From the NCBI GenBank assembly GCA_963802255.1, contig CAWDHY010000001.1, positions 107,274 to 171,273 of the forward strand: DNA of 64,000 nucleotides. Reading direction: 5' to 3'. This document shows, piece by piece, positions 1 through 64,000 of the stretch. The position numbers were made by a program, and so were the translations under genes. The notes under the pieces are model-generated. The model was given only the letters and a program-made list of their open reading frames with translations, was not told the origin of the DNA and ran no database searches. Source of the stretch: Candidatus Magasanikiibacteriota bacterium (GTDB lineage Bacteria; Patescibacteriota; Patescibacteriia; Magasanikbacterales; GWA2-37-8). Positions within the stretch are counted from its first letter, which is position 1, and each line of letters begins with the position of its first letter.

Positions 1-4
1 ATGG

Positions 5-577
5 TTGAGAGATGCGCAAAAATTTGTTGCGTCGCTAAGCATTGTCGCCGGCATCGTCGCCGTGGTTATTTCACCGAGCTGGTGGACCATATCACTGCTG
101 GCATTACAGATTATCTTGTATTATGTATTTAAACGTTTATCTGTTGCCAAAAAGCCAAAGAATTGGGGAATTGTTTATGACAAGACAGACAAGAAACCAA
201 TTAACAGAGTTGTAGCAAGATTGTTCAGTAAACAGTTTAACAAACTGGTTGCGACCGAGGTGACGGATAATAATGGGAGATATTCATTTATGGTCGGTCC
301 GAATGAGTATTTTATAACTTTCGATAAAAACGGGTATGATAAATTGGTAAGTTCCGATATCCAAATAAAACAAAAAAATGAAGTGGTAAAGGTTGATATC
401 GGAATGGAAAAAGCGGGGTTGATGCCTAAAACACCTTCGCAAGTGAATACTCCACCGGGCATGACAACATCACCTGAATCTCCGCCACAGACGCCGTCTT
501 TGCCATCTTCGCCGACAACAGCCGCCTCAGCGTCTGAAACACCACCGGCTAATTTGCCATTGGACCCGCCAGTGTAA
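5..577 (+). CDS. hypothetical exported protein with a CarbopepD_reg-like beta-sandwich segment and a Pro/Ser/Thr-rich C-terminus; probably 5'-truncated by the window edge (track start is TTG)
   Basis: ORF track frame; motif TDNNGRYSF..GYDK resembles the carboxypeptidase-regulatory-like domain; low-complexity PxSP tail; strong terminator immediately downstream. Confidence 0.35.
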   Translation: MRDAQKFVASLSIVAGIVAVVISPSWWTISLLALQIILYYVFKRLSVAKKPKNWGIVYDKTDKKPINRVVARLFSKQFNKLVATEVTDNNGRYSFMVGPNEYFITFDKNGYDKLVSSDIQIKQKNEVVKVDIGMEKAGLMPKTPSQVNTPPGMTTSPESPPQTPSLPSSPTTAASASETPPANLPLDPPV

Positions 578-587
578 AAATAATTTA

Positions 588-615
588 AAACGCCGCCATT
601 TGGCGGCGTTTTTTA
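588..615 (+). terminator. rho-independent terminator (stem cgccgcca/tggcggcg followed by TTTTTT)
   Basis: perfect 8-bp GC-rich hairpin at 591-608 followed by a T-run. Confidence 0.7.
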
Positions 616-626
616 TACATATTATC

Positions 627-654
627 TTGACAAATATTACCGGCGGAGTATAAT
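627..654 (+). promoter_or_regulatory. sigma70-like promoter for tRNA-Ala (TTGACA, 16-nt spacer, TATAAT)
   Basis: -35 TTGACA at 627-632 and -10 TATAAT at 649-654, about 14 nt upstream of the tRNA 5' end. Confidence 0.55.
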
Positions 655-667
655 ATTTTTGCATTTC

Positions 668-744
668 GGGCCGTTAGCTCAGCTGGCTAGAGCGCTTCCA
701 TGGCATGGAAGAGGCCAAGGGTTCGAATCCCTTACGGTCCACCA
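668..744 (+). tRNA. tRNA-Ala (anticodon GGC), CCA encoded
   Basis: hand-folded cloverleaf; G3:U70 alanine identity pair; anticodon loop AUGGCAU; T-loop TTCGAAT; terminal CCA present. Confidence 0.9.
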
Positions 745-791
745 GAATGTTTAAGGAGACGCATGAGAGTGCGTCTCAAGTTATTAATATT

Positions 792-1877
792 ATGTCCTTA
801 TCCGTTGGCATCGTCGGTTTGCCGAATGTCGGCAAATCAACGCTTTTTAATGCTTTGACCCGCAGTAAGCTGGCCAATGCGCAAAATTACCCTTTTTGTA
901 CAATCGATCCAAATATCGGTGTTGTTGAAGTGCCCGATGAACGTCTGACCAAGCTGGCTGAAGTGTCAAAATCACAAAAAATTATTTCGACGACGATTGA
1001 GTTTGTGGATATCGCCGGTCTGGTTGCGGGCGCCTCGAAAGGTGAAGGTTTGGGGAATCAATTTTTATCGCATATAAGGGAAGTAGATGCCATTGTTCAG
1101 GTTGTGCGGGATTTTAAAGATTCAAATGTATTACACGTCAGCAATAAGGTTGATCCCAAAGAAGACGCAGAGATTATTAACCTTGAATTATCGCTGGCCG
1201 ATTTAGGCACAGTTAGCAAGCGTCTTGACTCAGTAAAGAAAAACGCCAAGGGCGCAGCCGCAAAGGATGCGCAGAAGGCAATTGAATTATTGGAGAGAGT
1301 CTACGCATATTTGCAAAATGGTGGAGCGGCCCGTGAACTTGAATATACAGAAGATGAAAAAAATATAATGCGAGATTTATGTCTTTTGACAATGAAGCCG
1401 ATGTTGTTTGTGCTGAATGTTGACGAGGCCGGATCAGCAAATGGCGTGCCGGTGAAAATTAATGAAGGCACAGTTCAAATTGAGATATGTGCAAAGTTGG
1501 AGTCTGAATTGGCAGACCTAAATGAAGCTGAAGCAAAAGAATATCTGAAAGGTATTGGCATGGCGGAGACAGGATTGGATAAACTGATCAGAGCGAGTTA
1601 TAATTTGTTGGATTTGGTAACATTTCTGACCAGTGGCGAACCGGAGACGCGCGCCTGGACGGTGAGAAATGGCGCAAAAGCGCCTGAAGCGGCGGGTGTT
1701 ATTCATACGGATTTTATAAAGGGTTTTATTAAGGCCGACGTAGTGAATTGGGAGGATTTTGTAAAATTTGGAGGTTGGAGTAAGATAAAGGAAACCGGGA
1801 AAATGAGATTGGAGGGTAAGGAATATATAGTTAATGATGGCGATGTCATATATTTTCATATCAATACCGTTAAATAA
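792..1877 (+). CDS. ychF: ribosome-binding ATPase YchF (Obg-family GTPase)
   Basis: G1 motif GIVGLPNVGKSTLFNALT, NYPFCTIDPNxG, TGS-like C-terminus. The track ORF begins at 705 inside the tRNA; the conserved N-terminus begins at ATG 792. Confidence 0.9.
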   Translation: MSLSVGIVGLPNVGKSTLFNALTRSKLANAQNYPFCTIDPNIGVVEVPDERLTKLAEVSKSQKIISTTIEFVDIAGLVAGASKGEGLGNQFLSHIREVDAIVQVVRDFKDSNVLHVSNKVDPKEDAEIINLELSLADLGTVSKRLDSVKKNAKGAAAKDAQKAIELLERVYAYLQNGGAARELEYTEDEKNIMRDLCLLTMKPMLFVLNVDEAGSANGVPVKINEGTVQIEICAKLESELADLNEAEAKEYLKGIGMAETGLDKLIRASYNLLDLVTFLTSGEPETRAWTVRNGAKAPEAAGVIHTDFIKGFIKADVVNWEDFVKFGGWSKIKETGKMRLEGKEYIVNDGDVIYFHINTVK

Positions 1878-1936
1878 TGTACTCTGCAAATTGCCTGAAA
1901 GTGGCGCTTAACAGGGTAAATACATAAATAATATTT

Positions 1937-2929
1937 ATGAAAAAAACAATTGGCATATTGGCGTTATTTATCGTTCTTATCGCTGGGGCGATGCTGTTTA
2001 GCGGGTGCGGAAAGAAATCTGATAATTCGGATATTAAGGACGGGAATACTCAGAAAATTGAAGATCAATCTGACAATTCAGAATTTATTATCGGTAAGCC
2101 TTGGATACAAGTAGTAAAAGAAGGTGTTTTTTTAGTTGTAGCTGACGCGGAAAATAAAGTTTTGAAAACAGGGGATGAAATAGATAATGGTGCGACAATT
2201 GAAACTGACGAGCATGGCTTGGCTAATGTATTTTTTCCGGACGGATCAGTAGCCAGACTTGATTCGCAGACCAAAATTACGGTTTTAACAGGAGATTTTA
2301 ATGAAAAAACTAAAACATTAACAGTCCGGATAAAATTAGTTGCCGGAAATTTATGGTCAAAAATTATGAAGCTGGCAACGCCAGAATCTGTTTGGGAAGT
2401 TCAGACCACTAATGCAGTCGCCGCGGTTCGTGGCACAGCATTTGGCATGAGTTTTTTTGAAGGAAATACCAGAGTGATCGGATCAGAGCATAATATTGAA
2501 GTTAACCCGGTTAATCCGGAGACGGGAGATGTTATTGAAAGCCAACGCGTAGTAGTTGAGGAACAAAAATATTTGGAGATATCAGATGTTTTGGCGCTTA
2601 ATTATGCCAGTGGGGAGAAATATCTGACAGATAGCATAAAGCAAATAAATGATGTTTTACTCAGCGAAGAGTGGATAAGGAATTCGCAGGAAGCCGACCG
2701 GGAAATAAATAATCGGTTGCAGAGTTTTGAAGAAAGCGGTTTAACAAGCGATCAGGCGCTTGAAAGATATCGTGAAACAATAAAAGAATTTGAGTTGTTA
2801 AATATCGGCGATGATTCGTCTTACAGAACAATTCAAAGTGATGACAGTATTGATTTGTTAGGTGTGACTCCGACTGATACCAGTACAACGACAGAACCGG
2901 TGGTGACTGAAAGAGTGCCACAGAAATAA
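1937..2929 (+). CDS. lipoprotein with a FecR-like domain
   Basis: signal peptide plus lipobox LFSGC; segment AVAAVRGTAFGMSF is typical of the FecR/DUF4974 fold. Confidence 0.45.
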   Translation: MKKTIGILALFIVLIAGAMLFSGCGKKSDNSDIKDGNTQKIEDQSDNSEFIIGKPWIQVVKEGVFLVVADAENKVLKTGDEIDNGATIETDEHGLANVFFPDGSVARLDSQTKITVLTGDFNEKTKTLTVRIKLVAGNLWSKIMKLATPESVWEVQTTNAVAAVRGTAFGMSFFEGNTRVIGSEHNIEVNPVNPETGDVIESQRVVVEEQKYLEISDVLALNYASGEKYLTDSIKQINDVLLSEEWIRNSQEADREINNRLQSFEESGLTSDQALERYRETIKEFELLNIGDDSSYRTIQSDDSIDLLGVTPTDTSTTTEPVVTERVPQK

Positions 2930-2973
2930 AAAACGGTCCGAATGGTGGGCCGCGAAAAAACTACTGAAGACAA

Positions 2974-4170
2974 TCAATTTTTTTTGAATCGCCAAATTTC
3001 CCGTCCGACTTTTTGATTCGGACGGACATATAACAGGGAATCATTGATTCGATTCTCTGTTTTTAGTAATGCTTCAGGCGTAAAGCCGAGTGTTTTTAAA
3101 TTTTCTTTAATATTTACAGTTATCCATTCACCCCTGTCTCTGAACCTCGGAAATACAATAATAACCCGCCCGCCCTTTTTTAAAATTTTTGAAAAAGATA
3201 TAAATGCCATCCGATAAAGTACGGAGAGTTCGGATGCTTGTCTGCGTAGTTCAGTCGTGTTTTCCTTGCCGTGGAGTGGCTTTCCAAGGAATGGCTCGGT
3301 AATAATATTATCCACTAATTCAGAACCAATAATTTTTGGAAGGGACGAAACGTCGGATTCGTGCAAATCTATTTGTATATTTTCCAGCCCTACATTTTTT
3401 GAAATCAGCCAATCAATATTTGACTGTGTATCAGCAATGGCTTTTCTTGATTTATCGGCACCAATAATTTTATCTACACCCATTATCATCGCCTCAGTAA
3501 TAATGGTACCTGAACCGCAAAAAGGATCTAAAATTGTATCCCTCTTTTTGATAAATGATAAATTTAGCATTATGCGCGCCAATTTCGGCGGTAACATTCC
3601 GCTTAAGTCATCGCGTTCCGGCCGGCCAAAATCACGGTCGCCCCATTCTTTGAACGGCTGGATCACGGTTGTTTTCGCGACAAAAAAATTACTGCCTTCT
3701 TGAGAGATTAAAAATTCCCTGCCTCGTCTATCCAGACCATTTTTTTCCACAGTTACCGTTGATAAAATAGCCTCCCCATTGAAAACATAACGCGCTGAAA
3801 TCCCTGATTGTTTAAGTCGTTTTTTGACTTCTTTGCCTATTATTTCAGAAAATTTTGCGTTTCCTCCCGCACAATAGTTGCTTATTCCAAATATTACTTT
3901 TCCCGGGATAGTGTTTAAATTTTCGTAAATTTTCGTTATCAGAGATTCTTCGTCGTCTGTTGAGAAAAGGCCAGTTGCGATTTTTACTGTGCCCCCCAAT
4001 CGCTTCATTATCTCACATTCATCAAAGTTTCTTCCGCTGACAATAAAAAATGGCGGTTTGTATATACCTCCATTACCATTAAGCTCTAAAACAGCGGATA
4101 TTTCGGCGGCGGAAAGATCAGGGAACGATCCTAAAATAAACCATTTTTCATTTTCAATTGAACGCAGCAT
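2974..4170 (-). CDS. class I SAM-dependent RNA methyltransferase (UPF0020/THUMP-associated family)
   Basis: motif I LDPFCGSGT, followed by IGADKS and a downstream acidic/aromatic motif. Confidence 0.55.
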   Translation of the reverse strand: MLRSIENEKWFILGSFPDLSAAEISAVLELNGNGGIYKPPFFIVSGRNFDECEIMKRLGGTVKIATGLFSTDDEESLITKIYENLNTIPGKVIFGISNYCAGGNAKFSEIIGKEVKKRLKQSGISARYVFNGEAILSTVTVEKNGLDRRGREFLISQEGSNFFVAKTTVIQPFKEWGDRDFGRPERDDLSGMLPPKLARIMLNLSFIKKRDTILDPFCGSGTIITEAMIMGVDKIIGADKSRKAIADTQSNIDWLISKNVGLENIQIDLHESDVSSLPKIIGSELVDNIITEPFLGKPLHGKENTTELRRQASELSVLYRMAFISFSKILKKGGRVIIVFPRFRDRGEWITVNIKENLKTLGFTPEALLKTENRINDSLLYVRPNQKVGREIWRFKKN

Positions 4171-4180
4171 GAAATAGAAA

Positions 4181-4582
4181 TTAATTTATCATGTTTTCGG
4201 CCGGCTCACTTGATGTTGTCATAATAATTTCAGAAACCGGTTTTTGATCCAAATAAATATATGAATTATAAAAAAATATGTTTCTCGCTTTTTCCGGTAT
4301 TGGTGAGGTGTTATTTTTTTTATCAATAATTTCTTCTACTCGCGTTACAGCCGAAGAATTTATATCAGCTGTAACTTCTAAACCCGTTTTTTGAATGATT
4401 TTTTCATTGGTTGAATTAAACAGGCTGACTGCACGGCGATATACAGATATTCCATAAATGCAAAGACAGATGGTGATAATGATTATGACAGAAAGCGAAG
4501 AAATGAGCCAAATAATGTAATTTTTTTCGCTCGCACTTAGAGGCCTCTTTAATATGGTTTTTTTATTCTGTCGGTTGGGCAT
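4181..4582 (-). CDS. single-TM membrane protein, distal gene of the pilus operon (PilP-like position)
   Basis: one N-terminal TM helix; 4-nt overlap with the upstream pilO-like gene. Confidence 0.3.
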   Translation of the reverse strand: MPNRQNKKTILKRPLSASEKNYIIWLISSLSVIIIITICLCIYGISVYRRAVSLFNSTNEKIIQKTGLEVTADINSSAVTRVEEIIDKKNNTSPIPEKARNIFFYNSYIYLDQKPVSEIIMTTSSEPAENMIN

Positions 4583-5108
4583 ATAGAGATAAATTTAGCC
4601 GCACGTTCGCATTTATTTGTGCACTATTTTCCGCGCTTAATGAACCGGATGGTAAAAACTCAATTTTTTGGATTGATATGACATATTTATATGTTTCCAG
4701 GGCAGATAAATATTTGATCATATTAGACAGCGGACCTGACACATTTAACACAATGTCAATCCGGTTGTCGGTATAATTATCCAAATTTGAACTGACAATT
4801 TTATAAGTTACGTTATTTATTGCCGCAATGTTCTCGAAGTCTGTAATTAAGGAAAGTTCATCTCCGGTTGTGAATAAAAATTGACCGAAGCTGTCTATGC
4901 GTCCACCGACTGATTTTATCATAGCTAAACTGTCTCGCAAATTTTCAGTGCTTAAATTTCTTTTGTTTAATGACTCAATCCGGGTGGAGATAGTGTTTGA
5001 TTGAGTGCTGATTCGGTTTGAAATGTAAACTCCAGCAACAATAAGCAATATATTCGCGGTCAGCGAAATTGCGAGAAAAATAACTGTTTTTTTAACGGCG
5101 ATATTCAT
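4563..5108 (-). CDS. pilO: type IV pilus assembly protein PilO-like
   Basis: N-terminal TM helix, coiled-coil and C-terminal domain; position after pilN. Confidence 0.45.
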   Translation of the reverse strand: MNIAVKKTVIFLAISLTANILLIVAGVYISNRISTQSNTISTRIESLNKRNLSTENLRDSLAMIKSVGGRIDSFGQFLFTTGDELSLITDFENIAAINNVTYKIVSSNLDNYTDNRIDIVLNVSGPLSNMIKYLSALETYKYVISIQKIEFLPSGSLSAENSAQINANVRLNLSLYAQPTE

Positions 5109-5660
5109 TTATTTGGCGGTTAAATTATTTTCCATTTTTATCGTCAGCTGGATTTGAAATGTGACATCATTTTTTTGCAGAAGCTGGGATGTGGGCAAGT
5201 ATGTTTTTTCTACCCAAGGGAGCGCGGCTAGCCGGGCTTCATAAGCAATAAGCGCGTCTCGGGTTTTAGCCGTGCCTGGTATATTTATTGAAAAATCATT
5301 TATATCAAGAGTGATGCCTGTAATTTTTATATCCTGCGGGACTGAATTAATAATTGACCAAAAACGGGAAGTCAGCAAGCCAAAATTTTTTCCGGCAAGA
5401 TTAAGCTGCTCGGCTCGGTCATTGATTTTGCGAATTTCTTCATTATAAAATGCGTAGCGTTGGCCTGAATCCATTGATAGCTGGTTTATTATCTTAACCT
5501 GATCAAAAAATAAGAAATATATTAATCCGAGAAAACCGTCAAAAATAATTAGGATAATAAAGAGACAGCGCATAACATTGCGAATCCAGGCCGCAAAGGC
5601 GACGGTTTTGACCACTCGTCGGTCTTCGTCTTTTAAAAAATTTAGATGAATTGGCATCAT
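5109..5660 (-). CDS. pilN: type IV pilus assembly protein PilN-like
   Basis: short cytoplasmic N-terminus (binds PilM), TM helix and periplasmic domain; immediately downstream of pilM. Confidence 0.55.
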   Translation of the reverse strand: MMPIHLNFLKDEDRRVVKTVAFAAWIRNVMRCLFIILIIFDGFLGLIYFLFFDQVKIINQLSMDSGQRYAFYNEEIRKINDRAEQLNLAGKNFGLLTSRFWSIINSVPQDIKITGITLDINDFSINIPGTAKTRDALIAYEARLAALPWVEKTYLPTSQLLQKNDVTFQIQLTIKMENNLTAK

Positions 5661-5661
5661 A

Positions 5662-6753
5662 CTATTTAATAAGCGGCCATTCGGTAGCTCTCAAGGCAAG
5701 CCCGATTGCCGAAGCCATTGCCAAGCTGTCTCCCTTTTCATTATTCAAATTTGGATTAAATAAATTTTTCCACACATTACCAGGGGCGGATTCAATTTTC
5801 AGCTTGTCTGACAAAAATTTGTCCAGATTAAACATCCCGGAAAGCCCCCCGGACATAGTAATGTGAGTGACCGGGTTTGGCTCGAAGAAATGGTCGCGGT
5901 AAAAAGCTGTCGCCTGATAGATACTATCAACCAATTTTTCGCTAAGTTCAGTTATGATTTTTAAATATGCTGGATATTTGTCGCAATAGTTTAGACCGTT
6001 ATTATCTTTTAGCGCCGTTGCCGCGGCTAACTCGATTTTGAACTGCTGCATGATGGAAGTATCAATTAAATCTCCGGAAAAATTTAGTAGTGAACTGAAC
6101 TGTATGGAACCTTTGTCATAAATTATCAAGCTTGAACGGGACCCGCCCAAGTCGAGGACCGCCCTGGCTTCGCCTGAGTATTCTTTGTCTGCGGTAATCA
6201 TTGACCGAGCAATGGAGAGGTCTTCGATTTCCAAAGCTAATGGCGATAAGGAAGCTGATTTTAACAGATTTGAGTATGATTCAACAATTGTTTTCGGCGT
6301 TGCGCCGAGAAGGGCGAAGGTGGCACTGGGTTTAAGTGTTTGTCCGCGGATTATCTGCCAGTCAATATTCATTTCATTAATATCCATCGGCAAATGCTTC
6401 GCTGCTTCAAATCGTATTGTTTCGTCGCTGATTTCATTTTCCGGAGCGCTGATGCGGATTAGCTTTAGAAATGTTTTTGTAATAGGCAGGTTAGCGACTA
6501 CCCATGGCGTATGAATTGCCGGAGCGTCTTTTTGTCTGCTTAACAAAATTTTAATTTTTTCCTTGGCTAATTCAGCCTGTAAAATTTCTCCGTTTGAAAT
6601 ACAACCGGCCGGTAAAGATATCTTTCGGATATCGCGTACCGCATATCGTGGTACACGTCCAATTCTGGTTTCCTTTTCAAGGCGTACAAGTTTGAGCGAT
6701 GAATCACCGATATCAAGCCCGAAGGCGTCATTGAATGGACTATTGATAAACAT
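5662..6753 (-). CDS. pilM: type IV pilus assembly ATPase-like protein PilM (actin fold)
   Basis: actin-like ATPase motifs (LDLGGSRSSLIIYDKG, GGLSG) and operon context. Confidence 0.75.
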   Translation of the reverse strand: MFINSPFNDAFGLDIGDSSLKLVRLEKETRIGRVPRYAVRDIRKISLPAGCISNGEILQAELAKEKIKILLSRQKDAPAIHTPWVVANLPITKTFLKLIRISAPENEISDETIRFEAAKHLPMDINEMNIDWQIIRGQTLKPSATFALLGATPKTIVESYSNLLKSASLSPLALEIEDLSIARSMITADKEYSGEARAVLDLGGSRSSLIIYDKGSIQFSSLLNFSGDLIDTSIMQQFKIELAAATALKDNNGLNYCDKYPAYLKIITELSEKLVDSIYQATAFYRDHFFEPNPVTHITMSGGLSGMFNLDKFLSDKLKIESAPGNVWKNLFNPNLNNEKGDSLAMASAIGLALRATEWPLIK

Positions 6754-6757
6754 AAGT

Positions 6758-7858
6758 CTAAATATTTTGTGCCAATGAATACATTGGCATGATGACCGCT
6801 ACAGCGATGCCGGCTACTCCAAAACCAAGCAATAAAATAATTACTGGTTCAATAATGGCAGTAAAATTATTCATGGTTGTCTCCACTTCATTATTATAAT
6901 ATTCCGATAATTCCACAAGCATATTTTCCATTCGGCCTGATTGTTCGCCGACCATTATCATTTCAATTACCATAGGCGGAAAAGTTACCGGAAAACGCGA
7001 CAGCACTTCAGATAGCGCTTCGCCCCGCTTCAATGCTTCTGATGTAGCGAGCAGATTATTCCTGAATACTACATTGCCCAAAACCTCTGATGAAATTCTG
7101 ACAGCTTCGACAACCGGGATGGTTGATGCCAGAAGAGATGAGAGTGTCAATGTGAATCGCGCCAAATTAATTTTTTTTATTATGACCCCGGCGATTGGAA
7201 GACGCAAATTTAAAGAATGTACAGCGTATTTAAATGATGGAAGTTTCATCAGGCGTGCGAATGAAGCGATAATTATACCGACAATGATCAATACCAGCCA
7301 CCAATAATTCTGAGCAAATTTTGTGAGACTGATTAGAAAACGAGTGGCTAACGGGAGCTCTGCATCCATCTCGTCAAACATAACCATGATTTTTGGCAAA
7401 ATATAGAAGACAACAAATATGGAAATGCCGACCATGGCAATAATAATAATGAGCGGATAAATCATGGCGCCACGCACCTTTGATGATATTTGTTGACTTT
7501 TTTTCATCTGGTTGCTGATTTGCGTAAGCGCTTCTTCCATTTTTCCGGCTACTTCGCCGGCCGCAATCATGCTGACATAAATTTTCGGAAAAATCTTGGG
7601 ATAGTGCGCAAGTACTTCGCTCAACTGTTTCCCGGTTTCTACCTGAGCTTTAATTTCAGAAATAATTTTTTTAAGTTTTTTATTTTTTACTTCCTGACTA
7701 AGCACGTGTAAACTGGCCACAATTGAAAGTCCGGCTTTTGTCATTATCTGCAGGTGATGAACAAATAGATATTTTTCAACAAAAGGCACGCTGGTCAGGT
7801 TGTCCGTGAGCCAGAATTCTATTTTTTTCCAAAAAGTTAGCTTATTTTCGCCCTCCAT
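6758..7858 (-). CDS. pilC: type IV pilus platform protein PilC (GspF family)
   Basis: two T2SSF repeats, polytopic membrane protein; follows pilB. Confidence 0.85.
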   Translation of the reverse strand: MEGENKLTFWKKIEFWLTDNLTSVPFVEKYLFVHHLQIMTKAGLSIVASLHVLSQEVKNKKLKKIISEIKAQVETGKQLSEVLAHYPKIFPKIYVSMIAAGEVAGKMEEALTQISNQMKKSQQISSKVRGAMIYPLIIIIAMVGISIFVVFYILPKIMVMFDEMDAELPLATRFLISLTKFAQNYWWLVLIIVGIIIASFARLMKLPSFKYAVHSLNLRLPIAGVIIKKINLARFTLTLSSLLASTIPVVEAVRISSEVLGNVVFRNNLLATSEALKRGEALSEVLSRFPVTFPPMVIEMIMVGEQSGRMENMLVELSEYYNNEVETTMNNFTAIIEPVIILLLGFGVAGIAVAVIMPMYSLAQNI

Positions 7859-7864
7859 AAATAT

Positions 7865-9592
7865 TTAGTCCTTGGTTACGCGTAAAATTTCGCTAATTGT
7901 GGTGATTCCCATTTTTGCCTTAATTAAGCCGTCCTCGGACATGGTTAGCATTCCGAATTTCTGGGCAATCGTCTTAAGATCGGCTGCTGTGGCGTGTTCA
8001 TTAATTTTCTTAGTTATTTCATTATTAATTTCCAGCACTTCATATATGCCAAGACGCCCTTTATATCCTGTTTGGTTGCATTTTGTGCAACCGGTACCGC
8101 GATAAAAAGTAATTTCTTCAAGAGTTTTTTCTCCCTCGTCTAAGACGCCAGCTTGTTTAAATAAATTAATAATTTTCTCTACGCCGAATACTTTGGATAA
8201 TTCATTTAAAGAATTTTTGTCCAATTTAAATTCGGATTTGCAAAATGTGCAAATTTTTCTTAACAACCTTTGTGCGACGATCAGGTTTACGGTATAAGCA
8301 ACGAGAAATGGGGGCACCCCCATGTCAATCAAACGCGGTAGCGTGGTAGGTGCATCATTGGTGTGTAAAGTTGAGAGCACCAGGTGTCCGGTCATGGCCG
8401 CATGAACAGAAATTTCAGCTGTTTCTTGGTCTCGGATTTCTCCGACCATGATTATATTTGGATCTTGTCGTAAAAAAGAACGCAACCCGGTGGCAAAAGT
8501 GAAGCCAACTCTGGGGTTAATCTGACTTTGGTTGATACCCTTTATACGGTATTCAATCGGGTCTTCAATAGTGGAAATGTTCACACCAGGCTGGTTAAGT
8601 ATGCTTAATACGGAGTAGAGCGTGGTGGTTTTACCGGAACCAGTTGGGCCCGTAACAAGAATCATGCCGTTTGGTTTTTTTATGGCGCGTTCAAGCGCTT
8701 CTTTTGGCCCTTTAAGAAAACCAAGCTGGTCTAATGTCAGGGATTTAGCGCCCTCCGGTAAGAGACGCATTACGATTTTTTCGCCGTCGTACACCGGGAT
8801 GATGGAAACCCGGAAGGCGGTTTTTTCATTTTGAATTCTAATTTTAAAACGGCCGTCTTGCGGAGCCATATGCTCATCAAGTTTGAGGTTCGCCAGAATT
8901 TTTATTCTGGCGACAATTCCGTTTTGTAAGCTTTTTGGCAGAGTCATTATTGGTTTCAACACACCATCAATGCGATAACGAATTCCTAATTCCATTTCAC
9001 TCGGTTCGATGTGTATATCTGAAGCACCTTCATAAATGGCATGTTCCAGGATACTATTAACAACATTAACAATCGGCAGTTCTTCAGCTACTTTTTTTAG
9101 GTCTCCGCTGGAAGCGGCTTCGGCCGATTTTTCCTGAATAATTTTAAACTCCTCTTCAAAACCCGTCCGATACATGCGCAGCGCCCCTTTCATTTCAGTC
9201 GGAGATGTTACCGCAATTTTTGGTTCTAATCCGGTTTTTCGGCGGATAAACTCGGCGGCTTCAATATCCGTCGGATCTGTCATCGCGAGCAAAACCTCAT
9301 TTTTTGTCTTGTCGTAAGCAACCACATTGTGCGTCAGCGCTAGAGGATTGGGGACAAGATTGATAACATCCTGCGGGATATCGCGGCCTTTGAAGGTTAC
9401 GAATTCCAGGCCGAGATATTCAGCTATCTTCAAAAAAAGCGCGTTTTCATCTAAAATATTTGCGCCTATGGCGATCTCAACTAAGTCCTTATTTTGCGCG
9501 GTAGCGTCTTTTTTTGCCTGTTCCCATTTCTTTTCATCGCTTAAAAGACCAAATTTTTTTACAACCTCCTCTAATATATTTATTGGTAGCAT
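7865..9592 (-). CDS. pilB: type IV pilus assembly ATPase PilB (GspE family)
   Basis: N-terminal GSPII domain, Walker A GPTGSGKTTTLYS, Asp/His boxes, C-terminal CxxC...CxxC. The track start at 9631 is TTG; the first ATG is at 9592. Confidence 0.9.
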   Translation of the reverse strand: MLPINILEEVVKKFGLLSDEKKWEQAKKDATAQNKDLVEIAIGANILDENALFLKIAEYLGLEFVTFKGRDIPQDVINLVPNPLALTHNVVAYDKTKNEVLLAMTDPTDIEAAEFIRRKTGLEPKIAVTSPTEMKGALRMYRTGFEEEFKIIQEKSAEAASSGDLKKVAEELPIVNVVNSILEHAIYEGASDIHIEPSEMELGIRYRIDGVLKPIMTLPKSLQNGIVARIKILANLKLDEHMAPQDGRFKIRIQNEKTAFRVSIIPVYDGEKIVMRLLPEGAKSLTLDQLGFLKGPKEALERAIKKPNGMILVTGPTGSGKTTTLYSVLSILNQPGVNISTIEDPIEYRIKGINQSQINPRVGFTFATGLRSFLRQDPNIIMVGEIRDQETAEISVHAAMTGHLVLSTLHTNDAPTTLPRLIDMGVPPFLVAYTVNLIVAQRLLRKICTFCKSEFKLDKNSLNELSKVFGVEKIINLFKQAGVLDEGEKTLEEITFYRGTGCTKCNQTGYKGRLGIYEVLEINNEITKKINEHATAADLKTIAQKFGMLTMSEDGLIKAKMGITTISEILRVTKD

Positions 9593-9851
9593 ATTGTATA
9601 AGCAAAAAATCACCGTGAAGGTGTAATTCAAGTGTATTATAGCATATAAATTGGATATTTGCGAGAGTTATGAACCTGCTTGTTAAATATTCTTGTTTTA
9701 TCAAATTTTTGTCATTATTTAGAGAGGATTATTTGAATTACATGCAATATTTTATGGGGTTAAACTGACAAAATCCGCTAAAATGTGTGGGTTTGGCACA
9801 GTTAAAGGAAGTCTGTAATAGATGATGCTATTTGGCTGGAATTTATCAGGG

Positions 9852-9879
9852 TTGACTAATTTTACGCTTATGCTATATT
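9852..9879 (+). promoter_or_regulatory. candidate promoter for rpsF operon (TTGACT, 16-nt spacer, TATATT)
   Basis: sequence match only, in the AT-rich divergent intergenic region between pilB and rpsF. Confidence 0.35.
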
Positions 9880-9936
9880 AAATGCGCTAAAAAGGTAAAC
9901 ATTTCAGATTTACCGTAATTTGTAAAAACGTATATT

Positions 9937-10515
9937 ATGAGAAAATATGAGCTATTGCTAGTTTTGCCTGGAACGCTTGATGAAAAAGAAGCGGAGGCCA
10001 AAACAAAAGAAGTAATGGACATTGTCAATGAATTCGGTCAGGAGGCGGACGTGAATGTGATGGGAAAAAATCGTTTGGCGTATCCGATAATGCAAGTACG
10101 TTATGGCTATTTTTATACAGTTGTCTTTTCCGCTGAACCGGAAAATGTGAAGAAGATTGAAGAGAAATTAAAATTGAGTCGCGGGTTACTTCGTGGGATC
10201 GTTACTCATTTTAATAAAGCGGTAGTCGGGTCTCAAAAAATTACATATTTTAATAATGAAGTGCCGCAGGATGAACAGGCACGGACTATTGTTATTGACA
10301 AGACGGAAGAGCAGGATATGGAATCGGAGCCAGTCCTAGAGTCGACGCCGGAGAACGCCACTGAGACGGTAGAACCAATTAGTGAAAATCCGGCTGAAAT
10401 TGAGCAGGAAATGATTGAGAAACCGAAACCACCAGTGAGAGCGAAAACACTTGATTTGAAAGACATTGATAAAAAATTAGATGAAATTTTGGCCGACGAT
10501 AGTATAAATATCTAA
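9937..10515 (+). CDS. rpsF: 30S ribosomal protein S6 with a long acidic C-terminal extension
   Basis: N-terminus MRKYELLLVL..DEKEAEA; classic rpsF-ssb-rpsR synteny. Confidence 0.85.
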   Translation: MRKYELLLVLPGTLDEKEAEAKTKEVMDIVNEFGQEADVNVMGKNRLAYPIMQVRYGYFYTVVFSAEPENVKKIEEKLKLSRGLLRGIVTHFNKAVVGSQKITYFNNEVPQDEQARTIVIDKTEEQDMESEPVLESTPENATETVEPISENPAEIEQEMIEKPKPPVRAKTLDLKDIDKKLDEILADDSINI

Positions 10516-10585
10516 ATAAACTAATGTTATTACCGCGAATTTTTCTTCGCCGGTTGGCGGAGTAAATTCAGAACTATATATTTCT

Positions 10586-11023
10586 ATGGATTTAAATAAA
10601 GTGATGATCATCGGCAATATGACCCGTGATCCGGAAGTGCGTACCACTCCAACTGGCCGTTCAGTAGCTTCTTTTAGTATTGCGACCAATCGTATCTGGA
10701 CGGACGCTAATGGGCAAAAACAAAAGCAGGCAGAATTTCATAATATTGTATTTTGGGCGAAATTAGCAGATATTGCCGGGCAATATCTGAAAAAAGGACA
10801 GAAAGTTTATGTGGAGGGGCGTCTGCAGACTCGCGAATGGACGGGCCAAGATGGCATCAAGCGATATCGCACGGAAATTATCGGTGAAAATATGATAATG
10901 CTTTCGGCTAAACAAGGCGGTGGTGGTGAATGGAGCGGAGGCGGAAATACACCGGCCACGGCAGAAGAGCCAATGGGGGAAGTGTCTGAAGAAGAGATAA
11001 AAGTTGAAGATATTCCTTTTTAA
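10586..11023 (+). CDS. ssb: single-stranded DNA-binding protein
   Basis: OB-fold N-terminus, Gly-rich linker, acidic tail ending DIPF. Confidence 0.9.
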   Translation: MDLNKVMIIGNMTRDPEVRTTPTGRSVASFSIATNRIWTDANGQKQKQAEFHNIVFWAKLADIAGQYLKKGQKVYVEGRLQTREWTGQDGIKRYRTEIIGENMIMLSAKQGGGGEWSGGGNTPATAEEPMGEVSEEEIKVEDIPF

Positions 11024-11046
11024 TCAATATTTATTTTTGTTCAATT

Positions 11047-11271
11047 ATGAATTCTACGAAAGTACAAGTAAGCAAGGCATGTCATTACTGTGTGAACAAC
11101 AAGACTGCGGTTGATTATAAGGATGTCGTCAATCTTCGTCGTTTTGTTTCTTCATATATGAAGATAGCGCCCAGACGAAGAAGCGGATTGTGCGCTAAAC
11201 ATCAGCGACAGGTGTCAAGCGCGATAAAGCGCGCGCGACAGGCCTCGCTTATGCCTTTTATACCAAAGTAA
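11047..11271 (+). CDS. rpsR: 30S ribosomal protein S18
   Basis: conserved S18 core (YKDV..LRRF..KI.PRR.SGLC.KHQR). Confidence 0.9.
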   Translation: MNSTKVQVSKACHYCVNNKTAVDYKDVVNLRRFVSSYMKIAPRRRSGLCAKHQRQVSSAIKRARQASLMPFIPK

Positions 11272-11277
11272 AAAAGA

Positions 11278-11305
11278 TTACCCCGCACCTGCGGGGTAAT
11301 TTAAT
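11278..11305 (+). terminator. hairpin attaccccgc-acct-gcggggtaat after rpsR (weak T-tract)
   Basis: 10-bp perfect stem; downstream tract TTAATAAT is only partly U-rich. Confidence 0.4.
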
Positions 11306-11308
11306 AAT

Positions 11309-12346
11309 ATGTCAACCTGGTCTGATTTAAAAAATAATCCGCGTCTTCACGAAATTTACAAAAAGCGTTTAGAAATAACCCATCTAATACGCAATTTTTT
11401 TTGGTCTGAAGATTTTCAGGAAGCGGAAACACCAGTCGCCTTAAGATTACCCGGACAGGAGCCGTATTTAAATCCTATTCAGGTTCTGATTCATGATCCG
11501 CACTGTGTTGAGAATAAATTTTATCTGCAAACATCCCCTGAATTTGCCATGAAAAAATTATTGGCCGCGGGTTATGACAAAATTTTTCAGATATGTAAAT
11601 GCTTCCGGGATTTCGAACAATTCGGCGGCAATCACAACACTGAATTTACTATGATTGAATGGTACCGCGCGCCGGGAACTTTTGAAGAAATAATGGATGA
11701 TACGGAAAAATTATTTAAATATGTGGCAGCTGAGTTAAAGGTGAAAAGTGTGAAGTACAAAGATAGAGAAGTCGATATTTCAGGTGGATGGGAAAGGATG
11801 AGTATGCGTGAGGTATGGAAAAAATATTTAAATGTTGAATTAGATGAATATTTGAAAAGTGAAACGATAGCGGAGTTGGCGCGAGAGCAAGGGTATGTGG
11901 CCGAAGAAAAAGAGGCGTATGAAGACTTATTTTACAAATTATTTTTAAATGAAATTGAACCAAAGCTTGGAGTGGAAAAGCCGATAATGATTTATGATTA
12001 TCCTGAACAGATGACGTCGCTTTCACGAATATCAAAAAATGATTCACGTTATGCTGAGAGATTTGAACTGTATATTGCAGGTTTGGAATTGGCCAACGCA
12101 TTCGGTGAAATAGTTGACCCGATCGAACAAAAAAAACGGCTTGAAGCAGACAAAAATAAGCGAAAAGAGCTGGGTAAAGAGATTTGGCCGGTAGACCCAG
12201 ATTTTATTTCCGCTCTTGAATCAGGTATCGTGAGTGCCGGTGGAATCGCCCTTGGTCTTGATCGGATGATAATGCTTTTTACCGGGGCAAATGACATAAA
12301 TGAAGTGATTTTTCAGGCCGTGGGCGACCTGATAGGAAATGAGTAA
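11309..12346 (+). CDS. epmA: EF-P lysine34--(R)-beta-lysine ligase EpmA (PoxA/GenX, truncated class II LysRS paralog)
   Basis: class II aaRS catalytic core (motif 2 FTMIEWYRA, motif 3 region) without an anticodon-binding domain; about 345 aa; located next to efp. Confidence 0.65.
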   Translation: MSTWSDLKNNPRLHEIYKKRLEITHLIRNFFWSEDFQEAETPVALRLPGQEPYLNPIQVLIHDPHCVENKFYLQTSPEFAMKKLLAAGYDKIFQICKCFRDFEQFGGNHNTEFTMIEWYRAPGTFEEIMDDTEKLFKYVAAELKVKSVKYKDREVDISGGWERMSMREVWKKYLNVELDEYLKSETIAELAREQGYVAEEKEAYEDLFYKLFLNEIEPKLGVEKPIMIYDYPEQMTSLSRISKNDSRYAERFELYIAGLELANAFGEIVDPIEQKKRLEADKNKRKELGKEIWPVDPDFISALESGIVSAGGIALGLDRMIMLFTGANDINEVIFQAVGDLIGNE

Positions 12347-12465
12347 TTGGATGGCGTATAATTAGTTGTTCTTTTTATAAATACAATATATTTGGATCAG
12401 AGTTTATAACTAACAAGTGGCCCGTGACTAATATGGTTGCGGCGTCTGCAACGAAGGAGGCCTTT

Positions 12466-12654
12466 ATGGAAACTATTATTGCTATTATAATATTTTTGGT
12501 CATAATTGGATCGTTGGCCGACAGCTCGAGTAAGAAGAAAAATACCTGCAGGCGGCCCTCTATACCTGCCCCCAAAAATCGTGAATATCGCCCTGATCCG
12601 AAGTGTGACATTTGCCATGATTCACCGTGTAGTTGTAGTGCCCTGGATAGCTAG
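12466..12654 (+). CDS. small membrane-anchored Cys-rich peptide (62 aa)
   Basis: strong SD AAGGAGG 6 nt upstream of ATG 12466; TM helix IIAIIIFLVIIGSL; tail with CRRP...CDICHDSPCSCS; hairpin plus T-run downstream. Confidence 0.4.
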   Translation: METIIAIIIFLVIIGSLADSSSKKKNTCRRPSIPAPKNREYRPDPKCDICHDSPCSCSALDS

Positions 12655-12688
12655 CAGGATCAATAAGGTGGTCGTTGGTAACTTCAAC

Positions 12689-12727
12689 AGGCGAGCGCGC
12701 TTCTCAACGCCCGCCTTTTTTCTTTAA
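12689..12727 (+). terminator. GC-rich imperfect hairpin followed by TTTTTTTCTTT
   Basis: ggcgagcgcgc...gcccgcc then T-tract. Confidence 0.3.
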
Positions 12728-12767
12728 AATATAGATCGGTTTCAATTTGCATGGGTCTTACGTCTGA

Positions 12768-12796
12768 TTGACATCTTTGTAAATTTTCGCTAAAAT
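12768..12796 (+). promoter_or_regulatory. sigma70-like promoter for efp (TTGACA, 17-nt spacer, TAAAAT)
   Basis: -35 at 12768-12773 and -10 at 12791-12796, about 30 nt upstream of the efp ATG. Confidence 0.55.
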
Positions 12797-12826
12797 CCCG
12801 CTGTCTTGAATTTTAATTAAAGATAT

Positions 12827-13387
12827 ATGGCCTCAACATCAGAAATAAGAAAAGGCGTGGTTATCCGCCACCAAAATAATTTATTCGTTGTCGTTGAATT
12901 TCAACATGTTAATCCGGGCAAGGGTGCAGCTTTTGTACGCACTCGCATGAAGTCTCTTGCCACCGGCAAGGTGATGGAAATTACCTATAAAACTGTTGAA
13001 TCAGTGGATATTGTATCGGTTGATTTTATGACTATGCAGTATCTTTACAAAACCGGCGACAATTATGCGTTTATGAATATGCAGTCATATGAACAGATTG
13101 AAATGAACGGAGATTTGGCCGGCGATGACGCAAAATATTTAAAAGAAGGACTGGAGGTAATTGTCGGTATGTATAATGGCCAGCCGGTTAGTATCCAACT
13201 CCCGAAAAAAGTTCAATACAAAGTGGTTGAAGCGCCACCTGCGGTAAAAGGAGACAGTGCCTCAGGAAATGTTACCAAGGAAGTTATTTTGGAGAACGGT
13301 TTGCATGTCGCGGCTCCGATATTTATTAAAGAAGGTGAAGATATTTTGGTTAATACTGAGACAGGTGAGTATTCGGCCAGAGCGTAA
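12827..13387 (+). CDS. efp: translation elongation factor P
   Basis: N-terminal KOW domain with loop NPGKGAAFVRT (the modifiable Lys in PGKG); three-domain length. Confidence 0.9.
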   Translation: MASTSEIRKGVVIRHQNNLFVVVEFQHVNPGKGAAFVRTRMKSLATGKVMEITYKTVESVDIVSVDFMTMQYLYKTGDNYAFMNMQSYEQIEMNGDLAGDDAKYLKEGLEVIVGMYNGQPVSIQLPKKVQYKVVEAPPAVKGDSASGNVTKEVILENGLHVAAPIFIKEGEDILVNTETGEYSARA

Positions 13388-13395
13388 AGTTTTAA

Positions 13396-13431
13396 TAAAA
13401 AACACCCCGACTATTTTCGGGGTGTTTTTTA
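13396..13431. terminator. bidirectional intrinsic terminator (acaccccga / tcggggtgt, A-tract and T-tract on either side)
   Basis: 9-bp stem flanked by AAAAA and TTTTTT; placed between convergent genes. Confidence 0.65.
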
Positions 13432-13438
13432 AATTTTT

Positions 13439-13645
13439 CTACCAATCATTTTTTGCACTATCGTCGTCATCATCATCATCATCATCTTCCTCCTCGTCGT
13501 CTTCTTCGAGGGCGGTGATTTCTTCCTCTTCCTCTTCATCTTTTTCTCCGGCTGTTTCATGGAACCCCACCATTTCCTCTTCTTTCTCATCTTCAACTAA
13601 GCCGTCATTTTCGCTGTCAAACTCGTCGATGTTGTTACTCGTCAT
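13439..13645 (-). CDS. small extremely acidic protein (68 aa, about 55% Asp/Glu, poly-D/E tail)
   Basis: ATG start; ends at the bidirectional terminator; the overlapping + strand ORF is a poly-Ser antisense artefact. Confidence 0.4.
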   Translation of the reverse strand: MTSNNIDEFDSENDGLVEDEKEEEMVGFHETAGEKDEEEEEEITALEEDDEEEDDDDDDDDDSAKNDW

Positions 13646-13724
13646 AGCTTGTATAAAAGCTTAAAAATAATTAATAAATTTTTCCAGCATAATAGCATGG
13701 AAATAAAAAATTGTCAATATTATA

Positions 13725-14018
13725 TTAGCGGAAAAATATATACCAGACAAGAAATATCTGAATAGCCAGAATTGCGGCAAGTGGCGCCTGAAAACTTATT
13801 TTTTTAGTTTTATGACGAAAAATTTTCATGCCGGCAAGGGCGCCCAATGATCCGCCTATTAGTGCTAAAATAAGGAGTGTTTTTTCGCTGATACGCCTGG
13901 CGCCGGTGATGCCTGATTTGGATTTATCAAGACCATATATTAAGAAGGCCGTCAGATTAAGGGCCGCAAGATAGGCTATTATTACCCAATGATAAATAGT
14001 GAATGTTATCTGATTCAT
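13725..14018 (-). CDS. DUF1294-family small membrane protein
   Basis: pattern LIYGLDKSKSG..RISEKTLLILALIGGSLGALAGMKIFRHKTKK matches DUF1294. Confidence 0.55.
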   Translation of the reverse strand: MNQITFTIYHWVIIAYLAALNLTAFLIYGLDKSKSGITGARRISEKTLLILALIGGSLGALAGMKIFRHKTKKISFQAPLAAILAIQIFLVWYIFFR

Positions 14019-14207
14019 ATTGATACCATTATATCAAAATATTCGTTGTTTATAAATATTGACTAATTATTTGTATTTTTGTAATATATCTCCACAATAA
14101 TACTGCCAGAGATGTTATCTGGTAATGCGGGTATCATATATGGCAAAAAGCATATATGACACCCTCGTTCGGAAATGTAAAAACTTTGTTTTTCCATTTC
14201 GCTCGTT

Positions 14208-14279
14208 GCGGGTATCATATAACGGCTATTATCCCAGTTTTCCAAACTGGTGACAGGGGTTCGACTCCCCTTACCCGCT
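14208..14279 (+). tRNA. tRNA-Gly (anticodon TCC)
   Basis: cloverleaf with acceptor GCGGGTA/TACCCGC, anticodon loop UUUCCAA, T-loop TTCGACT; a 14-nt copy of its 5' end (gcgggtatcatata) lies 81 nt upstream at 14127-14140. Confidence 0.85.
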
Positions 14280-14280
14280 C

Positions 14281-14314
14281 AAAAATAATCAGGGCTGAAA
14301 GCCCTGATTATTTT
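14281..14314 (+). terminator. hairpin aatcagggc-tgaa-gccctgatt followed by ATTTTT
   Basis: 9-bp perfect stem plus U-tract directly after the tRNA. Confidence 0.55.
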
Positions 14315-14320
14315 TGAATG

Positions 14321-14486
14321 TAGTGAAGGGAGTCGAACGGGCAGAAGCGAGACGCGAAGTTTTTGCGGAAGCAAAAACAAGTTGGCGAGAGTCGTCGGAC
14401 TGCCAGTGGCAGTCCGACGCTGCCCAGGACAAGGAGACGAGACGGTTGCGGCCGGCGAGGCGACGAGGAACTCCCCTTACCGCTCA
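14321..14486 (+). repeat. family-A tRNA-appended structured element, copy 1 (candidate ncRNA or miniature mobile element)
   Basis: roughly 80-90% identical by eye to the reverse complement of 24536-24698; 5' end gggagtcgaac is the reverse complement of the tRNA-Gly(TCC) T-loop region; 3' end ctccccttaccgctca copies the tRNA 3' end; internal hairpins show compensatory changes between copies; flanked by terminators. Confidence 0.6.
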
Positions 14487-14488
14487 AA

Positions 14489-14517
14489 ACACACAGACGC
14501 CAGACTGTGTGTTTTTA
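14489..14517 (+). terminator. hairpin acacacag-acgccaga-ctgtgtgt followed by TTTTT
   Basis: 8-bp stem plus T-run directly after the element. Confidence 0.55.
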
Positions 14518-14548
14518 TTCGTCGTTTAGTGATATTATATATCATAAT

Positions 14549-17074
14549 ATGCAGTTATCTATTACATCTCAAACAATTGATTGGCTATATAAGCGTTTTG
14601 AAACTTCAGAGCAGGGATTGTTGCCGACTGAAGCCGAACTCCGCCGAAAAAAATATGGCTTGAATGAATTATCGGCTAAAGAGATAAAGTGGTGGCATAT
14701 TTTAGGCCGTCAATTTAGGTCGCCTTTTATTTATTTGTTAATTTTTGCCGCAAGTTTGGCGCTTGTGATGAGAGAATTAATTGATGGTTTAATGATTTTG
14801 GTCTTCGTGATGATAAACGCTACCTTAGGGTTTGCGGAAGAATATCATTCAGAAAGATCTTTGCGCCTGTTAAAAAAGTTTGTAGTAACGAAAGCGCGCG
14901 TCAGGCGCCACGGCCATGAAATGCTGGTTGATTCATGTCTTCTTGTACCCGGCGATGTCGTTCTTATTGAAACGGGCGATGTGGTGCCGGCAGATTTACG
15001 TTTTATTATTACAAATGGGCTTTCAATTGACGAGTCGGTTATTACAGGAGAGTCGGCACCTCAAAATAAATCTGTTGCGACTTTAAAGCACGAAGCTAAA
15101 CAATTGAGTGATGCGACAAATTTTGGTTTTATGAGTACAGTTGTTTCTGCCGGAAAGGGTGTCGGTGTGGTTGTTAACACCGGAAAAGATACCGCGGTTG
15201 GGGGAATGGCAAAATTGACATCGGAAACTGAACGTAAAAGTTCTTTTGAAAAAGGTATCGCCAGATTCAGTTCATTCATATTGCGAATGGTTGTTCTAAT
15301 AATCGTATTGTTATTCGCGGCCAATATCATTATTAAAGGGCCGGAAGCTGATTTGGGTAATTTATTATTGTTTTCTATAGCACTTGCGGTTAGTGTTATT
15401 CCGGAAGCATTACCTCTAGTTACTACATTATCTCTCTCCCGGGGAGCTTTACGTATGGCAAAAGGAAGCGTTGTAGTTAAACGCTTGTCTGCGGTTGAAG
15501 ATCTGGGTAGCATAGAAGTTTTGTGTACTGATAAAACCGGAACAATAACGGAAAATAAATTGGTGGTGAAAGAAGTGTATTCCAAGGACGAAAGAGCGTG
15601 TTTGTTGAGCGCTGGTGCGGCATCGTCATTTATTGGTGAGGGGAAGCAGGAACCAAATAATGCATTTGATTTGGCCATCTGGAATAATTTAATTGCCACG
15701 GAGAAGAAAAGCGTACTGAAGTGTGGCCGGATAAATGAAATGCCGTTTGATCCTGCCAGGCGCAGAAATAGCGTGGTGGTGAAGAACAATGGCGGCTGCC
15801 GGTTAATTGTACGGGGCGCCGCTGAATCGGTACTGCCTCTTTGCGAACATTTAGGGAATGGGGAATTAAAAAGGATACTGAAATGGGTTGCGGATAAAGG
15901 TGTGGAAGGTTGCCGCACAATAGTTGTGGCTGAGAAAAAATGTGAAGAGATGATTTCCTATGATGACGGGGCTGAAAAAAAATTGATATTTATCGGAGCA
16001 ATCGCTTTTGACGATCCGATAAAGTCGTCAACAATTTCCGCTATTGAAAAAGCTAGACGCCTGGGCGTTCAAGTTAAAATACTAACCGGCGATAGCCGGG
16101 AAGTGGCCGGCGCCGTGGCGCTAAAAGTTGGTTTAATTGATGACGCAAGCAAAATTATCACAGGAGAAGAAATTGATGTTTTACCGGAAAAAAAGCGTGC
16201 CGCGGTGATATTCGAAAATAGCGTTTTTGCCAGAGTTTCTCCGGAGCAGAAATACCGGATTATTGAAGTACTCCAAAGCAAACATGAAGTTGGCTTTTTA
16301 GGAGAAGGTATCAATGACGCGCCGGCGCTAAAATTGGCCAATGTTGCCTTAGCGGTTAACAGTGCGTCGGATATCGCGCGGGAAGCATCAGACATAGTAT
16401 TGCTTCATTCAAGTTTGGCGGTAATTATTGACGGGATAAAAAATGGCCGGGAGGTTTTTGCTAATACGGTGAAATATTTAAAGGTCACTTTAGTTTCAAA
16501 TTTTGGAAATTTTTATGCTATTGCCGCCGCGTCTCTGATCGTGCCTTTTCTGCCGATGTTGCCGGTTCAAATATTGCTTCTTAATTTGCTGTCTGATTTT
16601 CCGATGGTTGCAATCGCCACTGATAAAGTGGACAAAGAGGAACTGCGGCGGCCACGTTCGTATAATATCCGCGAGGTTGTTCTGATGGCTATTATTTTAG
16701 GTTTAGTCAGTACGATATTTGATTTTATATTTTTTGCAATATTTTTTCACCGCGAACCAGCTGTACTGCAAGCAGGGTGGTTTATCGGCAGCGTATTAAC
16801 CGAATTAATTTTAATATATTCTATTCGAACGCGGCTGGCTTTTTGGAAGGCAAAAATGCCCTCTTGGCCGCTTCTCATATTAACTGTTTCGGCTGTAATA
16901 TTCTCCGTGTTTTTACCACTTTCACATTTTGGCCGGTCCATTTTTAAATTTGGCATATTGTCACTGCGGGATATTTTCACGATATTAATCGTTGTTTTTA
17001 TCTACTTTATTATCACCGAACTATTGAAGCGTATATATTATGCAAAAATAGGTAACGGAAAATTAGCCGCTTGA
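14549..17074 (+). CDS. cation-transporting P-type ATPase (P2/P3-like, Mg2+/Ca2+ type)
   Basis: phosphorylation motif CTDKTGTITENK, TGES-like region, hinge GEGINDAPAL, ten predicted TM helices. The track ORF begins at 14363 inside the element; the first ATG with the conserved N-terminus is at 14549. Confidence 0.85.
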   Translation: MQLSITSQTIDWLYKRFETSEQGLLPTEAELRRKKYGLNELSAKEIKWWHILGRQFRSPFIYLLIFAASLALVMRELIDGLMILVFVMINATLGFAEEYHSERSLRLLKKFVVTKARVRRHGHEMLVDSCLLVPGDVVLIETGDVVPADLRFIITNGLSIDESVITGESAPQNKSVATLKHEAKQLSDATNFGFMSTVVSAGKGVGVVVNTGKDTAVGGMAKLTSETERKSSFEKGIARFSSFILRMVVLIIVLLFAANIIIKGPEADLGNLLLFSIALAVSVIPEALPLVTTLSLSRGALRMAKGSVVVKRLSAVEDLGSIEVLCTDKTGTITENKLVVKEVYSKDERACLLSAGAASSFIGEGKQEPNNAFDLAIWNNLIATEKKSVLKCGRINEMPFDPARRRNSVVVKNNGGCRLIVRGAAESVLPLCEHLGNGELKRILKWVADKGVEGCRTIVVAEKKCEEMISYDDGAEKKLIFIGAIAFDDPIKSSTISAIEKARRLGVQVKILTGDSREVAGAVALKVGLIDDASKIITGEEIDVLPEKKRAAVIFENSVFARVSPEQKYRIIEVLQSKHEVGFLGEGINDAPALKLANVALAVNSASDIAREASDIVLLHSSLAVIIDGIKNGREVFANTVKYLKVTLVSNFGNFYAIAAASLIVPFLPMLPVQILLLNLLSDFPMVAIATDKVDKEELRRPRSYNIREVVLMAIILGLVSTIFDFIFFAIFFHREPAVLQAGWFIGSVLTELILIYSIRTRLAFWKAKMPSWPLLILTVSAVIFSVFLPLSHFGRSIFKFGILSLRDIFTILIVVFIYFIITELLKRIYYAKIGNGKLAA

Positions 17075-17081
17075 TCGTTTC

Positions 17082-17110
17082 TTGACAAAATGGAGTTATT
17101 TTTGTACAAT
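17082..17110 (+). promoter_or_regulatory. sigma70-like promoter (TTGACA, 17-nt spacer, TACAAT) driving the tRNA-Gly(GCC)/tRNA-fMet cluster
   Basis: -35 at 17082-17087 and -10 at 17105-17110, just after the ATPase stop. Confidence 0.5.
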
Positions 17111-17138
17111 GTTGACACAAATACAGAGTAAATATCGC

Positions 17139-17360
17139 GCGGGTATGCTCAGGTATAGCCGCGTCGCTCGGAAACAATGAACGAGCTAGCTTATTCATTG
17201 TGTTCCTCACTCGCGGGTATACTCAGGTATATCCGCTCATTCGGAGAAAGTATACGAGTTTGCTCGTCTACTCTGCTCCTCATTTCGCGGGTATACTAAG
17301 GTATACCCACTCATTCGCGGAAAATGTCAAAATAAATTTTGCCACTTTGCCGCTCATTTC
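17139..17360 (+). repeat. three degenerate ~74-nt tandem pseudo-copies of the tRNA-Gly(GCC) 5' region
   Basis: gcgggtat(g/a)ct(c/a)aggtata recurs at 17139, 17213 and 17287 with a 74-nt period, each preceded by ctca(t)ttc as at the real tRNA; each unit begins with a hairpin gggtatac..gtataccc. Confidence 0.6.
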
Positions 17361-17432
17361 GCGGGTATAGTACAACGGTTAGTATACGTCCTTGCCAAGG
17401 ATGAGATGGCGGTTCGATTCCGCTTACCCGCT
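17361..17432 (+). tRNA. tRNA-Gly (anticodon GCC)
   Basis: cloverleaf; anticodon loop UUGCCAA; T-loop TTCGATT; acceptor GCGGGTA/TACCCGC. Confidence 0.85.
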
Positions 17433-17472
17433 CTGAATATTATTGCGGATACTTGTCCGCGATAATATTCAG
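17433..17472. other. 17-bp inverted repeat hairpin (ctgaatattattgcgga / tccgcgataatattcag) between the two tRNAs
   Basis: near-perfect 40-nt palindrome with no U-tract; likely a processing or spacer structure. Confidence 0.5.
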
Positions 17473-17482
17473 GGGAAAATAT

Positions 17483-17555
17483 AGCGGGGTAGAGCAATTG
17501 GCAGCTCGTCGGGCTCATAACCCGAAGGTTCCCGGTTCAAGTCCGGGCCCCGCAA
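17483..17555 (+). tRNA. initiator tRNA-fMet (anticodon CAT) with an A1xA72 mismatch
   Basis: three consecutive G:C pairs 29-31:39-41 in the anticodon stem, loop CUCAUAA, unpaired 1:72, discriminator A; no encoded CCA. Confidence 0.8.
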
Positions 17556-17915
17556 CAAAGTTGCGAAGGGGCAGTAACCACTGCTCTTTTGTATTTGTGC
17601 CGCGCAGGGACGCTTTGCGTCCCGTAGGCGGCTAACCATGTTTTGCGTGAATCGGTTCAAGTCCGGGCCCCGCAACAAAGTTGCGAAGGGGCAGTAACCA
17701 CTGCTCTTTTGTATTTGTGCCGCGCAGGGACGCTTTGCGTCCCGTAGGCGGCTAACCATGTTTTGCGTGAATCGGTTCAAGTCCGGGCCCCGCAACAAAG
17801 TTGCGAAGGGGCAGTAACCACTGCTCTTTTGTATTTGTGCCGCGCAGGGACGCTTTGCGTCCCGTAGGCGGCTAACCATGTTTTGCGTGAATCGGTTCAA
17901 GTCCGGGCCCCGCAA
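17556..17915 (+). repeat. 3 x 120-nt tandem array; each unit is a 94-nt structured spacer plus a 26-28-nt copy of the tRNA-fMet T-loop/acceptor 3' end
   Basis: period 120 (ggttcaa at 17534, 17654, 17774, 17894); units virtually identical; internal hairpins gcagtaaccactgc and gggacgc-ttt-gcgtccc; the track ORF 17469..17918 is a translation of this repeat. Confidence 0.85.
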
Positions 17916-17958
17916 CAACTAAAAACATCTCCGCATAAGCGGAGATGTTTTTAGTTGT
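17911..17958. terminator. bidirectional terminator with a 22-bp perfect inverted repeat (caacaactaaaaacatctccgc / gcggagatgtttttagttgttg)
   Basis: long perfect stem with U-tracts on both strands; closes the tRNA array and the convergent perM-like gene. Confidence 0.6.
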
Positions 17959-17968
17959 TGCAATGAAA

Positions 17969-19024
17969 TTATTTATTTTTATCCAAATTCTTTCGGAAAG
18001 AGTTTTCGTACATATCCCAAAATGCCATCATCAGCGCGGCAATAATCGGACCGATGATAAAACCAGAAATTCCAAATACAGCAATGCCGCCTAATGTGGA
18101 GAGTAATACTAGCAATGGGTGCATCTGCGAGTCTTTCCCAACCAATATTGGTCGTAAAAAATTATCAATAGTGCCGATTACCAGTCCGCCAAAAAGTATC
18201 ATGCCGATGCCGGTCCAAGTGTGCCCGGTGATAAGCATAACGATAGCGACCGGCAACCAAATAAAGTATGGGCCGACGCCAGGGACTGAAGACGCGAGAA
18301 CCATCAGAATGCCCCAGATAATAGCTCCGTCGATTCCGACAACAGCAAACATTAAACCGCCCAGCGCGCCCTGTATTAATCCGACAATCAGCGATCCTTT
18401 TATTGTTGCTCTTGCCGTTGAAGTGAATTTATCATAAAGCATTTTTTCATGTTCATCCCCAAGCGGGCACAGATGCATCATCTTTTTGAGAATTTTTTCT
18501 CCGTCTCGTATAAAAAAGAACAGGGTATAAAAAGAAACAAATAACATTATTAAAAATATAATAGTGTTTTGAGTGAACGACTTTGCGCTGCTGATAAGAA
18601 ATGTCGTCACGCCTTTTGTTAATTCTGAAAATTTTGCCGCCCAAAAAGCTTCGTCGATATTTAATCTTGTGGTATAAGGGTTATTTTTCACCCACTCTAT
18701 AGCATTGTGTATGCTATTGTTAATCTCTCCTCCATTTGAGGCGAGGGATGAATATAAATTAATTGATTCTTTTACGACCAGAGAGCTGACTAAAATAAGC
18801 GGAATTATTATAATGAAAAAAATGACCGTCATTGTAATGGCCGTACTTAAATTTGGGACATTCAATTTTTTATTTACTATGCGGTAGAGCGGATAAAAGA
18901 TACCGGCGATAATTGCCGCCCAGAAAATTGGATAGGCAAATGTTTTTATTATCCAAAGAAAAGCGATTGATACAATCGCGAGTAATGTTAAGAAAAGAAA
19001 GTTGCGGATTTTAGCAAAGTCCAT
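17969..19024 (-). CDS. AI-2E family transporter (PerM/UPF0118)
   Basis: about 8 TM helices with the characteristic AI-2E layout and a conserved C-terminal block. Confidence 0.55.
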   Translation of the reverse strand: MDFAKIRNFLFLTLLAIVSIAFLWIIKTFAYPIFWAAIIAGIFYPLYRIVNKKLNVPNLSTAITMTVIFFIIIIPLILVSSLVVKESINLYSSLASNGGEINNSIHNAIEWVKNNPYTTRLNIDEAFWAAKFSELTKGVTTFLISSAKSFTQNTIIFLIMLFVSFYTLFFFIRDGEKILKKMMHLCPLGDEHEKMLYDKFTSTARATIKGSLIVGLIQGALGGLMFAVVGIDGAIIWGILMVLASSVPGVGPYFIWLPVAIVMLITGHTWTGIGMILFGGLVIGTIDNFLRPILVGKDSQMHPLLVLLSTLGGIAVFGISGFIIGPIIAALMMAFWDMYENSFRKNLDKNK

Positions 19025-19074
19025 ATTAGATTATAAATAAATGATCGTGTGTTTATTGTATCAAAATGTCGGCA

Positions 19075-20496
19075 TTACATCAATTTATTTAAAAAGGGGA
19101 ATGCTTCATAAAGGGTCTGCTTTGAAATTACACGAAGAACAAGAATTAAGGCGGCGTAGATAAATATGCCCAACAATATTGAAATAAAAAGGTTTAATGG
19201 TTGCATGAAATAGACTGAAAACCCCATAATGGCGCTGGCAAATAGGATTTTTGTAAATGCTGACAAACGAGGCCAAAAACCGGAGAAAATACCGGTAATT
19301 ATCATAAGTCCGGCGCCGGCAAAAATTTCTGAACCGACGCGTACCCAGGCGGCGCCAAAGCCGCCGAATTTTGGGATTAATATGAAATAGGCGATAGTCG
19401 CGAGAATAGCGGCCGGCGCGTATATCCAAAGAGCATGTTTTTGCCGTCCGATAGCAAGATTTATGTGCCCGAAAACCATGCCAAAACAAAACCCGAAAAT
19501 CGTTAGAATTTGAATTTTAAGATATGGCCCGGATAAGATAAAATCAGGGCCTGCGACAAAGCGCATAATTGGTTCGGCGAGAACAAATGTGCCCACAGCA
19601 ATAGGAATTAAAAATAGGGCCATCAGGTCGAAACCCCGCTGTGATTGTTTTACAAAATCTTGCCGGATATTTCTTGAATATGCGAATGTGATAAGAGGCA
19701 GAAGCATTCCTATTAGCATTGAAGAAATTTGTAGGGCGATATCAATTATTCTATAGGCGGCGCCATACAAACCAACTTCTGTTTGTGTCACATAAAGAGG
19801 CAGGATAAGACGGTCACCCTGCAAATAAAAACAATTAAAAATGACCGCAAGAGCGACCGGCCATATTTTTTTGAATATGGCGCGACTGATAACACGGTCA
19901 ATCTCAATTTTTATCGGTTCGGCTTTATACCACAAAAAGCCTGTGTAGGCGATAGAGCCCAGAGTAATGACGGCCATCATAGGGAGAAAACCGGCGTTTC
20001 CGAGAGCAATGAGCGAAAGTCCGGATACGAGTACAATCCTGCCAATTACTTCGCCGATAGCCTGAATGTGAAGAGCCAGTCTGGTTTGATAAAAAGCAAC
20101 AAAAATTTGGTTGAGAGATACACCGATAAACGATATGGACATGATCACTGCGGCCCATTTAATTGGCGCGGGATAAGGGAAGAAGAAAATTGTTAACGGC
20201 ACTAAACCTTGTGTCAGCACAGCGGTGATAAGTCGCCAAGTAAAAAGATTATTCAGCAGTTTCTTCTTATCGTGTTCCGGTTCGGAAAGCATGTTGGCGG
20301 TTACAACGTGAAAACCAAAATCCGTAAATATGCCAATGAATTGCAAAAAACCGATGGCAGTAGTGTACCAGCCAAATTTTTCAACACCGAGGCTTCTGGT
20401 CATGATAGCGACGGCGGCGAGACCAAGTAAAGTGCTGACAATTTTTCCGCCCAGTTGCCAGATTGTATTATTTGCGATTTTTCTTATTTCGGACAT
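19075..20496 (-). CDS. oligosaccharide/polysaccharide flippase (MOP superfamily, Wzx/MurJ-like)
   Basis: about 12-14 TM helices; N-terminus IWQLGGKIVSTLLGLAAVAIMTRSLG is typical of Wzx-type flippases. Confidence 0.55.
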   Translation of the reverse strand: MSEIRKIANNTIWQLGGKIVSTLLGLAAVAIMTRSLGVEKFGWYTTAIGFLQFIGIFTDFGFHVVTANMLSEPEHDKKKLLNNLFTWRLITAVLTQGLVPLTIFFFPYPAPIKWAAVIMSISFIGVSLNQIFVAFYQTRLALHIQAIGEVIGRIVLVSGLSLIALGNAGFLPMMAVITLGSIAYTGFLWYKAEPIKIEIDRVISRAIFKKIWPVALAVIFNCFYLQGDRLILPLYVTQTEVGLYGAAYRIIDIALQISSMLIGMLLPLITFAYSRNIRQDFVKQSQRGFDLMALFLIPIAVGTFVLAEPIMRFVAGPDFILSGPYLKIQILTIFGFCFGMVFGHINLAIGRQKHALWIYAPAAILATIAYFILIPKFGGFGAAWVRVGSEIFAGAGLMIITGIFSGFWPRLSAFTKILFASAIMGFSVYFMQPLNLFISILLGIFIYAALILVLRVISKQTLYEAFPFLNKLM

Positions 20497-20644
20497 ATTA
20501 GGCGAATTATATCATAAAAAAGTATAAATAGTAAGAAAAATCACACAATAAAATATCTATATAATTAGCAATATAATGATTTTTTTGATATAATATTTTA
20601 GGCTGGTTACGTTTTTTGATTTGATCCGTTATTCATTACTGAAT

Positions 20645-22528
20645 ATGTTAAAAAAGCATACAATTATTTTTTCTCTGGCAGCCATTGGCGCTCTGTTTTT
20701 TGGCGTTCAAAATGCATCGGCAATTGATTTTACGCCGCCTCCATTTAGAGATTTAAATTATGCGGGGTCCTATGTCAGCCAAACAGTAGCTGACCCGGTG
20801 ACAATTGAGGCGGGGAAAAGCCGGGAGGTTACAGTAAAGATAAAAAATACCGGCAAGGCCACATGGTATAACACCGGCGCAAATTATATTTCTGTTTATA
20901 CGGTTAATCCGAATTACAGAAACAGCGCGTTTGCTTCAAGCAACTGGATGTCAAAAAATCAGGTGACAAAAATATCAGCAACAACAAAACCAGGCGAGGT
21001 CGCTGAAGTAAAAATAACTTTAACCGCACCAAGTAAAATCGGTGATTATCGCGAGGATTTTTATTTGGCCGCCGAGAATAAAACATGGATAAAAAGCAGT
21101 TATTTCTTTTTAAAAATTAAAGTCGTTCCGTCAACCGGTGCAGTTAGTGTAAACAGTGGCTCAACAGATACAGCGCAGGAAACGGCCGGGAATTCTACTG
21201 AGGGCGTAAATGATCAGGCGCAGGAAGTTGTTAATGAATATCAGGCCAACCTAGTCGCTTTTTCCTCCCGCCAAGTCACGGCACGAGGCGGTGATTTAAT
21301 TAACTTTAAGGTGAGGTACCGAAACAATGGCACTATTGCGTGGAACAATTATCTTTGGCAGGAAGCCGGAAGCAGCCGGAAAGGAGCTGATTCGGCGCGA
21401 GTAATTTTAGCCGATCAAAGCTGGGTTAATGAAAAAAAGATTTATGAAAAAACCGGTGCCGTTGTACCGGGCGGGGTAATGGAAATTAGTTACGCATTCC
21501 GGGCTCCGGCTGAGCAGGGTGAGTATGTAGCTCGTTTTCAACTGACCGCAGATGGGCATACTTTAGATGGCGGGACTTTGGAGATGCCGGTGACAGTTAC
21601 TGCCGATGCTCCGGTCGGCTATACTTCGCCGACATTCACAAATAATGCTACAAGAGCTCTGGTCCCAGAGACGAAAATACGGGTTGGTTTGTACAAGGTG
21701 GAAAAACCGGTTAAATTCCAGTCTACATATAATTACCAAATTTGGGCTGGTCTGATTTTAAAAGGAATATTGCCGGCAAATGAACTCGCCGAAATTAAAT
21801 ATTTTGATGGGATATATACTTTTACCGCCGCATCTTTGAGTTTTACCGCACGAGATTTGGTTCGGTTTGTCCCTGAAGATGCGAATGGATATTTTACGCT
21901 GACAAATTACGAACGTTATGTCAGCTGGAAGGGCGCTAAGAATTTTAATGCCTATCGCGGAACCATGGAATTTAAGTATTCGAATAATAGTGCTGCGCCA
22001 TGGGTGGTAAATGAATTACCGCTCGACACTTATGTTGCAGGTATCGCTGAAACATCAAATGGTGCGGCCATGGAATATATTAAGGCATTACTTGTTGCCG
22101 CGAGAAGTTACGCTTATTATCATATTAATAATGGCACGCCGGCTGACCAGCGAACTTTCGATGTTGTAGCAACAACGGCCGATCAGCTTTATTTGGGATA
22201 TAATTCAGAAGTGTTAATGCCACGAGTGGTTCAGGCGGCGAGGGCGACATATGGTGAAATGGTAACATATGGCGGTACACCGGTAGTGACTCCATATTTT
22301 GGCCATTCAGACGGGCGCACCAGGACATGGAAAGAAGTTTGGGGTGGTACTGATAAACCTTGGCTTATAAGTGTAGAATGCAAATATGATGCCGGACAAA
22401 GTATGTTCGGGCACGGTGTCGGGATGAGCGCGCAAGACGCTGCTTATCGCGCAGATAAAGACGCGTGGACTTATGAGCAACTGTTGAAGCATTATTATAC
22501 CGGTGTACAAGTGGAGAGAATATTTTAG
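20645..22528 (+). CDS. secreted SpoIID/LytB-domain protein (peptidoglycan lytic/amidase-enhancer family) with N-terminal Ig-like repeats
   Basis: signal peptide; C-terminal block AMEYIKALLVAARSYAYYH..FDVVATTADQLYLGYN matches the SpoIID/LytB domain. The track start at 20621 is TTG; ATG is at 20645. Confidence 0.6.
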   Translation: MLKKHTIIFSLAAIGALFFGVQNASAIDFTPPPFRDLNYAGSYVSQTVADPVTIEAGKSREVTVKIKNTGKATWYNTGANYISVYTVNPNYRNSAFASSNWMSKNQVTKISATTKPGEVAEVKITLTAPSKIGDYREDFYLAAENKTWIKSSYFFLKIKVVPSTGAVSVNSGSTDTAQETAGNSTEGVNDQAQEVVNEYQANLVAFSSRQVTARGGDLINFKVRYRNNGTIAWNNYLWQEAGSSRKGADSARVILADQSWVNEKKIYEKTGAVVPGGVMEISYAFRAPAEQGEYVARFQLTADGHTLDGGTLEMPVTVTADAPVGYTSPTFTNNATRALVPETKIRVGLYKVEKPVKFQSTYNYQIWAGLILKGILPANELAEIKYFDGIYTFTAASLSFTARDLVRFVPEDANGYFTLTNYERYVSWKGAKNFNAYRGTMEFKYSNNSAAPWVVNELPLDTYVAGIAETSNGAAMEYIKALLVAARSYAYYHINNGTPADQRTFDVVATTADQLYLGYNSEVLMPRVVQAARATYGEMVTYGGTPVVTPYFGHSDGRTRTWKEVWGGTDKPWLISVECKYDAGQSMFGHGVGMSAQDAAYRADKDAWTYEQLLKHYYTGVQVERIF

Positions 22529-22582
22529 GAACTGATTAATTAAAAATACCGGCTTTTTCGAGCCGGTATTTTTAATTATAGA

Positions 22583-23137
22583 TTATTTTTTTATTACTAC
22601 CTGTTCGCTATGATATTTTTTGTCTTCCGCCGATAAATCCAGAATCATCTCCCGTATATTATGCGGTCTTGGAATATTGTGCAGAGTAAATTTTGGTAAA
22701 GCACCTGCCGTCTGGATAATCACGCTTCCATAATTAAAAAGAGTTGCGAATACACCTTTTACTTCAGAGGTTGCGTCTTGTACTTGGTATAAATCCACCT
22801 CGGCCACCGTTCGGGAAAACAAGCTATTCTGATCAATATCGACTAGGCGATCATTTGTCATTATTAAGACATCAAGATAAAAAGTAACAAAATACGTAAA
22901 AAAATAAAGGATGACGGAAAGGTAGTAAATGCTTGCGAATAATACCAGTAATGGATATACAGTTGAACTTGTTAACCAGCTGGAAAAATTGGAACTTATC
23001 ATCCAGTATAAGCCAAAAGGCACGGCTAATAAAATGATAAGAAAACCGATTGCTGGAAGAAATGTAAACCAATGCCGGCGAAGACGGCAAATGACTTTTT
23101 CGTATGATTTTGCATGTATAAAAGAATCAATTCCCAT
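22583..23137 (-). CDS. membrane-anchored bacterial PH-domain protein (bPH_2/YdbS-like)
   Basis: two N-terminal TM helices followed by a soluble domain consistent with bPH_2. Confidence 0.4.
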   Translation of the reverse strand: MGIDSFIHAKSYEKVICRLRRHWFTFLPAIGFLIILLAVPFGLYWMISSNFSSWLTSSTVYPLLVLFASIYYLSVILYFFTYFVTFYLDVLIMTNDRLVDIDQNSLFSRTVAEVDLYQVQDATSEVKGVFATLFNYGSVIIQTAGALPKFTLHNIPRPHNIREMILDLSAEDKKYHSEQVVIKK

Positions 23138-23146
23138 ATCGTAAGA

Positions 23147-23461
23147 TTATTGAAATTTTTTAAATGACAGCAAATCACCAAACCAGGCGGTGTCAAAAAT
23201 AGTAACGCTTTGTTGCCAATCTATATCTGATAGCAGATACCAAGTCCCCCAGAGTACCAGAAGAGACACAACGATCAACATGATTGCCACTAAAATACTG
23301 GTAAATGTTAGAGCCGCAGTTTGAAACAAGTGGCCGACATTAATTAAGAAAAAAAGCCCGAATATGATTAAAAAAAGTAAAAAAATTATCAGGAAGATGT
23401 AAAGTGGAATTGATATCATATAAACAAATTCTTTATAAAAGAGTATTATTTTTTGGCTCAT
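23147..23461 (-). CDS. small polytopic membrane protein (hypothetical)
   Basis: three TM helices; ATG at 23461 (the track start is TTG at 23470). Confidence 0.3.
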
Positions 23462-24461
23462 CAAATCCAAGATGGCGATAGGCGAGAGAAGTCGCTTTTC
23501 GGCCGCGCGGAGTTCGCTCTAAAAAGCCAGTTTGCAAAAGATATGGTTCATAAACATCTTCAATCGTATCCATCTCCTCGGCTGCAGCAGCTGCAAGCGT
23601 ATTTAAACCGACCGGTCCTCCGCTAAATTTTTCAATCATGGTCGCAAGAATGCGGCGGTCGATATCGTCTAAACCATGTTCGTCGATAGAGAGAAGGGCT
23701 AAAGCGCTTTTTGCCGCAGACAAATCGATTAGGCCTTCATTGTGCACTTCGGCAAAATCACGCACGCGCTTGAGAAGACGATTTGCCACTCTTGGTGTTC
23801 TTCTGGCGCGTCCTGCAATCAGAGAGGTAGAATCCGAATCAATTTCAACATTTAAAATTGTCGCATTTCGAGAAAGGATTTTCTCAATGTCAGATGGTTC
23901 ATAAAAATTTAAATGAAAACTGTGACCGAAGCGGTCGCGGAGAGGTCCGCTGATCATACTCATTTTTGTAGTTGCGCCAATCAAGGTGAATCGATTTAGA
24001 GGCATGCGGATAGTGCGTGCGGCCGGGCCGGAACCGATAATGATATCCAAAGAATAATCTTCCATTGCCGGATATAATATTTCCTCAATCGTTTTGTTTA
24101 ATCGGTGAATTTCATCAATAAATAATATTTCACCCTCTTCCAAATTTGAGAGAATGGCGGCTAGATCACCAACTTTTTCTAAAGCCGGGCCAGAAGTCAC
24201 CTTCACGTTGGAATTCATTTCTCTGGCGATGATATGCGCAAGAGTTGTCTTGCCGAGGCCGGGATTGCCATACAATAAAACATGTTCCAGCGGTTCATTG
24301 CGCTTTTTAGCCGCCTGAATAGAAATATTTAGATTCTGTTTTATCTGCTCTTGGCCGACAAAATCTTTTAATTCGGAAGGTCGCAGTGTATTTTCGAATA
24401 CCGTTTCTTCCGGCCCGGCAGACGGTCCTGTTAAATTTTCATTATCGAATTCTTCATTCAT
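23433..24461 (-). CDS. ruvB: Holliday junction branch-migration helicase RuvB
   Basis: AAA+ Walker [16 protein letters not shown], sensor motifs and a winged-helix C-terminus. Confidence 0.9.
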
Positions 24462-24497
24462 AATGCAGGTATTGTAGTATATGCAGGACTAAAAGTC

Positions 24498-24535
24498 CAT
24501 AAAAAAATACCCCGAAGAAAGCGGGGATTTTTTTG
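24498..24535. terminator. hairpin ccccgaagaaagcgggg with U-tracts on both strands
   Basis: 5-bp GC stem with 7-nt loop; T-run on + strand, A-run on + strand (= T-run on minus strand). Confidence 0.5.
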
Positions 24536-24698
24536 TGGTCCGGGTGGGAATTACTCGTCGTCTCGCCGACCACAATCGGCTCGACTCCTTGCCCTGGGCA
24601 GCGACGGACTGCCACGGGCAGTCCGTCGACTCTCGCCAGCTCGTTTTTGCTTCCGAAAAAACTTCGCTTCTCGCTTCTGCCCGTTCGATTCCCTCGTC
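24536..24698 (-). repeat. family-A tRNA-appended structured element, copy 2 (downstream of tRNA-Leu-TAA)
   Basis: homologous to 14321-14486; 5' end (minus strand) gggaatcgaac is the reverse complement of the tRNA-Leu(TAA) T-loop region; 3' end attcccacccggaccac at 24536-24552 copies the tRNA 3' 17 nt. Confidence 0.6.
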
Positions 24699-24699
24699 T

Positions 24700-24737
24700 G
24701 ACATTTAAAAATACGGCTCCAACAAAAATTGGAACCG
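24700..24737 (-). terminator. hairpin acggttccaa-ttttt-gttggagccgt followed by ATTTTT (minus strand)
   Basis: 10-bp stem with one mismatch, directly after tRNA-Leu. Confidence 0.5.
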
Positions 24738-24748
24738 TACTATTAAAG

Positions 24749-24830
24749 TGGTCCGGGTGGGAATCGAACCCACACGCCTTGCGGCAAGGGATTTTAAGTC
24801 CCTCGTGTATACCAGTTTCACCACCGGACC
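24749..24830 (-). tRNA. tRNA-Leu (anticodon TAA)
   Basis: cloverleaf with a long variable arm (13 nt), anticodon loop CUUAAAA, T-loop TTCGATT. Confidence 0.85.
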
Positions 24831-24832
24831 AT

Positions 24833-25120
24833 TTATTGATTTTTAAATAAAACACTTGTTATTTTGTCCTTTTCTTCCTGTAATACTTGTAATTGATTTA
24901 TTAATATCGAAATTTGTTTTTTTATTTTATCTTCCTCATGAATCTGGTTAATTATTATCAAATCGTCAGTATCTGCTGTTGTGCCGGCTCTATGTTCCAA
25001 CTCCATTTTATGCGCGTTTTTTTTGGTTTCTACGATGAGCTTCTCTAAATCAATAATTTGCCGATTCACTTTTTCAAGCTGCGGTTTCATCGTTTCAAAT
25101 TGGGGCGTTCTTTCTCTCAT
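24833..25120 (-). CDS. small coiled-coil protein (hypothetical; cell-division/ZapB-like architecture)
   Basis: SD GAGGAA upstream of the ATG; heptad-rich sequence. Confidence 0.3.
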   Translation of the reverse strand: MRERTPQFETMKPQLEKVNRQIIDLEKLIVETKKNAHKMELEHRAGTTADTDDLIIINQIHEEDKIKKQISILINQLQVLQEEKDKITSVLFKNQ

Positions 25121-25191
25121 ATGGTTTCCTCATATTTTACCAGAAGCCGCGCCGTTAATCAAAACGGGTCTATGTGATATAATATATCCGC

Positions 25192-26997
25192 ATGAATGTC
25201 AAGAGGAAAAAAAATGGCGATAGCGGCTTTACATTGGTTGAAGTGATTGTGGCAATAGCCGTCTTTACATTATTCGCGCTCGGCGTTTACGAGGGCGTTC
25301 GTTATATTTACAAAATTGTTTATATGTCCAGAGTGAGAATCCTGGAAACAGCGATTTTGACCGAGGAACTGGAAATAGCCCGTAATTTGCCGTATGCAAG
25401 CGTAGGAATTTCAGGTGGCATTCCAAGTGGCCTTCTTACTCGTTCGAAAACAGTAAACCGCAACGGGATAATTTTTGATATTATCACAACTGTTAGAAAT
25501 ATTGATGATCCCTTTGACGGAATGGCCACCGGAACTGTTCCGCTCGATACATCGCCGGCAGATTATAAATTGGTAGAAATTTCTGCAATTTGTGACAGTT
25601 GTTTGCAAGGTGAACCTGTAATATTAAATACCATTATCGCTCCAAAAAATCAGGAAGGTGCAACGGAAAATGGTTCGTTGTACATTAATGTTTTTGATTC
25701 AATCGGTCTGCCGGTGCAGGGCGCAACTGTTTATATTTATAATCCCTCGACCACCCCGCCCCTTTCATTTGATGATGTAACCGATAATGATGGCTGGTTG
25801 CGTATTGTTGATCTTCCTACGAGCACTGTAAATTATCACATACTAATCTCAAAAGACGAATACTCTTCCGATTATACGGTAACTTCCACTATTCTATTGC
25901 CAAGTCCTGTAAAACTCCCGGCAACGGTTACGAGCCAAAATGTTACTGAAATATATTTTTCCATTGATCGGCTGGGGTCGCTTATGTTCCACACAATCAA
26001 CTCTAGCTGTGGAGTTTCTGGAGGTAAAGCCGTTTCTGTGCAGGGCGAAAAAATTATCGCCCGTGAGCCGGATGTATTTAAATATGACATGACACATACT
26101 ACAGACGGCAATGGAGACTATTTAATATCCGGTGCTGAGTGGGATAAATACTGGTTTAGCGCGTCCGGTACAAACTGGACCTTGGGCGGTACTGTCCCAA
26201 TGATGCCGTCGGATTTAAATGCCGGCGCAAGCCAAGAGATTTTCTTAATTGTACGTCCGTATTCTGAAAATTTTTTATTAGTAAATGTTCAGGATTCAGC
26301 CACAAAATTGCCACTGTCAGAAATTAGCGTGCGTCTGTATAAAGCCGGGTATGATAGGACGTTGGTGACCGGTCTTGGATATTCGCGCCAAACAGATTGG
26401 TCCGGTGGAGGCGGACAAGTCGATTATTTGGACGAAACAAAATATTATAGTGGTGATGGGAACCTGGAAACTTATATGCCGGCAGGGGATATCAAATTAA
26501 CAAAGATTGGGTCGGATTACCTGATGAACGGCTGGCTGGAATCATCAACTTATGATTTGGGTAGTTCTGTAAATTTTCAAAATATTATTTTTGAACCGAT
26601 TAATCAACCGTCGGAAACAGGCAACGACCCGGTCCGCTTTCAAATAGCGACAAGTAATAGCAGTACGCCTGAAGTATGGGATTTTATCGGCCCTGACGGC
26701 TCTTCGGCATCATTTTATACTGCGACCAATACTTTGATTCACGACAGCCATGACGGACAGCAATATTTAAGGTACAAAGTATTTTTGTCAACGGAAGATA
26801 CGTTGTTTACGCCAATTTTATCAGAGCTGTCATTCACTTATACGAATTTATGCGTGCCACCCGGACAAAGTTATTTTGACGGGCTGGAAGCGGCCGATTA
26901 TTATTATGATATTTCACGGACCGGCTATACAACGGTATCAGGAATCGTGACCGTAACAAGCACGCCGGTAATAAGAGTTTTAATGTCTGTTGAATAA
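25192..26997 (+). CDS. large type IV pilin-like protein (minor pilin with prepilin N-terminus, 601 aa)
   Basis: class III signal peptide KKNGDSG|FTLVEVIVAIAVF with Glu at +5; large beta-rich C-terminal region. Confidence 0.6.
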   Translation: MNVKRKKNGDSGFTLVEVIVAIAVFTLFALGVYEGVRYIYKIVYMSRVRILETAILTEELEIARNLPYASVGISGGIPSGLLTRSKTVNRNGIIFDIITTVRNIDDPFDGMATGTVPLDTSPADYKLVEISAICDSCLQGEPVILNTIIAPKNQEGATENGSLYINVFDSIGLPVQGATVYIYNPSTTPPLSFDDVTDNDGWLRIVDLPTSTVNYHILISKDEYSSDYTVTSTILLPSPVKLPATVTSQNVTEIYFSIDRLGSLMFHTINSSCGVSGGKAVSVQGEKIIAREPDVFKYDMTHTTDGNGDYLISGAEWDKYWFSASGTNWTLGGTVPMMPSDLNAGASQEIFLIVRPYSENFLLVNVQDSATKLPLSEISVRLYKAGYDRTLVTGLGYSRQTDWSGGGGQVDYLDETKYYSGDGNLETYMPAGDIKLTKIGSDYLMNGWLESSTYDLGSSVNFQNIIFEPINQPSETGNDPVRFQIATSNSSTPEVWDFIGPDGSSASFYTATNTLIHDSHDGQQYLRYKVFLSTEDTLFTPILSELSFTYTNLCVPPGQSYFDGLEAADYYYDISRTGYTTVSGIVTVTSTPVIRVLMSVE

Positions 26998-27000
26998 TTT

Positions 27001-27639
27001 ATGAGAAAATCGGGGAAGAAATTCAGAAAAAATTTATTGTCATTTTCAGAAGGATTTTCTTTGCTGGAAGTTATTATTTCAGTCAGTATTTTTTTGTTAG
27101 TGATGGGCGGCATAACAGCCCTTTTCATTTTTGGTTTTCGCTCAAGAGCAATTATTATGGAACAGCTTCTGACTCAGACTGAAGGGCGGGCTATCGTTCA
27201 AAATCTGGTAAATGAGTTAAGAAGCGCCAGGCAGTCGTCTATCGGCGCTTACTCGATTGAAAAGGCGGTTAATAATGAAATAATATTTTTTTCAAATATT
27301 GACGCCGATTCATATCGCGAACGGATAAGGTATTTTCTGGATGGGACAGATTTAAAAAAAGGGGTGACCAAACCTACAGGCAACCCGATGTCGTATAATA
27401 CTAGCACAGAATCGGTTGTGATTATTGCCCATGATGTGATTAATCCGACTTCAACGCCAGTTTTTAAATATTATGACCAGTCTTACACCGGTACACAGGA
27501 TCCATTGACGATGCCGGTAAATATTACACAAATTCGTATTGTTAATGTTCATCTGATCATGGAGGAAGACCCAAATATATCGCCGGAACCGTTCGTTGTT
27601 CAGGCGAAAGCTGAAATACGGAATTTAAAAAATAATTGA
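27001..27639 (+). CDS. type IV minor pilin-like protein
   Basis: prepilin motif SFSEG|FSLLEVIISVSIFLLV with Glu at +5. Confidence 0.6.
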   Translation: MRKSGKKFRKNLLSFSEGFSLLEVIISVSIFLLVMGGITALFIFGFRSRAIIMEQLLTQTEGRAIVQNLVNELRSARQSSIGAYSIEKAVNNEIIFFSNIDADSYRERIRYFLDGTDLKKGVTKPTGNPMSYNTSTESVVIIAHDVINPTSTPVFKYYDQSYTGTQDPLTMPVNITQIRIVNVHLIMEEDPNISPEPFVVQAKAEIRNLKNN

Positions 27640-27640
27640 T

Positions 27641-29032
27641 ATGAAAAAAAGTTTTTTCGAAAAACATAAAAGAAAAATATTCACCAATAATCGCGGGACA
27701 GTATTGTTATACGCAACTGTATTTGGTTTTATAGCTTTTTCCATTGTTGTGGGGGCGATTTCCGGATATGCCATCTCCGAGCACCGAGCTTCAGTATATA
27801 AACATGGCAGGGAAATGGCCTTTCAGATTGCCGAAGCGGGTATCAATTATTATCGTTGGCATCTGGCCCATAATAAAGAGGACTTTCAAGATGGTACCGC
27901 CACGTCCGGACCGTACATTCATATATATGAAGATAAAGATGGAACAGCGATCGGACATTTTTCTCTAAATATTATTCCACCACTGATTGGTTCCAGCATT
28001 GTTACGGTTGAGTCAACCGGCTGGTTGGATAAACAGCCAAATAGCCGACGATCAATACGTGCTTTAATTGGCTTTTCTTCTCTTACTGATTTCTCCATAT
28101 TAACAGATTCCGATATTTGGATTGGCGACGATGAAACAGTGCATGGAAATTTTCATTCAAATGGCGGCGTTCGTTTTGATGGAGTTGGTGATGCCCCGAT
28201 TACAAGCGCGGTTCCCACTTATATTTGTAAAGAGCATATTGGTTGCGGCAATATTGAAAAGCCCGGTATTTGGGGAACTGGCGGCCCTAAAGATTTTTGG
28301 GAATTTCCTGTACCGGCAAAAGACTTTGACGCAGTGACATCAAAATTGTCTGATATCAAAACCGGGGCCCAGCCGGAAAACGGCGGTTTATATTTGACAT
28401 CATCCGGTAAATCAGGCTGGAGAATACGGTTCCGTTCTGATGAAAAAATTGATGTGAATAAGGTTAAAAGCGTAAATTGCTATAATGGTAAAGATATTGG
28501 TTCAAATAAATATGTAAATTATTGCATTGATATTAAAACAGTTGATACTACCGAGACATATGATATGCCGACCAGCAGTTTTATTTATGTTGAAGATACG
28601 GTTTGGGTTGATGGAGTGGTAAGAGGAAGGGTTACTATTGGCACGGCTGAAGGAAAATCAATCATTATTAATGACAATCTAACATATTCGTCAAAGGACG
28701 GAAGCGATACTCTGGGTCTAATTGCCGATCAAAATGTATTATTGCCATATAATTCACCAAATAATTTGGAAATAAATGCCGCCATGTTAGCTCAAAATGG
28801 TGCAGCAAAGCGCTATTATTACCCTGGCAATAAGAGAGATAATTTGATTGTTTATGGTTCGGTAATTTCTTCAGGCATTTGGACTTGGACTTGGGTTTCA
28901 GGAGGCGGACAAGTCATGTCCGGCTACTCCAGCACTTCAATGATATATGATACCAATCTCACATATGGGCCGCCGCCGGGATTTCCGGTTGGTTCGGATT
29001 ATAAGCTGATCAGTTGGGAAGAAATTGACTGA
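27641..29032 (+). CDS. pilus-associated protein with a pilin-like hydrophobic N-terminus (PilX-like position)
   Basis: N-terminal basic segment plus hydrophobic helix but no Glu at +5; translationally coupled to the upstream minor pilins. Confidence 0.35.
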   Translation: MKKSFFEKHKRKIFTNNRGTVLLYATVFGFIAFSIVVGAISGYAISEHRASVYKHGREMAFQIAEAGINYYRWHLAHNKEDFQDGTATSGPYIHIYEDKDGTAIGHFSLNIIPPLIGSSIVTVESTGWLDKQPNSRRSIRALIGFSSLTDFSILTDSDIWIGDDETVHGNFHSNGGVRFDGVGDAPITSAVPTYICKEHIGCGNIEKPGIWGTGGPKDFWEFPVPAKDFDAVTSKLSDIKTGAQPENGGLYLTSSGKSGWRIRFRSDEKIDVNKVKSVNCYNGKDIGSNKYVNYCIDIKTVDTTETYDMPTSSFIYVEDTVWVDGVVRGRVTIGTAEGKSIIINDNLTYSSKDGSDTLGLIADQNVLLPYNSPNNLEINAAMLAQNGAAKRYYYPGNKRDNLIVYGSVISSGIWTWTWVSGGGQVMSGYSSTSMIYDTNLTYGPPPGFPVGSDYKLISWEEID

Positions 29033-29035
29033 TTA

Positions 29036-29066
29036 TTTGCTTATACAGGAGATTTTTTGGTATAAT
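29036..29066 (+). promoter_or_regulatory. candidate extended -10 promoter (TGgTATAAT) for galU
   Basis: TGGTATAAT at 29058-29066, about 30 nt upstream of the galU ATG. Confidence 0.4.
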
Positions 29067-29095
29067 GCAACAAATATTATTATTAAATTTCAGAT

Positions 29096-29959
29096 ATGCC
29101 TATCAGAAAAATTGTTATTCCTGTAGCCGGAGTCGGCACTCGTTTTTTGCCTGCCACAAAAGCACAGCCAAAAGAAATGTTACCTGTTGTAGATAAACCG
29201 ATTATTCAATATGTGGTTGAGGATGCCGTGCGGGCGGGAATTACTGATATTATTTTTATTACCGGGCCGTCAAAACGGGCGGTTGAAGACCACTTCAGCC
29301 CAAATTATGAGTTAATTAGTTTATTAAAAAAAACAGGTAAAGAAGATGTAGCTGAAGAAGTAAAAAAAATTGCGGACATGGCTAATTTTATTTTTATCAG
29401 GCAAAAAGGTCCGTATGGCAACGGCACACCCGTCCTTTGTTCAAAACCTATTATTGGCGATGAGCCGTTTGCGGTGATGTGGGGAGATGAGTTTTTTTAC
29501 ACGCCAAAAAAATCCCAGCTAAAGCAATTGATTGATGTATTTGATAAGTACGGCGATCCGGTACTGACCGCGCATCAGGTAGATGCTGAAGGCACAAGAA
29601 AATACGGTATCATTGACGGTATTAAACTGGAAAATAATGTATATCAGGTAAAAAATATTGTGGAAAAACCTGGGCCGGAAAATGCACCGTCCCGTTTGGC
29701 CAGTTTAGGTGGGTATATTTTAACGCCGGATATTTTTGAGGCATTAGAAAATACAAAACTTGGGAAAGGGGGAGAGCGGTGGTTGGTAGATGCAATTTTT
29801 AAGCTTTTAAAAAGGCGGCCGATTTATGCCCGTCAGATAGATGGAGAATACTATGATACGGGATCAAAACTGGGTTATTTAAAAGCGAATGTTGATTTTG
29901 CTTTACGCGATAAAAAATTGGGAAAAGAGTTTAGAAAATACCTGAAAAGTGTGATATAA
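29096..29959 (+). CDS. galU: UTP--glucose-1-phosphate uridylyltransferase GalU
   Basis: N-terminus RKIVIPVAGVGTRFLPATKAQPKEMLPVVDKPIIQY is the canonical GalU signature. Confidence 0.85.
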   Translation: MPIRKIVIPVAGVGTRFLPATKAQPKEMLPVVDKPIIQYVVEDAVRAGITDIIFITGPSKRAVEDHFSPNYELISLLKKTGKEDVAEEVKKIADMANFIFIRQKGPYGNGTPVLCSKPIIGDEPFAVMWGDEFFYTPKKSQLKQLIDVFDKYGDPVLTAHQVDAEGTRKYGIIDGIKLENNVYQVKNIVEKPGPENAPSRLASLGGYILTPDIFEALENTKLGKGGERWLVDAIFKLLKRRPIYARQIDGEYYDTGSKLGYLKANVDFALRDKKLGKEFRKYLKSVI

Positions 29960-29996
29960 TTATATTACCAATATTTGTTTGGTAATTTAGCCATAA

Positions 29997-31412
29997 ATGT
30001 CTATGGCACATAAAAAATATATAAATATTTTTGCCACCATGTTGCTTGTGGCGTTTTTGGTATTTACAGGTTTTGGCTGTAAAGGGTTAACTGCAGAGCA
30101 ACAATCAGCCACCAAACCGGTGTCCTTGGAATATTGGACAGTTTATGATGACGTTGATGCAATAAATGAATTAGTTTCAAGATACAAAGCGGAGCGTCCA
30201 TATTTAAGCATTACTGTTAAACAGTTGCGGTCGGAAGAGCTTTACGATCGTTTGCTTGAGGCGCTGGCTGAAGACAAAGGTCCGGATATTATTTCCGTGC
30301 ATGTGCGTGAACTGAAAAAATTTCAGAGTAAGCTGGCGACAATGCCGCCCAGCGTTTCAGACACGACTATGGTAAACCAGAAAAATGTTATCGGGCAAGT
30401 TGAAACGATTGTTAATATCCGGCCGGTTGCTATGCCAACTGCATTTAATATTGACAGGGAATATTTAAAGACGGTAAAAACGGACGTCATTCTTGATAAT
30501 AAGATATATGGGCTGCCCCTTTCACTTGATACGATGGCTATTTTTTATAATAAAGATTTACTAGACAGATCGCAAATAGCTGAGCCGCCGACAACATGGG
30601 CGGAATTTCAATCAGCGGTTAGAAAAATATCAAAATTTAATGCAGAGACAGGCCAAATAGTGCAATCCGGCGCCGCGTTGGGAAGTGCAAGCAATATTGT
30701 TGGGATTGATGATATTTTGTATATTTTGTTCAAACAGAGCAACGTAGAAGTAGTCAATCGGGATAATCGGGCGGTTTTTAATATCGCTCCATCAGGCTTG
30801 GGCAGTGGAGTGGAATCACCGGCCGCATCTGTCATGACTTTTTATTCTGATTTTGCCAATCCGACGCGTGACACTTATTCTTGGAACGAATCGATGGATG
30901 ATTCTTTAGAAAGTTTTATTCAGGGGAAAGTCGCATTTTTTATCGGCTATAGCTATCACAATTCGCAAATAAAAACACGGGCGCCACAACTTAATTTTGG
31001 CGTATTGCCTATGCTTCAGCTTGATCCTGAAAAACCCGCGAATGCGGCAAATTATTGGATACAAACAGTGGTGGGTAAATCAAAACATCCTGGTGAGGCG
31101 TGGGGATTGATAAATTTTTTAACGCACACAAAAGCAACCGAAGATTATTTAAATAAAACTAAACGCCCGACAGCCCTTAGGAGTCTTGTTGATAAACAAA
31201 AAGAAGATATTGATTTAAGCCCGTTCGTTTCACAGTTGTTGATTGCGGAAAATTGGTACAGGGGCACGGATTATGAAGCGGCGGTTCAGGCGTTTAAGGA
31301 CATGACGACCGAGTGGCAATCAGTGCCGCCGAATTATGCCGGCAGAGAAGCACAGTGGGGGCAGGAAGTACTGAACCGCGCTGCAGCAAAAATTAACCAG
31401 ACGCTGAAATAA
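29997..31412 (+). CDS. extracellular solute-binding lipoprotein (ABC transporter substrate-binding protein, family 1-like)
   Basis: signal peptide plus lipobox FTGFGCKG; about 470 aa; SBP-like composition. Confidence 0.5.
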   Translation: MSMAHKKYINIFATMLLVAFLVFTGFGCKGLTAEQQSATKPVSLEYWTVYDDVDAINELVSRYKAERPYLSITVKQLRSEELYDRLLEALAEDKGPDIISVHVRELKKFQSKLATMPPSVSDTTMVNQKNVIGQVETIVNIRPVAMPTAFNIDREYLKTVKTDVILDNKIYGLPLSLDTMAIFYNKDLLDRSQIAEPPTTWAEFQSAVRKISKFNAETGQIVQSGAALGSASNIVGIDDILYILFKQSNVEVVNRDNRAVFNIAPSGLGSGVESPAASVMTFYSDFANPTRDTYSWNESMDDSLESFIQGKVAFFIGYSYHNSQIKTRAPQLNFGVLPMLQLDPEKPANAANYWIQTVVGKSKHPGEAWGLINFLTHTKATEDYLNKTKRPTALRSLVDKQKEDIDLSPFVSQLLIAENWYRGTDYEAAVQAFKDMTTEWQSVPPNYAGREAQWGQEVLNRAAAKINQTLK

Positions 31413-31413
31413 T

Positions 31414-32400
31414 ATGAAGAATATTTTTAGAATATTAATTGCATCGGTTATTTTCAGTTGTTTGTTTTTGGTTGCGCAGAGCCAAGCGGCTGCTCTTTAT
31501 TGTCACGATGGCGATAACTGCTACGAAGTAAATGAATCAAATTTGGCAGATTGTGCCAATATTAGTGAGACGCCATGTTCGACTAGCAGTTCTTCCGGTG
31601 CGTCAGCACAACCGACAAGTAAAATAATTCCGGCATGTCTTTTGGGGAATAATATAGACGGAAGTTGTGATAACATAAATATTTTTATCACATTTGCCAT
31701 AAATATCGGCATATATATTTTTGGCTTTATCGGGGCATTGGCTCTTCTGATGTTTGTTTATGGCGGTTTTATTTTGATAATGTCACAGGGCAACCAGGAA
31801 AAAGTTAAAAAAGGGACGGGCGCAATCACTGCGGCGGTTATAGGGTTAGTAATTGCATTTAGCGCTTACGCGCTGATTACATTCCTGAGTAATACTATTG
31901 GTGTAAAATCAGGGAAGAGCATAAATTTTGTGGAGACAGTATTTGCACAATCTTCAGAAGAAGGTAATGGCTGTATCATTGATGGAAAATGTATAATTTT
32001 GTCTGATCCGGGTGAATTTTGTGGCGATCCATGCAATTACGATTTAGAATTATTAACCCCGGTGGAATTAAATGAAATGCAGGACGTGCTCGAAGGCGGG
32101 CAGACAAAGCCGGCACAAAAGGGTATCTCTTCACTGGTAGCGGGCGCAAAAAAATTAAATCCAATGCAAATCAGCTCTCCGTATAGTCTGCTTGCGGGTG
32201 GAGTAAATATTTTGCTTGCGTTCATGGGTTCTATTGCATTATTGTTGTATATTTATGCCGGTTTTATCTGGATGTCTGCGGGAGGATCGGCAGACAAGAT
32301 TACTAAGGCCAAAAAAATTCTCATCTGGACAACTTTCGGGATTCTCGCGATGACCGGTAGTTACATGGTTGTTAATACTATACTCAAGCAAATAGGCTAA
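31414..32400 (+). CDS. two-TM pilin-like protein (TrbC/VirB2-like), double-domain paralog 1
   Basis: signal peptide; two copies of the core (LLMFVYGGFILIMSQGNQEKVKKG..IGLVIAFSAYALITF and LLYIYAGFIWMSAGGSADKITKAKKIL..GILAMTGSYMVVNTIL) separated by a Cys-rich segment. Confidence 0.6.
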   Translation: MKNIFRILIASVIFSCLFLVAQSQAAALYCHDGDNCYEVNESNLADCANISETPCSTSSSSGASAQPTSKIIPACLLGNNIDGSCDNINIFITFAINIGIYIFGFIGALALLMFVYGGFILIMSQGNQEKVKKGTGAITAAVIGLVIAFSAYALITFLSNTIGVKSGKSINFVETVFAQSSEEGNGCIIDGKCIILSDPGEFCGDPCNYDLELLTPVELNEMQDVLEGGQTKPAQKGISSLVAGAKKLNPMQISSPYSLLAGGVNILLAFMGSIALLLYIYAGFIWMSAGGSADKITKAKKILIWTTFGILAMTGSYMVVNTILKQIG

Positions 32401-32406
32401 ACAAAT

Positions 32407-32805
32407 ATGAGACTACTTAAACAGATACTAATTTTTACACTACTGTTGAATGGCGTTATGATACTTGCACCGGTCGTATGTTTTTCAAGTGAAGTAAAAA
32501 CAGTAGATCTTGAAAACCCGATACAGTTAAAAGATAGTAAGGGTAAAGTGCTGAAAGATGAAGCGATTACCCCGGCTGTAATAATAGGTACGGTAATAAA
32601 GTCGTTTTTAGGGGTTGTCGGCGGCTTATCATTGGTAATGATGGTTTATGGAGGTTTTCAGTGGCTCACCTCTGCCGGGAATGACGAAAAGGTTAAGCGC
32701 GGCACACAAACGATGATGTGGTCAATAATCGGATTAGTGGTGGTTTTAGCCAGTTATTTACTGGTCAATACTGTTCTTAGATTTTTGGCTGGTGCAAAGT
32801 CTTGA
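32407..32805 (+). CDS. two-TM pilin-like protein, paralog 2
   Basis: core LVMMVYGGFQWLTSAGNDEKVKRGTQTM..IGLVVVLASYLLVNTVL. Confidence 0.6.
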   Translation: MRLLKQILIFTLLLNGVMILAPVVCFSSEVKTVDLENPIQLKDSKGKVLKDEAITPAVIIGTVIKSFLGVVGGLSLVMMVYGGFQWLTSAGNDEKVKRGTQTMMWSIIGLVVVLASYLLVNTVLRFLAGAKS

Positions 32806-32896
32806 TGATTGCGTAAAATATCATTTTAAGATAAAATATTTTTAAGTAATGATTATCCGGCACATAAGTGCCAATTCCTTGAAAGGGGGTGAAATT

Positions 32897-33310
32897 ATGA
32901 AAAAATTAGTAGTATTTGCAGCTTCATTTGCCTTGTTATTGGGTGGTTTTATGAGTTTCAATGTAGCTCCGGCATATGCCAGCGAAGGCGTTCTCGGTAC
33001 AGATGATTTAGGCATTGGATATGCAGCTGATACAGGTCTCGGTAGTGAAGATGTTCGTGCCACAGTTGCACGTATCATCCGAGTGGCCATGGGCCTGCTA
33101 GGTATCGTCGCTGTTGTTATTATTTTGATCGGTGGTTTTAAATGGATGACTGCCGGCGGTAATGAAGAACAGGTCGGAGAAGCTAAAAAATGGATATTCT
33201 CCGGTGTGATTGGTTTGGCTATTATTTTGTCAGCATATGCGTTAGCCAGCTTTATTATTTCTCAATTAGTCACGGCAACAACCGGGACGGGTTCCGGTAC
33301 GGGACTATAA
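32897..33310 (+). CDS. two-TM pilin-like protein, paralog 3
   Basis: SD GGGGGTG upstream of ATG 32897; core IILIGGFKWMTAGGNEEQVGEAKKWI..IGLAIILSAYALASFII. Confidence 0.6.
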   Translation: MKKLVVFAASFALLLGGFMSFNVAPAYASEGVLGTDDLGIGYAADTGLGSEDVRATVARIIRVAMGLLGIVAVVIILIGGFKWMTAGGNEEQVGEAKKWIFSGVIGLAIILSAYALASFIISQLVTATTGTGSGTGL

Positions 33311-33398
33311 GTTTTTTCTGTCAGGGGGTTCGCGCGCGCAACCCCCTGACAGAAATTCCGGTTTGGTTTTTTTAAAAAGAATCCAGACCAGAATAAAT

Positions 33399-33818
33399 AT
33401 GGCCATTAAAAGGCTTTTTCTAGTGTTGATATTAACGGGGGCATTTTTTTTGCCTGTGTTTGTTGGCGCTCAAGGAGAAATGAATGATAAATATGGTCTT
33501 GATAAAACAGCGAATAAGACTAAATTACCAACTCTTGGTATAAGCAAACAAACACCGGAAACGCTGGCTAATACTATTGTAACGACAGTTTTAATGTTCG
33601 TCGGAACGATTTTTTTCTTGTTGGTTTTGTATGCAGGATTATCCTGGATGACGGCCGGCGGATCTTCTGAAAAAGTTAATAAAGCTAAAATGATGCTGGA
33701 AACAGCGGTAATTGGCTTGTTAATTGTTGCTGCCTCATATGCTATTTCAATATTTGTATTTGAAAGGCTGACAACCCCGCCGGAAGTAACTGCTCCGGCA
33801 ACCTCAACAGCGCAATAA
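33399..33818 (+). CDS. two-TM pilin-like protein, paralog 4
   Basis: core LLVLYAGLSWMTAGGSSEKVNKAKMML..IGLLIVAASYAISIFVF. Confidence 0.55.
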   Translation: MAIKRLFLVLILTGAFFLPVFVGAQGEMNDKYGLDKTANKTKLPTLGISKQTPETLANTIVTTVLMFVGTIFFLLVLYAGLSWMTAGGSSEKVNKAKMMLETAVIGLLIVAASYAISIFVFERLTTPPEVTAPATSTAQ

Positions 33819-33821
33819 TGT

Positions 33822-34811
33822 ATGATTAAAAATTTTACAAAATTAACCGCAGCAGTTGTGGCCGCCTCGATCATGGTTGCATCATTGTGGATGGCGATAA
33901 ATGTTGTGAAGGCTCAAGGCGACGCGACATATGGCCTGCAAACAGCCGGCCAACAATCAGGTTTGGCATCAAATCAAATTTCCGCGGGTGCAGCGGGTGG
34001 AAGTATCCCGAAAGTTTTGGGTAATTTAGTATCAATTGCGTTGTCTTTAGTTGGCGTTTATTTTTTTATTTTGATTTTATACGCCGGACTTACATGGATG
34101 ACTGCCGCCGGTTCGCAGGAAAAGGTGGCATCGGCAAAAAGTCGTCTGCAGTCGGCGGCGATCGGCTTAGTTATTGTGCTTTCTGCTTATACTATTACCA
34201 GCTTTGTTTTTGATACTTTTATTCAAGAATCAGGAGAAGTATGCGCGAATACCCCGGATGGAGTATATGCTGCGGAATGTGCGGCTAAGGGCCTAAACCA
34301 AGTATGTAAAAGTCAAAAATGTGTAAGTGAGTGTGAATATGCCTTTAAAGATGCCGGAGGATCTTGTATTGATATCAATACAAAGTCATGCGAAGACAAA
34401 AAAATTATTTCAGGATTATGCAGTACTGAAGGTTTTGAATGTTGTATTCCTACTGAAGCATACGCCGCATGGGTTAGTTCTGGGGCTTCAGCGCCGGAGT
34501 CTGTGGAAAGCGGTACCTCGGAAAAAACCGCCTGTGAGAAGCAGCCGGGTTTCCAATGTGCGGAAAAATTTACTTGCGAGGACATTTTAAACGGGAAATC
34601 TTCCGACCCGCAAGGTTGCCCCACCGGGCAAGTTTGTTGTAAGAATTGTATGAAATTGGGGGGGCATTGTATTGATACTACAAGATTTGTCTGCAATAAT
34701 GAGCAAAAAAATCAGAAAAGCGGTTTTTGCTACGGAGCATATCAGGCCGCTGATTTTAAGTGTTGCATCGGCACATATGAATCGCAAGTCAGTGATATAT
34801 ATTTTAAATAA
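33822..34811 (+). CDS. two-TM pilin-like protein, paralog 5, with a ~190-aa Cys-rich C-terminal domain
   Basis: core ILILYAGLTWMTAAGSQEKVASAKSRL..IGLVIVLSAYTITSFVF; more than 20 Cys in the C-terminal region. Confidence 0.6.
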   Translation: MIKNFTKLTAAVVAASIMVASLWMAINVVKAQGDATYGLQTAGQQSGLASNQISAGAAGGSIPKVLGNLVSIALSLVGVYFFILILYAGLTWMTAAGSQEKVASAKSRLQSAAIGLVIVLSAYTITSFVFDTFIQESGEVCANTPDGVYAAECAAKGLNQVCKSQKCVSECEYAFKDAGGSCIDINTKSCEDKKIISGLCSTEGFECCIPTEAYAAWVSSGASAPESVESGTSEKTACEKQPGFQCAEKFTCEDILNGKSSDPQGCPTGQVCCKNCMKLGGHCIDTTRFVCNNEQKNQKSGFCYGAYQAADFKCCIGTYESQVSDIYFK

Positions 34812-34817
34812 TACTTT

Positions 34818-35291
34818 ATGAAAAAAATTATTGTATACATAATTGTCTCTCTGGCTATTTTGGCTCCGCAGTTTGTTTTTGCTGACGCATTGGGGACAAG
34901 TTTATTAAATAAATCAGTTGGGGGAGTTGGCCTTGAATCCAGTCTTGAGACAAGCACCGCGAATGTAATAATCGCAGTTTTGGCAGTAGTTGGGACAGTA
35001 TTTTTAGTTTTAACGGTTGTTGCCGGAATTATGTGGATGACCGCTTCCGGCAATGAAGAAAAAATTACAAAGGCAAAAAAAATTATAATTGGTGCGATTA
35101 TCGGCTTGGCAATTACGTTATTTGCCTACACCATTACCGCCTTTGTTTCTTCGCGATTAGTCCAAAGCGGCAATGTTGAAGGAACGAGTAATTGTAATCA
35201 AATGGGAGGAACTTGTGTGAGCGTCAGTACATGCCCTTCGGGTAATGTTATCGGTTCATGTCCGTCAGGAGATGTTTGCTGCAGTTTATAA
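34818..35291 (+). CDS. two-TM pilin-like protein, paralog 6, with a short Cys-rich tail
   Basis: core VVAGIMWMTASGNEEKITKAKKII..IGLAITLFAYTITAFV; tail CNQMGGTCVSVSTCPSGNVIGSCPSGDVCC. Confidence 0.6.
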   Translation: MKKIIVYIIVSLAILAPQFVFADALGTSLLNKSVGGVGLESSLETSTANVIIAVLAVVGTVFLVLTVVAGIMWMTASGNEEKITKAKKIIIGAIIGLAITLFAYTITAFVSSRLVQSGNVEGTSNCNQMGGTCVSVSTCPSGNVIGSCPSGDVCCSL

Positions 35292-35296
35292 TAATT

Positions 35297-35830
35297 ATGA
35301 AATTGCATAAAAAAATATTGGTTATTTTATTTGCACTGATTATTTTTCCTGTTTGCGTCGGCGCAGCCGATGAACCGAGAGGCCTTCAGACAGCAGGATC
35401 AAAACTCGGGAGCATACAATCATCAGTCGGTTTGTCATCAGATATATCTTCATTCACTGAAAATGCTTTGAAAGGTTTTTTCTATTTATTAGGCACGGCC
35501 TTTCTTATTTTGACCATATACGGTGGATTTGTCTGGATAAAAGCGGCCGGACGCGATGAAGAAGTAACCCGGGCAAAAAAAATTATCACCACGGCAGTTA
35601 TTGGCTTACTAATTTTGCTTTCATCATACGCCATTACTTTCTTTGTTTTATTGCGGATAGCGGGCGCACCAGTCAGCGGCGAACCTATAAGCGGGCCATC
35701 CGGCGGTAGTACCGCAGGCTTGGGGTGCTGTATGTCAACTGAAAATCCGGCTAATATTACGCCGATGTCAAAAGAGGCTTGCGTTGCAAAAGGCGGGGCA
35801 TTTATGTGGACGTCTTCACCATGCAAATAA
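35297..35830 (+). CDS. two-TM pilin-like protein, paralog 7, with a Cys-rich tail
   Basis: ATG at 35297 (the track begins at 35258); core LTIYGGFVWIKAAGRDEEVTRAKKII..IGLLILLSSYAITFFVL; tail GCCMSTENP..CVAKGG..SSPCK. Confidence 0.6.
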   Translation: MKLHKKILVILFALIIFPVCVGAADEPRGLQTAGSKLGSIQSSVGLSSDISSFTENALKGFFYLLGTAFLILTIYGGFVWIKAAGRDEEVTRAKKIITTAVIGLLILLSSYAITFFVLLRIAGAPVSGEPISGPSGGSTAGLGCCMSTENPANITPMSKEACVAKGGAFMWTSSPCK

Positions 35831-35855
35831 TCTATTAATATTTATCAGGGAAAAT

Positions 35856-36425
35856 ATGTTTAAAAAAAGATTACTGTTTATCGCAATGCTCGGTCTTTTT
35901 ATTTTTCCGATAATTGCTTATTGTGCTCCGAATATAGGGCTTGGACAGAGTGGAATGGCGCAAAATATTGCCGGTCAAGCTGGCTATGACACGAGTGGAG
36001 ATGAATACGCTTTATCGCGGACCATTGGCGGAATAATACGTGGTGTTTTATCTTTAGTTGGTGTAATTTTTTTGGTTCTAACTATTTACGCTGGCCTTCT
36101 TTGGATGACGGCATCGGGAGCGGAAGATAAAATCTCTAAAGCAAAAGATATTTTAAAATCGTCGGTTATCGGTTTAGCCATTGTTGCTTCGGCGTATGGT
36201 ATAACCGCATTGGTTATGAGTTTTGTCATCGGCGCATCGGCTCCAAGCACGGATACCGGCCAATACGGGCCAGAATCAACAATGGGCTGTTGTTATTGGG
36301 AGGCAGAAAAGAAGTGCGCCCAAACTACATCGGCGGCGACATGCGGACAAAAATGGGAAGATGCGAGGTGGTATGCCGGAGAATCATGCACTCCATATTT
36401 TGATTGTGAACATATTGAATATTAA
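35856..36425 (+). CDS. two-TM pilin-like protein, paralog 8, with a Cys-rich tail
   Basis: ATG at 35856; core LTIYAGLLWMTASGAEDKISKAKDIL..IGLAIVASAYGITALVM; tail GCCYWEAEKKC..CGQKWEDARWYAGESCTPYFDCEH. Confidence 0.6.
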   Translation: MFKKRLLFIAMLGLFIFPIIAYCAPNIGLGQSGMAQNIAGQAGYDTSGDEYALSRTIGGIIRGVLSLVGVIFLVLTIYAGLLWMTASGAEDKISKAKDILKSSVIGLAIVASAYGITALVMSFVIGASAPSTDTGQYGPESTMGCCYWEAEKKCAQTTSAATCGQKWEDARWYAGESCTPYFDCEHIEY

Positions 36426-36429
36426 TTTT

Positions 36430-36861
36430 ATGAATAAATTAAAAACAATCCTTATTTGCGGGATGTTATTATTTGGAGGTTTTTTATTTGCCAATCAAGC
36501 GACGGCAAGCCTTTCGGAAATGGAGGGTCAGTTATCGGCGGCCGCAGAGGAAGGCGCCGGTTATAGTTCACCGCAAGACCCGCGCGTTACCATAGCGACA
36601 ATTATCCGCGCCGCTCTTGGGGTGATTGGCATTATTTTTTTAGTACTGACTCTATATGCCGGCGGATTATGGATGATGTCAGGTGGCAATGAAGAACAAA
36701 TTACAAAGGCAAAAAATACCTTAAAAGCATCGATAATAGGTTTAATTATTGTAATTAGCGCTTATTCTATTACAATTTTTATTTCTTATCTGGCTATTGG
36801 CGGAAATCGCGATGCGATAAAAGTTAATCCGCCGTCAAGCCAAAATCAGCCGTTTAATTAA
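36430..36861 (+). CDS. two-TM pilin-like protein, paralog 9
   Basis: ATG at 36430; core LTLYAGGLWMMSGGNEEQITKAKNTL..IGLIIVISAYSITIFI. Confidence 0.6.
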   Translation: MNKLKTILICGMLLFGGFLFANQATASLSEMEGQLSAAAEEGAGYSSPQDPRVTIATIIRAALGVIGIIFLVLTLYAGGLWMMSGGNEEQITKAKNTLKASIIGLIIVISAYSITIFISYLAIGGNRDAIKVNPPSSQNQPFN

Positions 36862-37943
36862 TCGTTAAACGCCAGCCGCAATATTGACTCAGCAGCGTTC
36901 ATTGGAAGAATAGGAGAAGAAAATTTTAATGAACCGTTAAGGGTAAGGTCAATCAAATCAGCAATTTTATTATGGTCGGCTACCAGCCGGCCATAATTAT
37001 TTTTTTCAATAAAGCGGATGTTAGCCTTTTCTTGTCCAGGTATAGGGCTTATCAGCAATAGTGGTTTGCGCAAATGCATGCATTCGGTAATTGTTAATCC
37101 TCCCGGTTTAGTGATTACCAAATCCGCCACAGTCATAAGTTCATCAATGCGTTCAGTAAAATCAATTAAACGATAATTGATATTTTTTGGAGCTATAAGA
37201 CGGTTTAATTTTCCATAAAGGCGCCGGTTATTTTTACCGGAAATTACAATTAAATTAACATTTTTTTTATTTTTAAATATTTTTTTTACCAATGATGCGG
37301 TGTCGGCAAGTCCTGTGCCGCCAGACATAACCAGGATCGTCGGGTATTCGTTTATTAATCCAAAATCCTTTATCGTTTGATTGATATTTTTTTCTTCAAA
37401 AAATTGCGGATGTATGGGAATACCCGTAGCGAAAGCTTGGCGTCCAAGTTTTAAAATTTCTTCCGCAATGCTATTTTCCGGAGTAAAAAAATATCTGATT
37501 TTAGGATCAAGCACAATCCTGTTTAGCTCATAATCAGTAATTAGCATGTCGAGAGGGATGGTCTTGGCAAAAGATTTCAAAAATGGAGAAGCTAAAAAAT
37601 GCGTGCAAATAATCCTGTCCGGACTAAATTGTTTGACAAAGCGATGCAATTTTTTGGTATTTATCTGAAAAATTGAAGAAAAATAATTCAAAAATTTTGC
37701 CGCCATGGCTGAATCCGAACCGTCATAAAGCAAGCCATAAACATCCGGAAGATGCTTCGCTAAAAAATGATAGCTAGAAGCTGTTTTTTTGACTATACCG
37801 TCAGAATAGTCGATTAAATCAATATGACTGGCTTCAATATCCGGGTGGAATTTTACGCAAGTTAAACGCAAAGCTTCAGCAGCGCGTTTGTGTCCGGCGC
37901 CGGCTGAACAGGAAACGAAGAGAATTTTTTTTGGAGTGGCCAT
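36858..37943 (-). CDS. glycosyltransferase of the MGDG-synthase/UgtP (GT28-like) family
   Basis: N-terminus KKILFVSCSAGAGHKRAAEAL matches the MGDG_synth domain; GT-B C-terminal half. Confidence 0.55.
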   Translation of the reverse strand: MATPKKILFVSCSAGAGHKRAAEALRLTCVKFHPDIEASHIDLIDYSDGIVKKTASSYHFLAKHLPDVYGLLYDGSDSAMAAKFLNYFSSIFQINTKKLHRFVKQFSPDRIICTHFLASPFLKSFAKTIPLDMLITDYELNRIVLDPKIRYFFTPENSIAEEILKLGRQAFATGIPIHPQFFEEKNINQTIKDFGLINEYPTILVMSGGTGLADTASLVKKIFKNKKNVNLIVISGKNNRRLYGKLNRLIAPKNINYRLIDFTERIDELMTVADLVITKPGGLTITECMHLRKPLLLISPIPGQEKANIRFIEKNNYGRLVADHNKIADLIDLTLNGSLKFSSPILPMNAAESILRLAFND

Positions 37944-38084
37944 AATGTATAAATTACATTACCAAAAAAGATGTCTCTTGGCAATTTGCTTTGTTAAACC
38001 CGTTTGTCGGTGCGCAGATCATAGTTCATTTCCCGGTGAAATAAAAAAACAAGCCCAGGCATAAAGCCGGAACTTATTTTTTAG

Positions 38085-38156
38085 GGCGACTACTGGGAAT
38101 TGAACCCAGGTATCTGGTGCCACAAACCGGTGTTCTACCATTGAACTATAGCCGCC
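38085..38156 (-). tRNA. tRNA-His (anticodon GTG) with encoded G-1
   Basis: extra 5' G opposite the discriminator C; anticodon loop UUGUGGC; T-loop TTCAATT. Confidence 0.85.
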
Positions 38157-38255
38157 ATGTAATCAAAAAAGGTGAAATGATTATATCAAACTTGTTATCT
38201 TAAAGCAATAATCATTGTGCGGCGCTCAGCGTCTCAATTACAACGCTTAGCGTTG

Positions 38256-38327
38256 TGACCCCGCTAGGAATCGAACCTAGGTCCACAGCTTAGAAGGCTG
38301 TTGTTCTATCCATTGAACTACGGGGCC
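38256..38327 (-). tRNA. tRNA-Arg (anticodon TCT)
   Basis: cloverleaf; anticodon loop CUUCUAA; T-loop TTCGATT. Confidence 0.85.
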
Positions 38328-38411
38328 GATTAAGAAAACATAGCCATTTTAGCATATTTTGCCCGAAAAATCAAGATGAGGTATAATATATACTATTAAT
38401 TGATATTTTAT

Positions 38412-38888
38412 ATGTATAGAATAGTACTACTGATAGTGGCGATAGCCAGTTTGCTATTTATCGGTGTTCAAGTGCAGGCGTCTGGTTTTGGTTTAAAGGA
38501 TACGGCGACAAAAGCCGGTTATGAGACGAGTGGAGAAGCGGCATCTGTCACCGGCCGAATTCAAACTATCGTTTCAGCAATTCTTGGTTTTGTAGCCTTA
38601 TTATTTTTTGGTCTTACTTTGTATGGTGGTTTAACTTGGCTAACCGCGAGAGGCAAGGAAGACAAAATTACTGAAGCTAAAGGCATACTTGAGGCCGCAG
38701 CCATTGGTTTGGTAATAATTGCCGCATCATACGCAATAGCAAATTTCATATTAGGACGGATATCACAATCTGCTGTCGGCTGTTGTAGCTATACTACAGA
38801 AGCAGGTATGGAATTTACAAATATTTCAAAAGAAGAGTGCGACACTCACAGCGGTGATTGGTCTGCCGGAGACTGCGGTGCCATATAG
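38412..38888 (+). CDS. two-TM pilin-like protein, outlying paralog 10, with a Cys-rich tail
   Basis: TATAAT box at 38382; ATG at 38412 (the track TTG is at 38400); core LTLYGGLTWLTARGKEDKITEAKGIL..IGLVIIAASYAIANFIL; tail GCCSYTTEAGMEFTNISKEECDTHSGDWSAGDCGAI. Confidence 0.55.
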   Translation: MYRIVLLIVAIASLLFIGVQVQASGFGLKDTATKAGYETSGEAASVTGRIQTIVSAILGFVALLFFGLTLYGGLTWLTARGKEDKITEAKGILEAAAIGLVIIAASYAIANFILGRISQSAVGCCSYTTEAGMEFTNISKEECDTHSGDWSAGDCGAI

Positions 38889-39006
38889 TATCCCATTGAC
38901 AAATCGCATCATCCCTGCTATCCTGTAAGTACTTAAATAGGGGTTAAAAACCCTCCGAACCGGCAAAGCACATGCCTTTTCTGCGCTCGGTAAATGATAT
39001 GCATGT

Positions 39007-39372
39007 ATGTTAGAAACAAGAAAAAAGCAGACACTTATTAAAAAGTACGCCACTCATGACGGTGATACCGGGTCAAGTGAGGTACAAATCGCTATTTTGA
39101 CAGCGGAAATAGAGGAGTTAATTAGCCACCTAAAGACGCATCCGAAAGATCATTCGTCCAGGCGCGGTCTTTTGCGTAAAGTAAGCTCCCGCCGGCGTTT
39201 AATGAGATATTTGAAAAAGGAAAATCCGGAATCTTATGAAGTGCTTGCGAAGAAATTGAAGATCAAGCAGGCAAGATTGGCGAAAAATCCACGTCAGGCA
39301 GGTGATGAAAATGAAGACGAATCTGTTGTGGACGAAGCAGTAATTGCAAATGAAGATGAAACCCAGTCTTAA
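39007..39372 (+). CDS. rpsO: 30S ribosomal protein S15 with a ~30-aa acidic C-terminal extension
   Basis: S15 core (TGS.EVQIAILT..I..L..H...H.KDHHSRRGLL..V..RR.LL.YL); rpsO-pnp synteny. Confidence 0.85.
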   Translation: MLETRKKQTLIKKYATHDGDTGSSEVQIAILTAEIEELISHLKTHPKDHSSRRGLLRKVSSRRRLMRYLKKENPESYEVLAKKLKIKQARLAKNPRQAGDENEDESVVDEAVIANEDETQS

Positions 39373-39922
39373 TAAAAAGATAAGCTCGCTTAAGCACCCC
39401 GATCAAAGAGTTGGGGTGTTTATTGATGTTCAAAACATGTACTACAGCGCGAAAAATCTTTTTAGTTCAAAAGTTAATTTCGGTAATATTTTGAAAGAGG
39501 CTGTTGCTGGCAGAAAATTAATAAGAGCTATCGCCTATGTAGTACGGACTGAAACAAAGGAAGAGCAGCCATTTTTTGACGCACTAAACAATCTGGGTAT
39601 GGAAACCAAAGAGCGCCCGCTTCAAATCTTTTGGGGTGGAGAGAAAAAAGCTGATTGGGATGTCGGCCTGACCGTCGATGCCATTCGTCTATCAAACAGC
39701 CTAGATGCGATTGTATTGGTCTCCGGCGATGGGGATTTTTTGCCATTGATTGAATATCTGAAATATAATCAAGGCAAACAGGTTGAAGTGATGGCCTTCG
39801 GGGAAACCTCATCCGGTAAATTGCGGGATGTGGTAGATAATTTTACTGATTTAAGCGCAGATAAGGGTAAGTATTTGATTCAAGACAGAAGGTATCCGAG
39901 AGCAACCGCTAAGCCGAGATAA
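39344..39922 (+). CDS. NYN-domain (LabA-like) putative ribonuclease
   Basis: motifs VGVFIDVQN and LVSGDGDF are typical of the NYN/PIN-like fold; the start may be an internal Met (39350/39356), since the track ORF overlaps the rpsO tail. Confidence 0.55.
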   Translation: MQMKMKPSLNKKISSLKHPDQRVGVFIDVQNMYYSAKNLFSSKVNFGNILKEAVAGRKLIRAIAYVVRTETKEEQPFFDALNNLGMETKERPLQIFWGGEKKADWDVGLTVDAIRLSNSLDAIVLVSGDGDFLPLIEYLKYNQGKQVEVMAFGETSSGKLRDVVDNFTDLSADKGKYLIQDRRYPRATAKPR

Positions 39923-40019
39923 TTAATTTATTATTTATTAATGAAGCTGGTACGCGGACAGATAGACTCTTCGCAAGAGGTGTCTGCAGCTCGCGAGTCA
40001 GCTTCGGAAAGGCATTCAT

Positions 40020-42248
40020 ATGAATGTAAAAAATTGGTCCATGGAATGGGGTGGCCGCACTTTATCTGTGGAGACTGGAAAGCTTGCTTTATTAACACAA
40101 GCTTCTTGTACAGTACGCTATGGTGATACTGTTATTTTAGCAACTGCAGCTATGAGTAAGACGACCCGTGATGGGATAGATTTTTTTCCTCTGATGGTAA
40201 ATTTTGAGGAAAAACTTTATGCTGCAGGAAGAATTAAGGGTAGTCGTTTCATCAAACGTGAGGGACGTCCAAGTGAAGAGGCAACTTTATCCGGACGGAT
40301 GGTTGATCGGGCTATCAGACCTTTATTTGATAGTGATATGCGTAATGAAGTGCAGGTTATTTTAACTGCTCTATCATGGGATGGTGAAAATGATGCTCAA
40401 GTACCGGCTTTTGTCGCCACATCAATTGCATTAGCTATATCAGAAATTCCATGGAATGGCCCAATTTTTGGTGCTCGAGTCGGCAAAGTTGATGGTAATT
40501 TAATCATTAATCCAACCTTTTCTGAACGAAAAGCAGGTACATTAGATGTAGTAGTGGCTGGTACACCGGATAAGGTGGTAATGGTAGAGGCTGAGATGAA
40601 AGAGGTCCCAGAAGATGAGGTAATTTCTGCTATGGAATTTGGTGCCAAGGAATCAGCTAAAGTTTTGGATTTTATCAAAAAAATTCAGGCCGAAATTGGC
40701 CAACCAAAGATAAATTTACACGATAATCTGCCTGAAGATGAAACTAAATTACGTGAGACAGAAAAGCAAGTTAGAGATTTCATCGCGTCTCATGTAGATG
40801 ATTGGATTTTTAATACCCCTAAGGTTAGCCGGAAAGAACGGGTGATTATGGTGGAAAGATTTGAAGAAGCTATTAAGGAAAAATTAGTAGCCGAAGAGAC
40901 TGATGAAAAAATAATGAATATTATTCTCGGACGAGTCAAGATTTATGTGGAAGAATTTATTACCAAAAGAATTTTGGATAAAGATCAACGTCTTGATGGT
41001 AGAAAATTGAATGAAATTCGTGAATTATACATTGAGATCGGTCTTTTACCACGAACTCATGGTACCGGCTTGTTTCAACGTGGTGATACTCAGGTGCTTT
41101 CAGTAGTTACTCTTGGTTCACCTGGTGATGTGCAGACTTTAGATACAATGGAAACGGAAGGAAATAAGCGTTACATGCACCACTACAATGATACTCCGGC
41201 CACTTATGGTGAAACCGGACCTATTCGGGGCCTGGGGAATCGGGCTATCGGACATGGTGCCTTAGCCGAAAGAGCATTAATACCGGTATTACCGGCTGAA
41301 GCAGATTTTCCTTATGCTATTCGTGTCGTTTCTGAAGTTTTTGGTTCCAATGGTTCAAGTTCAATGGCTTCAACTTGTGGTTCATCCCTTGCTTTAATGG
41401 ATGCCGGTGTGCCAATTAAAAAACCAGTCGCCGGTATTGCTATGGGTTTAGCATCTGACAAATCAGGTAATTGGAAAATTTTGACCGACTTACAGGATAT
41501 TGAAGATGGTCCGGGTGGTATGGACTTCAAGATTACTGGTACAGTTGATGGTATTACTGCTATGCAGATGGATACTAAGACTGATGGTTTGAGCTGGGAG
41601 ATTGTCAATCAAACTTTTAAACAGTCTCGCGAAGCCAGATTAAAAATTCTTGAGGCGATGAAAAAAGTTATTGCTGAACCAAAAAAAGAAATGTCGCCGT
41701 ATGCTCCACGCATTGTGACGGTTGTGATTGACCCGGAAAAAATTCGCGATGTCGTTGGTCAGGGCGGTAAAGTAATCAACAAGATTATAGAAGAAACTGG
41801 CGTTCAAATAGATATTGAACAGGATGGTCGGGTGATTATTACTTCAAACAATGCTGAAGGATTACAGAAAGCTGTGAAAATTGTGGAGAACATTACTCAC
41901 GAAGTCGTAGCCGGTGAAGTGTATGATGGTACTGTAGTTCGAATTGAAGATTTTGGTGCTTTTGTGAACATCTTGCCAGGTAAAGACGGGTTAGTTCATG
42001 TGACTGATATGGCTTGGGGATACACTAGTAAACCTAGTGATGTGATAAATATGGGTGATATTGTAAAAGTTGTGGTAAAAGAAATTGACAGTATGGGTCG
42101 GGTTAATCTGAGTATGAAAGCTCTGTTACCAAAACCTGAAGGTTATGTTGAACGACCGCCAATGGAACGTAGAGGTGGATTCAGTGGCGGACGAGGCGGA
42201 GGCGGGCGCGACCGAAAAAGTGGCGGAGGTTTTAGAGGCGGAAGATAA
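40020..42248 (+). CDS. pnp: polynucleotide phosphorylase
   Basis: two RNase PH domains, KH and S1 domains, Gly/Arg-rich C-terminal tail. Confidence 0.95.
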   Translation: MNVKNWSMEWGGRTLSVETGKLALLTQASCTVRYGDTVILATAAMSKTTRDGIDFFPLMVNFEEKLYAAGRIKGSRFIKREGRPSEEATLSGRMVDRAIRPLFDSDMRNEVQVILTALSWDGENDAQVPAFVATSIALAISEIPWNGPIFGARVGKVDGNLIINPTFSERKAGTLDVVVAGTPDKVVMVEAEMKEVPEDEVISAMEFGAKESAKVLDFIKKIQAEIGQPKINLHDNLPEDETKLRETEKQVRDFIASHVDDWIFNTPKVSRKERVIMVERFEEAIKEKLVAEETDEKIMNIILGRVKIYVEEFITKRILDKDQRLDGRKLNEIRELYIEIGLLPRTHGTGLFQRGDTQVLSVVTLGSPGDVQTLDTMETEGNKRYMHHYNDTPATYGETGPIRGLGNRAIGHGALAERALIPVLPAEADFPYAIRVVSEVFGSNGSSSMASTCGSSLALMDAGVPIKKPVAGIAMGLASDKSGNWKILTDLQDIEDGPGGMDFKITGTVDGITAMQMDTKTDGLSWEIVNQTFKQSREARLKILEAMKKVIAEPKKEMSPYAPRIVTVVIDPEKIRDVVGQGGKVINKIIEETGVQIDIEQDGRVIITSNNAEGLQKAVKIVENITHEVVAGEVYDGTVVRIEDFGAFVNILPGKDGLVHVTDMAWGYTSKPSDVINMGDIVKVVVKEIDSMGRVNLSMKALLPKPEGYVERPPMERRGGFSGGRGGGGRDRKSGGGFRGGR

Positions 42249-42258
42249 AAAATGTAAT

Positions 42259-42295
42259 AATACAACGGGCTAACGCCCGTTGTATTGATTTATAG
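42259..42295 (+). terminator. hairpin tacaacgggc-taa-cgcccgttgta followed by TTGATTTAT
   Basis: 11-bp stem after the pnp stop. Confidence 0.5.
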
Positions 42296-42313
42296 AGGAT
42301 TTTGTGTTATATT
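42285..42313 (+). promoter_or_regulatory. candidate promoter for tRNA-Leu(TAG) (TTGATT, 17-nt spacer, TATATT)
   Basis: sequence match; overlaps the 3' side of the pnp terminator. Confidence 0.35.
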
Positions 42314-42322
42314 GTGCTGTAC

Positions 42323-42406
42323 GCCGGGGTGGTGAAATTGGTAGACACGCAGGCCTTAGGAGCCTGTTCCCGCAAGGGATTGGAGGTTCGAGTCCTCTCT
42401 CCGGCA
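42323..42406 (+). tRNA. tRNA-Leu (anticodon TAG)
   Basis: long variable arm; anticodon loop CUUAGGA; T-loop TTCGAGT; acceptor GCCGGGG/CTCCGGC. Confidence 0.85.
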
Positions 42407-42436
42407 CAAAACGAGCCAATAGTTTGGCTCGTTTTT
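42407..42436 (+). terminator. hairpin aacgagcc-aatagtt-tggctcgtt followed by TTTT
   Basis: 9-bp stem plus U-tract right after the tRNA. Confidence 0.55.
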
Positions 42437-42556
42437 AGGACGAGAACGCCGGAGCGATGTTTGACGAACTTGCAGGTGAGGCAAACCGCGAGGCGGTGAC
42501 TAGCCCGAGTAGGCGGAAGCCAACGAGAGGCGAGGTCGAGTCCTCTCCCCGGCACC
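42437..42556 (+). repeat. family-B tRNA-appended structured element, copy 1 (downstream of tRNA-Leu-TAG)
   Basis: shares cores acgccggagcgatgt and accgcgaggcggtg(a/g)ctag with the element at 56351-56506 (minus strand); 3' end ggtcgagtcctctccccggcacca at 42534-42556 copies the tRNA 3' end; 5' end aggac-gagaac resembles an inverted T-arm. Confidence 0.55.
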
Positions 42557-42577
42557 AGTAGCAACTAAATATTTTAT

Positions 42578-42606
42578 AAAAATGGCCGTAATGGTCATTT
42601 TTATTT
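42578..42606 (+). terminator. weak hairpin (atggcc/ggtcat) flanked by A-tracts and T-tracts
   Basis: imperfect stem with TTTTTATTTT downstream. Confidence 0.3.
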
Positions 42607-42710
42607 TGTGAGTCACGGGGACTTGACCTATTCGTTAATTTGTAGTATAGTTTGAGGTTCAAGAAAGTAGAAAGTTGGCTGAAAAACGTTCTTTAACAAA
42701 GGAGAAAGCG

Positions 42711-43268
42711 ATGCAAAAAGCATTATTTTTATTCATATTCGCCATGTTTGTCGGCTGTGGGGCATCTGACCGTTTTGAAGTGATTGATGGTGGTGGTAGT
42801 GATTCTGACTCGGATAACGACACCGACACAGACACCGACACAGACACCGACACAGACACAGACACCGACACAGACACCGACACAGACACCGACACCGAGA
42901 CGGAGACTGAGGCTGATGCTGGCCCTCAGACGTGTGAAACGGCTTCTGACTGCGATGAAGACGAGGTCTGTGGTTATGAAACGCAAACTTGCTATCTGCA
43001 GCCAGAGCCCGGTGCGGACCAGTATTGGTACTGCTGGGATGATGGTCCGGACAGCGAAGGCCCTAGCTGTGACTCCTTTGATTTCGGCGGTTGCGATTAT
43101 TGGTCGCCAGAGGAGTGGCATTGGACCGATGTCCATCCCGCTTGCGGCTCTAACTATCCGCCGCCAGCTTGCCCGACGCATTATCCGACCACTCCAGCCT
43201 GTTGCCTCAAAAACAACGGTGAGGATGAGGACTGCATCGGCCAGGCCTTTTTTCCCCCTATTGTATAG
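42711..43268 (+). CDS. acidic Cys-rich lipoprotein with a (DT)12-(ET)2 repeat; GC-rich and compositionally atypical
   Basis: SD AAGGAG 6 nt upstream of ATG 42711 (the track start is 42675); lipobox FVGC|G; 18 Cys; local GC well above the window background. Confidence 0.55.
   Translation: MQKALFLFIFAMFVGCGASDRFEVIDGGGSDSDSDNDTDTDTDTDTDTDTDTDTDTDTDTDTETETEADAGPQTCETASDCDEDEVCGYETQTCYLQPEPGADQYWYCWDDGPDSEGPSCDSFDFGGCDYWSPEEWHWTDVHPACGSNYPPPACPTHYPTTPACCLKNNGEDEDCIGQAFFPPIV
42819..42902 (+). repeat. hexanucleotide simple-sequence repeat (GACACN)n encoding (DT)12
   Basis: gacaccgacaca... tract inside the lipoprotein gene. Confidence 0.9.
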
Positions 43269-43384
43269 ACCTAGGTCTGCTCTTTCCCTGCCATACGCCC
43301 GGCTATCCATGCCGGGTTTTTTTTCGCTATTTTTGCATATTTATTTGGTTATTATTTATCCACATTTTGTCCCATTTCATGCTC

Positions 43385-43413
43385 TTGACAACTTTTTTAT
43401 ACTCTGTTAATAT
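43385..43413 (+). promoter_or_regulatory. sigma70-like promoter (TTGACA, 17-nt spacer, TAATAT), candidate rRNA promoter
   Basis: -35 at 43385-43390 and -10 at 43408-43413, about 360 nt upstream of the 23S 5' end. Confidence 0.45.
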
Positions 43414-43769
43414 GTGCCTACGATTAAAACCCCTTTGGGGACCACGTCCAATCTCATGGATACAAATCGTATCCGCCTGGACCTCTGGGTAAGACTTTTA
43501 CTCAATTGTAAAAGACAGGTAATGTTAACCATTATCAAACAACTCAAATCTTACTCATAGTATCCAAGCGGTTCAAACTCACAAAAATTGAGTCGCTTGT
43601 CGCGGCTCATTTTTTTATCTCACACTCCGGCCAATATATTGGCAGGAGCAATGAGACAAGAAATGGATTGCACGTTGACAATTTAAATAGTTCAACAAAA
43701 AAAGCAGATTTATATCTGCTGGGTAGAACGCAACAAAACACTGTTTGGTGTTTTCGTTGTGTGCAATTT

Positions 43770-46870
<3,101 letters not shown>

Positions 46871-46957
46871 AAGTAGTGTTTTCTCACAGAATTTTCTGTT
46901 TTACAATTGAACTATATATTAAATCCGACCAGTGTCGGAACGAACTGAGTACAGAGT

Positions 46958-47064
46958 TCAGGTGCCTTAAGCGACAGGGTCACACCCGATCCCATCCCGA
47001 ACTCGGCAGTTAAGCCTGTCAGCGCCGATGATAGCGTGACCCGCAAAAGTAGGCCGGCGCCTGA
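46958..47064 (+). rRNA. rrf: 5S ribosomal RNA
   Basis: helix I tcaggtgcc/ggcgcctga; internal cccatcccgaactcggcagttaagc; flanked by a long processing stem gaactgagtacagagttcagg/cctgaaccttgtactcagtt. Confidence 0.8.
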
Positions 47065-47188
47065 ACCTTGTACTCAGTTTTTTTGTACCTGTACATAAGA
47101 ATAAATGACGCCGGTCGCTTCTAAGATGAATGCTTCATTTTTTAGCAAGAAAATGATAAAATAGACATATAAATTAACCCGCAAATAT

Positions 47189-47848
47189 ATGCGTATTGAG
47201 AAGGGTTTAATTGAGAAGACTGCCGCTTATGTTAAAGCTAAAATGTCAGATGAACATACCGGGCATGACTGGCATCATATTCAGCGCGTCAGGAAAATGG
47301 CGAAGAGGATTCAGGAAAAAGAGGGTGGTGAACGTGATCTGATAGAACTGGCAGCCTTGTTGCACGAGTTGGGAGATTATAAATTACATGAATTCAATAA
47401 AATTAAAGGTTCTTTTGTCTTGCTTGGGATGATGGATGTGCTGGGGATTGAAGACAATTTGAAGGACCGACTTGTGAAGGTTATTGAAGAATCAAAATTT
47501 TTGGGGGACGAAACCGTCAAACCGAGGTCAATTGAAGGATGTATTTTACAGGATGCCGACTGGCTGGATAATATTGGCGCGATAGGCGTGGCCAGAACAT
47601 TTGCGACAGGTGGCAGTATGAAACGCATGATGCACAATCCTTCAAAGAAGCCCAGAGGGCATTTAAGCAAGGCGGATTATCAGTTTAGAAAAAAAGACGG
47701 CACAAGCATTAATTTTTTCTATGAAAAAGTGCTGAAATTACCGGGTATGTTTAATACGGAAACGGCAAAAAAAATTGCCAGGCATCGCGTCAAATTTCTT
47801 GAACAATTTATTAAAGAATTTTTAGCCGAATGGAGCGGCGAAAAATAA
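47189..47848 (+). CDS. HD-domain metal-dependent phosphohydrolase
   Basis: HD motif H..HI.RV..MAK...EKEGG...LIELAALLHELGD. Confidence 0.6.
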   Translation: MRIEKGLIEKTAAYVKAKMSDEHTGHDWHHIQRVRKMAKRIQEKEGGERDLIELAALLHELGDYKLHEFNKIKGSFVLLGMMDVLGIEDNLKDRLVKVIEESKFLGDETVKPRSIEGCILQDADWLDNIGAIGVARTFATGGSMKRMMHNPSKKPRGHLSKADYQFRKKDGTSINFFYEKVLKLPGMFNTETAKKIARHRVKFLEQFIKEFLAEWSGEK

Positions 47849-47849
47849 A

Positions 47850-47893
47850 CCCGGCCTCGGGGCTTGACCCGAGGCATCCGGGCGGATTTTTTA
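47850..47893 (+). terminator. GC-rich hairpin cctcggg-gcttga-cccgagg followed by TTTTTT
   Basis: 7-bp stem nested in an outer ccgg/ccgg stem, then a T-run. Confidence 0.5.
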
Positions 47894-47934
47894 GACAAGG
47901 TGTCGGCTCCGCCGACGAATATCTATACATATTG

Positions 47935-47970
47935 CCCGCTTATCCCGCGACACGTCGCGGGATAAGCGGG
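47935..47970. repeat. 36-nt perfect GC-rich palindrome (cccgcttatcccgcgac-ac-gtcgcgggataagcggg)
   Basis: 17-bp perfect inverted repeat in an AT-rich context; it is the third consecutive GC hairpin between the HD gene and lacD-like gene. Confidence 0.8.
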
Positions 47971-47987
47971 CTCCTAATAACATATAT

Positions 47988-48800
47988 ATGCTTAAATCAT
48001 TTCAAAAAGACGGCAAATATTTAATGCTTGCCCTTGATCACCGGGGCAGTTTTAAAAAATTTATTAATAAAAGCGACCCGGAATCTGTTACCGATGAGGA
48101 AATTATTAAAGTTAAAAAAATGATTATAGATGCGACAAGAGATGATTTCTCAGGCGTGCTTGTGGACCCGGACTTGGGGTTGAAGGCGTTTGAGAATCCG
48201 GACAAGCCATATCTTCTTTGTATTGAAAAAACCGGGTACAGCGAAGAAAAAGGCGAGAGGACAACACAGCTTGAATACACCGTAGAACAACTTAAAGAAA
48301 AGGGCGCGAGTGGTGTTAAAATTTTACTTTATTTTAATCCGGAAGCATCCAATTGTTCTGCTCAACTGGAAACGGCGAGAATTGTATTGAATGATTGTCG
48401 TGCATTAGATATGCCTTTATTTTTGGAAATCGTAACCTATGGCAATGAAGCAATAGCCAAAGACAGGTCAGAATGGGTTCTACGTTCAGTTGATGATTTT
48501 TTAAGAGAAAATATTGTTCCCGATGTCTTCAAATTGGAATATCCGGGTGATGCAATAGCGTGCAAGAAAATCACCTCAATGTTAGGTCGAACACCATGGA
48601 TTCTTTTAACGAGAGGTGAACCATATGAAGTATTTTTGGAACAATTAATGACTGCGTACGCGAATGGAGCTGTCGGTTTTTTGGCAGGAAGGGCGATTTG
48701 GCAGGAGGTAGCAAATTACGAAGATGATGATGAACGAGAGCGCTTTTTAAACACGATTGCGAGTGAGAGATTTAAAGAAATTTGTGATGTTGTCGCATAA
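47988..48800 (+). CDS. class I aldolase of the tagatose-1,6-bisphosphate aldolase (LacD) family
   Basis: blocks LALDHRGS, LVDPDLGL, EKTGY, VKILLYFNPE and LFLEIVTYG parallel LacD conserved blocks. Confidence 0.55.
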   Translation: MLKSFQKDGKYLMLALDHRGSFKKFINKSDPESVTDEEIIKVKKMIIDATRDDFSGVLVDPDLGLKAFENPDKPYLLCIEKTGYSEEKGERTTQLEYTVEQLKEKGASGVKILLYFNPEASNCSAQLETARIVLNDCRALDMPLFLEIVTYGNEAIAKDRSEWVLRSVDDFLRENIVPDVFKLEYPGDAIACKKITSMLGRTPWILLTRGEPYEVFLEQLMTAYANGAVGFLAGRAIWQEVANYEDDDERERFLNTIASERFKEICDVVA

Positions 48801-48891
48801 TATTTGTTTTTGTACACAGCTTGTCCACAGATCAAAAATAGATCAGAAAATAGCTAATTTTAGCGCTAATTATATTGAAATTTGAGATGTT

Positions 48892-49533
48892 ATGAGAAAT
48901 TTCGATGTCGTTTTCATTGATTTGGATGATACCGTCTATGATACCCGAAAATTGAAAGAGGATATCTATAAATTGTTTCGACCTTCGGGAATTAATCATG
49001 AGCAATTTATTCGCGCTTATCGGTTGGCGGCTGAATTGCCGACACCCGGATATTTTCATTATACTTTTGAAAAACAAATTGAGGCGGTGAAAGAATTAGG
49101 GTATAAGCCGCCTAATAATATATTGAACGATTTGAATTCTTTGCTGGATGATAACTATCTAGTGCCTGACACCAAAAATTTTATTAATTTTTTAAAAATA
49201 ATTTGCGGAAAAGTTATTTTATTAACTGCAGGAACAATAGAGTTCCAAAAAAGAAAAATTGAAGCTTCCGGGGCAGACAAATTGGTTGATGAAGTGATAC
49301 AAATTCCTGGAGGGAAAGATAAAGTATTGTCTGCATTTGTTAAAAAAAATAAAAAAATATTATTTATCAATGATAACCTGGATGAAAATATAATGATAAA
49401 TAATCTCTTTTCAGATGTTTTTGTTTTAACATTGTTTAATTTTTCATATTGGAAGGAAGAAGATTGCGAAGCAAGCGGCATTCCTTGGTTCAAATCATTG
49501 AATGACATTAAAAAATATTTGCAGTCAAATTAA
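48892..49533 (+). CDS. HAD-superfamily hydrolase
   Basis: motif I VVFIDLDDTVYDT (DxDxT). Confidence 0.6.
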   Translation: MRNFDVVFIDLDDTVYDTRKLKEDIYKLFRPSGINHEQFIRAYRLAAELPTPGYFHYTFEKQIEAVKELGYKPPNNILNDLNSLLDDNYLVPDTKNFINFLKIICGKVILLTAGTIEFQKRKIEASGADKLVDEVIQIPGGKDKVLSAFVKKNKKILFINDNLDENIMINNLFSDVFVLTLFNFSYWKEEDCEASGIPWFKSLNDIKKYLQSN

Positions 49534-49535
49534 TT

Positions 49536-50282
49536 ATGTTTAATACAAAAAAAATTGGCGTAGTTATTCTAGCTGCCGGCAAGGGAAAAAGGATGCAAAG
49601 CGAATTACCGAAAGTTATGCACCCATTGCGCGGGAAGCCTCTAATCAATTATGTAGTAAAAGCTGTTGAAGGTATAAAAATTAAACCAATTGTGATAGTG
49701 CCGGATGACAGCGATTTGGTTCGGGAATATTTAGGTAAAAGAGCGGATTATGCCGTTCAGACAGAGAGATTAGGCACTGGTCATGCTGTCCAAATGGCCG
49801 AAGAAAAACTTAGCGGTAAAGCTGATCATGTCGTAGTATTATATGGCGATATGCCTTTTATTACTGTCAGGTCCTTGCAAAATATTATTGATGACCATAT
49901 AGCCAGAAGTAACATGGTAACGCTCGCAACTGTAACAGTTCCGGACTTTCGGGATTGGCGTACGCAGTTTTATGATTTTGGGCGAATTATAAGAGATAAA
50001 AATGGCGATATTATCAAAATCGTAGAAAAAAAAGATGCGAGCCCTGCGGAATTAAATGTTAAAGAACTGAACTCGGCCTTTTTTTGCTTTAATGGAGAAT
50101 GGCTCTGGGATAATTTAAGAAATTTAAAAAATAATAATGCGGCTGGGGAATTATATTTAACCGATCTTGTAAAAATTGCCTTTGATACAGGAGCGCCGCT
50201 GTCTTCGGTAAATATAGAAGCACGTGAAGCTGTTGGTATTAACACAAAAGAGCATCTGACTAAGGCTCAGGAGATTTATTAA
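49536..50282 (+). CDS. sugar-phosphate nucleotidyltransferase (GlmU N-terminal-like, NTP_transferase)
   Basis: VVILAAGKGKRM..LPKVMHPL..KP signature of nucleotidyltransferases. Confidence 0.6.
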   Translation: MFNTKKIGVVILAAGKGKRMQSELPKVMHPLRGKPLINYVVKAVEGIKIKPIVIVPDDSDLVREYLGKRADYAVQTERLGTGHAVQMAEEKLSGKADHVVVLYGDMPFITVRSLQNIIDDHIARSNMVTLATVTVPDFRDWRTQFYDFGRIIRDKNGDIIKIVEKKDASPAELNVKELNSAFFCFNGEWLWDNLRNLKNNNAAGELYLTDLVKIAFDTGAPLSSVNIEAREAVGINTKEHLTKAQEIY

Positions 50283-50283
50283 T

Positions 50284-51240
50284 ATGGCGAAGAAAAAGAA
50301 AATTGTTGTATTAGGCGGAGGTAACGGGTCTGCAGTGGCATTGGTCTCATTAAAAAAATATATAAAAGCATTCGATATCTCAGCTGTTATTTCCATGAGT
50401 GATTCAGGTGGGTCATCCGGAAGATTGCGTAAGGAGCTTAAGACATTGCCACCGGGCGATATTTTACGCGCAGTATTGGCTCTTTCAGGATATGATTATC
50501 CGATGCTTCGCAAAATTTTTTATCAGCCTCGTTTTTCTTGCTCCGGAAAATTAAAGGGACATAATTTAGGTAATTTATTTTTAACTTTAATTGCCAAATA
50601 TTGCGGCAGTTTTACCAAAGCGTTAGAAGTACTTTCTCAAAGTGTCGGCGCGGTCGGGAAAATTTTTCCGGTAACGACAAAACCGGTAGACTTGGTAGCT
50701 GAATTGGTTAATGGAGAGATTGTCAGAACGGAGGCTTTTATTGATGAGCCAAAATATAATCACGGATCAAAAATTAAGAGAATTTGGCTTGAGCCGAAGT
50801 GCACGCTTAACCCCGAAGCCGCGAAAGCCATTAAATCAGCTGATTATATTATTTTGAGTCCGGGAAGTTTGTATACCAGTATTATTGCCACGCTTTTGCC
50901 AAAAGGGATGTTTGAGGCGATAAAAAAATCAAAAGCAAAATTGATATATGTTGCGGGGAACGCCTATCGCCTGAATGGTGAAACCGGGCCGGAACGTTTG
51001 AGTGATTTTATCTGGCAACTTGAGCAATATTTGCCTCGGCAGATTATGCTTATCGTGCATAATAGTCATGTCCCCAAAGGTCCGGAGAAAAAGTTTTATA
51101 AAGACAGAAAATGGGGAATTTTTGATTTTGACCGCAAATATTTAAAAAATCACAAAATTATAAGCAGTGATTTAGAAAGAACCGGCGGCGGGCTGTGTGA
51201 TATTAAATTAGGAAAAATATTTAAAAAAATATTAATATAA
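50284..51240 (+). CDS. YvcK/CofD-family (UPF0052) protein
   Basis: IVVLGGGNGSAV..SDSGGSSGRLR matches the YvcK gluconeogenesis-factor/CofD fold. Confidence 0.65.
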   Translation: MAKKKKIVVLGGGNGSAVALVSLKKYIKAFDISAVISMSDSGGSSGRLRKELKTLPPGDILRAVLALSGYDYPMLRKIFYQPRFSCSGKLKGHNLGNLFLTLIAKYCGSFTKALEVLSQSVGAVGKIFPVTTKPVDLVAELVNGEIVRTEAFIDEPKYNHGSKIKRIWLEPKCTLNPEAAKAIKSADYIILSPGSLYTSIIATLLPKGMFEAIKKSKAKLIYVAGNAYRLNGETGPERLSDFIWQLEQYLPRQIMLIVHNSHVPKGPEKKFYKDRKWGIFDFDRKYLKNHKIISSDLERTGGGLCDIKLGKIFKKILI

Positions 51241-51244
51241 GAAT

Positions 51245-52138
51245 ATGCTTTGTCAGCGCATCAAAATGAAAAATCCGAATATTCTTGCGGTCTGTCCTGA
51301 TGGTCATTATTCTCTTTTAGATTCCGGTGAAGGCGAAAAATTGGAGCAGTATGGAGAATATGTTTTGTCCCGTCCGGATCCGCAGGCCTTGTGGCGAAAG
51401 CGATTGCCGGTAAAAGATTGGTCACGGGCGGACGCGGTATTTCTTCGTGACGGCCGTTCCACTGAATGGAAATTAAAACCGAATTTACCTAAGCGCTGGA
51501 TTGTGGAAGTACAGGATTTAAAATTTTGGGTCAAGCCAACTTCATTCAAACATACCGGTCTTTTCCCTGAGCAGTCCAGCAATTGGTATTGGTTGACCGG
51601 TATGATTATGGCTGCCAAGAAAGAGCTGGAAGTTTTGAATTTGTTTGGCTATACTGGCGGTGCAACTCTTGCCTGCGCCAAGGCGGGCGCCAGGGTGTGT
51701 CATGTGGATGGGTCAAAAGTTGCCGTCACTTGGGCTCGCGAGAACGCTGAATTAAATGGTTTACAGAATAAACCGATCCGCTGGATAATTGATGATGCGG
51801 TAAAATTTGTTAAGCGTGAAATAAAGCGGGGGCATAAATATGACGGAATAATTATGGATCCGCCGGCATATGGGCATGGACCGGATGGAGAAATGTGGAA
51901 AATCGAAGAAAATTTTTTAGATCTACTCGATTTATGCAAACAGCTTTTGTCTGAAAAGCCGTCATTTTTTATCGTTAACGGTTATTCTTCCGGTTACTCG
52001 GCGATAGCTTATGAAAATTCATTGGGAGACCTGCTGGGGGCAGGCGGTGAGATTGAAAAAGGAGCGCTAACCATTCGCGAACGCGATACCGAACGCATTT
52101 TACCCTGTGGGATTTTTGCCCGCTGGCATGCCAAATAA
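51245..52138 (+). CDS. class I SAM-dependent methyltransferase (RlmI-like)
   Basis: motif I NLFGYTGGATLACA, motif IV IIMDPPAYG. Confidence 0.6.
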   Translation: MLCQRIKMKNPNILAVCPDGHYSLLDSGEGEKLEQYGEYVLSRPDPQALWRKRLPVKDWSRADAVFLRDGRSTEWKLKPNLPKRWIVEVQDLKFWVKPTSFKHTGLFPEQSSNWYWLTGMIMAAKKELEVLNLFGYTGGATLACAKAGARVCHVDGSKVAVTWARENAELNGLQNKPIRWIIDDAVKFVKREIKRGHKYDGIIMDPPAYGHGPDGEMWKIEENFLDLLDLCKQLLSEKPSFFIVNGYSSGYSAIAYENSLGDLLGAGGEIEKGALTIRERDTERILPCGIFARWHAK

Positions 52139-52140
52139 TT

Positions 52141-52785
52141 ATGCAGTTAAGAGTGCTTTATGAAGATAATCATCTTATTGCCGTATATAAACCGGCCGGT
52201 GTTTTAACTCAAGGAGATAAAACAGGCGATACGTGTCTGATGGATGATGTTAAAAAATATCTGAAAGAAAAATATAAGAAATCAGGAAATATTTTTTTAG
52301 GCCTTCTTCACCGGCTTGACCGGCCGGTATCAGGAATTGTGTTGTTTGCAAAAACAAGTAAAGGCGCCTCTCGTTTGTCGGAGCAGATTAGAAATCATGA
52401 ATTTAAGAAAGAATATCAGGCGCTTGTTGAGGGCGAACTCATAAAAAAAGCGATGCTAAAAAATTATCTGTTGCACGATAAAAAAACCAATAAGGCAAAA
52501 ATATTTGATTCCAAATATGAGGGGGCTTTACCGGCGGAACTATTTTATGAAGTAATTGAAAACCGCGGTAATAATACTTTGATAAAAATTAATTTAAAAA
52601 CCGGCCGGCACCATCAAATCAGATCGCAATTGGCACACATTGGACATCCGGTCGTGGGCGATATTAAATATGGTGCCAAAGCACCGCTGTCAGATCAGTC
52701 AATCGCTTTATGCGCGACTATAATAATATTTCAAACTGCCACGGGTGGTGAAAAGAAGCGGATATCAATAAATGCGCTTTTTTAA
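52141..52785 (+). CDS. RluA-family pseudouridine synthase
   Basis: catalytic motif HRLDRPVSGIVLFAKT. Confidence 0.75.
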   Translation: MQLRVLYEDNHLIAVYKPAGVLTQGDKTGDTCLMDDVKKYLKEKYKKSGNIFLGLLHRLDRPVSGIVLFAKTSKGASRLSEQIRNHEFKKEYQALVEGELIKKAMLKNYLLHDKKTNKAKIFDSKYEGALPAELFYEVIENRGNNTLIKINLKTGRHHQIRSQLAHIGHPVVGDIKYGAKAPLSDQSIALCATIIIFQTATGGEKKRISINALF

Positions 52786-52804
52786 TTTGTCTATATACAA
52801 TGTA

Positions 52805-54079
52805 ATGATTGAACAAATTATTGATTTACACATTCATTCAAAATATTCGCGTGCTTGCTCGCGTGATTTGGAGTTGCCGAATATTGCGGTAGCGTGTGAA
52901 AAAAAGGGGATTGATATTTGTGCCACAGGTGATTTTACGCATCCCGGGTGGTATGAACATATTAAAAATATTCTTACTGAAGATAAGCCTGGTATATTCA
53001 AACTAAAGGACAATAGCTCAAAAACTCGGTTTATTCTTTCAACCGAAATATCCTGCATATACAAGCATAAAGACGCCACCAGGCGTCTGCATTTGGTTAT
53101 ATTGGCTCCGAATATTGAATCAGTAGGCAAACTTAATGGCATTTTAGAGAAAAAAGGAGCAAATTTGCGTTCAGACGGGCGTCCTATTTTAGGGCTATCC
53201 GGTAAGGCAGTCCTTCAGATCATTCTGGATATTGATAAGCGTTTTATGCTAATTCCGGCTCATGCCTGGACGCCATGGTTTTCTATTTTTGGATCAAAGT
53301 CCGGTTATAATAAATTGGATGATTGTTTTGAAGAACTTACACCATATGTGCGGGCCTTAGAAACAGGTTTGTCAAGCGACCCGATTATGAATCATATGTG
53401 GAGCGCGCTGGATAATTTCACGCTTGTTTCAAATTCTGACGCGCATAGCTTGGGAAAACTTGGGCGCGAAGCAAATGTATTTGAATTTAATAATGAAAAA
53501 GAAATTACTTACGACGAGATTTGTCGGGTGATTAAGGAAGGAGATAAGAAAAAATTTAAATATACGATAGAATTTTTTCCTGAAGAAGGAAAATATCATT
53601 TTGACGGACACGCCGATTGTTGTATTTCATTTGATCCTGAAAAGACAAAAAAAGAAAATTTTTCATGTCCGAAATGCGGTAAAAAATTAACTATCGGAGT
53701 ATTAAGTAGAGTAATAGAACTGGCCGACAGAAAGGAAAGTGAAATTCCAAAAAATAAATTCATACCGCATCGTTACATTGTGCCATTAAGTGAATTGATT
53801 TCTTTTGTGCTCGGTGTGGGAGAAAAAAGTAAAAAGGTTAATAGCGAATACGAAAAATTGATAAAAATTTTTGAAAATGAGTTTAATATATTGTTGAAAA
53901 CTCCTGTGGATGAATTGGAAAGTCATGTTAGTGATAAAAATATAGCATTAGCAATTTCAAATATGAGGCAGGGGATTATTAAGGTAAGTCCCGGTTATGA
54001 TGGGGTGTTCGGCACTTTTGATTTATTGTTAAACGAAAGTAAAAAAAGCATTCTTCAAGACAGATTATGGCAGGATTAA
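52805..54079 (+). CDS. PHP-domain protein with a C-terminal Zn-ribbon (endonuclease Q-like, TIGR00375 family)
   Basis: LHIHSKYS PHP signature; CPKCGKK Zn-ribbon. The track start at 52772 overlaps the rluA-like gene; internal ATG at 52805. Confidence 0.45.
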   Translation: MIEQIIDLHIHSKYSRACSRDLELPNIAVACEKKGIDICATGDFTHPGWYEHIKNILTEDKPGIFKLKDNSSKTRFILSTEISCIYKHKDATRRLHLVILAPNIESVGKLNGILEKKGANLRSDGRPILGLSGKAVLQIILDIDKRFMLIPAHAWTPWFSIFGSKSGYNKLDDCFEELTPYVRALETGLSSDPIMNHMWSALDNFTLVSNSDAHSLGKLGREANVFEFNNEKEITYDEICRVIKEGDKKKFKYTIEFFPEEGKYHFDGHADCCISFDPEKTKKENFSCPKCGKKLTIGVLSRVIELADRKESEIPKNKFIPHRYIVPLSELISFVLGVGEKSKKVNSEYEKLIKIFENEFNILLKTPVDELESHVSDKNIALAISNMRQGIIKVSPGYDGVFGTFDLLLNESKKSILQDRLWQD

Positions 54080-54123
54080 ATAATTAAAAAATCACCCTGA
54101 TATACAGGATGATTTTTTTAAGA

Positions 54124-54243
54124 CTATTTGCGTTTTTTCGCTTTTTTAGTCTTTTTAGCTTTTTTCTTTGTGACTTTCTTGGCTACTTTCTTCTTTGTCA
54201 CTTTCTTGGCTACTCTCTTTTTTGCGACTTTCTTCTTTGCCAT
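54124..54243 (-). CDS. 39-aa lysine-rich basic protein (AKKV/TKK repeats, histone H1-like)
   Basis: perfect SD AAAGGAGGTG 7 nt upstream of ATG 54243; sequence MAKKKVAKKRVAKKVTKKKVAKKVTKKKAKKTKKAKKRK; the + strand ORF 54128..54331 is its Phe-rich antisense artefact. Confidence 0.5.
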   Translation of the reverse strand: MAKKKVAKKRVAKKVTKKKVAKKVTKKKAKKTKKAKKRK

Positions 54244-54526
54244 AGTAGACACCTCCTTTCAACTTCGCATAAATGCGAAGAAGGATGAAAATTTTTTCAA
54301 ACTCGCGATCGCGAGAAAAAATTTTTTTTAAAAAGTTTCTGCTAACAAGCATGCAGCACAAACTTCATCGACCTATATTTATTATAGAACGGTTTTTTAA
54401 ATAAGGGAAGAGTGTTAAGTAAAGTTATACACAGGTTGATGCTTGAGCAATTTATTGAGAGGCCGGAATTGACGGATTAATTTTTTTTTGTTTAAATATA
54501 GATATATATTATTGATAATTATATAT

Positions 54527-55369
54527 ATGATTACTGAAAATCATGAGCCAAATCATGATCAGGCAAAAAATTTAGCGTTCGAAATGGAAAACTCGGATAT
54601 AAGAGACATAGTTGCGTTGGGGGCGGTGGAATATTTCAAACGTGAATTTCCGGATATTAAACATTCGTTTGCAAAAAATCAAAATTGCGTCTGTTGTATT
54701 GACGAAGGAACTGCCCATAAAGATATCAATGGTGAAATGAAATTTGCCTTAGCCGGTTCTGGGATGCTATTCCCCGCCGTGAGTGAACAAGAACGGCTGG
54801 AAGCGGTGGCAAAAATTTTAATTGAACGCGGAGTAACGGATATTACGAGTCATGGAGGCTGTGGAGCAGCCGGCCTGGCATACCATCGCGATTTTCCTGA
54901 TGCTGATACGCATGATAACTTAAAAGAGAAAATTGAAAATTACTCAAAAAGCTGGGCGGACAAGTTAGCAAATAAAATTAAAGAACTTGGTCATCCGGCG
55001 GAGCGTACTCACATATTGGCGGAAGATATGGAACGTCCGGTAGAATTTCATAACGCGCGCGTGGTGTATTATGATGGTGTTGGCGGATTTAATCCGAATA
55101 AAGAAATTGGTTTACCAATGGGTTTTGTAATTGAGCGGACATACTTGCCGGTCAGTTACGCTGTTGAAGAATCAAAGGTGGCGATTAGTATTGCGTTCGG
55201 AGCTCATGGTTTTGGAGAATTATTTTCTTCCGATTTACCTTTTGTAATTATTGTTCTGGCAAAAAATGAAGAAGACCTCACCGGTTTAAAAAATGAAATT
55301 TTGGATATTTTATCGGATAATGAAAATTTCATCGCCGGGAAAATTAAAATTGACGGGTTAGTAATATAA
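54527..55369 (+). CDS. hypothetical protein (Cys/His-containing motifs CVCCIDEGTAH and TSHGGCGAAG)
   Basis: ORF track; first ATG at 54527 (the track TTG is at 54488). Confidence 0.4.
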   Translation: MITENHEPNHDQAKNLAFEMENSDIRDIVALGAVEYFKREFPDIKHSFAKNQNCVCCIDEGTAHKDINGEMKFALAGSGMLFPAVSEQERLEAVAKILIERGVTDITSHGGCGAAGLAYHRDFPDADTHDNLKEKIENYSKSWADKLANKIKELGHPAERTHILAEDMERPVEFHNARVVYYDGVGGFNPNKEIGLPMGFVIERTYLPVSYAVEESKVAISIAFGAHGFGELFSSDLPFVIIVLAKNEEDLTGLKNEILDILSDNENFIAGKIKIDGLVI

Positions 55370-55460
55370 ATTTTTTTGTATTAAACAGCTGTATATTTAT
55401 GGCTGTTTTTTTTATTAAAAAACCCGCCAGCGGTTGATGGCATGGCGGGTCGTAACGAGC

Positions 55461-56048
55461 TTAATCTTTTTTCCGCGTTAAGCGGCGGCGGAACAAAACC
55501 AGAAAAGTGATTATGCCACAGCCGATAAATAAATATATCGGATAGGTGGCAATAGCGAAATTCCATTTTTCAATGGCAAAAAGATTTAGCGTATTGCCAA
55601 GGAAAAAAAGAATCCAAGCGATGCGGTCTTCATCTTCCGGCTTCTTGTATGTCTTCCGTATGGTGGGTAAAGCGCCGGCGCAGTCTATTGTTATATTAAT
55701 AAACAGCGCGAGTAAGGGGGAATCAAATATAAACCAGAGCGCACCGCTCATTGCGGCGCAGCCAATGCATGCCCGGTCAAACCGCGTCCAGCCGCCTTCG
55801 CCAAATTTTAATGCCAGAAGAGCAGTAATAAAAGGCCCGATAACATAGCTAATAGCCACCCAAATCGTGTCTTTAGCGCCCGAAGCACTGTAGCTTGAAG
55901 CCAACATCAACCCTACAACGGTCCAAATCCACCAGGAAGCTCGGTTCGGTTTGGTTTTACCGCGCAAAATGGAAATGATGTAGGGGATAAAGGCGGCAAG
56001 TGATATAACACCAGCCACCATTCCAAATGTGGCTGTGTCAAATGTCAT
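55461..56048 (-). CDS. polytopic membrane protein, putative small-molecule transporter (7 TM)
   Basis: SD AAAGGAGAG upstream of ATG 56048; hydrophobic profile of a 7-TM transporter; the track ORF extends to 56099. Confidence 0.35.
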   Translation of the reverse strand: MTFDTATFGMVAGVISLAAFIPYIISILRGKTKPNRASWWIWTVVGLMLASSYSASGAKDTIWVAISYVIGPFITALLALKFGEGGWTRFDRACIGCAAMSGALWFIFDSPLLALFINITIDCAGALPTIRKTYKKPEDEDRIAWILFFLGNTLNLFAIEKWNFAIATYPIYLFIGCGIITFLVLFRRRLTRKKD

Positions 56049-56176
56049 CTTACTCTCCTTTTTTTGTTTAGATTTTAAAGAACGGATTAATCTAATCATA
56101 AAGCGCTGGTCTTGTCAATTATTCGGTCTGCAATCTTGATTATTTATCAATTTTGTGATATACTGTTTTGTGCTGC

Positions 56177-56248
56177 GCCCCTATAGTTTAATGGATAGAA
56201 TATCAGGCTTCGAACCTGAAGATGGGAGTTCAATCCTCTCTGGGGGCA
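56177..56248 (+). tRNA. tRNA-Arg (anticodon TCG)
   Basis: cloverleaf; anticodon loop CUUCGAA; T-loop TTCAATC. Confidence 0.8.
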
Positions 56249-56249
56249 C

Positions 56250-56281
56250 AAAAAAATAAGGGTCATGCCTTATTTTTTTTG
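56250..56281. terminator. bidirectional terminator (aaaaaataagg-gtcatg-ccttatttttt)
   Basis: palindromic hairpin with A-tracts and T-tracts. Confidence 0.5.
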
Positions 56282-56350
56282 CATCTTTAATTATTTGGTC
56301 GCTTCGCCCCAACAAAACAAAAAAGCCCCCAAAGGGGTTCTTTTGTTTTT

Positions 56351-56506
56351 GTGGGTCGCCAGGGATTCGGCTTCAACTAAAATTTTCTTCCAAAAATTTT
56401 GTCTAGCCACCGCCTCGCGGTCGCGCTCGCTCTTTTGCATCGCGCGACATCGCTCCGGCGTCCGAATCCCTGTCGCGACCAAAACTGTTTGGTCGCTTCG
56501 CCCAAA
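56351..56506 (-). repeat. family-B tRNA-appended structured element, copy 2 (downstream of tRNA-Lys-CTT)
   Basis: minus-strand 3' end ccgaatccctggcgacccac (56351-56370) copies the tRNA-Lys 3' 20 nt exactly; 5' end cagggattcggac is an inverted copy of the Lys T-arm; family-B core motifs; the box tttggtcgcttcgccc plus a terminator module is duplicated at 56294-56345 and 56488-56537. Confidence 0.55.
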
Positions 56507-56539
56507 CAAAAAAATCCCTGACGGGACTTTTTTGTTTTG

Positions 56540-56612
56540 TGGGTCGCCAGGGATTCGGACCCTGGACCTTGTCCTTAAGAGGGACCTGCTCTACCAACTG
56601 AGCTAGCGACCC
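56540..56612 (-). tRNA. tRNA-Lys (anticodon CTT)
   Basis: cloverleaf; anticodon loop CUCUUAA; T-loop TCCGAAT; acceptor GGGTCGC/GCGACCC. Confidence 0.85.
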
Positions 56613-56625
56613 ATGAGAGCTTTTT

Positions 56626-57390
56626 TTACAAAGCATCTCCAGGCTTTCGATTAATTATTTTCACTTTTGGCCCTTTCCATTCCTTAACTTTTAAACCCAT
56701 TTCCGCGGCTTCTGTCTGTGCTTCTTGCTTGCTCATACCTTCTCCTGACGCGATCAGTTCTTTTCCAAGATATACACCAACTTTAAAATTTTTTGCATGA
56801 TCGGGTCCAACCTCTCCGAGCACTTTATATGACGGAGTTACGCCGGCCAATTCTTGCGCTGATTCCTGAAAACGGCTCTTTGCATCCATATATAAACCAT
56901 TTTCTAAAATATACGGCAGCTTGGAAATGACGGTGCGTAAGATAAATTCTTTTGCCGTTTCATATCCCCGGTCCATGTATATCGCACCGGTTACTGATTC
57001 CATAGTATTAGCCATAATATAATCACGCGCTTTTGTGCCGGCGTCTTTTGATTCTCCATGGCTTAAAAAAAGATACGGTTCCATTCCAAGTTCATAGGCG
57101 ATACTTGCCAATGTTTTGGCGTTAACCAGCGCCGCCCGCCAGTTTGTCAATTCGCCTTCGGGATTGCCGAAATGGGTGAATAAATATTCGGTGACAATCA
57201 GTTCAACCACGGCGTCGCCCAAAAATTCTAAACGCTCATTATGAGCAAGCGGAAACTCACGATGTTCATTAAGATATGAGCGGTGCACGAACGCCTGTAC
57301 GAGAACATCAGGATTAATAAATTTAACGCCAAGTTTTTTTTCAATGGCGGTAAAATCCTTACTGTTAACTTCGGGATTATCGATAACCAT
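56626..57390 (-). CDS. rnc: ribonuclease III
   Basis: signature ERLEFLGDAVVELIVTEYLF plus a dsRBD C-terminus. Confidence 0.9.
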   Translation of the reverse strand: MVIDNPEVNSKDFTAIEKKLGVKFINPDVLVQAFVHRSYLNEHREFPLAHNERLEFLGDAVVELIVTEYLFTHFGNPEGELTNWRAALVNAKTLASIAYELGMEPYLFLSHGESKDAGTKARDYIMANTMESVTGAIYMDRGYETAKEFILRTVISKLPYILENGLYMDAKSRFQESAQELAGVTPSYKVLGEVGPDHAKNFKVGVYLGKELIASGEGMSKQEAQTEAAEMGLKVKEWKGPKVKIINRKPGDAL

Positions 57391-57484
57391 ATGAATTAAT
57401 GATTACCGTGAAAGCGAGTATTCAATCATTATTGTTCTTTTGGATACCCTGTTTCACGGGGCGGCTTTTTGCCGCCCAATATAA

Positions 57485-57937
57485 TTATTTTTTTGTTTCT
57501 TTTAATGTGTCACCGCTTGTTTCCGGTGACATATTTTTGTAAATTGCTCCTAGTACGCCGTTTACAAATTTTCCGGAAGAAGGCCCGCCAAATCCCTTTG
57601 CCAATTCGATGGCCTCATTGATTGCCACTTTTGGAGGTACCTCTTTGGAAAAAGCCAGTTCGTAGATGCCTATTCGCAGAATGTTTCGGTCGATGACAGT
57701 GATTTGGTCAATTGGCCAATCAGGCGCGTATTCAGAAATAATTATGTCAATTTTTTTTAAATTTGCGATGACGCCGTTGATTAAGCTAACCGAAAATTCT
57801 TTTTCCGTCAGGTCTTCGCCAAATTCAGATAAATTGTGTTCCAGGATTGCTGTTAATCGGTCATTATCTTGTCCACGAAAATCCCACTCAAACATTGTTT
57901 GCATGGCGATACTGCGCGCCAGATGGCGGTTGGACAT
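57485..57937 (-). CDS. nusB: transcription antitermination factor NusB
   Basis: NusB fold signature (AR..A.Q.L...D) and length. Confidence 0.8.
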
Positions 57938-58033
57938 ATGTTTTTTAAATTTACCCTGTTAAATAAAATTTTGTTTTGCAAAATTTCCACCCCTAAATTT
58001 AACTTGGTTTATCCTATTGAATATTCCCCTAAA

Positions 58034-58246
58034 TTATTTTTTTGCTTTTTTTGCGGCGCGCGCGGTTTGTCGTTTTACGCTAATAACCTGTGCTCCTCGA
58101 TATGTGCCGCAAAATCCGCAGGCACGATGAGGCCTGACCGGTTTGCCGCATTTTGGGCAGAGGTTATATGTTTTTTCTGATAATGCAAAATGCGCTGCTC
58201 GGCGTCGTTTATGTGACGATGTCCGTCGATGACCTGGTAATCCCAT
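58034..58246 (-). CDS. rpmF: 50S ribosomal protein L32
   Basis: LPGHRRTSSHKRRRAAHF..CPKCG...HRACGFCGTYRG matches the L32 consensus with a CxxC...CxxC Zn ribbon. Confidence 0.75.
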   Translation of the reverse strand: MGLPGHRRTSSHKRRRAAHFALSEKTYNLCPKCGKPVRPHRACGFCGTYRGAQVISVKRQTARAAKKAKK

Positions 58247-58431
58247 ATAAATATTTCTAATTTCTCCCGGCTTAAAGCCGGGGTCCCGCCAAAGTGTCGG
58301 GATAATTTCTAATGTCTTAATCCTATATGATAGGAAAATTGGCCTCTATTGTACAATAAAACCGTATTTTTTGCAAGTTGAGTATTCTTTTGGCTTATTT
58401 TAGGTAAAAAATGTATTTTATCGCCTTACTC

Positions 58432-58460
58432 TTGACAAAAGGGTAAAAATATGCTATACT
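58432..58460 (+). promoter_or_regulatory. sigma70-like promoter (TTGACA, 17-nt spacer, TATACT) reading into the high-GC insert
   Basis: -35 at 58432-58437 and -10 at 58455-58460. Confidence 0.55.
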
Positions 58461-58492
58461 AATCCGTTATGATAATAAATGCTTTATTTCCT

Positions 58493-58551
58493 GAGAGAGG
58501 GATATAGGGCATATACGAATAGTTTTGGCCTCTCTCAAACAGAGGTTTTTT
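58493..58551 (+). promoter_or_regulatory. leader with mutually exclusive helices: GAGAGAGG/CCTCTCTC versus terminator CCTCT-ctcaaac-AGAGG followed by TTTTTT
   Basis: the sequence allows either an 8-bp antiterminator-like pairing or an intrinsic terminator at 58529-58551; about 150 nt of leader remains before the downstream ATG. Confidence 0.3.
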
Positions 58552-58702
58552 GTTCCTTACAAGAGTTTAAACGCTGAATAAAGGGTTGTAGTGTAGAGAT
58601 AGAATCTGATTGATCTGTCTAATGAATAATAATTTAACACCAACCTTTTATTGAGCGCTAAAGCTCACAAAAAACGTCCGCGTAGCGGGCAGGAGGTATG
58701 CA

Positions 58703-59125
58703 ATGAATCCGAAGATCGAAGTGGCCTGCTGCGTGTGCCAGAAAAACAAGTGCAAGGCATTCGAGGCCAGCACCTTCTCCCGCGTGAAGATCGCGGAGTC
58801 GCTCGGGCGGAAGCCCGAGGTGAAGGACCTGGTCGAGAAGTTCGCCATCTGCCCCAAGTGCCGCGAGAACGCGTTCGAGCGCTTCGAGGCGGAGGCGCAG
58901 GCCGAGAACCAGAAGTACGAGCCGCGCAACGAGCGCCGGATCGGCTGGCTCTGCCACGCGGCGAGCTGCCTCGAGGAGGAGGCGGCGTCCGTGAAGGCCA
59001 TGGCCAAACTCGGCGACCTCTTCGACTTCAAGTCGGTCGCGCCGGAGCCGGCCCCCGTGACCAAGCTGCCGGTCAAGCCGGCGGCCCCCAAGGTCCGCGG
59101 CAAGAAGGCGGTCAAGACGGGCTAA
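58703..59125 (+). CDS. foreign high-GC gene encoding a 140-aa Zn-ribbon-like protein (CCVCQKNKC ... CPKCREN)
   Basis: SD GGAGG upstream; GC3 near 90% against a genome-wide AT-rich codon bias; Cys pairs; C-terminal Pro/Ala/Lys-rich tail. Confidence 0.55.
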   Translation: MNPKIEVACCVCQKNKCKAFEASTFSRVKIAESLGRKPEVKDLVEKFAICPKCRENAFERFEAEAQAENQKYEPRNERRIGWLCHAASCLEEEAASVKAMAKLGDLFDFKSVAPEPAPVTKLPVKPAAPKVRGKKAVKTG

Positions 59126-59338
59126 CCATCGGTGGCGCCCGTCAGTGTCTCAGACAAATGAAGAAATGGAGGATCCGAATGCCCTTTCCCTAACGCTATC
59201 GCACCAAGACAGCGATACCCCCGTGTACGGGGTGAGGAGATCACATACCTCAGCCGGCAAGTTGTGAGAATCCACGCTGTGGACGCGAAGCCGAGTAACG
59301 CGTGAATCTCGGTGTTTCAACCTCAACATGTCGTACTT

Positions 59339-59372
59339 TTGCCCCCGCACAGAAATGTGCGGGGCTTTTTAT
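59339..59372 (+). terminator. hairpin gcccccgcac-agaaat-gtgcggggc followed by TTTTTATTT
   Basis: 10-bp GC-rich stem plus U-tract closing the high-GC block. Confidence 0.65.
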
Positions 59373-59379
59373 TTAGATA

Positions 59380-59408
59380 TTGACAATTTTTAAAAAAACG
59401 CGTATTAT
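59380..59408 (+). promoter_or_regulatory. sigma70-like promoter (TTGACA, 17-nt spacer, TATTAT)
   Basis: -35 at 59380-59385 and -10 at 59403-59408; downstream SD GGAGGAGG before ATG 59453. Confidence 0.5.
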
Positions 59409-59452
59409 GATGTTTCGAGAAAAAAGCAGGAAAGCAATCGGAGGAGGAATAG

Positions 59453-59737
59453 ATGTGTTCTTTAAAAAACCTGTTCACATTAGGAAAATTGGTCTTGTTG
59501 GTCCAGTCGGCCATCGCCGGCGTGATATTTTTGGCTATATCCATAACTGCGTTGGTAAATCCGGCTTTTGTTGAAACAGTGAGTTCATTTGACTGTTTCG
59601 CCCGATCCTGGATAATCGCTCAGTATTGGCTGCCAAATATGTCAACTCATGCAGTAGTTGTTTGTGCTTCGTTTTTGCTTGGAGCATTTAACACCATCAT
59701 CGTATTGGCTACATCCTGTTCCAGGATTCGCCGATAG
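59453..59737 (+). CDS. small membrane protein (94 aa, 3 TM)
   Basis: strong SD GGAGGAGG 5 nt upstream; hydrophobic helices. Confidence 0.4.
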   Translation: MCSLKNLFTLGKLVLLVQSAIAGVIFLAISITALVNPAFVETVSSFDCFARSWIIAQYWLPNMSTHAVVVCASFLLGAFNTIIVLATSCSRIRR

Positions 59738-59750
59738 AAAGGGGTAGACT

Positions 59751-60017
59751 GTGACAAATTTGATCAAAAAAATTTTTTTAACGGTTCTTTCATTATTGCT
59801 TACATTCAGTGTTGCGGTGATACAGTCAGTTGCCGTTATTTTTTTTCTGATTCTCGGTATTTGGCTTCTGAATGAAGCCTTTCAACAACCGCCCTGGATT
59901 TCCGCATTTATCACTTTCGGAAGCATGGCATGTTTTTACGGCTCTTATGCATTGTCCGATATCGATTTGCCAATGTTTCAACGGTGGCAGCATTTTGTAC
60001 AAACTCGTTTGAGATGA
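59751..60017 (+). CDS. small membrane protein (88 aa, 3 TM)
   Basis: tandem with the previous gene; hydrophobic helices. Confidence 0.35.
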   Translation: MTNLIKKIFLTVLSLLLTFSVAVIQSVAVIFFLILGIWLLNEAFQQPPWISAFITFGSMACFYGSYALSDIDLPMFQRWQHFVQTRLR

Positions 60018-60126
60018 TACGAATACTGTCCTGCATCACCGAGCGCGACTCTTCATGGAGGCGCGCTTTTTTATTTGCAATTGCTAAAATTCATCTAATA
60101 AGATAAGATTATTAAGATATATTAAT

Positions 60127-61119
60127 ATGCTTCGGATTGAAACAAAATTTGACATGGCGAATAGCTGGCTAAAAGAAAACGCGGAAAACGCGCCTTTTTG
60201 TCAGTCTTTTGAATGGGAAGAAATATTATCGCGTGAACTCAAAAATATTGAACGGCTGGTTATTTTTGATGATGAAAAACCGGTTGCTATGGCGCTTATA
60301 GAATATCATAAAATACTCTTTGGCTGGTCATACGCATTTTGTCCAAAAGGACCTGTGTACAGAACAGGTATTGAAGAAACAACTTTTAATCTGATTAATG
60401 AGGAATTGCAAAAATATTTTTCTGATAAAAAATGCGTTTTTTTCAGGATTGAACCGTCAAAGAAAATTTTTGGGTCGGAGAAGGTAAATGATTTCAATCC
60501 TCGCGCAACCATGGTTTTGGATTTGCGGATAACACCGGAAGAATTACTGAAAGGAATGCATCAGAAAACCCGGTACAATATAAATTTGGCGCAAAAAAAA
60601 GATTTGAGAGTGAGTGATGCGAAAGATGCGGACAGTTTTATTGAATTAATGAAACAAACCGGCAGGCGTGACAATTTTCGCTTGCACGCAGTCAGACATT
60701 ATCATGAAATTATTTTTTCATCGTTTTCGCATCAGCTTACCATATATTATGGGCCGAAAGCGATTGCGACTGCGGTGTTTATCGGATTTGGCGATACCTT
60801 TACATATTTATTCGGCGCATCCGACTATCAAAGCCGATCTTTAATGGCGCCATATCTGATTCAGTGGGAGGGCATCAAAATGGGGCAAAGATACGGATAC
60901 AAATATTATGATTTTTTTGGTGTTGCTCCGAAAATAGCCGGGCAGGATAATATTGAATCATATCAATATGACCTCAAGCATCAGTATGCCGGAGTGACCA
61001 GATTTAAGCAGGGTTATGGCGGTCATTATCACGAAGACCCGGGAACATTCGATCTGGTTATCGTGCCGTGGAAATATAATTTATATAAGTTTTTGCGTTT
61101 GTTGCGGCGACTGATTTAA
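60127..61119 (+). CDS. FemAB-family aminoacyltransferase (peptidoglycan cross-bridge formation)
   Basis: length and blocks typical of FemX/FemAB (N-terminal FCQSFEWEEIL, central GNAT-like fold). Confidence 0.55.
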   Translation: MLRIETKFDMANSWLKENAENAPFCQSFEWEEILSRELKNIERLVIFDDEKPVAMALIEYHKILFGWSYAFCPKGPVYRTGIEETTFNLINEELQKYFSDKKCVFFRIEPSKKIFGSEKVNDFNPRATMVLDLRITPEELLKGMHQKTRYNINLAQKKDLRVSDAKDADSFIELMKQTGRRDNFRLHAVRHYHEIIFSSFSHQLTIYYGPKAIATAVFIGFGDTFTYLFGASDYQSRSLMAPYLIQWEGIKMGQRYGYKYYDFFGVAPKIAGQDNIESYQYDLKHQYAGVTRFKQGYGGHYHEDPGTFDLVIVPWKYNLYKFLRLLRRLI

Positions 61120-61131
61120 GTAAGGTCATCA

Positions 61132-61203
61132 GTCCTCATAGTTTAATGGATAGAATATCTCCCTCCGAAGGAGACGGTCCAGGTTCGATTCCTGGTGAGG
61201 GCA
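61132..61203 (+). tRNA. tRNA-Arg (anticodon CCG)
   Basis: cloverleaf; anticodon loop CUCCGAA; T-loop TTCGATT; its D-arm is nearly identical to tRNA-Arg(TCG). Confidence 0.85.
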
Positions 61204-61220
61204 CATAACAATAATGATAT

Positions 61221-61652
61221 ATGCCGGCAAAAATAGGACAATCAAAACAAGGCCATCTGATGCATTTTACTTCAGCCGCTGTTATTAGGCGTGATGGAAA
61301 AATTTTAATGATTGACAGAAAAATATTTCCATTGGGTTTTGCCTGTATCGCCGGTCATATTGAAGAAGGCGAAACGCCTGAAGAAGCTTTGACCAGAGAA
61401 GTTGGAGAAGAAAGCGGTTTGAAAATAATTAAAAGCAAAAAAATATTTGAAGAGGAAGTTGATGAAAATGTCTGCAGCCGGGGCGTGACCGTTCATTACT
61501 GGCATGTATATGAATGCATATGCGAAGGCGAACCGGTATTGTTTCCTTTGGAAGAGAAATCAATAGGATGGTTTTCACCTGAAGAAATTCAAGTAATGAC
61601 TCTTGAACCGGTTTGGGATTATTGGCTGAAAAAAATGAAAATTATCAGTTGA
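61221..61652 (+). CDS. NUDIX hydrolase
   Basis: Nudix box GHIEEGETPEEALTREVGEESGL. Confidence 0.7.
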   Translation: MPAKIGQSKQGHLMHFTSAAVIRRDGKILMIDRKIFPLGFACIAGHIEEGETPEEALTREVGEESGLKIIKSKKIFEEEVDENVCSRGVTVHYWHVYECICEGEPVLFPLEEKSIGWFSPEEIQVMTLEPVWDYWLKKMKIIS

Positions 61653-61714
61653 AGATTATCTAAAAAACTGCCGGTTGTAAACGGCAGTTTTTTAAGTTAG
61701 AAAATTTTTATGTT

Positions 61715-64000
61715 TTATGCCAGCGTATCTCCATTGATCTCCATTACAGTTACGCTCGCAACTTTGTCATTTTCTTCTTTAAAGCGCATTAAGCGCACTC
61801 CTTGGGTGGCTCGCCCTGAAACAGAGACAGCTTTAAGAGGCATTCTGATGACTTGGCCCTTCGAGGACATCAATAATAAATCATATTTATCTTCTTTAGA
61901 CCCGTCAACCAGTCTGGCATGAATTAAATTGCCGGTTTTTTGCGTAATTTCCGCTGTTTTGATTCCACTGCCACCGCGTCCCTGCACCTTGTATTGTGAT
62001 AAAGCAGTACGTTTGCCGATTCCGTTTTCCCCGACGATCAAAAGTTCCAGATTTTTATTATTCGGGTCGACTATATCCATAGAGATAACTTCATCTTTGT
62101 CGTGCAGACGCATGCCCCGCACACCGGCCGCGTTTCTCCCCATTGGGCGTACATCGCCTTCTTCAAAACGAATGGCCTGGCCTTTAAGCGTGATAATACT
62201 GATTTCATCGTGACCGGTTGATGGTTTAACCCATTCCATAGAATCCTCGCCTTTCAATTTTAAGGCGATTAAACCGCTCCGGCGCACATTAGAAAAATCC
62301 GAAAGCGCTGTTTTTTTGATCAAACCCTTTTGGGTGACCATCACCAGATATTTAATTTCAGACAAATTGCCCATAGTTAACAGAGCAGTAACTTTTTCAT
62401 TTGGCGCAAGCTGTAGGAAATTCACCAATGCTTGCCCTTTGGCGGTCCTGCTTCCTTGCGGAATATCATAGGCAAAAAGCTGAAAAACCCGCCCGCGATT
62501 GGTAAAAAACAAGACATTGTCATGCGTGTTGGTCATTTGAAGCTGGTCAACCGATTCTTCTTCTTTTGTTGTCACACCTATTACGCCTTTTCCGCCGCGC
62601 GATTGCTGGCGAAAAGTATCCGGAGGCAAACGTTTTACATAGCCGTCGGTTGTGGTCATAATAATTGTCGGCTCATTTGGCACAAGGTCTTCAACAGTAA
62701 ATTCTTTAATACCATGAGCGACAATTTGAGTCCGGCGCGGTTGAGAATATTTGGTTTTGATTTCTTCGGTTTCAGTTTTTACAATTTTTAATATTTTCGT
62801 TTCTGAAGCAAGGATTGATTCCAATTCCTTGACTAACGACTTTTTTTCTTTCAGCTCATCTTCTATTTTTTGTCGTTCTAAGTTCGCGAGTTGCTGCAGT
62901 TTCATCTCCAAAATTGCCGTTGCCTGGCGGTCGGTAAATTTAAATTTTTTGATTAAGTTTATTTTTGCCTCTTCTTTGTCTTTTGAAGCGCGGATTGTTT
63001 TTATTACCAGTTCAATTTTATCCAATGCCATGGCGAGACCCTCTAAAATGTGCGCCCGGTCTTTGGCTTTTTCCATATCATATTCGGTGCGGCGGCGGAT
63101 GACCACTTGGCGGTGCTTGATAAATTCTTCAAGGATGGTTTTTAAATTAAGAATACGCGGTTGTATCCCGTCAACTAATGCCAGCATGTTTGAATGAAAG
63201 GTTGTCTGCAATTCGGTCATTTTAAACAACTGATTCAGAATTTTTTTCGGGTAGGAATCTTTTTTCAGTTCAATCACCACGCGAACACCGTCTTTATTTG
63301 ATTCGTCACGGAGATCTTTTATACCTTCAATTTTTTTCTCCTGCACCAAGTCGGCGATTTTTTCCAAAAGGGTCGCCTTGTTAACCTGATACGGGACTTC
63401 GGAAACTATTATCTGAAAGTGGCCGGTTTTCGTTTCGTTGATTTCTGCTTTTGCTCTAAGCACAATACCGCCTTTGCCGGTTGCATACATGGCGGCTATG
63501 TCTTTTTTATTGTAAATAATACCACCGGTGGGAAAGTCCGGGCCTTTTATTACTTCGGCCAATTCTTCAACAGTTGATTTTGGTTTTTCGATTAATAACG
63601 ACACGCCGTCGCAAAGTTCCCCCAAATTATGTGGCGGAATGGAAGTCGACATACCGACAGCAATGCCCATGGTGCCGTTTAAAAGCAAGTTTGGCACTTT
63701 GGAAGGCATTACAGTTGGTTCTTGGTGTGAACCGTCATAAGTTGGAATGTAATCAACGGTATTTTTATCAATATCTACAATCATTTCTTCAGCAAGCGAG
63801 GTGAGTTTGGCTTCGGTATAACGCATGGCCGCGGCCGGGTCACCGTCCATGGAGCCGAAGTTTCCTTGCCCGTCCACAAATACTTGCCGCATGGAGAAAT
63901 CTTGCGCCATACGAACCATAGAATCGTAGATGGCGGCGTCGCCGTGCGGATGATATTTGGCCATTACCTCACCGACCACGTGCGCCGATTTTCGGAACTT
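61715..64000 (-). CDS. gyrA: DNA gyrase subunit A (5'-partial; the N-terminus lies beyond the window end)
   Basis: [18 protein letters not shown], the GyrA-box region and C-terminal beta-pinwheel repeats; the ORF continues past position 64000. Confidence 0.9.

What the first reader, a model, noticed from the sequence alone, without database searches (positions are those of the whole stretch)
17533..17958. Initiator tRNA followed by a 3 x 120-nt tandem array, each unit ending in the tRNA-fMet T-loop and acceptor 3' end
The last 28 nt of tRNA-fMet (cggttcaagtccgggccccgcaacaaag) plus a 94-nt structured spacer are repeated in tandem three more times with essentially no divergence. The track ORF 17469..17918 (-) is a translation of this repeat. 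This is not CRISPR-like: there are no unique spacers. Each unit contains hairpins gcagtaaccactgc and gggacgc-ttt-gcgtccc, and the array ends in a 22-bp perfect inverted-repeat terminator. Together with families A and B, this makes five tRNAs in the window that are followed by a copy of their own 3' end. Here the copy is amplified, suggesting either recent replication-slippage expansion or a functional array, for example decoy 3' halves of the initiator tRNA, a known target of tRNA-directed toxins.
Basis: seen in the sequence. Interest (0 to 1): 0.7.

Follow-up and report, generated by a model that had tools for sequence, protein, structure and literature searches.

The report
RtT-like repeat array behind initiator tRNA
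Three identical 120-bp units, each ending in a copy of the initiator tRNA's own last 26 bases, follow that tRNA gene in a tiny Patescibacteria genome; this repeats the layout of the old, still unexplained RtT repeats behind the E. coli tyrosine tRNA genes, and there is no evidence that the units are tRNA decoys.

Summary
tRNA-Met(CAT), initiator type, lies at 17483-17556 and is followed by a 120-nt tandem repeat (17533-17918, 3.2 copies, 100% identical). Each unit ends in the tRNA's last 26 nt, and the array closes with a 22-bp perfect hairpin.

The array is an accessory insertion. The closest relative (neighbouring permease 84% identical) has only tRNA plus a terminator. Other relatives carry 0, 1 or 2 units of a different module, or 5-7 kb islands encoding a large serine recombinase (LSR), at the same tRNA end.

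The 94-nt spacer has one homologue (85%). It lies between an LSR island and a further copy of the tRNA 3' end in a related genome.

The layout matches E. coli RtT, the 178 bp x 3.1 repeat behind tyrV, which I re-checked here: a 5' stretch antisense to the tRNA 3' strand, a structured core, and a 3' copy of the tRNA end. By covariance model the unit is not a member of RtT, nor of a large covariation-supported family ("family A") that I found behind tRNAs of most types in Patescibacteria.

Best reading: an RtT-like tRNA-trailer module, recently amplified by unequal recombination. The decoy idea is unsupported. Function remains unknown.

The parts
17082..17110 (+). Candidate sigma-70 promoter (TTGACA-17-TACAAT) of the tRNA-Gly / tRNA-fMet operon
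   Evidence: Consensus scan, 11 of 12 positions match. This is a consensus match only.
17361..17433 (+). tRNA-Gly(GCC), first gene of the operon
   Evidence: ARAGORN and Rfam. The order Gly-gcc, then fMet, then a convergent permease is conserved in relatives.
17483..17556 (+). Initiator-type tRNA-Met(CAT). Its last 26 nt (17533-17558, including two trailer bases) are the first copy of the repeated segment 'a'.
17533..17652 (+). Repeat unit 1. Layout: 'a' (17533-17558); antisense-acceptor segment GTTGCGAAGGGG (17560-17571); hairpin GCAGTAACCACTGC (17571-17584) followed by a T-run (17585-17598); outer stem GCCGC/GCGGC (17599-17603 with 17628-17632) enclosing hairpin GGGACGC-TTT-GCGTCCC (17607-17623); linker up to GTGAAT (17633-17652).
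   Evidence: TRF, fold, sequence.
17653..17772 (+). Repeat unit 2, identical to unit 1
17773..17892 (+). Repeat unit 3, identical to unit 1
17893..17918 (+). Terminal fourth copy of the tRNA 3' end ('a', 26 nt)
   Evidence: Identical to 17533-17558.
17913..17960 (.). 22-bp perfect inverted repeat (loop ATAA). Likely a bidirectional terminator shared with the convergent AI-2E permease gene (17969-19024, minus strand).
   Evidence: Sequence, fold, Pfam on the permease. The simple terminator scan did not flag it because the T-run lies inside the stem.
17469..17918 (-). Spurious 149-aa ORF: translation of the repeat plus the antisense of the tRNA
17137..17360 (+). Three degenerate 74-nt units upstream of tRNA-Gly. 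Each starts with the tRNA's first ~10 nt followed by an inverted copy of them. This mirrors, at the 5' side of the operon, what the array does at the 3' side.
   Evidence: the repeat finder families D5 and D19, 67-87% identity; sequence. Not followed up.
14320..14486 (+). Context: 'family B' trailer element behind tRNA-Gly(TCC). It ends in a copy of that tRNA's 3' end, with a 1-nt deletion.
24535..24700 (-). Context: 'family B' trailer element behind tRNA-Leu(TAA). It ends in ATTCCCACCCGGACCAC, the tRNA's own 3' end.
42434..42555 (+). Context: 'family A' trailer element behind tRNA-Leu(TAG)
   Evidence: Model R1, 124.5 bits, E = 9e-40.
56351..56473 (-). Context: 'family A' trailer element behind tRNA-Lys(CTT)
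   Evidence: Model R1, 116.3 bits, E = 6e-37.

Best explanation
The array consists of three tandem copies of a small accessory 'tRNA-trailer' module. Its design is that of the RtT repeats behind the E. coli tyrT/tyrV genes.

Each 120-bp module has four parts:
- a short stretch antisense to the tRNA's acceptor 3' strand (GTTGCGAAGGGG against CCCC-GCAAC);
- a small hairpin followed by a U-run;
- a GC-rich hairpin;
- a copy of the initiator tRNA's own last 26 nt, starting in the T stem.

Shown:
- The module is not ancestral to the locus.
- This tRNA end is a hypervariable insertion site among relatives.
- The only homologue of the spacer lies between a serine-recombinase island and a further copy of the tRNA end.
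- The same architecture recurs behind four other tRNAs in the window, and arrays of such modules occur elsewhere.

Inferred:
- One module, flanked by two copies of the tRNA end, arose by an insertion or recombination event at the tRNA 3' end.
- It was then amplified to three copies very recently, by unequal homologous recombination or replication slippage between the repeats.
- The array is transcribed only as the trailer of the Gly-fMet tRNA operon, and most transcripts stop at the first unit's hairpin and U-run. The distal units would then be largely silent DNA rather than a battery of decoy RNAs.
- Each junction of tRNA end and antisense segment recreates the palindromic site where a serine-recombinase island is inserted in a relative. 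The array therefore multiplies a recombination hot spot.
For: 1. Anatomy. The predicted fold of a single unit closes it with the 5' antisense segment paired to the 3' tRNA-end copy.

2. The array is accessory, and the site is hypervariable.
- Closest relative L027 (permease 84% identical): tRNA, a simple terminator, then the permease.
- L034: a 33-nt remnant of the 3' end of a recombinase gene directly after the tRNA.
- L028-L033: only the first ~50 nt of the spacer (80% identical), as a single copy.
- L003 and L004: one unit of a different module. L005: that module at 152 nt x 2.1, 100% identical.
- L001 and L024: 5-7 kb islands encoding a large serine recombinase.

3. Spacer homologue. The L001 segment is 64/75 = 85% identical to the spacer, apart from a 20-nt hairpin indel. 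It lies between the island and a second copy of the tRNA end that has the same boundary as in the window. The island is inserted exactly between ...CCCCGCAAC and GAAGTGCGAAGGGG.

4. Known precedent, re-checked here. E. coli K-12 tyrV is followed by 178 bp x 3.1 at 95% identity. Each unit ends in the last 19 nt of tRNA-Tyr and begins with the antisense of that segment. There are four Rfam RtT hits of 133-137 bits. Unit number per E. coli genome ranges from 1 to 9, so copy number is unstable.

5. The class is real and widespread.
- Family A: 98 metagenome loci, 75 with a same-strand tRNA less than 200 nt upstream, and 61 with a detected copy of that tRNA's own 3' end about 37-42 nt after the motif in nearly all.
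- Its 35-pair structure has 94.6% of cells paired, against 33-41% in the slid controls, and 22 pairs show compensatory changes.

6. Arrays elsewhere. There is a mosaic of a family A unit plus a family B unit behind one tRNA-Asp, and an older array at 89% identity behind a tRNA-Ser.

7. Independent assembly evidence for at least two units.

8. No recombinase or toxin gene in the 64-kb window.
Against: - The unit is not detectably homologous to RtT or to family A. The Rfam RtT model gives no hit at E <= 10, and my family A model gives no hit at E <= 10. The link rests on architecture and short motifs.
- Only one homologue of the full spacer was found (L001). Exact-pattern scans of metagenome and viral collections found none.
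- The event that created the first module flanked by two tRNA-end copies is not identified. The other recombinase islands examined (L024, L026) carry no distal copy of the tRNA end, so the islands do not explain the duplication in general.
- Transcription, termination and processing are all inferred. The terminator scan did not flag the unit hairpin.
- Family A is under clear structural constraint. The class may therefore have a cellular function that I cannot name, and the three copies could matter.
Confidence: 0.6

Rival explanations
1. The units are a functional structured RNA, in effect three gene copies. Each would be an RtT-like small RNA cut out of the tRNA operon transcript by the tRNA-processing enzymes, because its paired ends mimic an acceptor stem, and it would act in the cell. 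A role in the stringent response was once suggested for E. coli rtT.
For: - Family A, which has the same architecture, shows strong covariation. It often lies between tRNA genes of one operon, so it must be transcribed.
- RtT is a processed RNA with covariation support (PMC8250186).
- The unit folds better than shuffled sequence, z = -3.6.
- The window/L001 differences in the first hairpin swap G-C and G-U pairs, which keeps pairing only on the tRNA-sense RNA strand.
Against: - The module is absent from the closest relative.
- The 20-nt hairpin is dispensable in L001.
- No covariance-model match to family A or RtT.
- Only two sequences are available, so covariation cannot be assessed.
- The function of rtT is itself still unknown (10.1101/2024.07.17.603846).
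Confidence: 0.2
2. The module is a scar of site-specific recombination. The spacer plus the tRNA-end copy would be the distal (attR-side) end of a serine-recombinase genomic island that integrated at the tRNA 3' end and then lost its interior. Three rounds, or later amplification, gave the array.
For: - In L001 the spacer homologue and the tRNA-end copy sit at the far boundary of a 7.1-kb island flanked by a 57-nt direct repeat at 96% identity.
- Junctions between four half-sites all meet at CAAC.
- A recombinase-gene remnant lies directly behind the tRNA in L034 and behind the distal copy in L001.
Against: - Islands of the same recombinase family in L024 and L026 have no distal copy of the tRNA end.
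- The first ~50 nt of the spacer is the plain tRNA trailer in L028-L033, which have no island. In L001 the island is therefore more simply read as inserted between the tRNA and a module that was already there.
- No recombinase is encoded in the window.
Confidence: 0.15
3. The units are decoy 3' halves of initiator tRNA that soak up a tRNA-directed toxin or enzyme.
For: Each unit carries an exact T-loop and acceptor 3' strand of tRNA-fMet. One island at this locus in a relative carries an AbiEii-type nucleotidyltransferase.
Against: - The units have no anticodon arm and no 5' acceptor strand of normal form.
- A terminator-like hairpin opens each unit.
- The same design occurs behind many elongator tRNAs.
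- No toxin domain is present in the window.
- The array is absent from the closest relative.
Confidence: 0.04
4. The copy number is an assembly artefact. The repeat is real, but 'three' is an assembler's guess for a perfect 120-bp tandem repeat.
For: Perfect identity over 360 nt cannot be resolved by short reads alone. A Logan contig breaks at the array.
Against: The position of the break shows at least two units in an independent run. The source contig is 628 kb. Comparable arrays of 2-3 units occur in other assemblies and in finished E. coli genomes.
Confidence: 0.1

Closest known systems
RtT RNA / the 178-bp x 3.14 repeats of the E. coli tyrT-tyrV locus (Rfam RF00391; described 1978-1991, cited from memory; re-checked here)
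   Same: - A tRNA gene is followed directly by about 3.1-3.2 tandem units.
- Each unit ends in a copy of that tRNA's own 3' end, starting in the T arm.
- Each unit starts with a stretch antisense to that copy, so the two ends pair and close a structured GC-rich core.
- An artefactual or dubious small ORF is read from the repeat (tpr in E. coli).
- Copy number is unstable.
- Function is unknown.
   Different: - No detectable sequence or covariance-model similarity.
- The unit is 120 nt rather than 178 nt.
- The copy is 26 nt starting in the T stem, rather than 19 nt starting in the T loop.
- The antisense stretch covers the acceptor strand only, not the T arm.
- The units are 100% identical rather than 95%.
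- The host is a Patescibacteria genome and the tRNA is the initiator.
'Family A' tRNA-trailer elements of Patescibacteria
   Same: - Same position and logic: antisense of the tRNA 3' part, a hairpin, a GC-rich core closed by a CGCC...GGCG stem followed by AGGCGG, then a copy of the tRNA end.
- Family A occupies the same tRNA-fMet site in L003-L005 and L053, and forms a perfect 2.1-copy array in L005.
- The leader GAAGTG...AAGGGG is shared between L053, L001 and the window.
   Different: - The R1 model gives no hit on the fMet units at E <= 10.
- The units lack the antisense-T segment, the invariant GAACGCCGGAGCGAU and GAGGCGGUGG blocks, and the GGAA hairpin.
attL/attR duplications made by elements that integrate into tRNA genes, and their tandem accretion (tRNA-targeting integrases; cis-mobilisable elements; from established knowledge)
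   Same: - Direct repeats equal to the 3' part of a tRNA gene, starting in the T arm.
- Presence or absence varies among relatives.
- Several units can stack at one tRNA.
- Real recombinase islands use this very tRNA end in relatives.
   Different: Only 94 nt lie between the repeats, and no integrase is encoded in the module or anywhere in the 64-kb window. The recombinase islands seen here mostly do not duplicate the tRNA end.
Type III antitoxin arrays (ToxI-type tandem RNA repeats)
   Same: A tandem array of short, identical, structured non-coding units.
   Different: No toxin gene follows; the next gene is a convergent AI-2E permease. Units are 120 nt rather than about 36 nt. The tRNA-end copy has no counterpart.

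Membership tests
RtT RNA (Rfam RF00391) | Lies immediately downstream of a tRNA gene, in tandem copies | tested here: met
   Window array 17533-17918. E. coli reference 178 bp x 3.1.
RtT RNA (Rfam RF00391) | Each unit ends with a copy of the upstream tRNA's 3' end | tested here: met
   26 nt in the window. 19 nt (AATCCTTCCCCCACCACCA) in E. coli.
RtT RNA (Rfam RF00391) | A closing helix between a 5' antisense segment and the 3' tRNA-end copy | tested here: met
   The Rfam consensus pairs GgGaaGG with CCuuCcC. In the window unit GUUGCG pairs with CGCAAC in the predicted fold. This is a shorter helix and rests on a single-sequence prediction only.
RtT RNA (Rfam RF00391) | Match to the family covariance model at the gathering score | tested here: not met
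   No RtT hit at the gathering score on the whole window, nor at E <= 10 on 17050-18000. The four E. coli units score 133-137 bits.
   Window hits are only at 42434-42555 and 56351-56473. Nothing on the fMet array at E <= 10 with filters off.
Integrated element bounded by attL/attR in a tRNA gene | Direct repeats equal to the 3' part of the tRNA | tested here: met
   Four copies of the 26-nt segment.
Integrated element bounded by attL/attR in a tRNA gene | A recombinase gene between the repeats or nearby | tested here: not met
   Only 94 nt lie between repeats. A profile of the serine recombinase finds nothing in the six-frame translation of the window. No integrase, resolvase or transposase Pfam hit in 59 ORFs.
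Integrated element bounded by attL/attR in a tRNA gene | An empty site in close relatives | tested here: met
   L027, and also L002.
CRISPR array | Short repeats separated by unique spacers | tested here: not met
   All three 94-nt 'spacers' are identical.
Type III toxin-antitoxin (ToxIN-like) | A toxin endoribonuclease gene directly downstream of the repeat array | tested here: not met
   The array is followed by a hairpin and a convergent AI-2E transporter gene.
Decoy or target of an initiator-tRNA-directed toxin | The toxin's recognition element (the anticodon stem-loop for VapC-type toxins) and a toxin gene in the genome | tested here: not met
   The units contain only tRNA positions ~50-76. 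No PIN/VapC domain is found in the window; the only related hit is a NYN-domain protein at 39344-39919. The rest of the genome could not be searched.

The most novel reading that the evidence does not exclude
The fMet units, families A and B, and E. coli RtT may all belong to one ancient and widespread class of small elements. These would live at the 3' ends of tRNA genes and copy the target tRNA's own 3' end in both sense and antisense. They would be either a new kind of tiny non-autonomous mobile element that retargets between tRNA types, or a class of acceptor-stem-mimicking RNAs matured by the tRNA-processing machinery. In this reduced genome they sit behind 5 of the 11 tRNAs in the window. 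On this reading the fMet array is a freshly multiplied member, and its tRNA-end/antisense junctions also serve as landing sites for serine-recombinase defence islands.
Probability: 0.3. Interest if true: 0.8.

Novelty: new variant of a known kind. Interest (0 to 1): 0.55.

Why it matters
The RtT repeats of E. coli have been known for more than forty years without an accepted function or origin. This finding and its context show that the same design is common in Patescibacteria:
- it occurs behind many different tRNAs;
- at least one large family has strong covariation support;
- it forms perfect, diverged and mosaic arrays;
- it sits at a site that serine-recombinase islands carrying restriction-modification and Abi cargo also use.

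That turns a one-species curiosity into a comparative problem that can be attacked directly: which parts covary, which tRNA positions are copied, and what co-occurs with the elements.

There are practical consequences too. Such arrays create false ORFs and break short-read assemblies next to tRNA genes, and their tRNA 3'-end copies could be mistaken for integrase att sites or prophage boundaries.

Tried and rejected
- Known RNA families. Rfam at gathering score on the whole window, and at E <= 10 on the array and on two sister elements, gave only tRNAs and chance hits. Rfam on the L001 island gave nothing.
- Exact-pattern scans for the fMet spacer. The spacer/tRNA junction in metagenome contigs gave 0 hits. 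The left part of the spacer in viral contigs gave 0 hits.
- The family A pattern in viral contigs gave 17 hits. All lie in GC-rich phage coding sequence, consistent with chance.
- The L001 recombinase in viral contigs found no relatives.
- Idea: the long inverted repeats of the recombinase islands are family A elements. Rejected; model R1 finds nothing in L001, L024, L025, L026, L006 or L002.
- Idea: a recombinase island in L108 sits at a tRNA-end copy behind a family A element. Rejected; it abuts a genuine tRNA-Pro.
- Idea: the elements relate to the group I introns reported in Patescibacteria tRNA genes. Rejected; those introns lie in the anticodon loop at position 35/36 and are much larger (PMC13011429).
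- Literature searches for structured RNAs downstream of tRNAs, or serine recombinases at tRNA genes, in Patescibacteria found nothing relevant.
- The simple terminator scan flags neither the unit hairpin nor the terminal 22-bp hairpin. Both terminator assignments therefore rest on reading the sequence.
- I did not build a family B model; the instances are too few and too heterogeneous. Homology between family B and RtT remains an impression from shared motifs (...GAGUA|AUYCC, CGAGAG, CCCGAAGG).
Full report
**1. What is there**

ARAGORN and Rfam place tRNA-Gly(GCC) at 17361-17433 and tRNA-Met(CAT) at 17483-17556 on the plus strand. The Met tRNA has initiator hallmarks that can be read in the sequence: GGG/CCC at the base of the anticodon stem and an unpaired 1:72 position.

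Tandem Repeats Finder reports one array at 17533-17918, with period 120, 3.2 copies, 100% matches and no indels. The three units are string-identical.

The repeated block starts inside the tRNA, in the 5' strand of the T stem. The tRNA's last 26 nt, which I call 'a', therefore occur four times, and the 94-nt spacer occurs three times.

After the fourth 'a' comes a 22-bp perfect inverted repeat (17913-17934 / 17939-17960). After that lies the 3' end of a convergent AI-2E family permease gene (17969-19024, minus strand).

The 149-aa ORF on the minus strand is a 40-residue peptide repeated three times, plus the antisense of the tRNA. It has no credible Pfam match.

**2. Anatomy of a unit**

After ...CCCCGCAAC-AAA the unit reads as follows:
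- GTTGCGAAGGGG, the inverted complement of the acceptor 3' strand with an AA bulge;
- a small hairpin, GCAGTAACCACTGC, followed by TCTTTTGTATTTG;
- an outer stem GCCGC/GCGGC enclosing the hairpin GGGACGC-TTT-GCGTCCC;
- a linker;
- 'a' again.

The predicted fold of a single unit closes it by pairing GUUGCG with the CGCAAC of the next 'a'. The z-score is -3.6 for one unit and -10.3 for the tRNA plus array.

The spacer has 54% G+C in a window of 41.5%.

The consensus terminator scan flagged neither the unit hairpin nor the terminal hairpin. Calling them terminators rests on reading the sequence.

**3. Is the array real?**

The identical permease protein is encoded on a 628-kb contig, the likely source of the window. 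It is also encoded on a 6,462-nt Logan contig from run ERR12035938. That contig ends exactly 80 nt past the stop codon, which is window position 17889.

Logan assemblies are built with k=31, and every 31-mer is kept distinct (PMC12424806). The 30-mer 17889-17918 occurs three times in the window, with two different following bases. The tRNA's own copy shares only 26 nt with it.

A break at exactly that base therefore requires at least two spacer units in that independent data set. The figure of three cannot be verified without reads.

**4. Relatives**

The organism is a Patescibacteria (CPR) bacterium near the Magasanikbacteria. The order tRNA-Gly(GCC), tRNA-fMet, convergent permease is conserved, but what lies between the tRNA and the permease is not.

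| Locus | Permease identity | What follows tRNA-fMet |
|---|---|---|
| L027 (closest relative) | 84% | A simple terminator only |
| L034 | 73% | A 33-nt remnant of the 3' end of a large serine recombinase (LSR) gene; it encodes the conserved ...PYQILAER... motif |
| L028-L033 | 73% | The first ~50 nt of the spacer (44/55 identical) as a single copy, then 0.8 kb of unrelated sequence |
| L002 | 60% | No copy of the tRNA end; the permease gene ends about 80 nt away |
| L006 | 55% | No copy of the tRNA end; about 5 kb of uncharacterised sequence before the permease |
| L003, L004 | 51% | One unit of a different module |
| L005 | 51% | That different module at 152 nt x 2.1, 100% identical |
| L001 | 77% | A 7.1-kb LSR island carrying a restriction-modification system |
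| L024 | not measured | A ~5.5-kb LSR island carrying AbiEii/TrmB genes |

The window's array is therefore a lineage-specific addition at a hypervariable site.

**5. The one homologue of the spacer**

In L001 the segment just inside the distal boundary of the island is 85% identical to the window spacer (64/75 aligned positions). It lacks the 20-nt GGGACGC hairpin. It is followed by a second copy of the tRNA end with the same left boundary (GTGAAT|CGGTTCAAG), and then by another recombinase-gene remnant.

The island itself is inserted exactly between ...CCCCGCAAC and GAAGTGCGAAGGGG.

Two readings are possible.
- The spacer and tRNA-end copy were already there, and the island landed in the palindromic junction of tRNA end and antisense segment.
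- The spacer and tRNA-end copy form the far end of the island.

The left half of the spacer is the plain tRNA trailer in L028-L033, which have no island. And sister islands in L024 and L026 carry no distal copy of the tRNA end.

Either way, the junction repeated three times in the window is a site used by this recombinase family.

**6. The wider pattern in the window**

Five of the eleven tRNAs are followed, 100-200 nt downstream, by a copy of their own 3' end: fMet, Gly-tcc, Leu-taa, Leu-tag and Lys-ctt. The Leu-tag and Lys-ctt elements share a conserved core, which I call family A. The Gly-tcc and Leu-taa elements share another, family B.

All of them begin with a stretch antisense to the tRNA's T arm or acceptor strand, and all end with the sense copy.

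**7. Family A is a large, structured family**

A pattern taken from its core found 98 loci in metagenome contigs.
- 75 have a same-strand tRNA less than 200 nt upstream.
- 61 have a detected copy of that same tRNA's 3' end, about 37-42 nt after the pattern in nearly all. The copy includes CCA where the tRNA gene encodes it.
- The tRNAs involved cover about 16 amino-acid specificities.

An alignment of 42 elements gives a 35-pair consensus structure. In it, 94.6% of cells are paired, against 33-41% when the partners are slid, and 22 pairs show compensatory changes. No shuffle out of 500 reaches the observed covariation score.

The family is not in Rfam 15. It often lies between tRNA genes of one operon, so it must be transcribed.

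My model of it scores the two window copies at 124.5 and 116.3 bits. It gives nothing on the fMet units at E <= 10, and 7 bits (not significant) on the Leu-taa element.

The fMet unit therefore shares the design and some short motifs with family A: the leader GAAGTG...AAGGGG, a GCC...GGCGG stem, and AGGCGG. It is not a demonstrable member.

**8. Arrays are a recurrent property of the class**

- L005 carries a perfect 2.1-copy array at the same tRNA-fMet site.
- L110 has a 105-nt x 2.0 array at 89% identity behind a tRNA-Ser.
- L124 has a full unit followed by a truncated unit.
- L094 has a family A unit, a tRNA-end copy, a family B unit and another tRNA-end copy behind one tRNA-Asp.

The L094 mosaic cannot arise by unequal crossing-over of a single unit. 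It shows that modules can also be added one after another. For three identical units, as in the window, amplification of one unit is the simpler explanation, but repeated insertion is not excluded.

**9. The known precedent**

From memory, the E. coli tyrT locus carries a 178-bp sequence repeated 3.14 times, each unit ending in the last 19 nt of tRNA-Tyr, and it gives rise to rtT RNA. I checked this on K-12.
- TRF finds 178 bp x 3.1 at 95% identity directly behind tyrV.
- Rfam RtT (RF00391) hits four units at 133-137 bits.
- Each unit ends in AATCCTTCCCCCACCACCA.
- Each unit begins with GGGGAAGGAT-GAGAAGC, the antisense of that end. It includes the same GGAUGAGAAC string seen in many family A elements.
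- The Rfam consensus closes the structure by pairing these two ends.

My family A model aligns end to end with the four RtT units, but only at 8-10 bits.

Among 5,426 complete E. coli genomes, 4,700 carry the unit, at 1 to 9 places per genome. Copy number is therefore labile in the known case as well.

A 2024 preprint still calls the mode of action of rtT unknown (10.1101/2024.07.17.603846). A review reports covariation support and a tandem G-A motif for the RNA (PMC8250186).

**10. What argues against the decoy idea**

- The units contain only tRNA positions ~50-76.
- Each unit opens with a hairpin and U-run.
- The design is not specific to the initiator tRNA.
- The closest relative does without the array.
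- The 59 ORFs of at least 100 aa in the window are ordinary genes: a P-type ATPase, RuvB, PNPase, RNase III, NusB, GyrA, pilus and pilin genes and others. None has a PIN/VapC-type, colicin-like, integrase, resolvase or transposase domain. The nearest thing is a NYN-domain protein at 39344-39919.
- A profile of the recombinase family finds nothing in the six-frame translation of the window.
- The rest of the genome could not be examined.

**11. Verdict**

The finding is a real, perfect tandem array of an RtT-like tRNA-trailer module behind the initiator tRNA of a Patescibacteria genome. It is best filed as a new variant of a known but poorly understood kind.

What it works like: the E. coli RtT repeats.

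What it is a member of: neither Rfam RtT nor family A, by model.

Most likely history: insertion of one module at a recombination-prone tRNA end, followed by recent amplification through unequal recombination.

Function: unknown. A passive, selfish or neutral status is the default. The strong structural constraint on the sister family, however, means that a cellular role for the class cannot be dismissed.

Noticed in passing
window 42434-42555(+) and 56351-56473(-); loci L037-L134: 'Family A': an apparently undescribed structured element of ~160 nt, not in Rfam 15. It lies directly 3' of tRNA genes of about 16 amino-acid types in Patescibacteria metagenomes (98 loci). It starts with the antisense of the neighbouring tRNA's T arm or acceptor strand and ends with that tRNA's own T-loop-to-3'-end. 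The 35-pair consensus has 94.6% of cells paired and 22 pairs with compensatory changes.
   Followed up: yes
window ~14320-14486(+) and ~24535-24700(-); L034 ~11230-11345(-) and downstream of the tRNA at 16597; L074; L094: 'Family B': a second trailer-element family with the same logic, behind Gly-tcc and Leu-taa. Its 3' junction ...GAGTA|ATTCCC and motifs such as CGAGAG and CCCGAAGG resemble E. coli RtT, but the RtT model does not hit it at E <= 10.
   Followed up: partly
L001 11099-18307; L024 1400-6944; L025 1-1889; L026 6600-11605; L108 1-1240; L110 1-472: A very abundant and conserved large serine recombinase family (more than 5,000 hits; ~70% identity across phyla). Its ORF always runs antisense through an entire tRNA gene (Met, Pro or Ser). 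In the four islands checked for repeats (L001, L024, L025, L026) the gene is flanked by 91-158-nt near-perfect inverted repeats. The cargo (restriction-modification, AbiEii/TrmB) is bracketed by a second inverted-repeat pair in L001 and L026.
   Followed up: partly
L094 (minus strand, downstream of tRNA-Asp 937-1011): A mosaic array: a family A unit, a tRNA-end copy, a family B unit and another tRNA-end copy. Trailer modules can therefore accumulate by successive addition, not only by amplification of one unit.
   Followed up: partly
window 17137-17360: Three degenerate 74-nt units upstream of tRNA-Gly(GCC). Each starts with the tRNA's first ~10 nt (GCGGGTATA) followed by an inverted copy of them. 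This is a 5'-side counterpart of the 3'-side array, and it is absent from relative L027.
   Followed up: no
L034 ~11095-11130(-) and L001 ~11099-11135: A 33-37-nt remnant of the recombinase gene's 3' end (ACATTAGGACTCG...CCAGAA) sits directly after a tRNA-fMet end with no island present. This looks like a scar of past island insertion and loss.
   Followed up: partly
window 31414-36422 and 38400-38885: A run of nine consecutive ORFs, plus one more nearby, all matching the T4SS_pilin domain (PF18895). This is a paralogous pilin cluster.
   Followed up: no
window 43760-47065: The 23S rRNA match spans 3,102 nt against a 2,925-position model, which suggests an insertion. It is followed by 5S rRNA, but no 16S gene lies next to it.
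   Followed up: no
window 42795-42922: An imperfect GACACN hexanucleotide repeat (13.5 copies) inside ORF 42784-43407, which has no Pfam match. It encodes an Asp/Thr-rich repeat just downstream of the Leu-tag trailer element.
   Followed up: no

What the first reader, a model, noticed from the sequence alone, without database searches (positions are those of the whole stretch)
24536..24698. Second family-A copy downstream of tRNA-Leu(TAA); its ends are re-tailored to the Leu tRNA
On the minus strand, tRNA-Leu(TAA) is followed by a terminator and then the homolog of the 14321-14486 element. Its 5' end reads gggaAtcgaac where copy 1 reads gggaGtcgaac, matching the reverse complement of the Leu T-loop (gttcgaTtccc) instead of the Gly one (gttcgaCtccc). 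Its 3' end is attcccacccggaccac, a 17-nt copy of the tRNA-Leu 3' end. So the interior is conserved while both termini track the host tRNA. That is the pattern expected for an element that copies or pastes using the tRNA T-arm/acceptor as a template or target; it is not expected of a random duplication. The element abuts the ruvB start, so its terminator and promoter context may affect ruvB expression.
Basis: seen in the sequence. Interest (0 to 1): 0.75.

Follow-up and report, generated by a model that had tools for sequence, protein, structure and literature searches.

The report
tRNA-tailored structured RNA cassette family
Behind tRNA-Leu(TAA) sits one copy of a small structured-RNA cassette, common in Patescibacteria (candidate phyla radiation, CPR), not in Rfam 15 and not found in four literature searches, whose two ends are always built from the last part of the tRNA gene it follows, so it behaves like a tiny protein-less element that re-fits itself to each tRNA.

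Summary
Window 24533-24696(-) and 14325-14488(+) are 89% identical copies of one element. Each lies about 45-50 nt behind a tRNA and a terminator hairpin.

The family is large. One 19-mer found 63 loci, 59 of them real, almost all labelled Patescibacteria. In 42 elements behind 32 different tRNA 3' ends, the 3' arm copies the host tRNA from A58 to its end. The 5' arm is the reverse complement of positions 53 to about 65. No shuffled pairing reached these matches (0/5000).

The arms pair with each other (helix P1, a T-stem replica) around a conserved three-way-junction core. Covariation is strong, and G-U pairs favour the tRNA strand. There is no Rfam match, no copy in viral contigs and no recurrent partner gene.

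Three of the other nine tRNAs in the window carry the same architecture with other cores.

In this copy the 5' re-tailoring is one compensatory base, and ruvB has its own terminator and promoter.

Most likely this is a non-autonomous, duplicative cassette co-transcribed with tRNAs. I infer that it spreads by break repair at tRNA 3' ends. Small GIY-YIG nuclease genes next to tRNAs in related loci suggest the trigger. The RNA's function is unknown.

The parts
24748..24830 (-). Host tRNA-Leu(taa), intact
   Evidence: ARAGORN; Rfam tRNA model, 60.6 bits
24704..24738 (-). Hairpin ACGGTTCCAA/TTGGAGCCGT plus T run between the tRNA and the element (terminator-like)
   Evidence: Read from the sequence. 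The equivalent hairpin in copy 1 is at 14281-14315.
24683..24693 (-). 5' arm GGGAATCGAAC, the reverse complement of tRNA-Leu positions 53-63. GGGAAU is the 5' strand of helix P1; CGAAC is a joining segment.
24552..24682 (-). Conserved core. P2 is GGGCAG (24682-24677) paired with CUGCCC (24601-24596). P3 is a variable hairpin on a GCGAG/CGAGC base. P4 is at 24628-24602. P5 follows, then GACGACGAGUA.
   Evidence: MFE folds; RNAalifold; covariance-model alignment and pair counts
24535..24551 (-). 3' arm ATTCCCACCCGGACCAC, an exact copy of tRNA-Leu from A58 to its 3' end. Its first 6 nt form the 3' strand of P1.
24501..24534 (-). Second terminator (stem 24526-24510 plus T run) that closes the element
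24471..24499 (-). ruvB's own promoter-like site, TGGACT-17-TACAAT. This is context, not part of the element.
   Evidence: The surrounding sequence recurs upstream of ruvB in L064 and L065, and its last 14 nt in L066.
14208..14280 (+). Host tRNA-Gly(tcc) of copy 1
14328..14486 (+). Family-A copy 1: 5' arm 14328-14338, core 14339-14469, 3' arm 14470-14486 (tRNA-Gly 3' end with a 1-nt deletion)
42437..42557 (+). Related 'family B' cassette behind tRNA-Leu(tag) 42323-42407. The 5' arm AGGACGAGAAC is degenerate. The core starts GCCGGAGCGATG and contains CGCGAGGCGGTG. The 3' arm TCGAGTCCTCTCCCCGGCACCA copies tRNA positions 55 to the end with one mismatch.
   Evidence: weak covariance-model hit
56352..56480 (-). 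'Family B' cassette behind tRNA-Lys(ctt) 56539-56612. The 5' arm GGTCGCGACAGGGATTCGGAC follows this tRNA's unusual T loop (TCCGAAT). The 3' arm CGAATCCCTGGCGACCCA copies the tRNA end. The terminator is duplicated as well.
   Evidence: covariance-model hit, E 0.0014
17533..17918 (+). 'Family C': three identical 120-nt units behind tRNA-Met(cat) 17483-17556. Each unit ends in a copy of the tRNA 3' end, GGTTCAAGTCCGGGCCCCGCAA.
   Evidence: D1

Best explanation
SHOWN
- The feature is one member of a large family, almost entirely in Patescibacteria, of 115-190-nt cassettes that lie in the 3' trailer of tRNA genes.
- Each cassette encodes an RNA on the tRNA strand.
- The 5' arm is antisense to tRNA positions 53 to about 65. 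The 3' arm is a sense copy from position 58 to the tRNA 3' end.
- The arms pair with each other over positions 58-63/65 (helix P1, a replica of the host T stem).
- P1 closes a conserved three-way junction (P2, P3, P4). An optional P5 domain follows P2 on the 3' side.
- The cassette carries no gene.
- The same core, up to 92% identical, sits behind different tRNAs in one genome with different arms.
- Copies form tandem arrays and decay, and occupancy of tRNAs is patchy.

INFERRED
1. The RNA is made by read-through or co-transcription from the tRNA promoter. In Saccharibacteria-type copies only 14-29 nt lie between tRNA and cassette.
2. The 3' arm is the footprint of insertion or duplication at the tRNA 3' end, that is, a direct repeat of the target.
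3. The 5' arm is kept complementary by selection for P1. In some loci it is extended by hairpin-templated copying across the terminator palindrome.
4. The cassette spreads between tRNA loci in trans by double-strand-break repair or gene conversion. The universal T-loop sequence would provide microhomology: GTTCGA and its complement TCGAAC at the left core boundary, and A58-C63 at the right.
5. The likeliest trigger is a nuclease that recognises T-loop DNA, of the GIY-YIG kind seen next to tRNAs in related loci.

The cellular function of the RNA itself, if it has one beyond its own maintenance, is not known.
For: Family and arms
- A 19-mer scan gave 63 loci. Of these, 58 carry strong covariance-model hits and one more a hit cut off by the locus end.
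- A tRNA lies within 66 nt upstream in most loci, and the 3' arm is an exact 17-23-nt copy of its end.
- Permutation of tRNA assignments reaches the observed matches 0/5000 times for both arms.

RNA structure
- 95.8% of cells pair, and 20 of 25 pairs show changes on both sides. 0/500 shuffles reach these values, and slid controls give 36-46% paired.
- P4 shows up to four pair types per position.
- The two window copies differ by a compensatory U-A to A-U change in P4 and by G-C to A-U in P1.
- There are 58 G-U/U-G pairs against 18 A-C/C-A.
- Where the tRNA T stem has a G-U pair, the arm keeps G in 5 of 14 cases. RNA tolerates this; a DNA palindrome would not produce it.

Duplicative behaviour
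- Cores at different tRNAs within a genome average 0.72 identity, against 0.52 between genomes. Examples are Glu/Gly 0.92, window Gly/Leu 0.89 and Glu/Leu 0.85.
- Arrays and degenerate copies occur in L048, L004, L017 and L031.
- L068 has an identical tRNA-Leu(taa) with no element. Six of 11 window tRNAs are unoccupied.
- Eight loci have long 5' arms; in several of them the match continues as a palindrome into the terminator.

No partner gene
- Neighbour clustering found no recurrent gene.

Nuclease lead
- Seven small GIY-YIG genes lie at or beside tRNAs or pseudo-tRNA copies in these loci. Six are flanked by partial tRNA copies, and one sits inside a 3' cassette.
- T4 SegB, a GIY-YIG enzyme, recognises GGTTCRANTCC and cuts just after the tRNA 3' end (PMC2330249). 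It also drives tandem amplification of tRNA regions (PMC13096335).
- In 19 of 31 elements the direct repeat ends at the tRNA 3' end to within 2 nt.
Against: - There is no GIY-YIG gene of this family in the 64-kb window.
- The CPR proteins are only 78-90 aa, a bare catalytic domain with no DNA-binding domain. No cleavage has been shown.
- The upstream tRNA keeps an intact T-loop motif, so a filled site would not be immune.
- Simple homing copies a cassette only into the same tRNA. It does not by itself re-fit the arms to a new tRNA.
- Most 5' arms stop at the T stem and show no trace of a former full-length palindrome.
- The deep conservation of the core across CPR classes suggests a cellular function that a purely selfish model leaves unexplained.
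- No strictly orthologous empty site was found. Synteny differs in L064, L066 and L068.
- Concerted evolution of an ancient gene family could mimic recent spread.
- No expression data were available.
Confidence: 0.5

Rival explanations
1. It is an ancient, vertically inherited non-coding RNA gene family that lives in tRNA trailers and does not move. The arms exist because the RNA needs a T-stem-like closing helix and a tRNA-like 3' end, for example for processing by tRNA-maturation enzymes. Local gene conversion with the adjacent tRNA keeps the arms identical to it. Gene conversion among paralogues homogenises the cores (concerted evolution).
For: - Covariation is strong and the core is conserved across CPR classes.
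- The 3' arm stays identical to tRNAs that themselves differ between genomes.
- tRNA-Glu(ttc) is occupied in many lineages.
- The element at tRNA-Leu/ruvB is shared with a relative whose RuvB is 92% identical.
- No mobility gene was found.
Against: - Occupancy is patchy: 6 of 11 window tRNAs are empty, and L068 has an identical tRNA-Leu without an element.
- Tandem arrays, truncated copies and copies with non-matching arms exist (L048, L017, L008).
- Several unrelated core families share the same architecture.
- In most copies the acceptor part of the 3' arm has no pairing partner, so a tRNA-like acceptor helix is not formed.
- The direct repeat often includes the trailer and terminator.
Confidence: 0.22
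2. It is a miniature integrative element, or the attR-proximal end of genomic islands, inserted by a tyrosine or serine integrase that crosses over in the T loop. The tRNA copy would be attR, and the core an RNA gene or arm region carried at the island end.
For: - An intact tRNA plus a displaced 3' fragment starting in the T loop is the classic signature of tRNA-integrating islands (established knowledge; Islander database, PMC4383910, listed).
- In L045 and L015, 0.9-1.6 kb with ORFs lies between the tRNA and the cassette.
- Tandem arrays at one tRNA occur.
Against: - No integrase lies in or near any of the 58 loci with strong hits.
- One core family is found at more than 20 tRNA species, always with matching arms. 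A fixed attP cannot do that without breaking the tRNA.
- The family is absent from IMG/VR and INPHARED phages.
- Covariation shows an RNA, not protein-binding arms.
- A 165-nt insert is very small for integrase excision.
Confidence: 0.12
3. It is a by-product of replication template switching at the terminator hairpin (quasi-palindrome correction, or fold-back followed by microhomology jumps). No nuclease is involved, and the core is merely a passenger sequence.
For: - Several loci (for example L022, L049, L059, L035) have a 5' arm that continues as a near-perfect palindrome through the trailer into the terminator.
- The core boundaries coincide with the universal T-loop sequence TCGAAC and with A58-C63, which are possible microhomologies.
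- In L025 the loop of the duplicated terminator is flipped.
Against: - Most copies have short arms with no residual palindrome.
- Three coordinated switches would have to recur many times.
- It does not explain the conserved, covarying core.
Confidence: 0.08
4. It is a retroelement-like copy made from tRNA or its precursor. The 5' arm would act as a primer-binding site for the tRNA 3' end, and the 3' arm would be copied from mature tRNA up to a stop at modified A58.
For: - The 3' arm starts at 58/59, the same boundary as the 18-nt retroviral primer-binding site (own knowledge).
- In 9 of 14 elements behind CCA-encoding tRNAs, the repeat ends exactly at CCA.
- A reverse transcriptase with an Avd partner (a diversity-generating retroelement) lies about 1 kb past ruvB in relative L064.
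Against: - The 5' arm is complementary to positions 53-65, not to the 3'-terminal 18 nt.
- The start of the 3' copy differs by family: 58, 55/56 or 52.
- The repeat runs into the trailer and terminator in 12 of 31 elements, so the source is the gene.
- CCA in the arm simply follows the gene in 37 of 42 elements.
- No reverse transcriptase is associated with the family.
Confidence: 0.03

Closest known systems
Free-standing GIY-YIG homing endonuclease loci in tRNA gene clusters (phage T4/T6 SegB)
   Same: - SegB recognises the T-loop DNA motif GGTTCRANTCC (written RAWTSGAAC on the other strand) and cuts just past the tRNA 3' end.
- Break repair then spreads flanking DNA and creates tandem amplifications of tRNA segments (PMC2330249 and PMC13096335).
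- The family-A 5' arm GGGAWTCGAAC contains that motif, the left junction is the tRNA 3' end, and arrays occur.
- Small GIY-YIG genes flank tRNAs in related loci.
   Different: - Family A carries no gene and lives on bacterial chromosomes, not in phages.
- It has a conserved structured RNA.
- The CPR GIY-YIG proteins lack a DNA-binding domain, and none lies in the window.
- Cleavage is untested.
tRNA-integrating genomic islands and their integrase-less satellites (Islander-type islands, CIMEs, tycheposon satellites)
   Same: An intact tRNA gene is followed by inserted DNA and a displaced copy of the tRNA 3' end that starts in the T loop. Tandem arrays form at one tRNA, and some copies carry cargo.
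   Different: No integrase is present. The insert is 115-190 nt. One core serves more than 20 tRNA species with re-fitted ends. An inverted arm pairs with the repeat. The RNA structure covaries.
Homing-endonuclease cassettes that carry a replacement piece of the host gene (Allomyces mitochondrial atp6 + GIY-YIG ORF; own knowledge), and GC-rich mobile hairpins of AT-rich organelle genomes (yeast GC clusters, Allomyces double-hairpin elements; own knowledge)
   Same: The host gene stays intact while a displaced fragment of it remains beside the insert. GC-rich structured inserts sit in an AT-rich genome. GIY-YIG genes are present in the same neighbourhood.
   Different: Those cases are in mitochondria. 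They are not tied to tRNA 3' ends, and no family-wide re-fitting of ends to different host genes is described.
Archaeal tRNA introns that transposed between tRNA genes (Thermoproteales; own knowledge of Fujishima et al. 2010)
   Same: Similar short inserts occur in many different tRNA genes, including the T loop. Their ends pair with host tRNA sequence, so the ends follow the host.
   Different: Those are true introns that interrupt the gene and need the archaeal splicing endonuclease. Here the tRNA upstream is complete and the organism is a bacterium.
sRNAs made from tRNA 3' external transcribed spacers (E. coli 3'ETS-leuZ; own knowledge)
   Same: A stable RNA is encoded in the trailer of a tRNA transcript.
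   Different: 3'ETS-leuZ has no tRNA-derived arms, no multi-copy family and no direct repeat of the tRNA end.

Membership tests
Any described RNA family (Rfam 15) | Match to a curated covariance model | tested here: not met
   No hit at gathering score in the window other than tRNAs and rRNAs. With E up to 10 over 14150-14560, only chance-level hits appeared, such as miRNA hairpin models on the tRNA-terminator-arm palindrome.
tRNA-integrating genomic island (tyrosine-integrase type) | Intact tRNA plus a displaced 3' fragment as a direct repeat | tested here: met
   17/17 nt behind tRNA-Leu, and 17-31 nt in relatives
tRNA-integrating genomic island (tyrosine-integrase type) | Integrase gene inside the element or at its edge | tested here: not met
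   The insert is 165 nt with no gene. No recurrent recombinase was found among 720 ORFs of the 63 loci.
tRNA-integrating genomic island (tyrosine-integrase type) | One element family is tied to one tRNA target through a fixed attP | tested here: not met
   The same core lies behind Glu, Gly, Gln, Lys, Leu, Ser, Tyr, Arg, Thr and His tRNAs (27 anticodons among those detected), with the arms changed to fit.
MITE (miniature inverted-repeat transposable element) | Terminal inverted repeats that belong to the element, and a target-site duplication of fixed length | tested here: not met
   The inverted arms are derived from the host and differ at every tRNA. The direct repeat varies from 8 to more than 31 nt.
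MITE (miniature inverted-repeat transposable element) | A related autonomous transposon with the same ends | tested here: not met
   None was seen in the 63 loci or in viral contigs. Whole genomes were not searched.
Group I intron (internal-guide-like 5' arm spanning the 57/58 junction) | It interrupts the gene; it has the conserved P3-P7 catalytic core; the last intron base is G | tested here: not met
   The upstream tRNA is complete. No Rfam intron hit was found. The core is only about 85-130 nt. The base before the 3' arm is A.
tRNA-like structure / tmRNA-type tRNA-like domain | Acceptor helix formed by the 5' and 3' ends, plus a T arm with a T loop | tested here: not met
   Only the T-stem part pairs in most copies (5' run of 4-8 nt from A58). 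An acceptor complement is present in 8 of 44 elements. The T loop is replaced by the core.
Retroviral-type primer-binding site | Complementarity to the 3'-terminal 18 nt of the tRNA | tested here: not met
   The 5' arm is complementary to positions 53 to about 65.
Guide RNAs of mobile-element nucleases/recombinases (omega RNA of TnpB/IscB, IS110 bridge RNA) | Encoded next to, or overlapping, the effector gene | tested here: not met
   No such gene is adjacent in the window or recurrent in the loci.
Homing-endonuclease-driven cassette (SegB-like) | Endonuclease that cuts the empty target | not testable with these tools
   GIY-YIG genes are present beside tRNAs in 7 related loci but not in the window. 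Cleavage needs biochemistry.
Homing-endonuclease-driven cassette (SegB-like) | Insertion point at the enzyme's cleavage site, and presence/absence between related genomes | tested here: inconclusive
   The left junction is the tRNA 3' end, where SegB cuts. An identical tRNA-Leu without the cassette exists in L068, but in a different gene neighbourhood.

The most novel reading that the evidence does not exclude
The cassette RNA is an active, programmable part of its own spread or of tRNA maintenance. Its 5' arm is antisense across the 57/58 junction, and its 3' arm carries a spare copy of positions 58-76. Together they could act as guide plus donor. The RNA might direct a minimal nuclease, such as the domain-poor 78-90-aa GIY-YIG proteins found at tRNAs, to the T-loop/3' end of the cognate tRNA gene. 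Alternatively it might template replacement of a tRNA 3' end. Either would be an RNA-guided system whose guides are rewritten from each new target.
Probability: 0.08. Interest if true: 0.95.

Novelty: new variant of a known kind. Interest (0 to 1): 0.72.

Why it matters
If the description holds, CPR bacteria carry an abundant structured RNA that has not been described. These bacteria form a huge, poorly understood branch with tiny genomes. The RNA rides on tRNA genes and has ends rebuilt from whichever tRNA it follows.

Three things follow:
1. It is a new RNA family to add to annotation. It explains GC-rich 'intergenic' islands and false partial-tRNA hits in CPR genomes.
2. It offers a tractable case of a protein-less element that changes target while keeping the target gene intact.
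3. It points to tRNA genes in CPR as arenas of nuclease-driven rearrangement, marked by partial tRNA copies, hairpin inserts and GIY-YIG genes. This parallels what was recently shown for phage SegB.

The question of how the arms are rewritten becomes directly testable with population metagenomes and with the few cultivable Saccharibacteria.

Tried and rejected
- **Rfam.** No family matched at gathering or permissive thresholds.
- **Phage origin.** The exact core 19-mer is absent from IMG/VR. A second core motif gave 3 viral contigs, none of which the covariance model confirmed. blastn against INPHARED found nothing.
- **Partner protein.** All-against-all clustering of 720 ORFs from the loci gave only ordinary neighbours. 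The top cluster is TsaD-like by its sequence and is present in 9 loci.
- **Orthologous empty site through ruvB.**
  - The window's RuvB is not on record.
  - Homologues at 89% and 84% identity have nrdD upstream and no tRNA.
  - The 92% homologue (L065) has the same 3' arm plus an extra degenerate copy, but the contig ends there.
  - A metagenome scan with the tRNA-Leu(taa) body found one identical tRNA without the element, in a different neighbourhood.
- **G-U test.** I asked whether the 5' arm is a DNA reverse complement of the 3' strand or a copy of the tRNA's 5' strand. The result was 7 against 5, inconclusive.
- **Non-encoded CCA in the arm** as a sign of a mature-tRNA source. Only 3 of 25 CCA-less genes show it, so this was rejected.
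- **Group I intron, primer-binding site, bridge/omega RNA, MITE and tRNA-like-domain readings.** Each fails a defining feature (see the membership tests).
- **RNA-guide scaffold next to the GIY-YIG genes.** The GC-rich segments there are simple, unrelated palindromes, not a conserved scaffold.
- **Literature.** Four full-text searches found no description of the family.
Full report
**What is at the coordinates**

On the minus strand, tRNA-Leu(taa) lies at 24748-24830. After it come, in order:
- a hairpin with a T run (24738-24704);
- a 13-nt spacer;
- the sequence GGGAATCGAAC (24693-24683);
- a GC-rich interior (24682-24552);
- ATTCCCACCCGGACCAC (24551-24535), an exact copy of the last 17 nt of the tRNA;
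- a second terminator (stem 24526-24510);
- a promoter-like site, TGGACT-17-TACAAT (24499-24471);
- the ruvB start at 24461.

The same layout follows tRNA-Gly(tcc) (14208-14280). There the 5' arm GGGAGTCGAAC is at 14328-14338, and the 3' arm ACTCCCCTTACC-GCTCA is at 14470-14486.

The two interiors are a 149-nt inverted repeat, 89% identical.

**It is a large family**

The 19-mer TCGAACGGGCAGAAGCGAG, shared by both copies, was scanned against one genome per species. It hit 63 stretches.

A covariance model was built from 31 of these hits. It recovers 68 copies scoring above 38 bits in 58 of the loci, and a copy cut off by a contig end in one more. The four loci without a hit are chance matches in GC-rich genomes.

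Record titles name Moraniibacteriota, Komeili-, Kerfeld-, Uhr- and Doudnabacteria, Parcubacteria, Saccharibacteria and 'Patescibacteria group'. Some third-party MAGs carry other labels, which I did not verify.

RuvB homologues of the window carry Magasanikbacteria or 'Patescibacteria group' names, which suggests the window is Magasanikbacteria-like.

Rfam 15 has no model for the element. It is absent from IMG/VR and INPHARED. Four literature searches found no description.

**The ends track the host tRNA**

In most loci a tRNA ends 14-66 nt upstream. The hosts are Glu, Gly, Gln, Lys, Leu, Ser, Tyr, Arg and Thr tRNAs of 26 anticodons. In L015 the 3' arm matches a tRNA-His 1.6 kb upstream.

The 3' arm is a sense copy that begins at A58 of the T loop and runs to the tRNA 3' end. 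It includes CCA where the gene encodes CCA: gene and arm agree in 37 of 42 elements.

The 5' arm is the reverse complement of G53 to about position 63-65.

For 42 elements behind 32 distinct tRNA tails:
- The mean exact run from A58 in the 5' arm is 7.0 with the element's own tRNA and 2.5 with other tRNAs.
- For the 3' arm the values are 13.95 and 2.6.
- 0 of 5000 permutations reach either value.
- The base opposite the variable position 59 is complementary in 42 of 42 elements.
- Among arms matched through position 63, position 64 also matches in 20 of 28.

**It is a structured RNA on the tRNA strand**

- The arms pair with each other over positions 58-63/65. This helix, P1, is a replica of the host T stem.
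- UCGAAC follows P1.
- P2 is GGGCAG paired with CUGCCC.
- P3 is a variable hairpin seated on GCGAG/CGAGC, read as tandem G-A pairs.
- P4 follows.
- P5 is an optional 3' domain, often with a GNRA loop.
- The core ends in GAGGCGGAA.

On the model alignment, 95.8% of cells pair. Twenty of 25 pairs show changes on both sides, and 0 of 500 shuffles reach the observed measures. Slid controls give 36-46% paired. The alignment was fitted to the model, which favours the structure. However, an independent MAFFT/RNAalifold run already showed up to four pair types per position in P4.

The two window copies differ by compensatory changes in P4 (U-A to A-U) and in P1 (G-C to A-U).

G-U/U-G pairs outnumber A-C/C-A pairs 58 to 18. 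Where the tRNA T stem has a G-U pair, the arm keeps G in 5 of 14 cases. Both results point to an RNA read in the tRNA direction.

In Saccharibacteria- and Doudnabacteria-labelled copies only 14-29 nt, with no room for a terminator hairpin, separate tRNA and element. Co-transcription is the natural reading there.

**It behaves as a duplicative cassette**

- Cores at different tRNAs of one genome are more alike (mean 0.72) than cores from different genomes (0.52). Examples are Glu against Gly at 0.92, window Gly against Leu at 0.89, and Glu against Leu at 0.85.
- Tandem arrays and decayed copies are common.
  - L048 has two units with identical tRNA-end, terminator and arm segments.
  - L017 has three units behind a decayed tRNA-Gly, interleaved with another small core.
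  - L004 and L031 also carry arrays.
- The direct repeat ends at the tRNA 3' end, to within 2 nt, in 19 of 31 elements. This includes 9 of 14 with encoded CCA. In the other 12 it continues into the trailer and terminator, so the copied source is the gene.
- Eight loci have 5' arms 12-14 nt long. In several of them (for example L022, L049, L059, L035) the match continues as a palindrome through the trailer into the terminator, as if copied across the hairpin.
- An identical tRNA-Leu(taa) without any element exists in L068.
- The relative with 92% RuvB identity (L065) has the same 3' arm plus an extra truncated copy in front of ruvB.
- No gene is recurrently associated.

**The architecture is wider than family A**

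In the window, five of 11 tRNAs are occupied.
- Family A sits at Gly(tcc) and Leu(taa).
- A distant relative, 'family B', sits at Leu(tag) (42437-42557) and Lys(ctt) (56352-56480). At Lys(ctt) the 5' arm even follows the unusual T loop TCCGAAT.
- A third core sits behind tRNA-Met as three identical 120-nt units.

Other small cores flanked by copies of a tRNA 3' end occur in the fetched loci.

**A lead to the engine**

Seven small GIY-YIG genes occur in the loci (Pfam PF01541, E = 2e-15 for the one scanned). All lie at or beside tRNAs or pseudo-tRNA copies.
- Five lie upstream of the very tRNA that carries family A, four of them within about 25 nt of its start. Four are bracketed by a copy of the tRNA 5' part (positions 1-11, 1-22 or 1-35) plus GC-rich hairpins. 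In the fifth (L025) a pseudo-tRNA copy interrupted by GC-rich hairpins lies between the ORF and the tRNA.
- One (L018) lies between tRNA-Lys and a copy of tRNA positions 45-76 whose T loop carries a 50-nt hairpin.

Phage T4 SegB is a GIY-YIG homing endonuclease. It recognises GGTTCRANTCC and cuts just after the tRNA 3' end (PMC2330249). Its cleavage motif was re-derived as RAWTSGAAC, and it drives recombination-dependent tandem amplification of tRNA segments (PMC13096335).

The family-A 5' arm GGGAWTCGAAC contains that motif, and the left junction of the cassette is the tRNA 3' end. This fits a model in which a nuclease directed to the T loop breaks tRNA genes. Repair would then copy cassettes, with the universal T-loop sequence as microhomology.

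The model is circumstantial:
- None of these genes is in the window.
- The proteins lack a DNA-binding domain.
- Filled sites keep the motif.
- Simple homing does not by itself re-fit the arms.

**Verdict on the interpretation**

The element does use the T arm and acceptor end of its host tRNA as target or template.

The 3' arm is best read as a direct repeat left by insertion or duplication at the tRNA end. The 5' arm is best read as the partner strand of an RNA helix. In this copy its 're-tailoring' is one compensatory base.

An influence on ruvB is not supported. The element has its own terminator, and ruvB has a promoter-like site downstream of it. The sequence around that site also lies upstream of ruvB in L064 and L065, and its last 14 nt in L066.

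**What remains unknown**
- what the RNA does;
- which enzyme, if any, moves it;
- whether similarity within genomes reflects movement or concerted evolution.

I put about 0.8 on the descriptive claims: family, arms, RNA structure and duplicative behaviour. I put about 0.3 on the nuclease-plus-repair engine. The combined explanation is scored at 0.5.

Noticed in passing
window 17137-17323 and 14128-14175: Hairpins built from the 5' end of the following tRNA plus its inverted copy. Three lie upstream of tRNA-Gly(gcc), spaced 74 nt apart (GCGGGTATAC-tcag-GTATATCCGC). One lies about 80 nt upstream of tRNA-Gly(tcc). They look like 5'-side counterparts of the 3' cassettes.
   Followed up: partly
window 17533-17918: Three perfectly identical 120-nt tandem units directly behind tRNA-Met(cat). 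Each unit ends in a 22-24-nt copy of the tRNA 3' end, including the full T-loop motif. Each also contains an approximate inverted copy of the acceptor 3' strand. This looks like a very recent segmental amplification.
   Followed up: partly
window 42437-42557 and 56352-56480: A second cassette family (core GCCGGAGCGATG...CGCGAGGCGGTG) sits behind tRNA-Leu(tag) and tRNA-Lys(ctt), with the same arm logic. It is also present in L056 and L062. The family-A model detects it only weakly.
   Followed up: partly
L001 1924-2160, L030 3569-3805, L021 5075-5284, L043 2772-3002, L025 3531-3752, L049 174-410, L018 3693-3926: Small GIY-YIG nuclease genes (78-90 aa) lie at or beside tRNA genes or pseudo-tRNA copies. 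Six are flanked by partial tRNA copies interrupted by GC-rich palindromes, at D-loop, anticodon-stem, anticodon-loop or T-loop positions. None occurs in the window.
   Followed up: partly
L045 7016-7896 and L015 895-2496: In two relatives, 0.9-1.6 kb lies between the host tRNA (Ser, His) and the family-A cassette. This DNA holds one or two small ORFs, one of which contains an HExxH motif. The cassette can therefore sit at the far end of a larger insert.
   Followed up: partly
L017 4270-4345 and L059 (after the first 3' arm): Another short core (TTCGCTTCCTGTGTGTAGCGCCCTGGCTCCGCG...) is flanked by copies of the tRNA-Gly 3' end and interleaved with family-A units. In L017 the upstream tRNA-Gly has decayed to a roughly 30-nt remnant.
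   Followed up: no
window 43760-46861: The 23S rRNA gene is about 3.1 kb and has insertions relative to the bacterial model, for example near 44040-44100 and 44130-44150. No 16S gene lies next to it. A GACACC/GACACA repeat (42795-42922) lies within an ORF between tRNA-Leu(tag) and the 23S gene.
   Followed up: no
L064 5082-6536: A reverse transcriptase with a bAvd partner (a diversity-generating retroelement) lies about 1 kb downstream of ruvB in the relative whose RuvB is 89% identical. The window has a different gene at the corresponding place.
   Followed up: no
L008 4423-4559: This family-A copy lies behind tRNA-Glu, but its arms pair with each other (ATCCT) and do not match the adjacent tRNA. 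Its long 5' arm looks like the 3' end of a different tRNA. It may be a copy that moved without being re-fitted.
   Followed up: partly

What the first reader, a model, noticed from the sequence alone, without database searches (positions are those of the whole stretch)
42437..42556. Family-B tRNA-appended element downstream of tRNA-Leu(TAG)
tRNA-Leu(TAG) and its terminator are followed by a 120-nt segment ending in ggtcgagtcctctccccggcacca, a 23-nt near-copy of the tRNA's T-loop, acceptor 3' strand and discriminator. A further terminator follows. The interior shares two conserved cores (acgccggagcgatgt and accgcgaggcggtgNctag, the latter containing the palindrome ccgc-gag-gcgg) with the element next to tRNA-Lys(CTT) at 56351-56506. 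It is unrelated to family A. So there is a second, independent sequence family with the same architecture: an inverted T-arm-like 5' end, then a core, then a direct copy of the cognate tRNA 3' end.
Basis: seen in the sequence. Interest (0 to 1): 0.7.

Follow-up and report, generated by a model that had tools for sequence, protein, structure and literature searches.

The report
tRNA-end-flanked structured cassette in Patescibacteria
Right after a leucine tRNA gene sits a ~150-base non-coding cassette that folds into a three-armed hairpin closed by an inverted and a direct copy of that tRNA's own tail; the same design follows many different tRNA genes across the Patescibacteria, and I found no description of it in Rfam or the searchable literature.

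Summary
Window 42408-42556 (+) and 56351-56503 (-) are two copies of a non-coding cassette ("family B") that follows tRNA genes on the same strand. Of these, 89 have a same-strand tRNA of 18 amino-acid types within 350 nt upstream, and 75 of those 89 carry a copy of that tRNA's last 18 nt after the core. The repeat is about 19 nt, runs from T-loop G57/A58 to the discriminator, and is sharply bounded on both sides. The 5' arm is the reverse complement of the cognate T-loop and T-stem 3' strand. The core is a three-way junction with strong compensatory covariation and a sense-strand mismatch bias. At least four other unrelated cores (A, C, D, E) use the same arms. There is no Rfam family, no phage copy, no linked protein and no paper found. 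Occupancy at the orthologous site is patchy, and cores resemble each other by genome, not by tRNA. Best reading (confidence about 0.4): an accessory or selfish cassette, co-transcribed as a structured tRNA trailer, that multiplies by recombination at the duplicated tRNA end. Main rival: a folded single-stranded-DNA attachment-site mimic. Function is unknown.

The parts
42285..42313 (+). promoter-like site of tRNA-Leu(TAG) (TTGATT-17-TATATT with TG). It is the only promoter-like site upstream of the cassette on this strand.
   Evidence: none found between tRNA and cassette
42323..42407 (+). tRNA-Leu(TAG), the host tRNA. The gene lacks CCA, and the acceptor stem has a G6-U67 pair.
42408..42436 (+). 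H1 hairpin (AAAACGAGCCAA-TAGT-TTGGCTCGTTTT + T). This is the conserved first hairpin of the cassette. Here it also looks like an intrinsic terminator.
   Evidence: The ortholog L041 has a covarying H1 without a T-run. The same CAATAGTTTG-type hairpin is seen in L035, L132 and L166.
42437..42446 (+). 5' arm: AGGAC (reverse complement of the T-stem 3' strand, pairs with 42540-42544) plus the GAGAA junction (the GAA is nearly invariant in the family).
42447..42495 (+). P2: CGCC-GGA-GCG-AU-[GUUUG...CAAAC]-CGC-GA-GGCG. It has a conserved base with internal loops and a covarying distal stem.
42498..42537 (+). P3: GACUAG-[CCCGAGUAGGC-GGAA-GCCAACGAGAGG]-CGAGGUC. The stem is variable, with tandem G-A pairs, a GNRA loop and a K-turn-like bulge.
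42536..42555 (+). Direct copy of the tRNA from T-loop to discriminator (+1). It has 1 mismatch (C where the gene has T), followed by CA, giving CCA (to 42557).
42578..42606 (+). Hairpin with a T-run after the cassette (putative terminator of the tRNA+cassette unit).
   Evidence: sequence; not called by the scan
56539..56612 (-). tRNA-Lys(CTT), host of the second family-B copy.
56504..56538 (-). Terminator-like hairpin flanked by an A-tract and a T-tract, lying between the tRNA and the cassette arms.
56462..56503 (-). Acceptor-5'-like GGGCGA, H1 (AGCGACCAAACAGTTTTGGTCGCG) and the 5' arm ACAGGGATTCGG (reverse complement of the T-loop and T-stem 3' strand).
56372..56461 (-). Core (P2 + P3) of the Lys copy.
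56351..56371 (-). Direct copy of the tRNA-Lys 3' end (GCCGAATCCCTGGCGACCCAC).
56294..56350 (-). Second terminator-like hairpin plus a truncated start of a further unit (GGGGCGAAGCGACCAAA). It repeats what follows the tRNA itself.

Best explanation
The finding is one copy of a Patescibacteria-wide class of protein-less cassettes, about 120-190 nt long, attached to the 3' side of tRNA genes.

Shown: the sense strand folds into a three-way junction. Its closing helix P1 pairs a 5' arm with the start of a ~19-nt direct copy of the tRNA. The 5' arm is the reverse complement of the host tRNA's T-loop and T-stem 3' strand, sometimes with an acceptor complement placed before a hairpin H1. The copy runs from G57/A58 to the discriminator. 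P2 and P3 are family-specific and covary.

Inferred: the cassette has no promoter of its own and is made as the 3' trailer of the tRNA primary transcript. Forming P1 sequesters an arm that would otherwise be antisense to the tRNA's own T-arm. It also gives the trailer RNA a compact, nuclease-resistant fold ending exactly like the tRNA, so the ordinary tRNA 3'-end machinery can define its end. At the DNA level the cassette behaves as an accessory or selfish element. The duplicated tRNA segment supports tandem amplification, clean loss and horizontal replacement by homologous recombination. The conserved junction sequences let cores and sub-modules be exchanged between tRNA loci of one genome, while the arms stay matched to the local tRNA. 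What the RNA core does (bind a protein, or bind tRNA) is not known.
For: The tRNA linkage is general. 89/118 loci have a same-strand tRNA within 350 nt upstream, covering 18 amino-acid types. 75/89 carry a copy of the tRNA's last 18 nt, most of them exact.

The repeat is sharply bounded. Identity is 17-21 nt with mode 19, starting at T-loop G57/A58, and it ends within 0-1 nt of the tRNA end in 50/75 loci.

The 5' arm is cognate-specific. The contiguous helix averages 5.8 nt against 3.8 nt for non-cognate pairs, with 0/5000 permutations as good.

The single-strand structure is under selection. 16/25 pairs show double changes. 94.2% of cells are paired against 33-45% in slid controls, and the covariation score is 0.456 against 0.14 or less. 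There is further covariation in the P2 base.

The fold belongs to the sense strand. G-U outnumbers A-C 28 to 7, and G-A outnumbers C-U 81 to 2.

Co-transcription is plausible. No promoter lies between tRNA and cassette, and only 22/75 loci have a terminator-like hairpin in between. In L047 the tRNA is deleted but the cassette is kept behind the tRNA promoter.

The cassette is conserved at an orthologous site (PNPase-tRNALeu-cassette in L041, PNPase about 81% identical) while the flanks are unalignable.

Its behaviour is accessory or mobile. Only 3 full copies and 2 internally deleted remnants occur among about 40 syntenic metagenome contigs. Tandem and mixed arrays exist (L022 has A then B; L011, L046). 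Cores are more alike within a genome at different tRNAs (0.77; four of six pairs 0.82-0.91) than at the same tRNA in different genomes (0.63).

No protein is linked, and there is no phage copy.
Against: No transcript data were available, so co-transcription and processing are inferred. 29% of cassettes, including the window Lys copy, sit behind a good terminator-like hairpin. The acceptor-5' complement is present in only a minority, so most members would not form a tRNA-like acceptor stem. In those members the 3' tail would be single-stranded. That weakens the 'processed like a tRNA' step. Covariation and the G-U/G-A bias fit a folded sense-strand DNA equally well. How arms come to match a new tRNA is not explained, and patchiness plus decay argue against an important host function.
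Confidence: 0.4

Rival explanations
1. The cassette is a miniature integrative DNA element whose folded single strand mimics its target. In sense-strand ssDNA, the inverted arm and the direct copy form a duplex identical to the tRNA gene's T-loop-to-acceptor segment. This is a folded attachment site, like integron attC or the CTX-phage attP(+) hairpin. A recombinase acting in trans exchanges strands with the tRNA gene, leaving tRNA - arm - core - tRNA-end copy.
For: The identity block is sharply bounded from the T-loop to the tRNA end, as at classical tRNA att sites. Several unrelated cores share the same arm logic. Different families stack in tandem at one tRNA (L022; L021). Occupancy is patchy and some copies decay. 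The fold is strand-specific and tolerates G-T and G-A. 29% of cassettes lie behind terminators, which is odd for an RNA gene. Cores group by genome.
Against: No recombinase was found in or near the loci beyond chance or synteny. None was found on viral contigs. The GNRA loop, K-turn-like bulge and long-range three-way junction look more like RNA. Where the acceptor strands of gene and copy differ, the distal copy fits the tRNA's 5' strand worse in all 11 loci (for example L050), but decay of the non-functional copy would give the same result. Integration into a non-cognate tRNA would wreck it, so retargeting remains unexplained.
Confidence: 0.25
2. The cassette is a cis- or trans-acting anti-tRNA riboregulator. 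The 5' arm plus the conserved GAA is antisense to T54-N66 of the cognate tRNA. The internal copy masks the arm, and an unfolded, unmodified or fragmented cognate tRNA could displace the copy, using UUC/GAA as a toehold. The cassette would then sense or sponge defective tRNA or 3' tRNA fragments.
For: The arm complements the genuine tRNA T-loop as well as or better than the distal copy does (20 loci better, 1 worse, 54 ties). GAA is at least 90% conserved. The copy is tRNA-specific, about 19 nt long and the size of a 3' tRNA fragment.
Against: This is inference from sequence only. The GAGAA variants, including this window copy, lose complementarity at G57-A58. Patchy presence and decay argue against a needed quality-control role.
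Confidence: 0.12
3. The cassette is the scar of an ordinary integrase-mediated island: attL and attR with the interior deleted.
For: Partial tRNA 3' repeats are the normal footprint of integrative elements (PMC9897764; 10.1101/2020.12.28.424599). L130 and L021 show that this tRNA region does receive insertions.
Against: The interior is a conserved, covarying 100-nt structure found at 18 tRNA types in over 100 genomes. There is an inverted tRNA-specific arm and no integrase. A random deletion scar would not recur in this form.
Confidence: 0.05
4. The cassette is the product of a tRNA-primed retroelement. The arm is a primer-binding-site analogue re-templated on the tRNA used, and the copy's boundary at A58 reflects a reverse-transcriptase stop at m1A58.
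For: The left boundary falls at G57/A58. CCA is present in the copy but not the gene in 9 loci, against 3 for the reverse. The arms are tRNA-specific while the cores are genome-specific.
Against: No reverse transcriptase is linked to the cassettes. The arm covers T54-N66 rather than the 3'-terminal 18 nt. The window CCA differs from the ortholog's CAA by one base. I could not build a consistent reaction scheme.
Confidence: 0.04
5. The resemblance is due to chance, or the region is only terminator sequence.
For: H1 and the downstream hairpin do look like terminators.
Confidence: 0.01

Closest known systems
Integrative elements at tRNA genes (phage, ICE and tycheposon att sites; partial-tRNA repeats)
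   Same: There is a direct repeat of the tRNA 3' segment, starting inside the tRNA (here the T-loop) and ending at its 3' end. Tandem accretion occurs at one tRNA, and occupancy is patchy (PMC9897764; 10.1101/2020.12.28.424599).
   Different: The insert is only about 100-170 nt with no integrase or any ORF. It is a conserved structured core, it carries an additional inverted copy of the tRNA segment, and one core family serves at least 18 tRNA types.
Folded single-stranded recombination sites (integron attC; CTX-phage attP(+) hairpin used by XerCD)
   Same: An imperfect hairpin of about 120 nt on one strand has a stem that recreates a duplex recombination partner. The apical structure is variable, and conservation is by structure rather than sequence (from my own knowledge of these systems).
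   Different: There is no associated integrase or integron platform and no ORF cargo. The stem sequence is that of the local tRNA rather than R/L boxes or dif. This was not tested experimentally.
Bacterial MITEs and REP-like palindromic repeats (Correia, RUP, BIME)
   Same: They are small, non-coding, multi-copy and flanked by inverted repeats. They are often transcribed, fold as hairpins, and cluster by genome.
   Different: MITE terminal repeats are family-constant. Here the inverted arms change with, and match, the neighbouring tRNA. The right arm is itself the direct repeat of the flank. The location is exclusively next to tRNA 3' ends.
tRNA-like processing modules (MALAT1 mascRNA, viral tRNA-like ends, engineered tRNA scaffolds, 3'ETS trailer RNAs)
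   Same: An RNA carries a tRNA-type end or is cut out of a tRNA precursor. A subset of cassettes has an acceptor-like stem plus a T-stem-like helix around a cargo.
   Different: There is no T-loop, D arm or anticodon arm. The Rfam tRNA model does not match. Acceptor pairing is absent in most members. The stems copy the adjacent tRNA rather than a generic tRNA.
Retroviral / LTR-retroelement primer-binding site
   Same: A segment complementary to a specific tRNA's 3' portion, with a boundary near A58.
   Different: It is complementary to T54-N66, not to the terminal 18 nt. There is no reverse transcriptase and there are no LTRs.

Membership tests
Any Rfam 15 RNA family | Match to a curated covariance model at or near its gathering score | tested here: not met
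   The gathering scan of the window finds only tRNA, 23S and 5S. The permissive scans (E up to 10) of both B loci find only tRNA plus noise of 22 bits or less. Loci with A, C, D and E cores likewise give nothing.
tRNA / tRNA-like RNA | Cloverleaf or at least an acceptor-T minihelix with a T-loop | tested here: not met
   ARAGORN and the Rfam tRNA model do not call the cassette. The T-loop is replaced by the core. The acceptor-5' complement is present only in a minority.
Integrase-type genomic island / att scar | Direct repeat of the tRNA 3' segment flanking the insert | tested here: met
   A repeat of about 19 nt runs from G57/A58 to N73(+1).
Integrase-type genomic island / att scar | Tyrosine or serine recombinase encoded in or beside the insert | tested here: not met
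   There is no ORF in the cassette. The most recurrent neighbours (at most 10 of 118 loci) are a CCA-adding enzyme and UPF0102, explained by synteny with one tRNA cluster. The one transposase seen (IS30-like, L021) is a separate insertion.
MITE | Family-constant terminal inverted repeats and short target-site duplications on both sides | tested here: not met
   The inverted arms differ between copies and match the local tRNA. The repeat of the flank is the right arm itself.
MITE | Small, non-coding, multi-copy, with related copies within a genome | tested here: met
   There is no conserved reading frame: the P2 length classes differ by non-multiples of 3, so the frame after the conserved ATG shifts between copies.
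Folded-ssDNA recombination site (attC / CTX attP-like) | Strand-specific hairpin whose stem mimics the duplex partner site | tested here: inconclusive
   The geometry and the strand bias fit but are equally explained by RNA.
Folded-ssDNA recombination site (attC / CTX attP-like) | Cognate recombinase and excised or integrating intermediates | not testable with these tools
   This needs complete genomes, read-level data or an experiment.
Intrinsic terminator | GC-rich hairpin followed by a T-run directly after the gene | tested here: inconclusive
   H1 (42408-42436) has a T5 tail here, but its ortholog in L041 has none. The scan did not call it. Only 22/75 cassettes have such a hairpin before the arm.

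The most novel reading that the evidence does not exclude
The cassettes are a protein-less, guide-bearing mobile system. The inverted arm acts as a nucleic-acid guide that selects the 3' end of a particular tRNA gene (or tRNA) by base pairing. The arm and tail are re-templated on the new tRNA whenever a core moves. This would explain how one core can serve nearly all tRNA species and why cores group by genome while arms match the local tRNA. It would be a new, programmable way of targeting insertion, using host enzymes only.
Probability: 0.15. Interest if true: 0.92.

Novelty: categorically new. Interest (0 to 1): 0.8.

Why it matters
Patescibacteria have genomes of about 1 Mb with little spare DNA. 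Even so, up to about half of the tRNA genes in a stretch carry one of several structured cassettes: 5 of 11 in this window and 5 of 5 in L061. The ends of each cassette are tailored to its own tRNA. Either possible outcome is notable. If the cassettes are RNAs, this is a large, unrecognised class of tRNA-linked non-coding RNAs in a major bacterial radiation. If they are DNA elements, they represent a way of targeting tRNA genes without a linked recombinase, with target specificity written in the element's own arms. That is of interest for mobile-element biology and possibly for programmable insertion. In practice, the ~19-nt tRNA-end copies can confuse tRNA and att-site annotation in these genomes.

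Tried and rejected
1. 5S rRNA origin. The leader and core 1 look a little like E. coli 5S (from memory). The window's own 5S (46958-47065) shares only a GCGCCGATG-like stretch, and no Rfam 5S hit falls on the cassette. Rejected.
2. Small ORF. The ATG in core 1 opens 34 codons here, but the P2 length classes differ by non-multiples of 3, and in the Lys copy the frame stops at the conserved CTAG. Rejected.
3. Phage or plasmid carriage. The two-core pattern gives 0 hits in viral contigs. The single-core patterns give 102 and 17 loci, but none is recognised by model R1, so they are chance matches.
4. Linked protein. Clustering all ORFs of 120 aa or more in the 118 loci gives no cluster in more than 10 loci. 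The top two, a CCA-adding enzyme and UPF0102/YraN, co-occur with one tRNA cluster (Arg-TCG / Gly-GCC / Pro) and are therefore synteny.
5. CCA as a mark of an RNA intermediate. 19/75 copies against 13/75 genes have CCA. Encoded CCA does not correlate with having a cassette (p = 0.28). The window's CCA is one substitution away from the ortholog's CAA. Not informative.
6. 'Distal copy = original tRNA end'. In 11 loci where the acceptor strands differ, the proximal copy always fits the tRNA's 5' strand better. This is uninformative, because selection on the working tRNA predicts the same.
7. A crude RNAduplex test of arm against tail was too noisy. It was replaced by a contiguous-helix test.
8. 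Exact-protein look-up of the window's PNPase found no record. The source organism was placed by similarity to L041 instead.
9. Literature searches found no description. The nearest items are group I introns in Patescibacteria tRNAs (PMC13011429) and partial tRNAs from island integration (PMC9897764).

Full report
**1. What is at the coordinates**

ARAGORN and Rfam place tRNA-Leu(TAG) at 42323-42407. The sequence that follows reads, in order:
- a hairpin AAAACGAGCCAA-TAGT-TTGGCTCGTTTT (42408-42436);
- AGGAC-GAGAA (42437-42446);
- CGCCGGAGCGATG ... CCGCGAGGCGG (42447-42495);
- GTG, then a second hairpin (to 42537);
- TCGAGTCCTCTCCCCGGCAC (42536-42555), which repeats the tRNA from its T-loop to one base past the discriminator with one mismatch.

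The other pair lies on the minus strand downstream of tRNA-Lys(CTT), and no shuffle reached two hits.

**2. The window holds more of the same kind**

- tRNA-Gly(TCC) and tRNA-Leu(TAA) are followed by a different core ('family A') between the same kind of arms.
- tRNA-Met is followed by three exact 120-bp tandem units, each ending in the tRNA's tail.
- tRNA-His is followed by what looks like a lone inverted arm.

Five of the 11 tRNAs in the window carry such an appendage.

**3. Family B is a phylum-wide, tRNA-linked element**

I scanned one genome per species with CGCCGGAGCGAT-N15-40-CCGCGAGGCGG.
- Nearly all record titles name Patescibacteria lineages: Magasanik-, Uhr-, Kuenen-, Komeili-, Kaiser-, Yanofsky-, Ryan-, Taylor-, Adler- and Moraniibacteria, Paceibacterota and Saccharibacteria.
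- Some co-assembly MAGs are titled 'uncultured Gammaproteobacteria'. I did not verify those labels.
- A handful of high-GC Actinobacteria and Myxococcota matches have no tRNA nearby, and the covariance model gives them no hit or only a marginal one. They are chance matches.

In 89 loci a tRNA lies within 350 nt upstream on the same strand, usually 27-110 nt away. The tRNAs cover 18 amino-acid specificities. In 75 of these 89 the last 18 nt of that tRNA recur (4 errors or fewer, most of them exact) about 40-70 nt after the second core.

**4. Anatomy**

Alignment A1 (69 members) and RNAalifold give a three-way junction.
- P2 is CGCC-GGA-GCG-AU-[variable stem]-C-CGC-GA-GGCG.
- P3 is GSCYAG-[variable stem]-CGARGSC.
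- Sixteen of 25 pairs keep pairing through changes on both sides.

On the explicit count, 94.2% of cells pair against 33-45% when partners are slid by 1-3 columns. The covariation score is 0.456 against 0.14 or less, and no shuffle reaches it.

The search pattern forced the P2 base to be invariant in A1. Extra copies found with model R1 show that it covaries too (UGGC/GCCA; GCU/AGC in L061).

Non-canonical cells are lopsided: G-U 28 against A-C 7, and G-A 81 against C-U 2. The fold therefore belongs to the sense strand as a single strand, RNA or DNA. It is not a double-stranded DNA feature.

P3 comes in a few interchangeable versions. One has tandem G-A pairs, a GGAA loop and a K-turn-like 3-nt bulge. 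Another is fully Watson-Crick.

**5. The arms**

The 11 nt before the junction pair with the T-stem 3' strand and T-loop remnant of the cassette's own tail far better than with tails from other loci. The mean contiguous helix is 5.8 against 3.8, with 0/5000 permutations as good.

An acceptor-5' complement, placed before the conserved hairpin H1, exists only in a minority. The effect is weaker but still 0/5000.

The duplicated tRNA segment is sharply bounded on both sides.
- Exact identity is 17-21 nt (mode 19) counted from the tRNA end, so it starts at G57/A58 of the T-loop.
- It stops within 0-1 nt of the tRNA end in 50 of 75 loci.
- In about 8 loci it runs on for 20-80 nt because whole units are tandemly repeated (L007, L011, L022, L038, L046, L089). 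The window Lys locus shows the same thing: the terminator and the start of H1 recur after the copy.

The inverted arm always reaches T54 through a nearly invariant GAA. It therefore complements the genuine tRNA as well as or better than the distal copy does (20 better, 1 worse, 54 ties).

**6. Upstream parts, and a correction to the coordinates**

Between tRNA and arm there is one of three things:
- a GAACGAAGTGA leader (21/75);
- a terminator-like hairpin (22/75);
- neither (32/75).

H1 follows.

The orthologous locus is L041, from a Magasanikbacteria MAG. It shares the PNPase-tRNALeu(TAG)-cassette synteny, and its PNPase is about 81% identical. Its H1 has a different, compensating stem and no T-run. 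The cassette therefore begins at about 42408.

With H1 included, the window copy folds with z = -3.7. The core alone gives -1.2, because its P1 is only 5 bp. The Lys copy gives -6.6.

**7. Other cores on the same chassis**

I screened all tRNAs in the fetched loci for a downstream copy of their tail. Besides family B (69 cases) this found family A (L022, where A and B stand in tandem behind one tRNA-Asp, and the window) and at least three further cores:
- C in L021, L064 (two copies), L086 and L117;
- D in L063 (two copies);
- E in L060.

Each has the [T-stem complement]-TCGAA junction at the 5' side and the tRNA tail at the 3' side. None of the cores matches Rfam, even at permissive thresholds.

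**8. Dynamics**

- **Orthologous site.** Using the one metagenome scan on the PNPase gene, I collected 72 relatives, about 40 of which keep tRNA-Leu(TAG) downstream. Most have just the tRNA and a terminator. L132, L166 and L124 carry family B. L145 and L171 carry internally deleted remnants. Occupancy at one orthologous site is therefore patchy, and some copies decay.
- **Window against L041.** Between these two the cassette is conserved while the flanking intergenic DNA is unalignable, and P3 has been swapped for the other version.
- **Similarity by genome, not by tRNA.** Within a genome, cassettes at different tRNAs resemble each other in the variable core more than cassettes at the same tRNA in different genomes do. 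The values are 0.77 (four of six pairs 0.82-0.91) against 0.63, with a background of 0.60. Cores, or modules of them, move or are homogenised between tRNA loci while the arms remain tRNA-specific.
- **Local density.** L061 shows five tRNAs in 4 kb, each followed by a family-B cassette.
- **A decayed host tRNA.** L047 keeps an intact cassette behind a tRNA promoter although the tRNA itself has been deleted internally.

**9. What is not there**

- No promoter-like site lies between tRNA and cassette.
- No conserved ORF lies inside the cassette.
- No protein family recurs next to the cassettes beyond synteny.
- No copies lie on viral contigs.
- Encoded CCA does not correlate with having a cassette.
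- The CCA after the window copy is one substitution away from the ortholog's CAA. The modest excess of CCA in copies (19 against 13 of 75) is not decisive.

**10. Interpretation**

*Shown:*
- a tRNA-linked, strand-specific, structurally constrained cassette, present in many copies;
- ends that are an inverted and a direct copy of the neighbouring tRNA's T-loop-to-discriminator segment;
- several core families on one chassis;
- patchy gain and loss, tandem amplification and module exchange.

*Inferred, and my preferred reading (about 0.4):*
- The cassette is transcribed as the tRNA's 3' trailer and folds so that P1 hides the anti-tRNA arm.
- It ends like the tRNA, giving a stable processed RNA.
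- At the DNA level it persists as an accessory or selfish cassette through recombination at the duplicated tRNA end and at the conserved junctions.

*Main rival (about 0.25):* the constrained single strand is DNA. The arm-copy stem mimics the duplex tRNA-gene target, in the manner of attC or the CTX attP(+) hairpin, for a recombinase acting in trans. The following favour it:
- the sharp att-like identity block;
- the stacking of families at one tRNA;
- the 29% of copies behind terminators;
- the patchiness of occupancy.

The lack of any linked or phage-borne recombinase and the RNA-like motifs count against it.

*Lesser alternatives:* an anti-tRNA sensor or sponge, a retro-type origin, and a plain integration scar. 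These are treated under the rival explanations.

I cannot explain how arms become matched to a new tRNA. That is the most interesting open point. It is also the basis of the 'guide-bearing mobile system' reading, to which I give about 0.15.

**11. Novelty**

I found no Rfam family and no paper in the searchable library that describes these cassettes.

Known phenomena share single features: partial-tRNA att repeats, MITEs, folded ssDNA sites, tRNA-like processing modules and primer-binding sites. None combines a conserved structured core with inverted and direct arms templated on whichever tRNA it follows. I therefore rate it as lying outside known kinds, with the caveat that the mechanism is unresolved and that subscription-only literature was not searchable.

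Noticed in passing
window 17557-17916 (+): Three exact 120-bp tandem units follow tRNA-Met(CAT). Each contains a terminator-like hairpin and a second GC-rich hairpin, and ends with the tRNA's last ~24 nt including the whole T-loop. An acceptor complement (TTGCGAAGGGGC) follows each tRNA end directly.
   Followed up: partly
window ~14316-14480 (+) and ~24535-24703 (-): Family A cassettes follow tRNA-Gly(TCC) and tRNA-Leu(TAA). They have the same arm logic and the core CGGGCAGAAG...GCTGCCCAG, and the family-B model does not detect them. Family A also occurs in L022, in tandem with a family-B cassette behind one tRNA-Asp.
   Followed up: partly
window ~38030-38050 (-), downstream of tRNA-His 38084-38155: CACCGGGAAATGAAC resembles the reverse complement of the tRNA-His T-loop and T-stem 3' strand, but no distal copy follows. 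It may be a decayed or solo arm.
   Followed up: no
window 43760-47065 (+): The 23S rRNA spans 3102 nt against a 2925-nt model, so it has insertions. It is followed by 5S, but there is no 16S beside it (an unlinked rRNA operon).
   Followed up: no
window 42675-43268 (+): The ORF directly downstream of the cassette encodes a predicted lipoprotein-like protein with a long (Asp-Thr)n run. A 46%-identical relative lies in L001.
   Followed up: no
L021, L064, L086, L117 (family C); L063 (family D, two copies); L060 (family E): Further unrelated cores lie between the same tRNA-specific arms. Family C ends with CCUGUACUGAACAUGUAAUG followed by the full T-loop. None has an Rfam match.
   Followed up: partly
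L130 ~4680-4790: A 5'-truncated second tRNA-Leu(TAG), with a different acceptor sequence, lies about 60 nt after the intact one. L171's remnant cassette carries that other acceptor sequence in its distal copy.
   Followed up: no
L047 7133-7345 (-): The tRNA gene is internally deleted: 16 nt of its 5' end are joined to its last ~6 nt. The promoter, terminator and an intact family-B cassette (105 bits) are retained.
   Followed up: partly
L004 5457-6149 (+): A 230-aa ORF sits between tRNA-Glu and its family-B cassette. It has an N-terminal HTH-like region and a LYWGEGYK motif reminiscent of LAGLIDADG endonucleases, with no Pfam hit. Relatives lie in L050, L101 and L117, in other positions.
   Followed up: partly
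L021 819-3800: An IS30-like transposase (HTH_38 + rve) and two membrane or secreted-protein ORFs lie between a family-C and a family-B cassette. Both cassettes carry tRNA-Leu(TAG) tail copies, so the cassette array has been split by a later insertion.
   Followed up: partly
L005, L026, L032, L036, L052, L061, L097, L101: There is conserved synteny of the CCA-adding enzyme gene, tRNA-Arg(TCG), tRNA-Gly(GCC), a UPF0102/YraN gene and tRNA-Pro, with cassettes behind several of the tRNAs.
   Followed up: partly
L117 6158-6576 (-); L086 5372-5608 (-): L117, a contig titled Saccharibacteria, has Rfam group II intron D1-D4 hits; the first is above its gathering score (45.1 vs 35 bits) and the second below it (27.8 vs 49). 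L086 has a group I intron. A recent paper reports no group II introns in Patescibacteria (PMC13011429).
   Followed up: no
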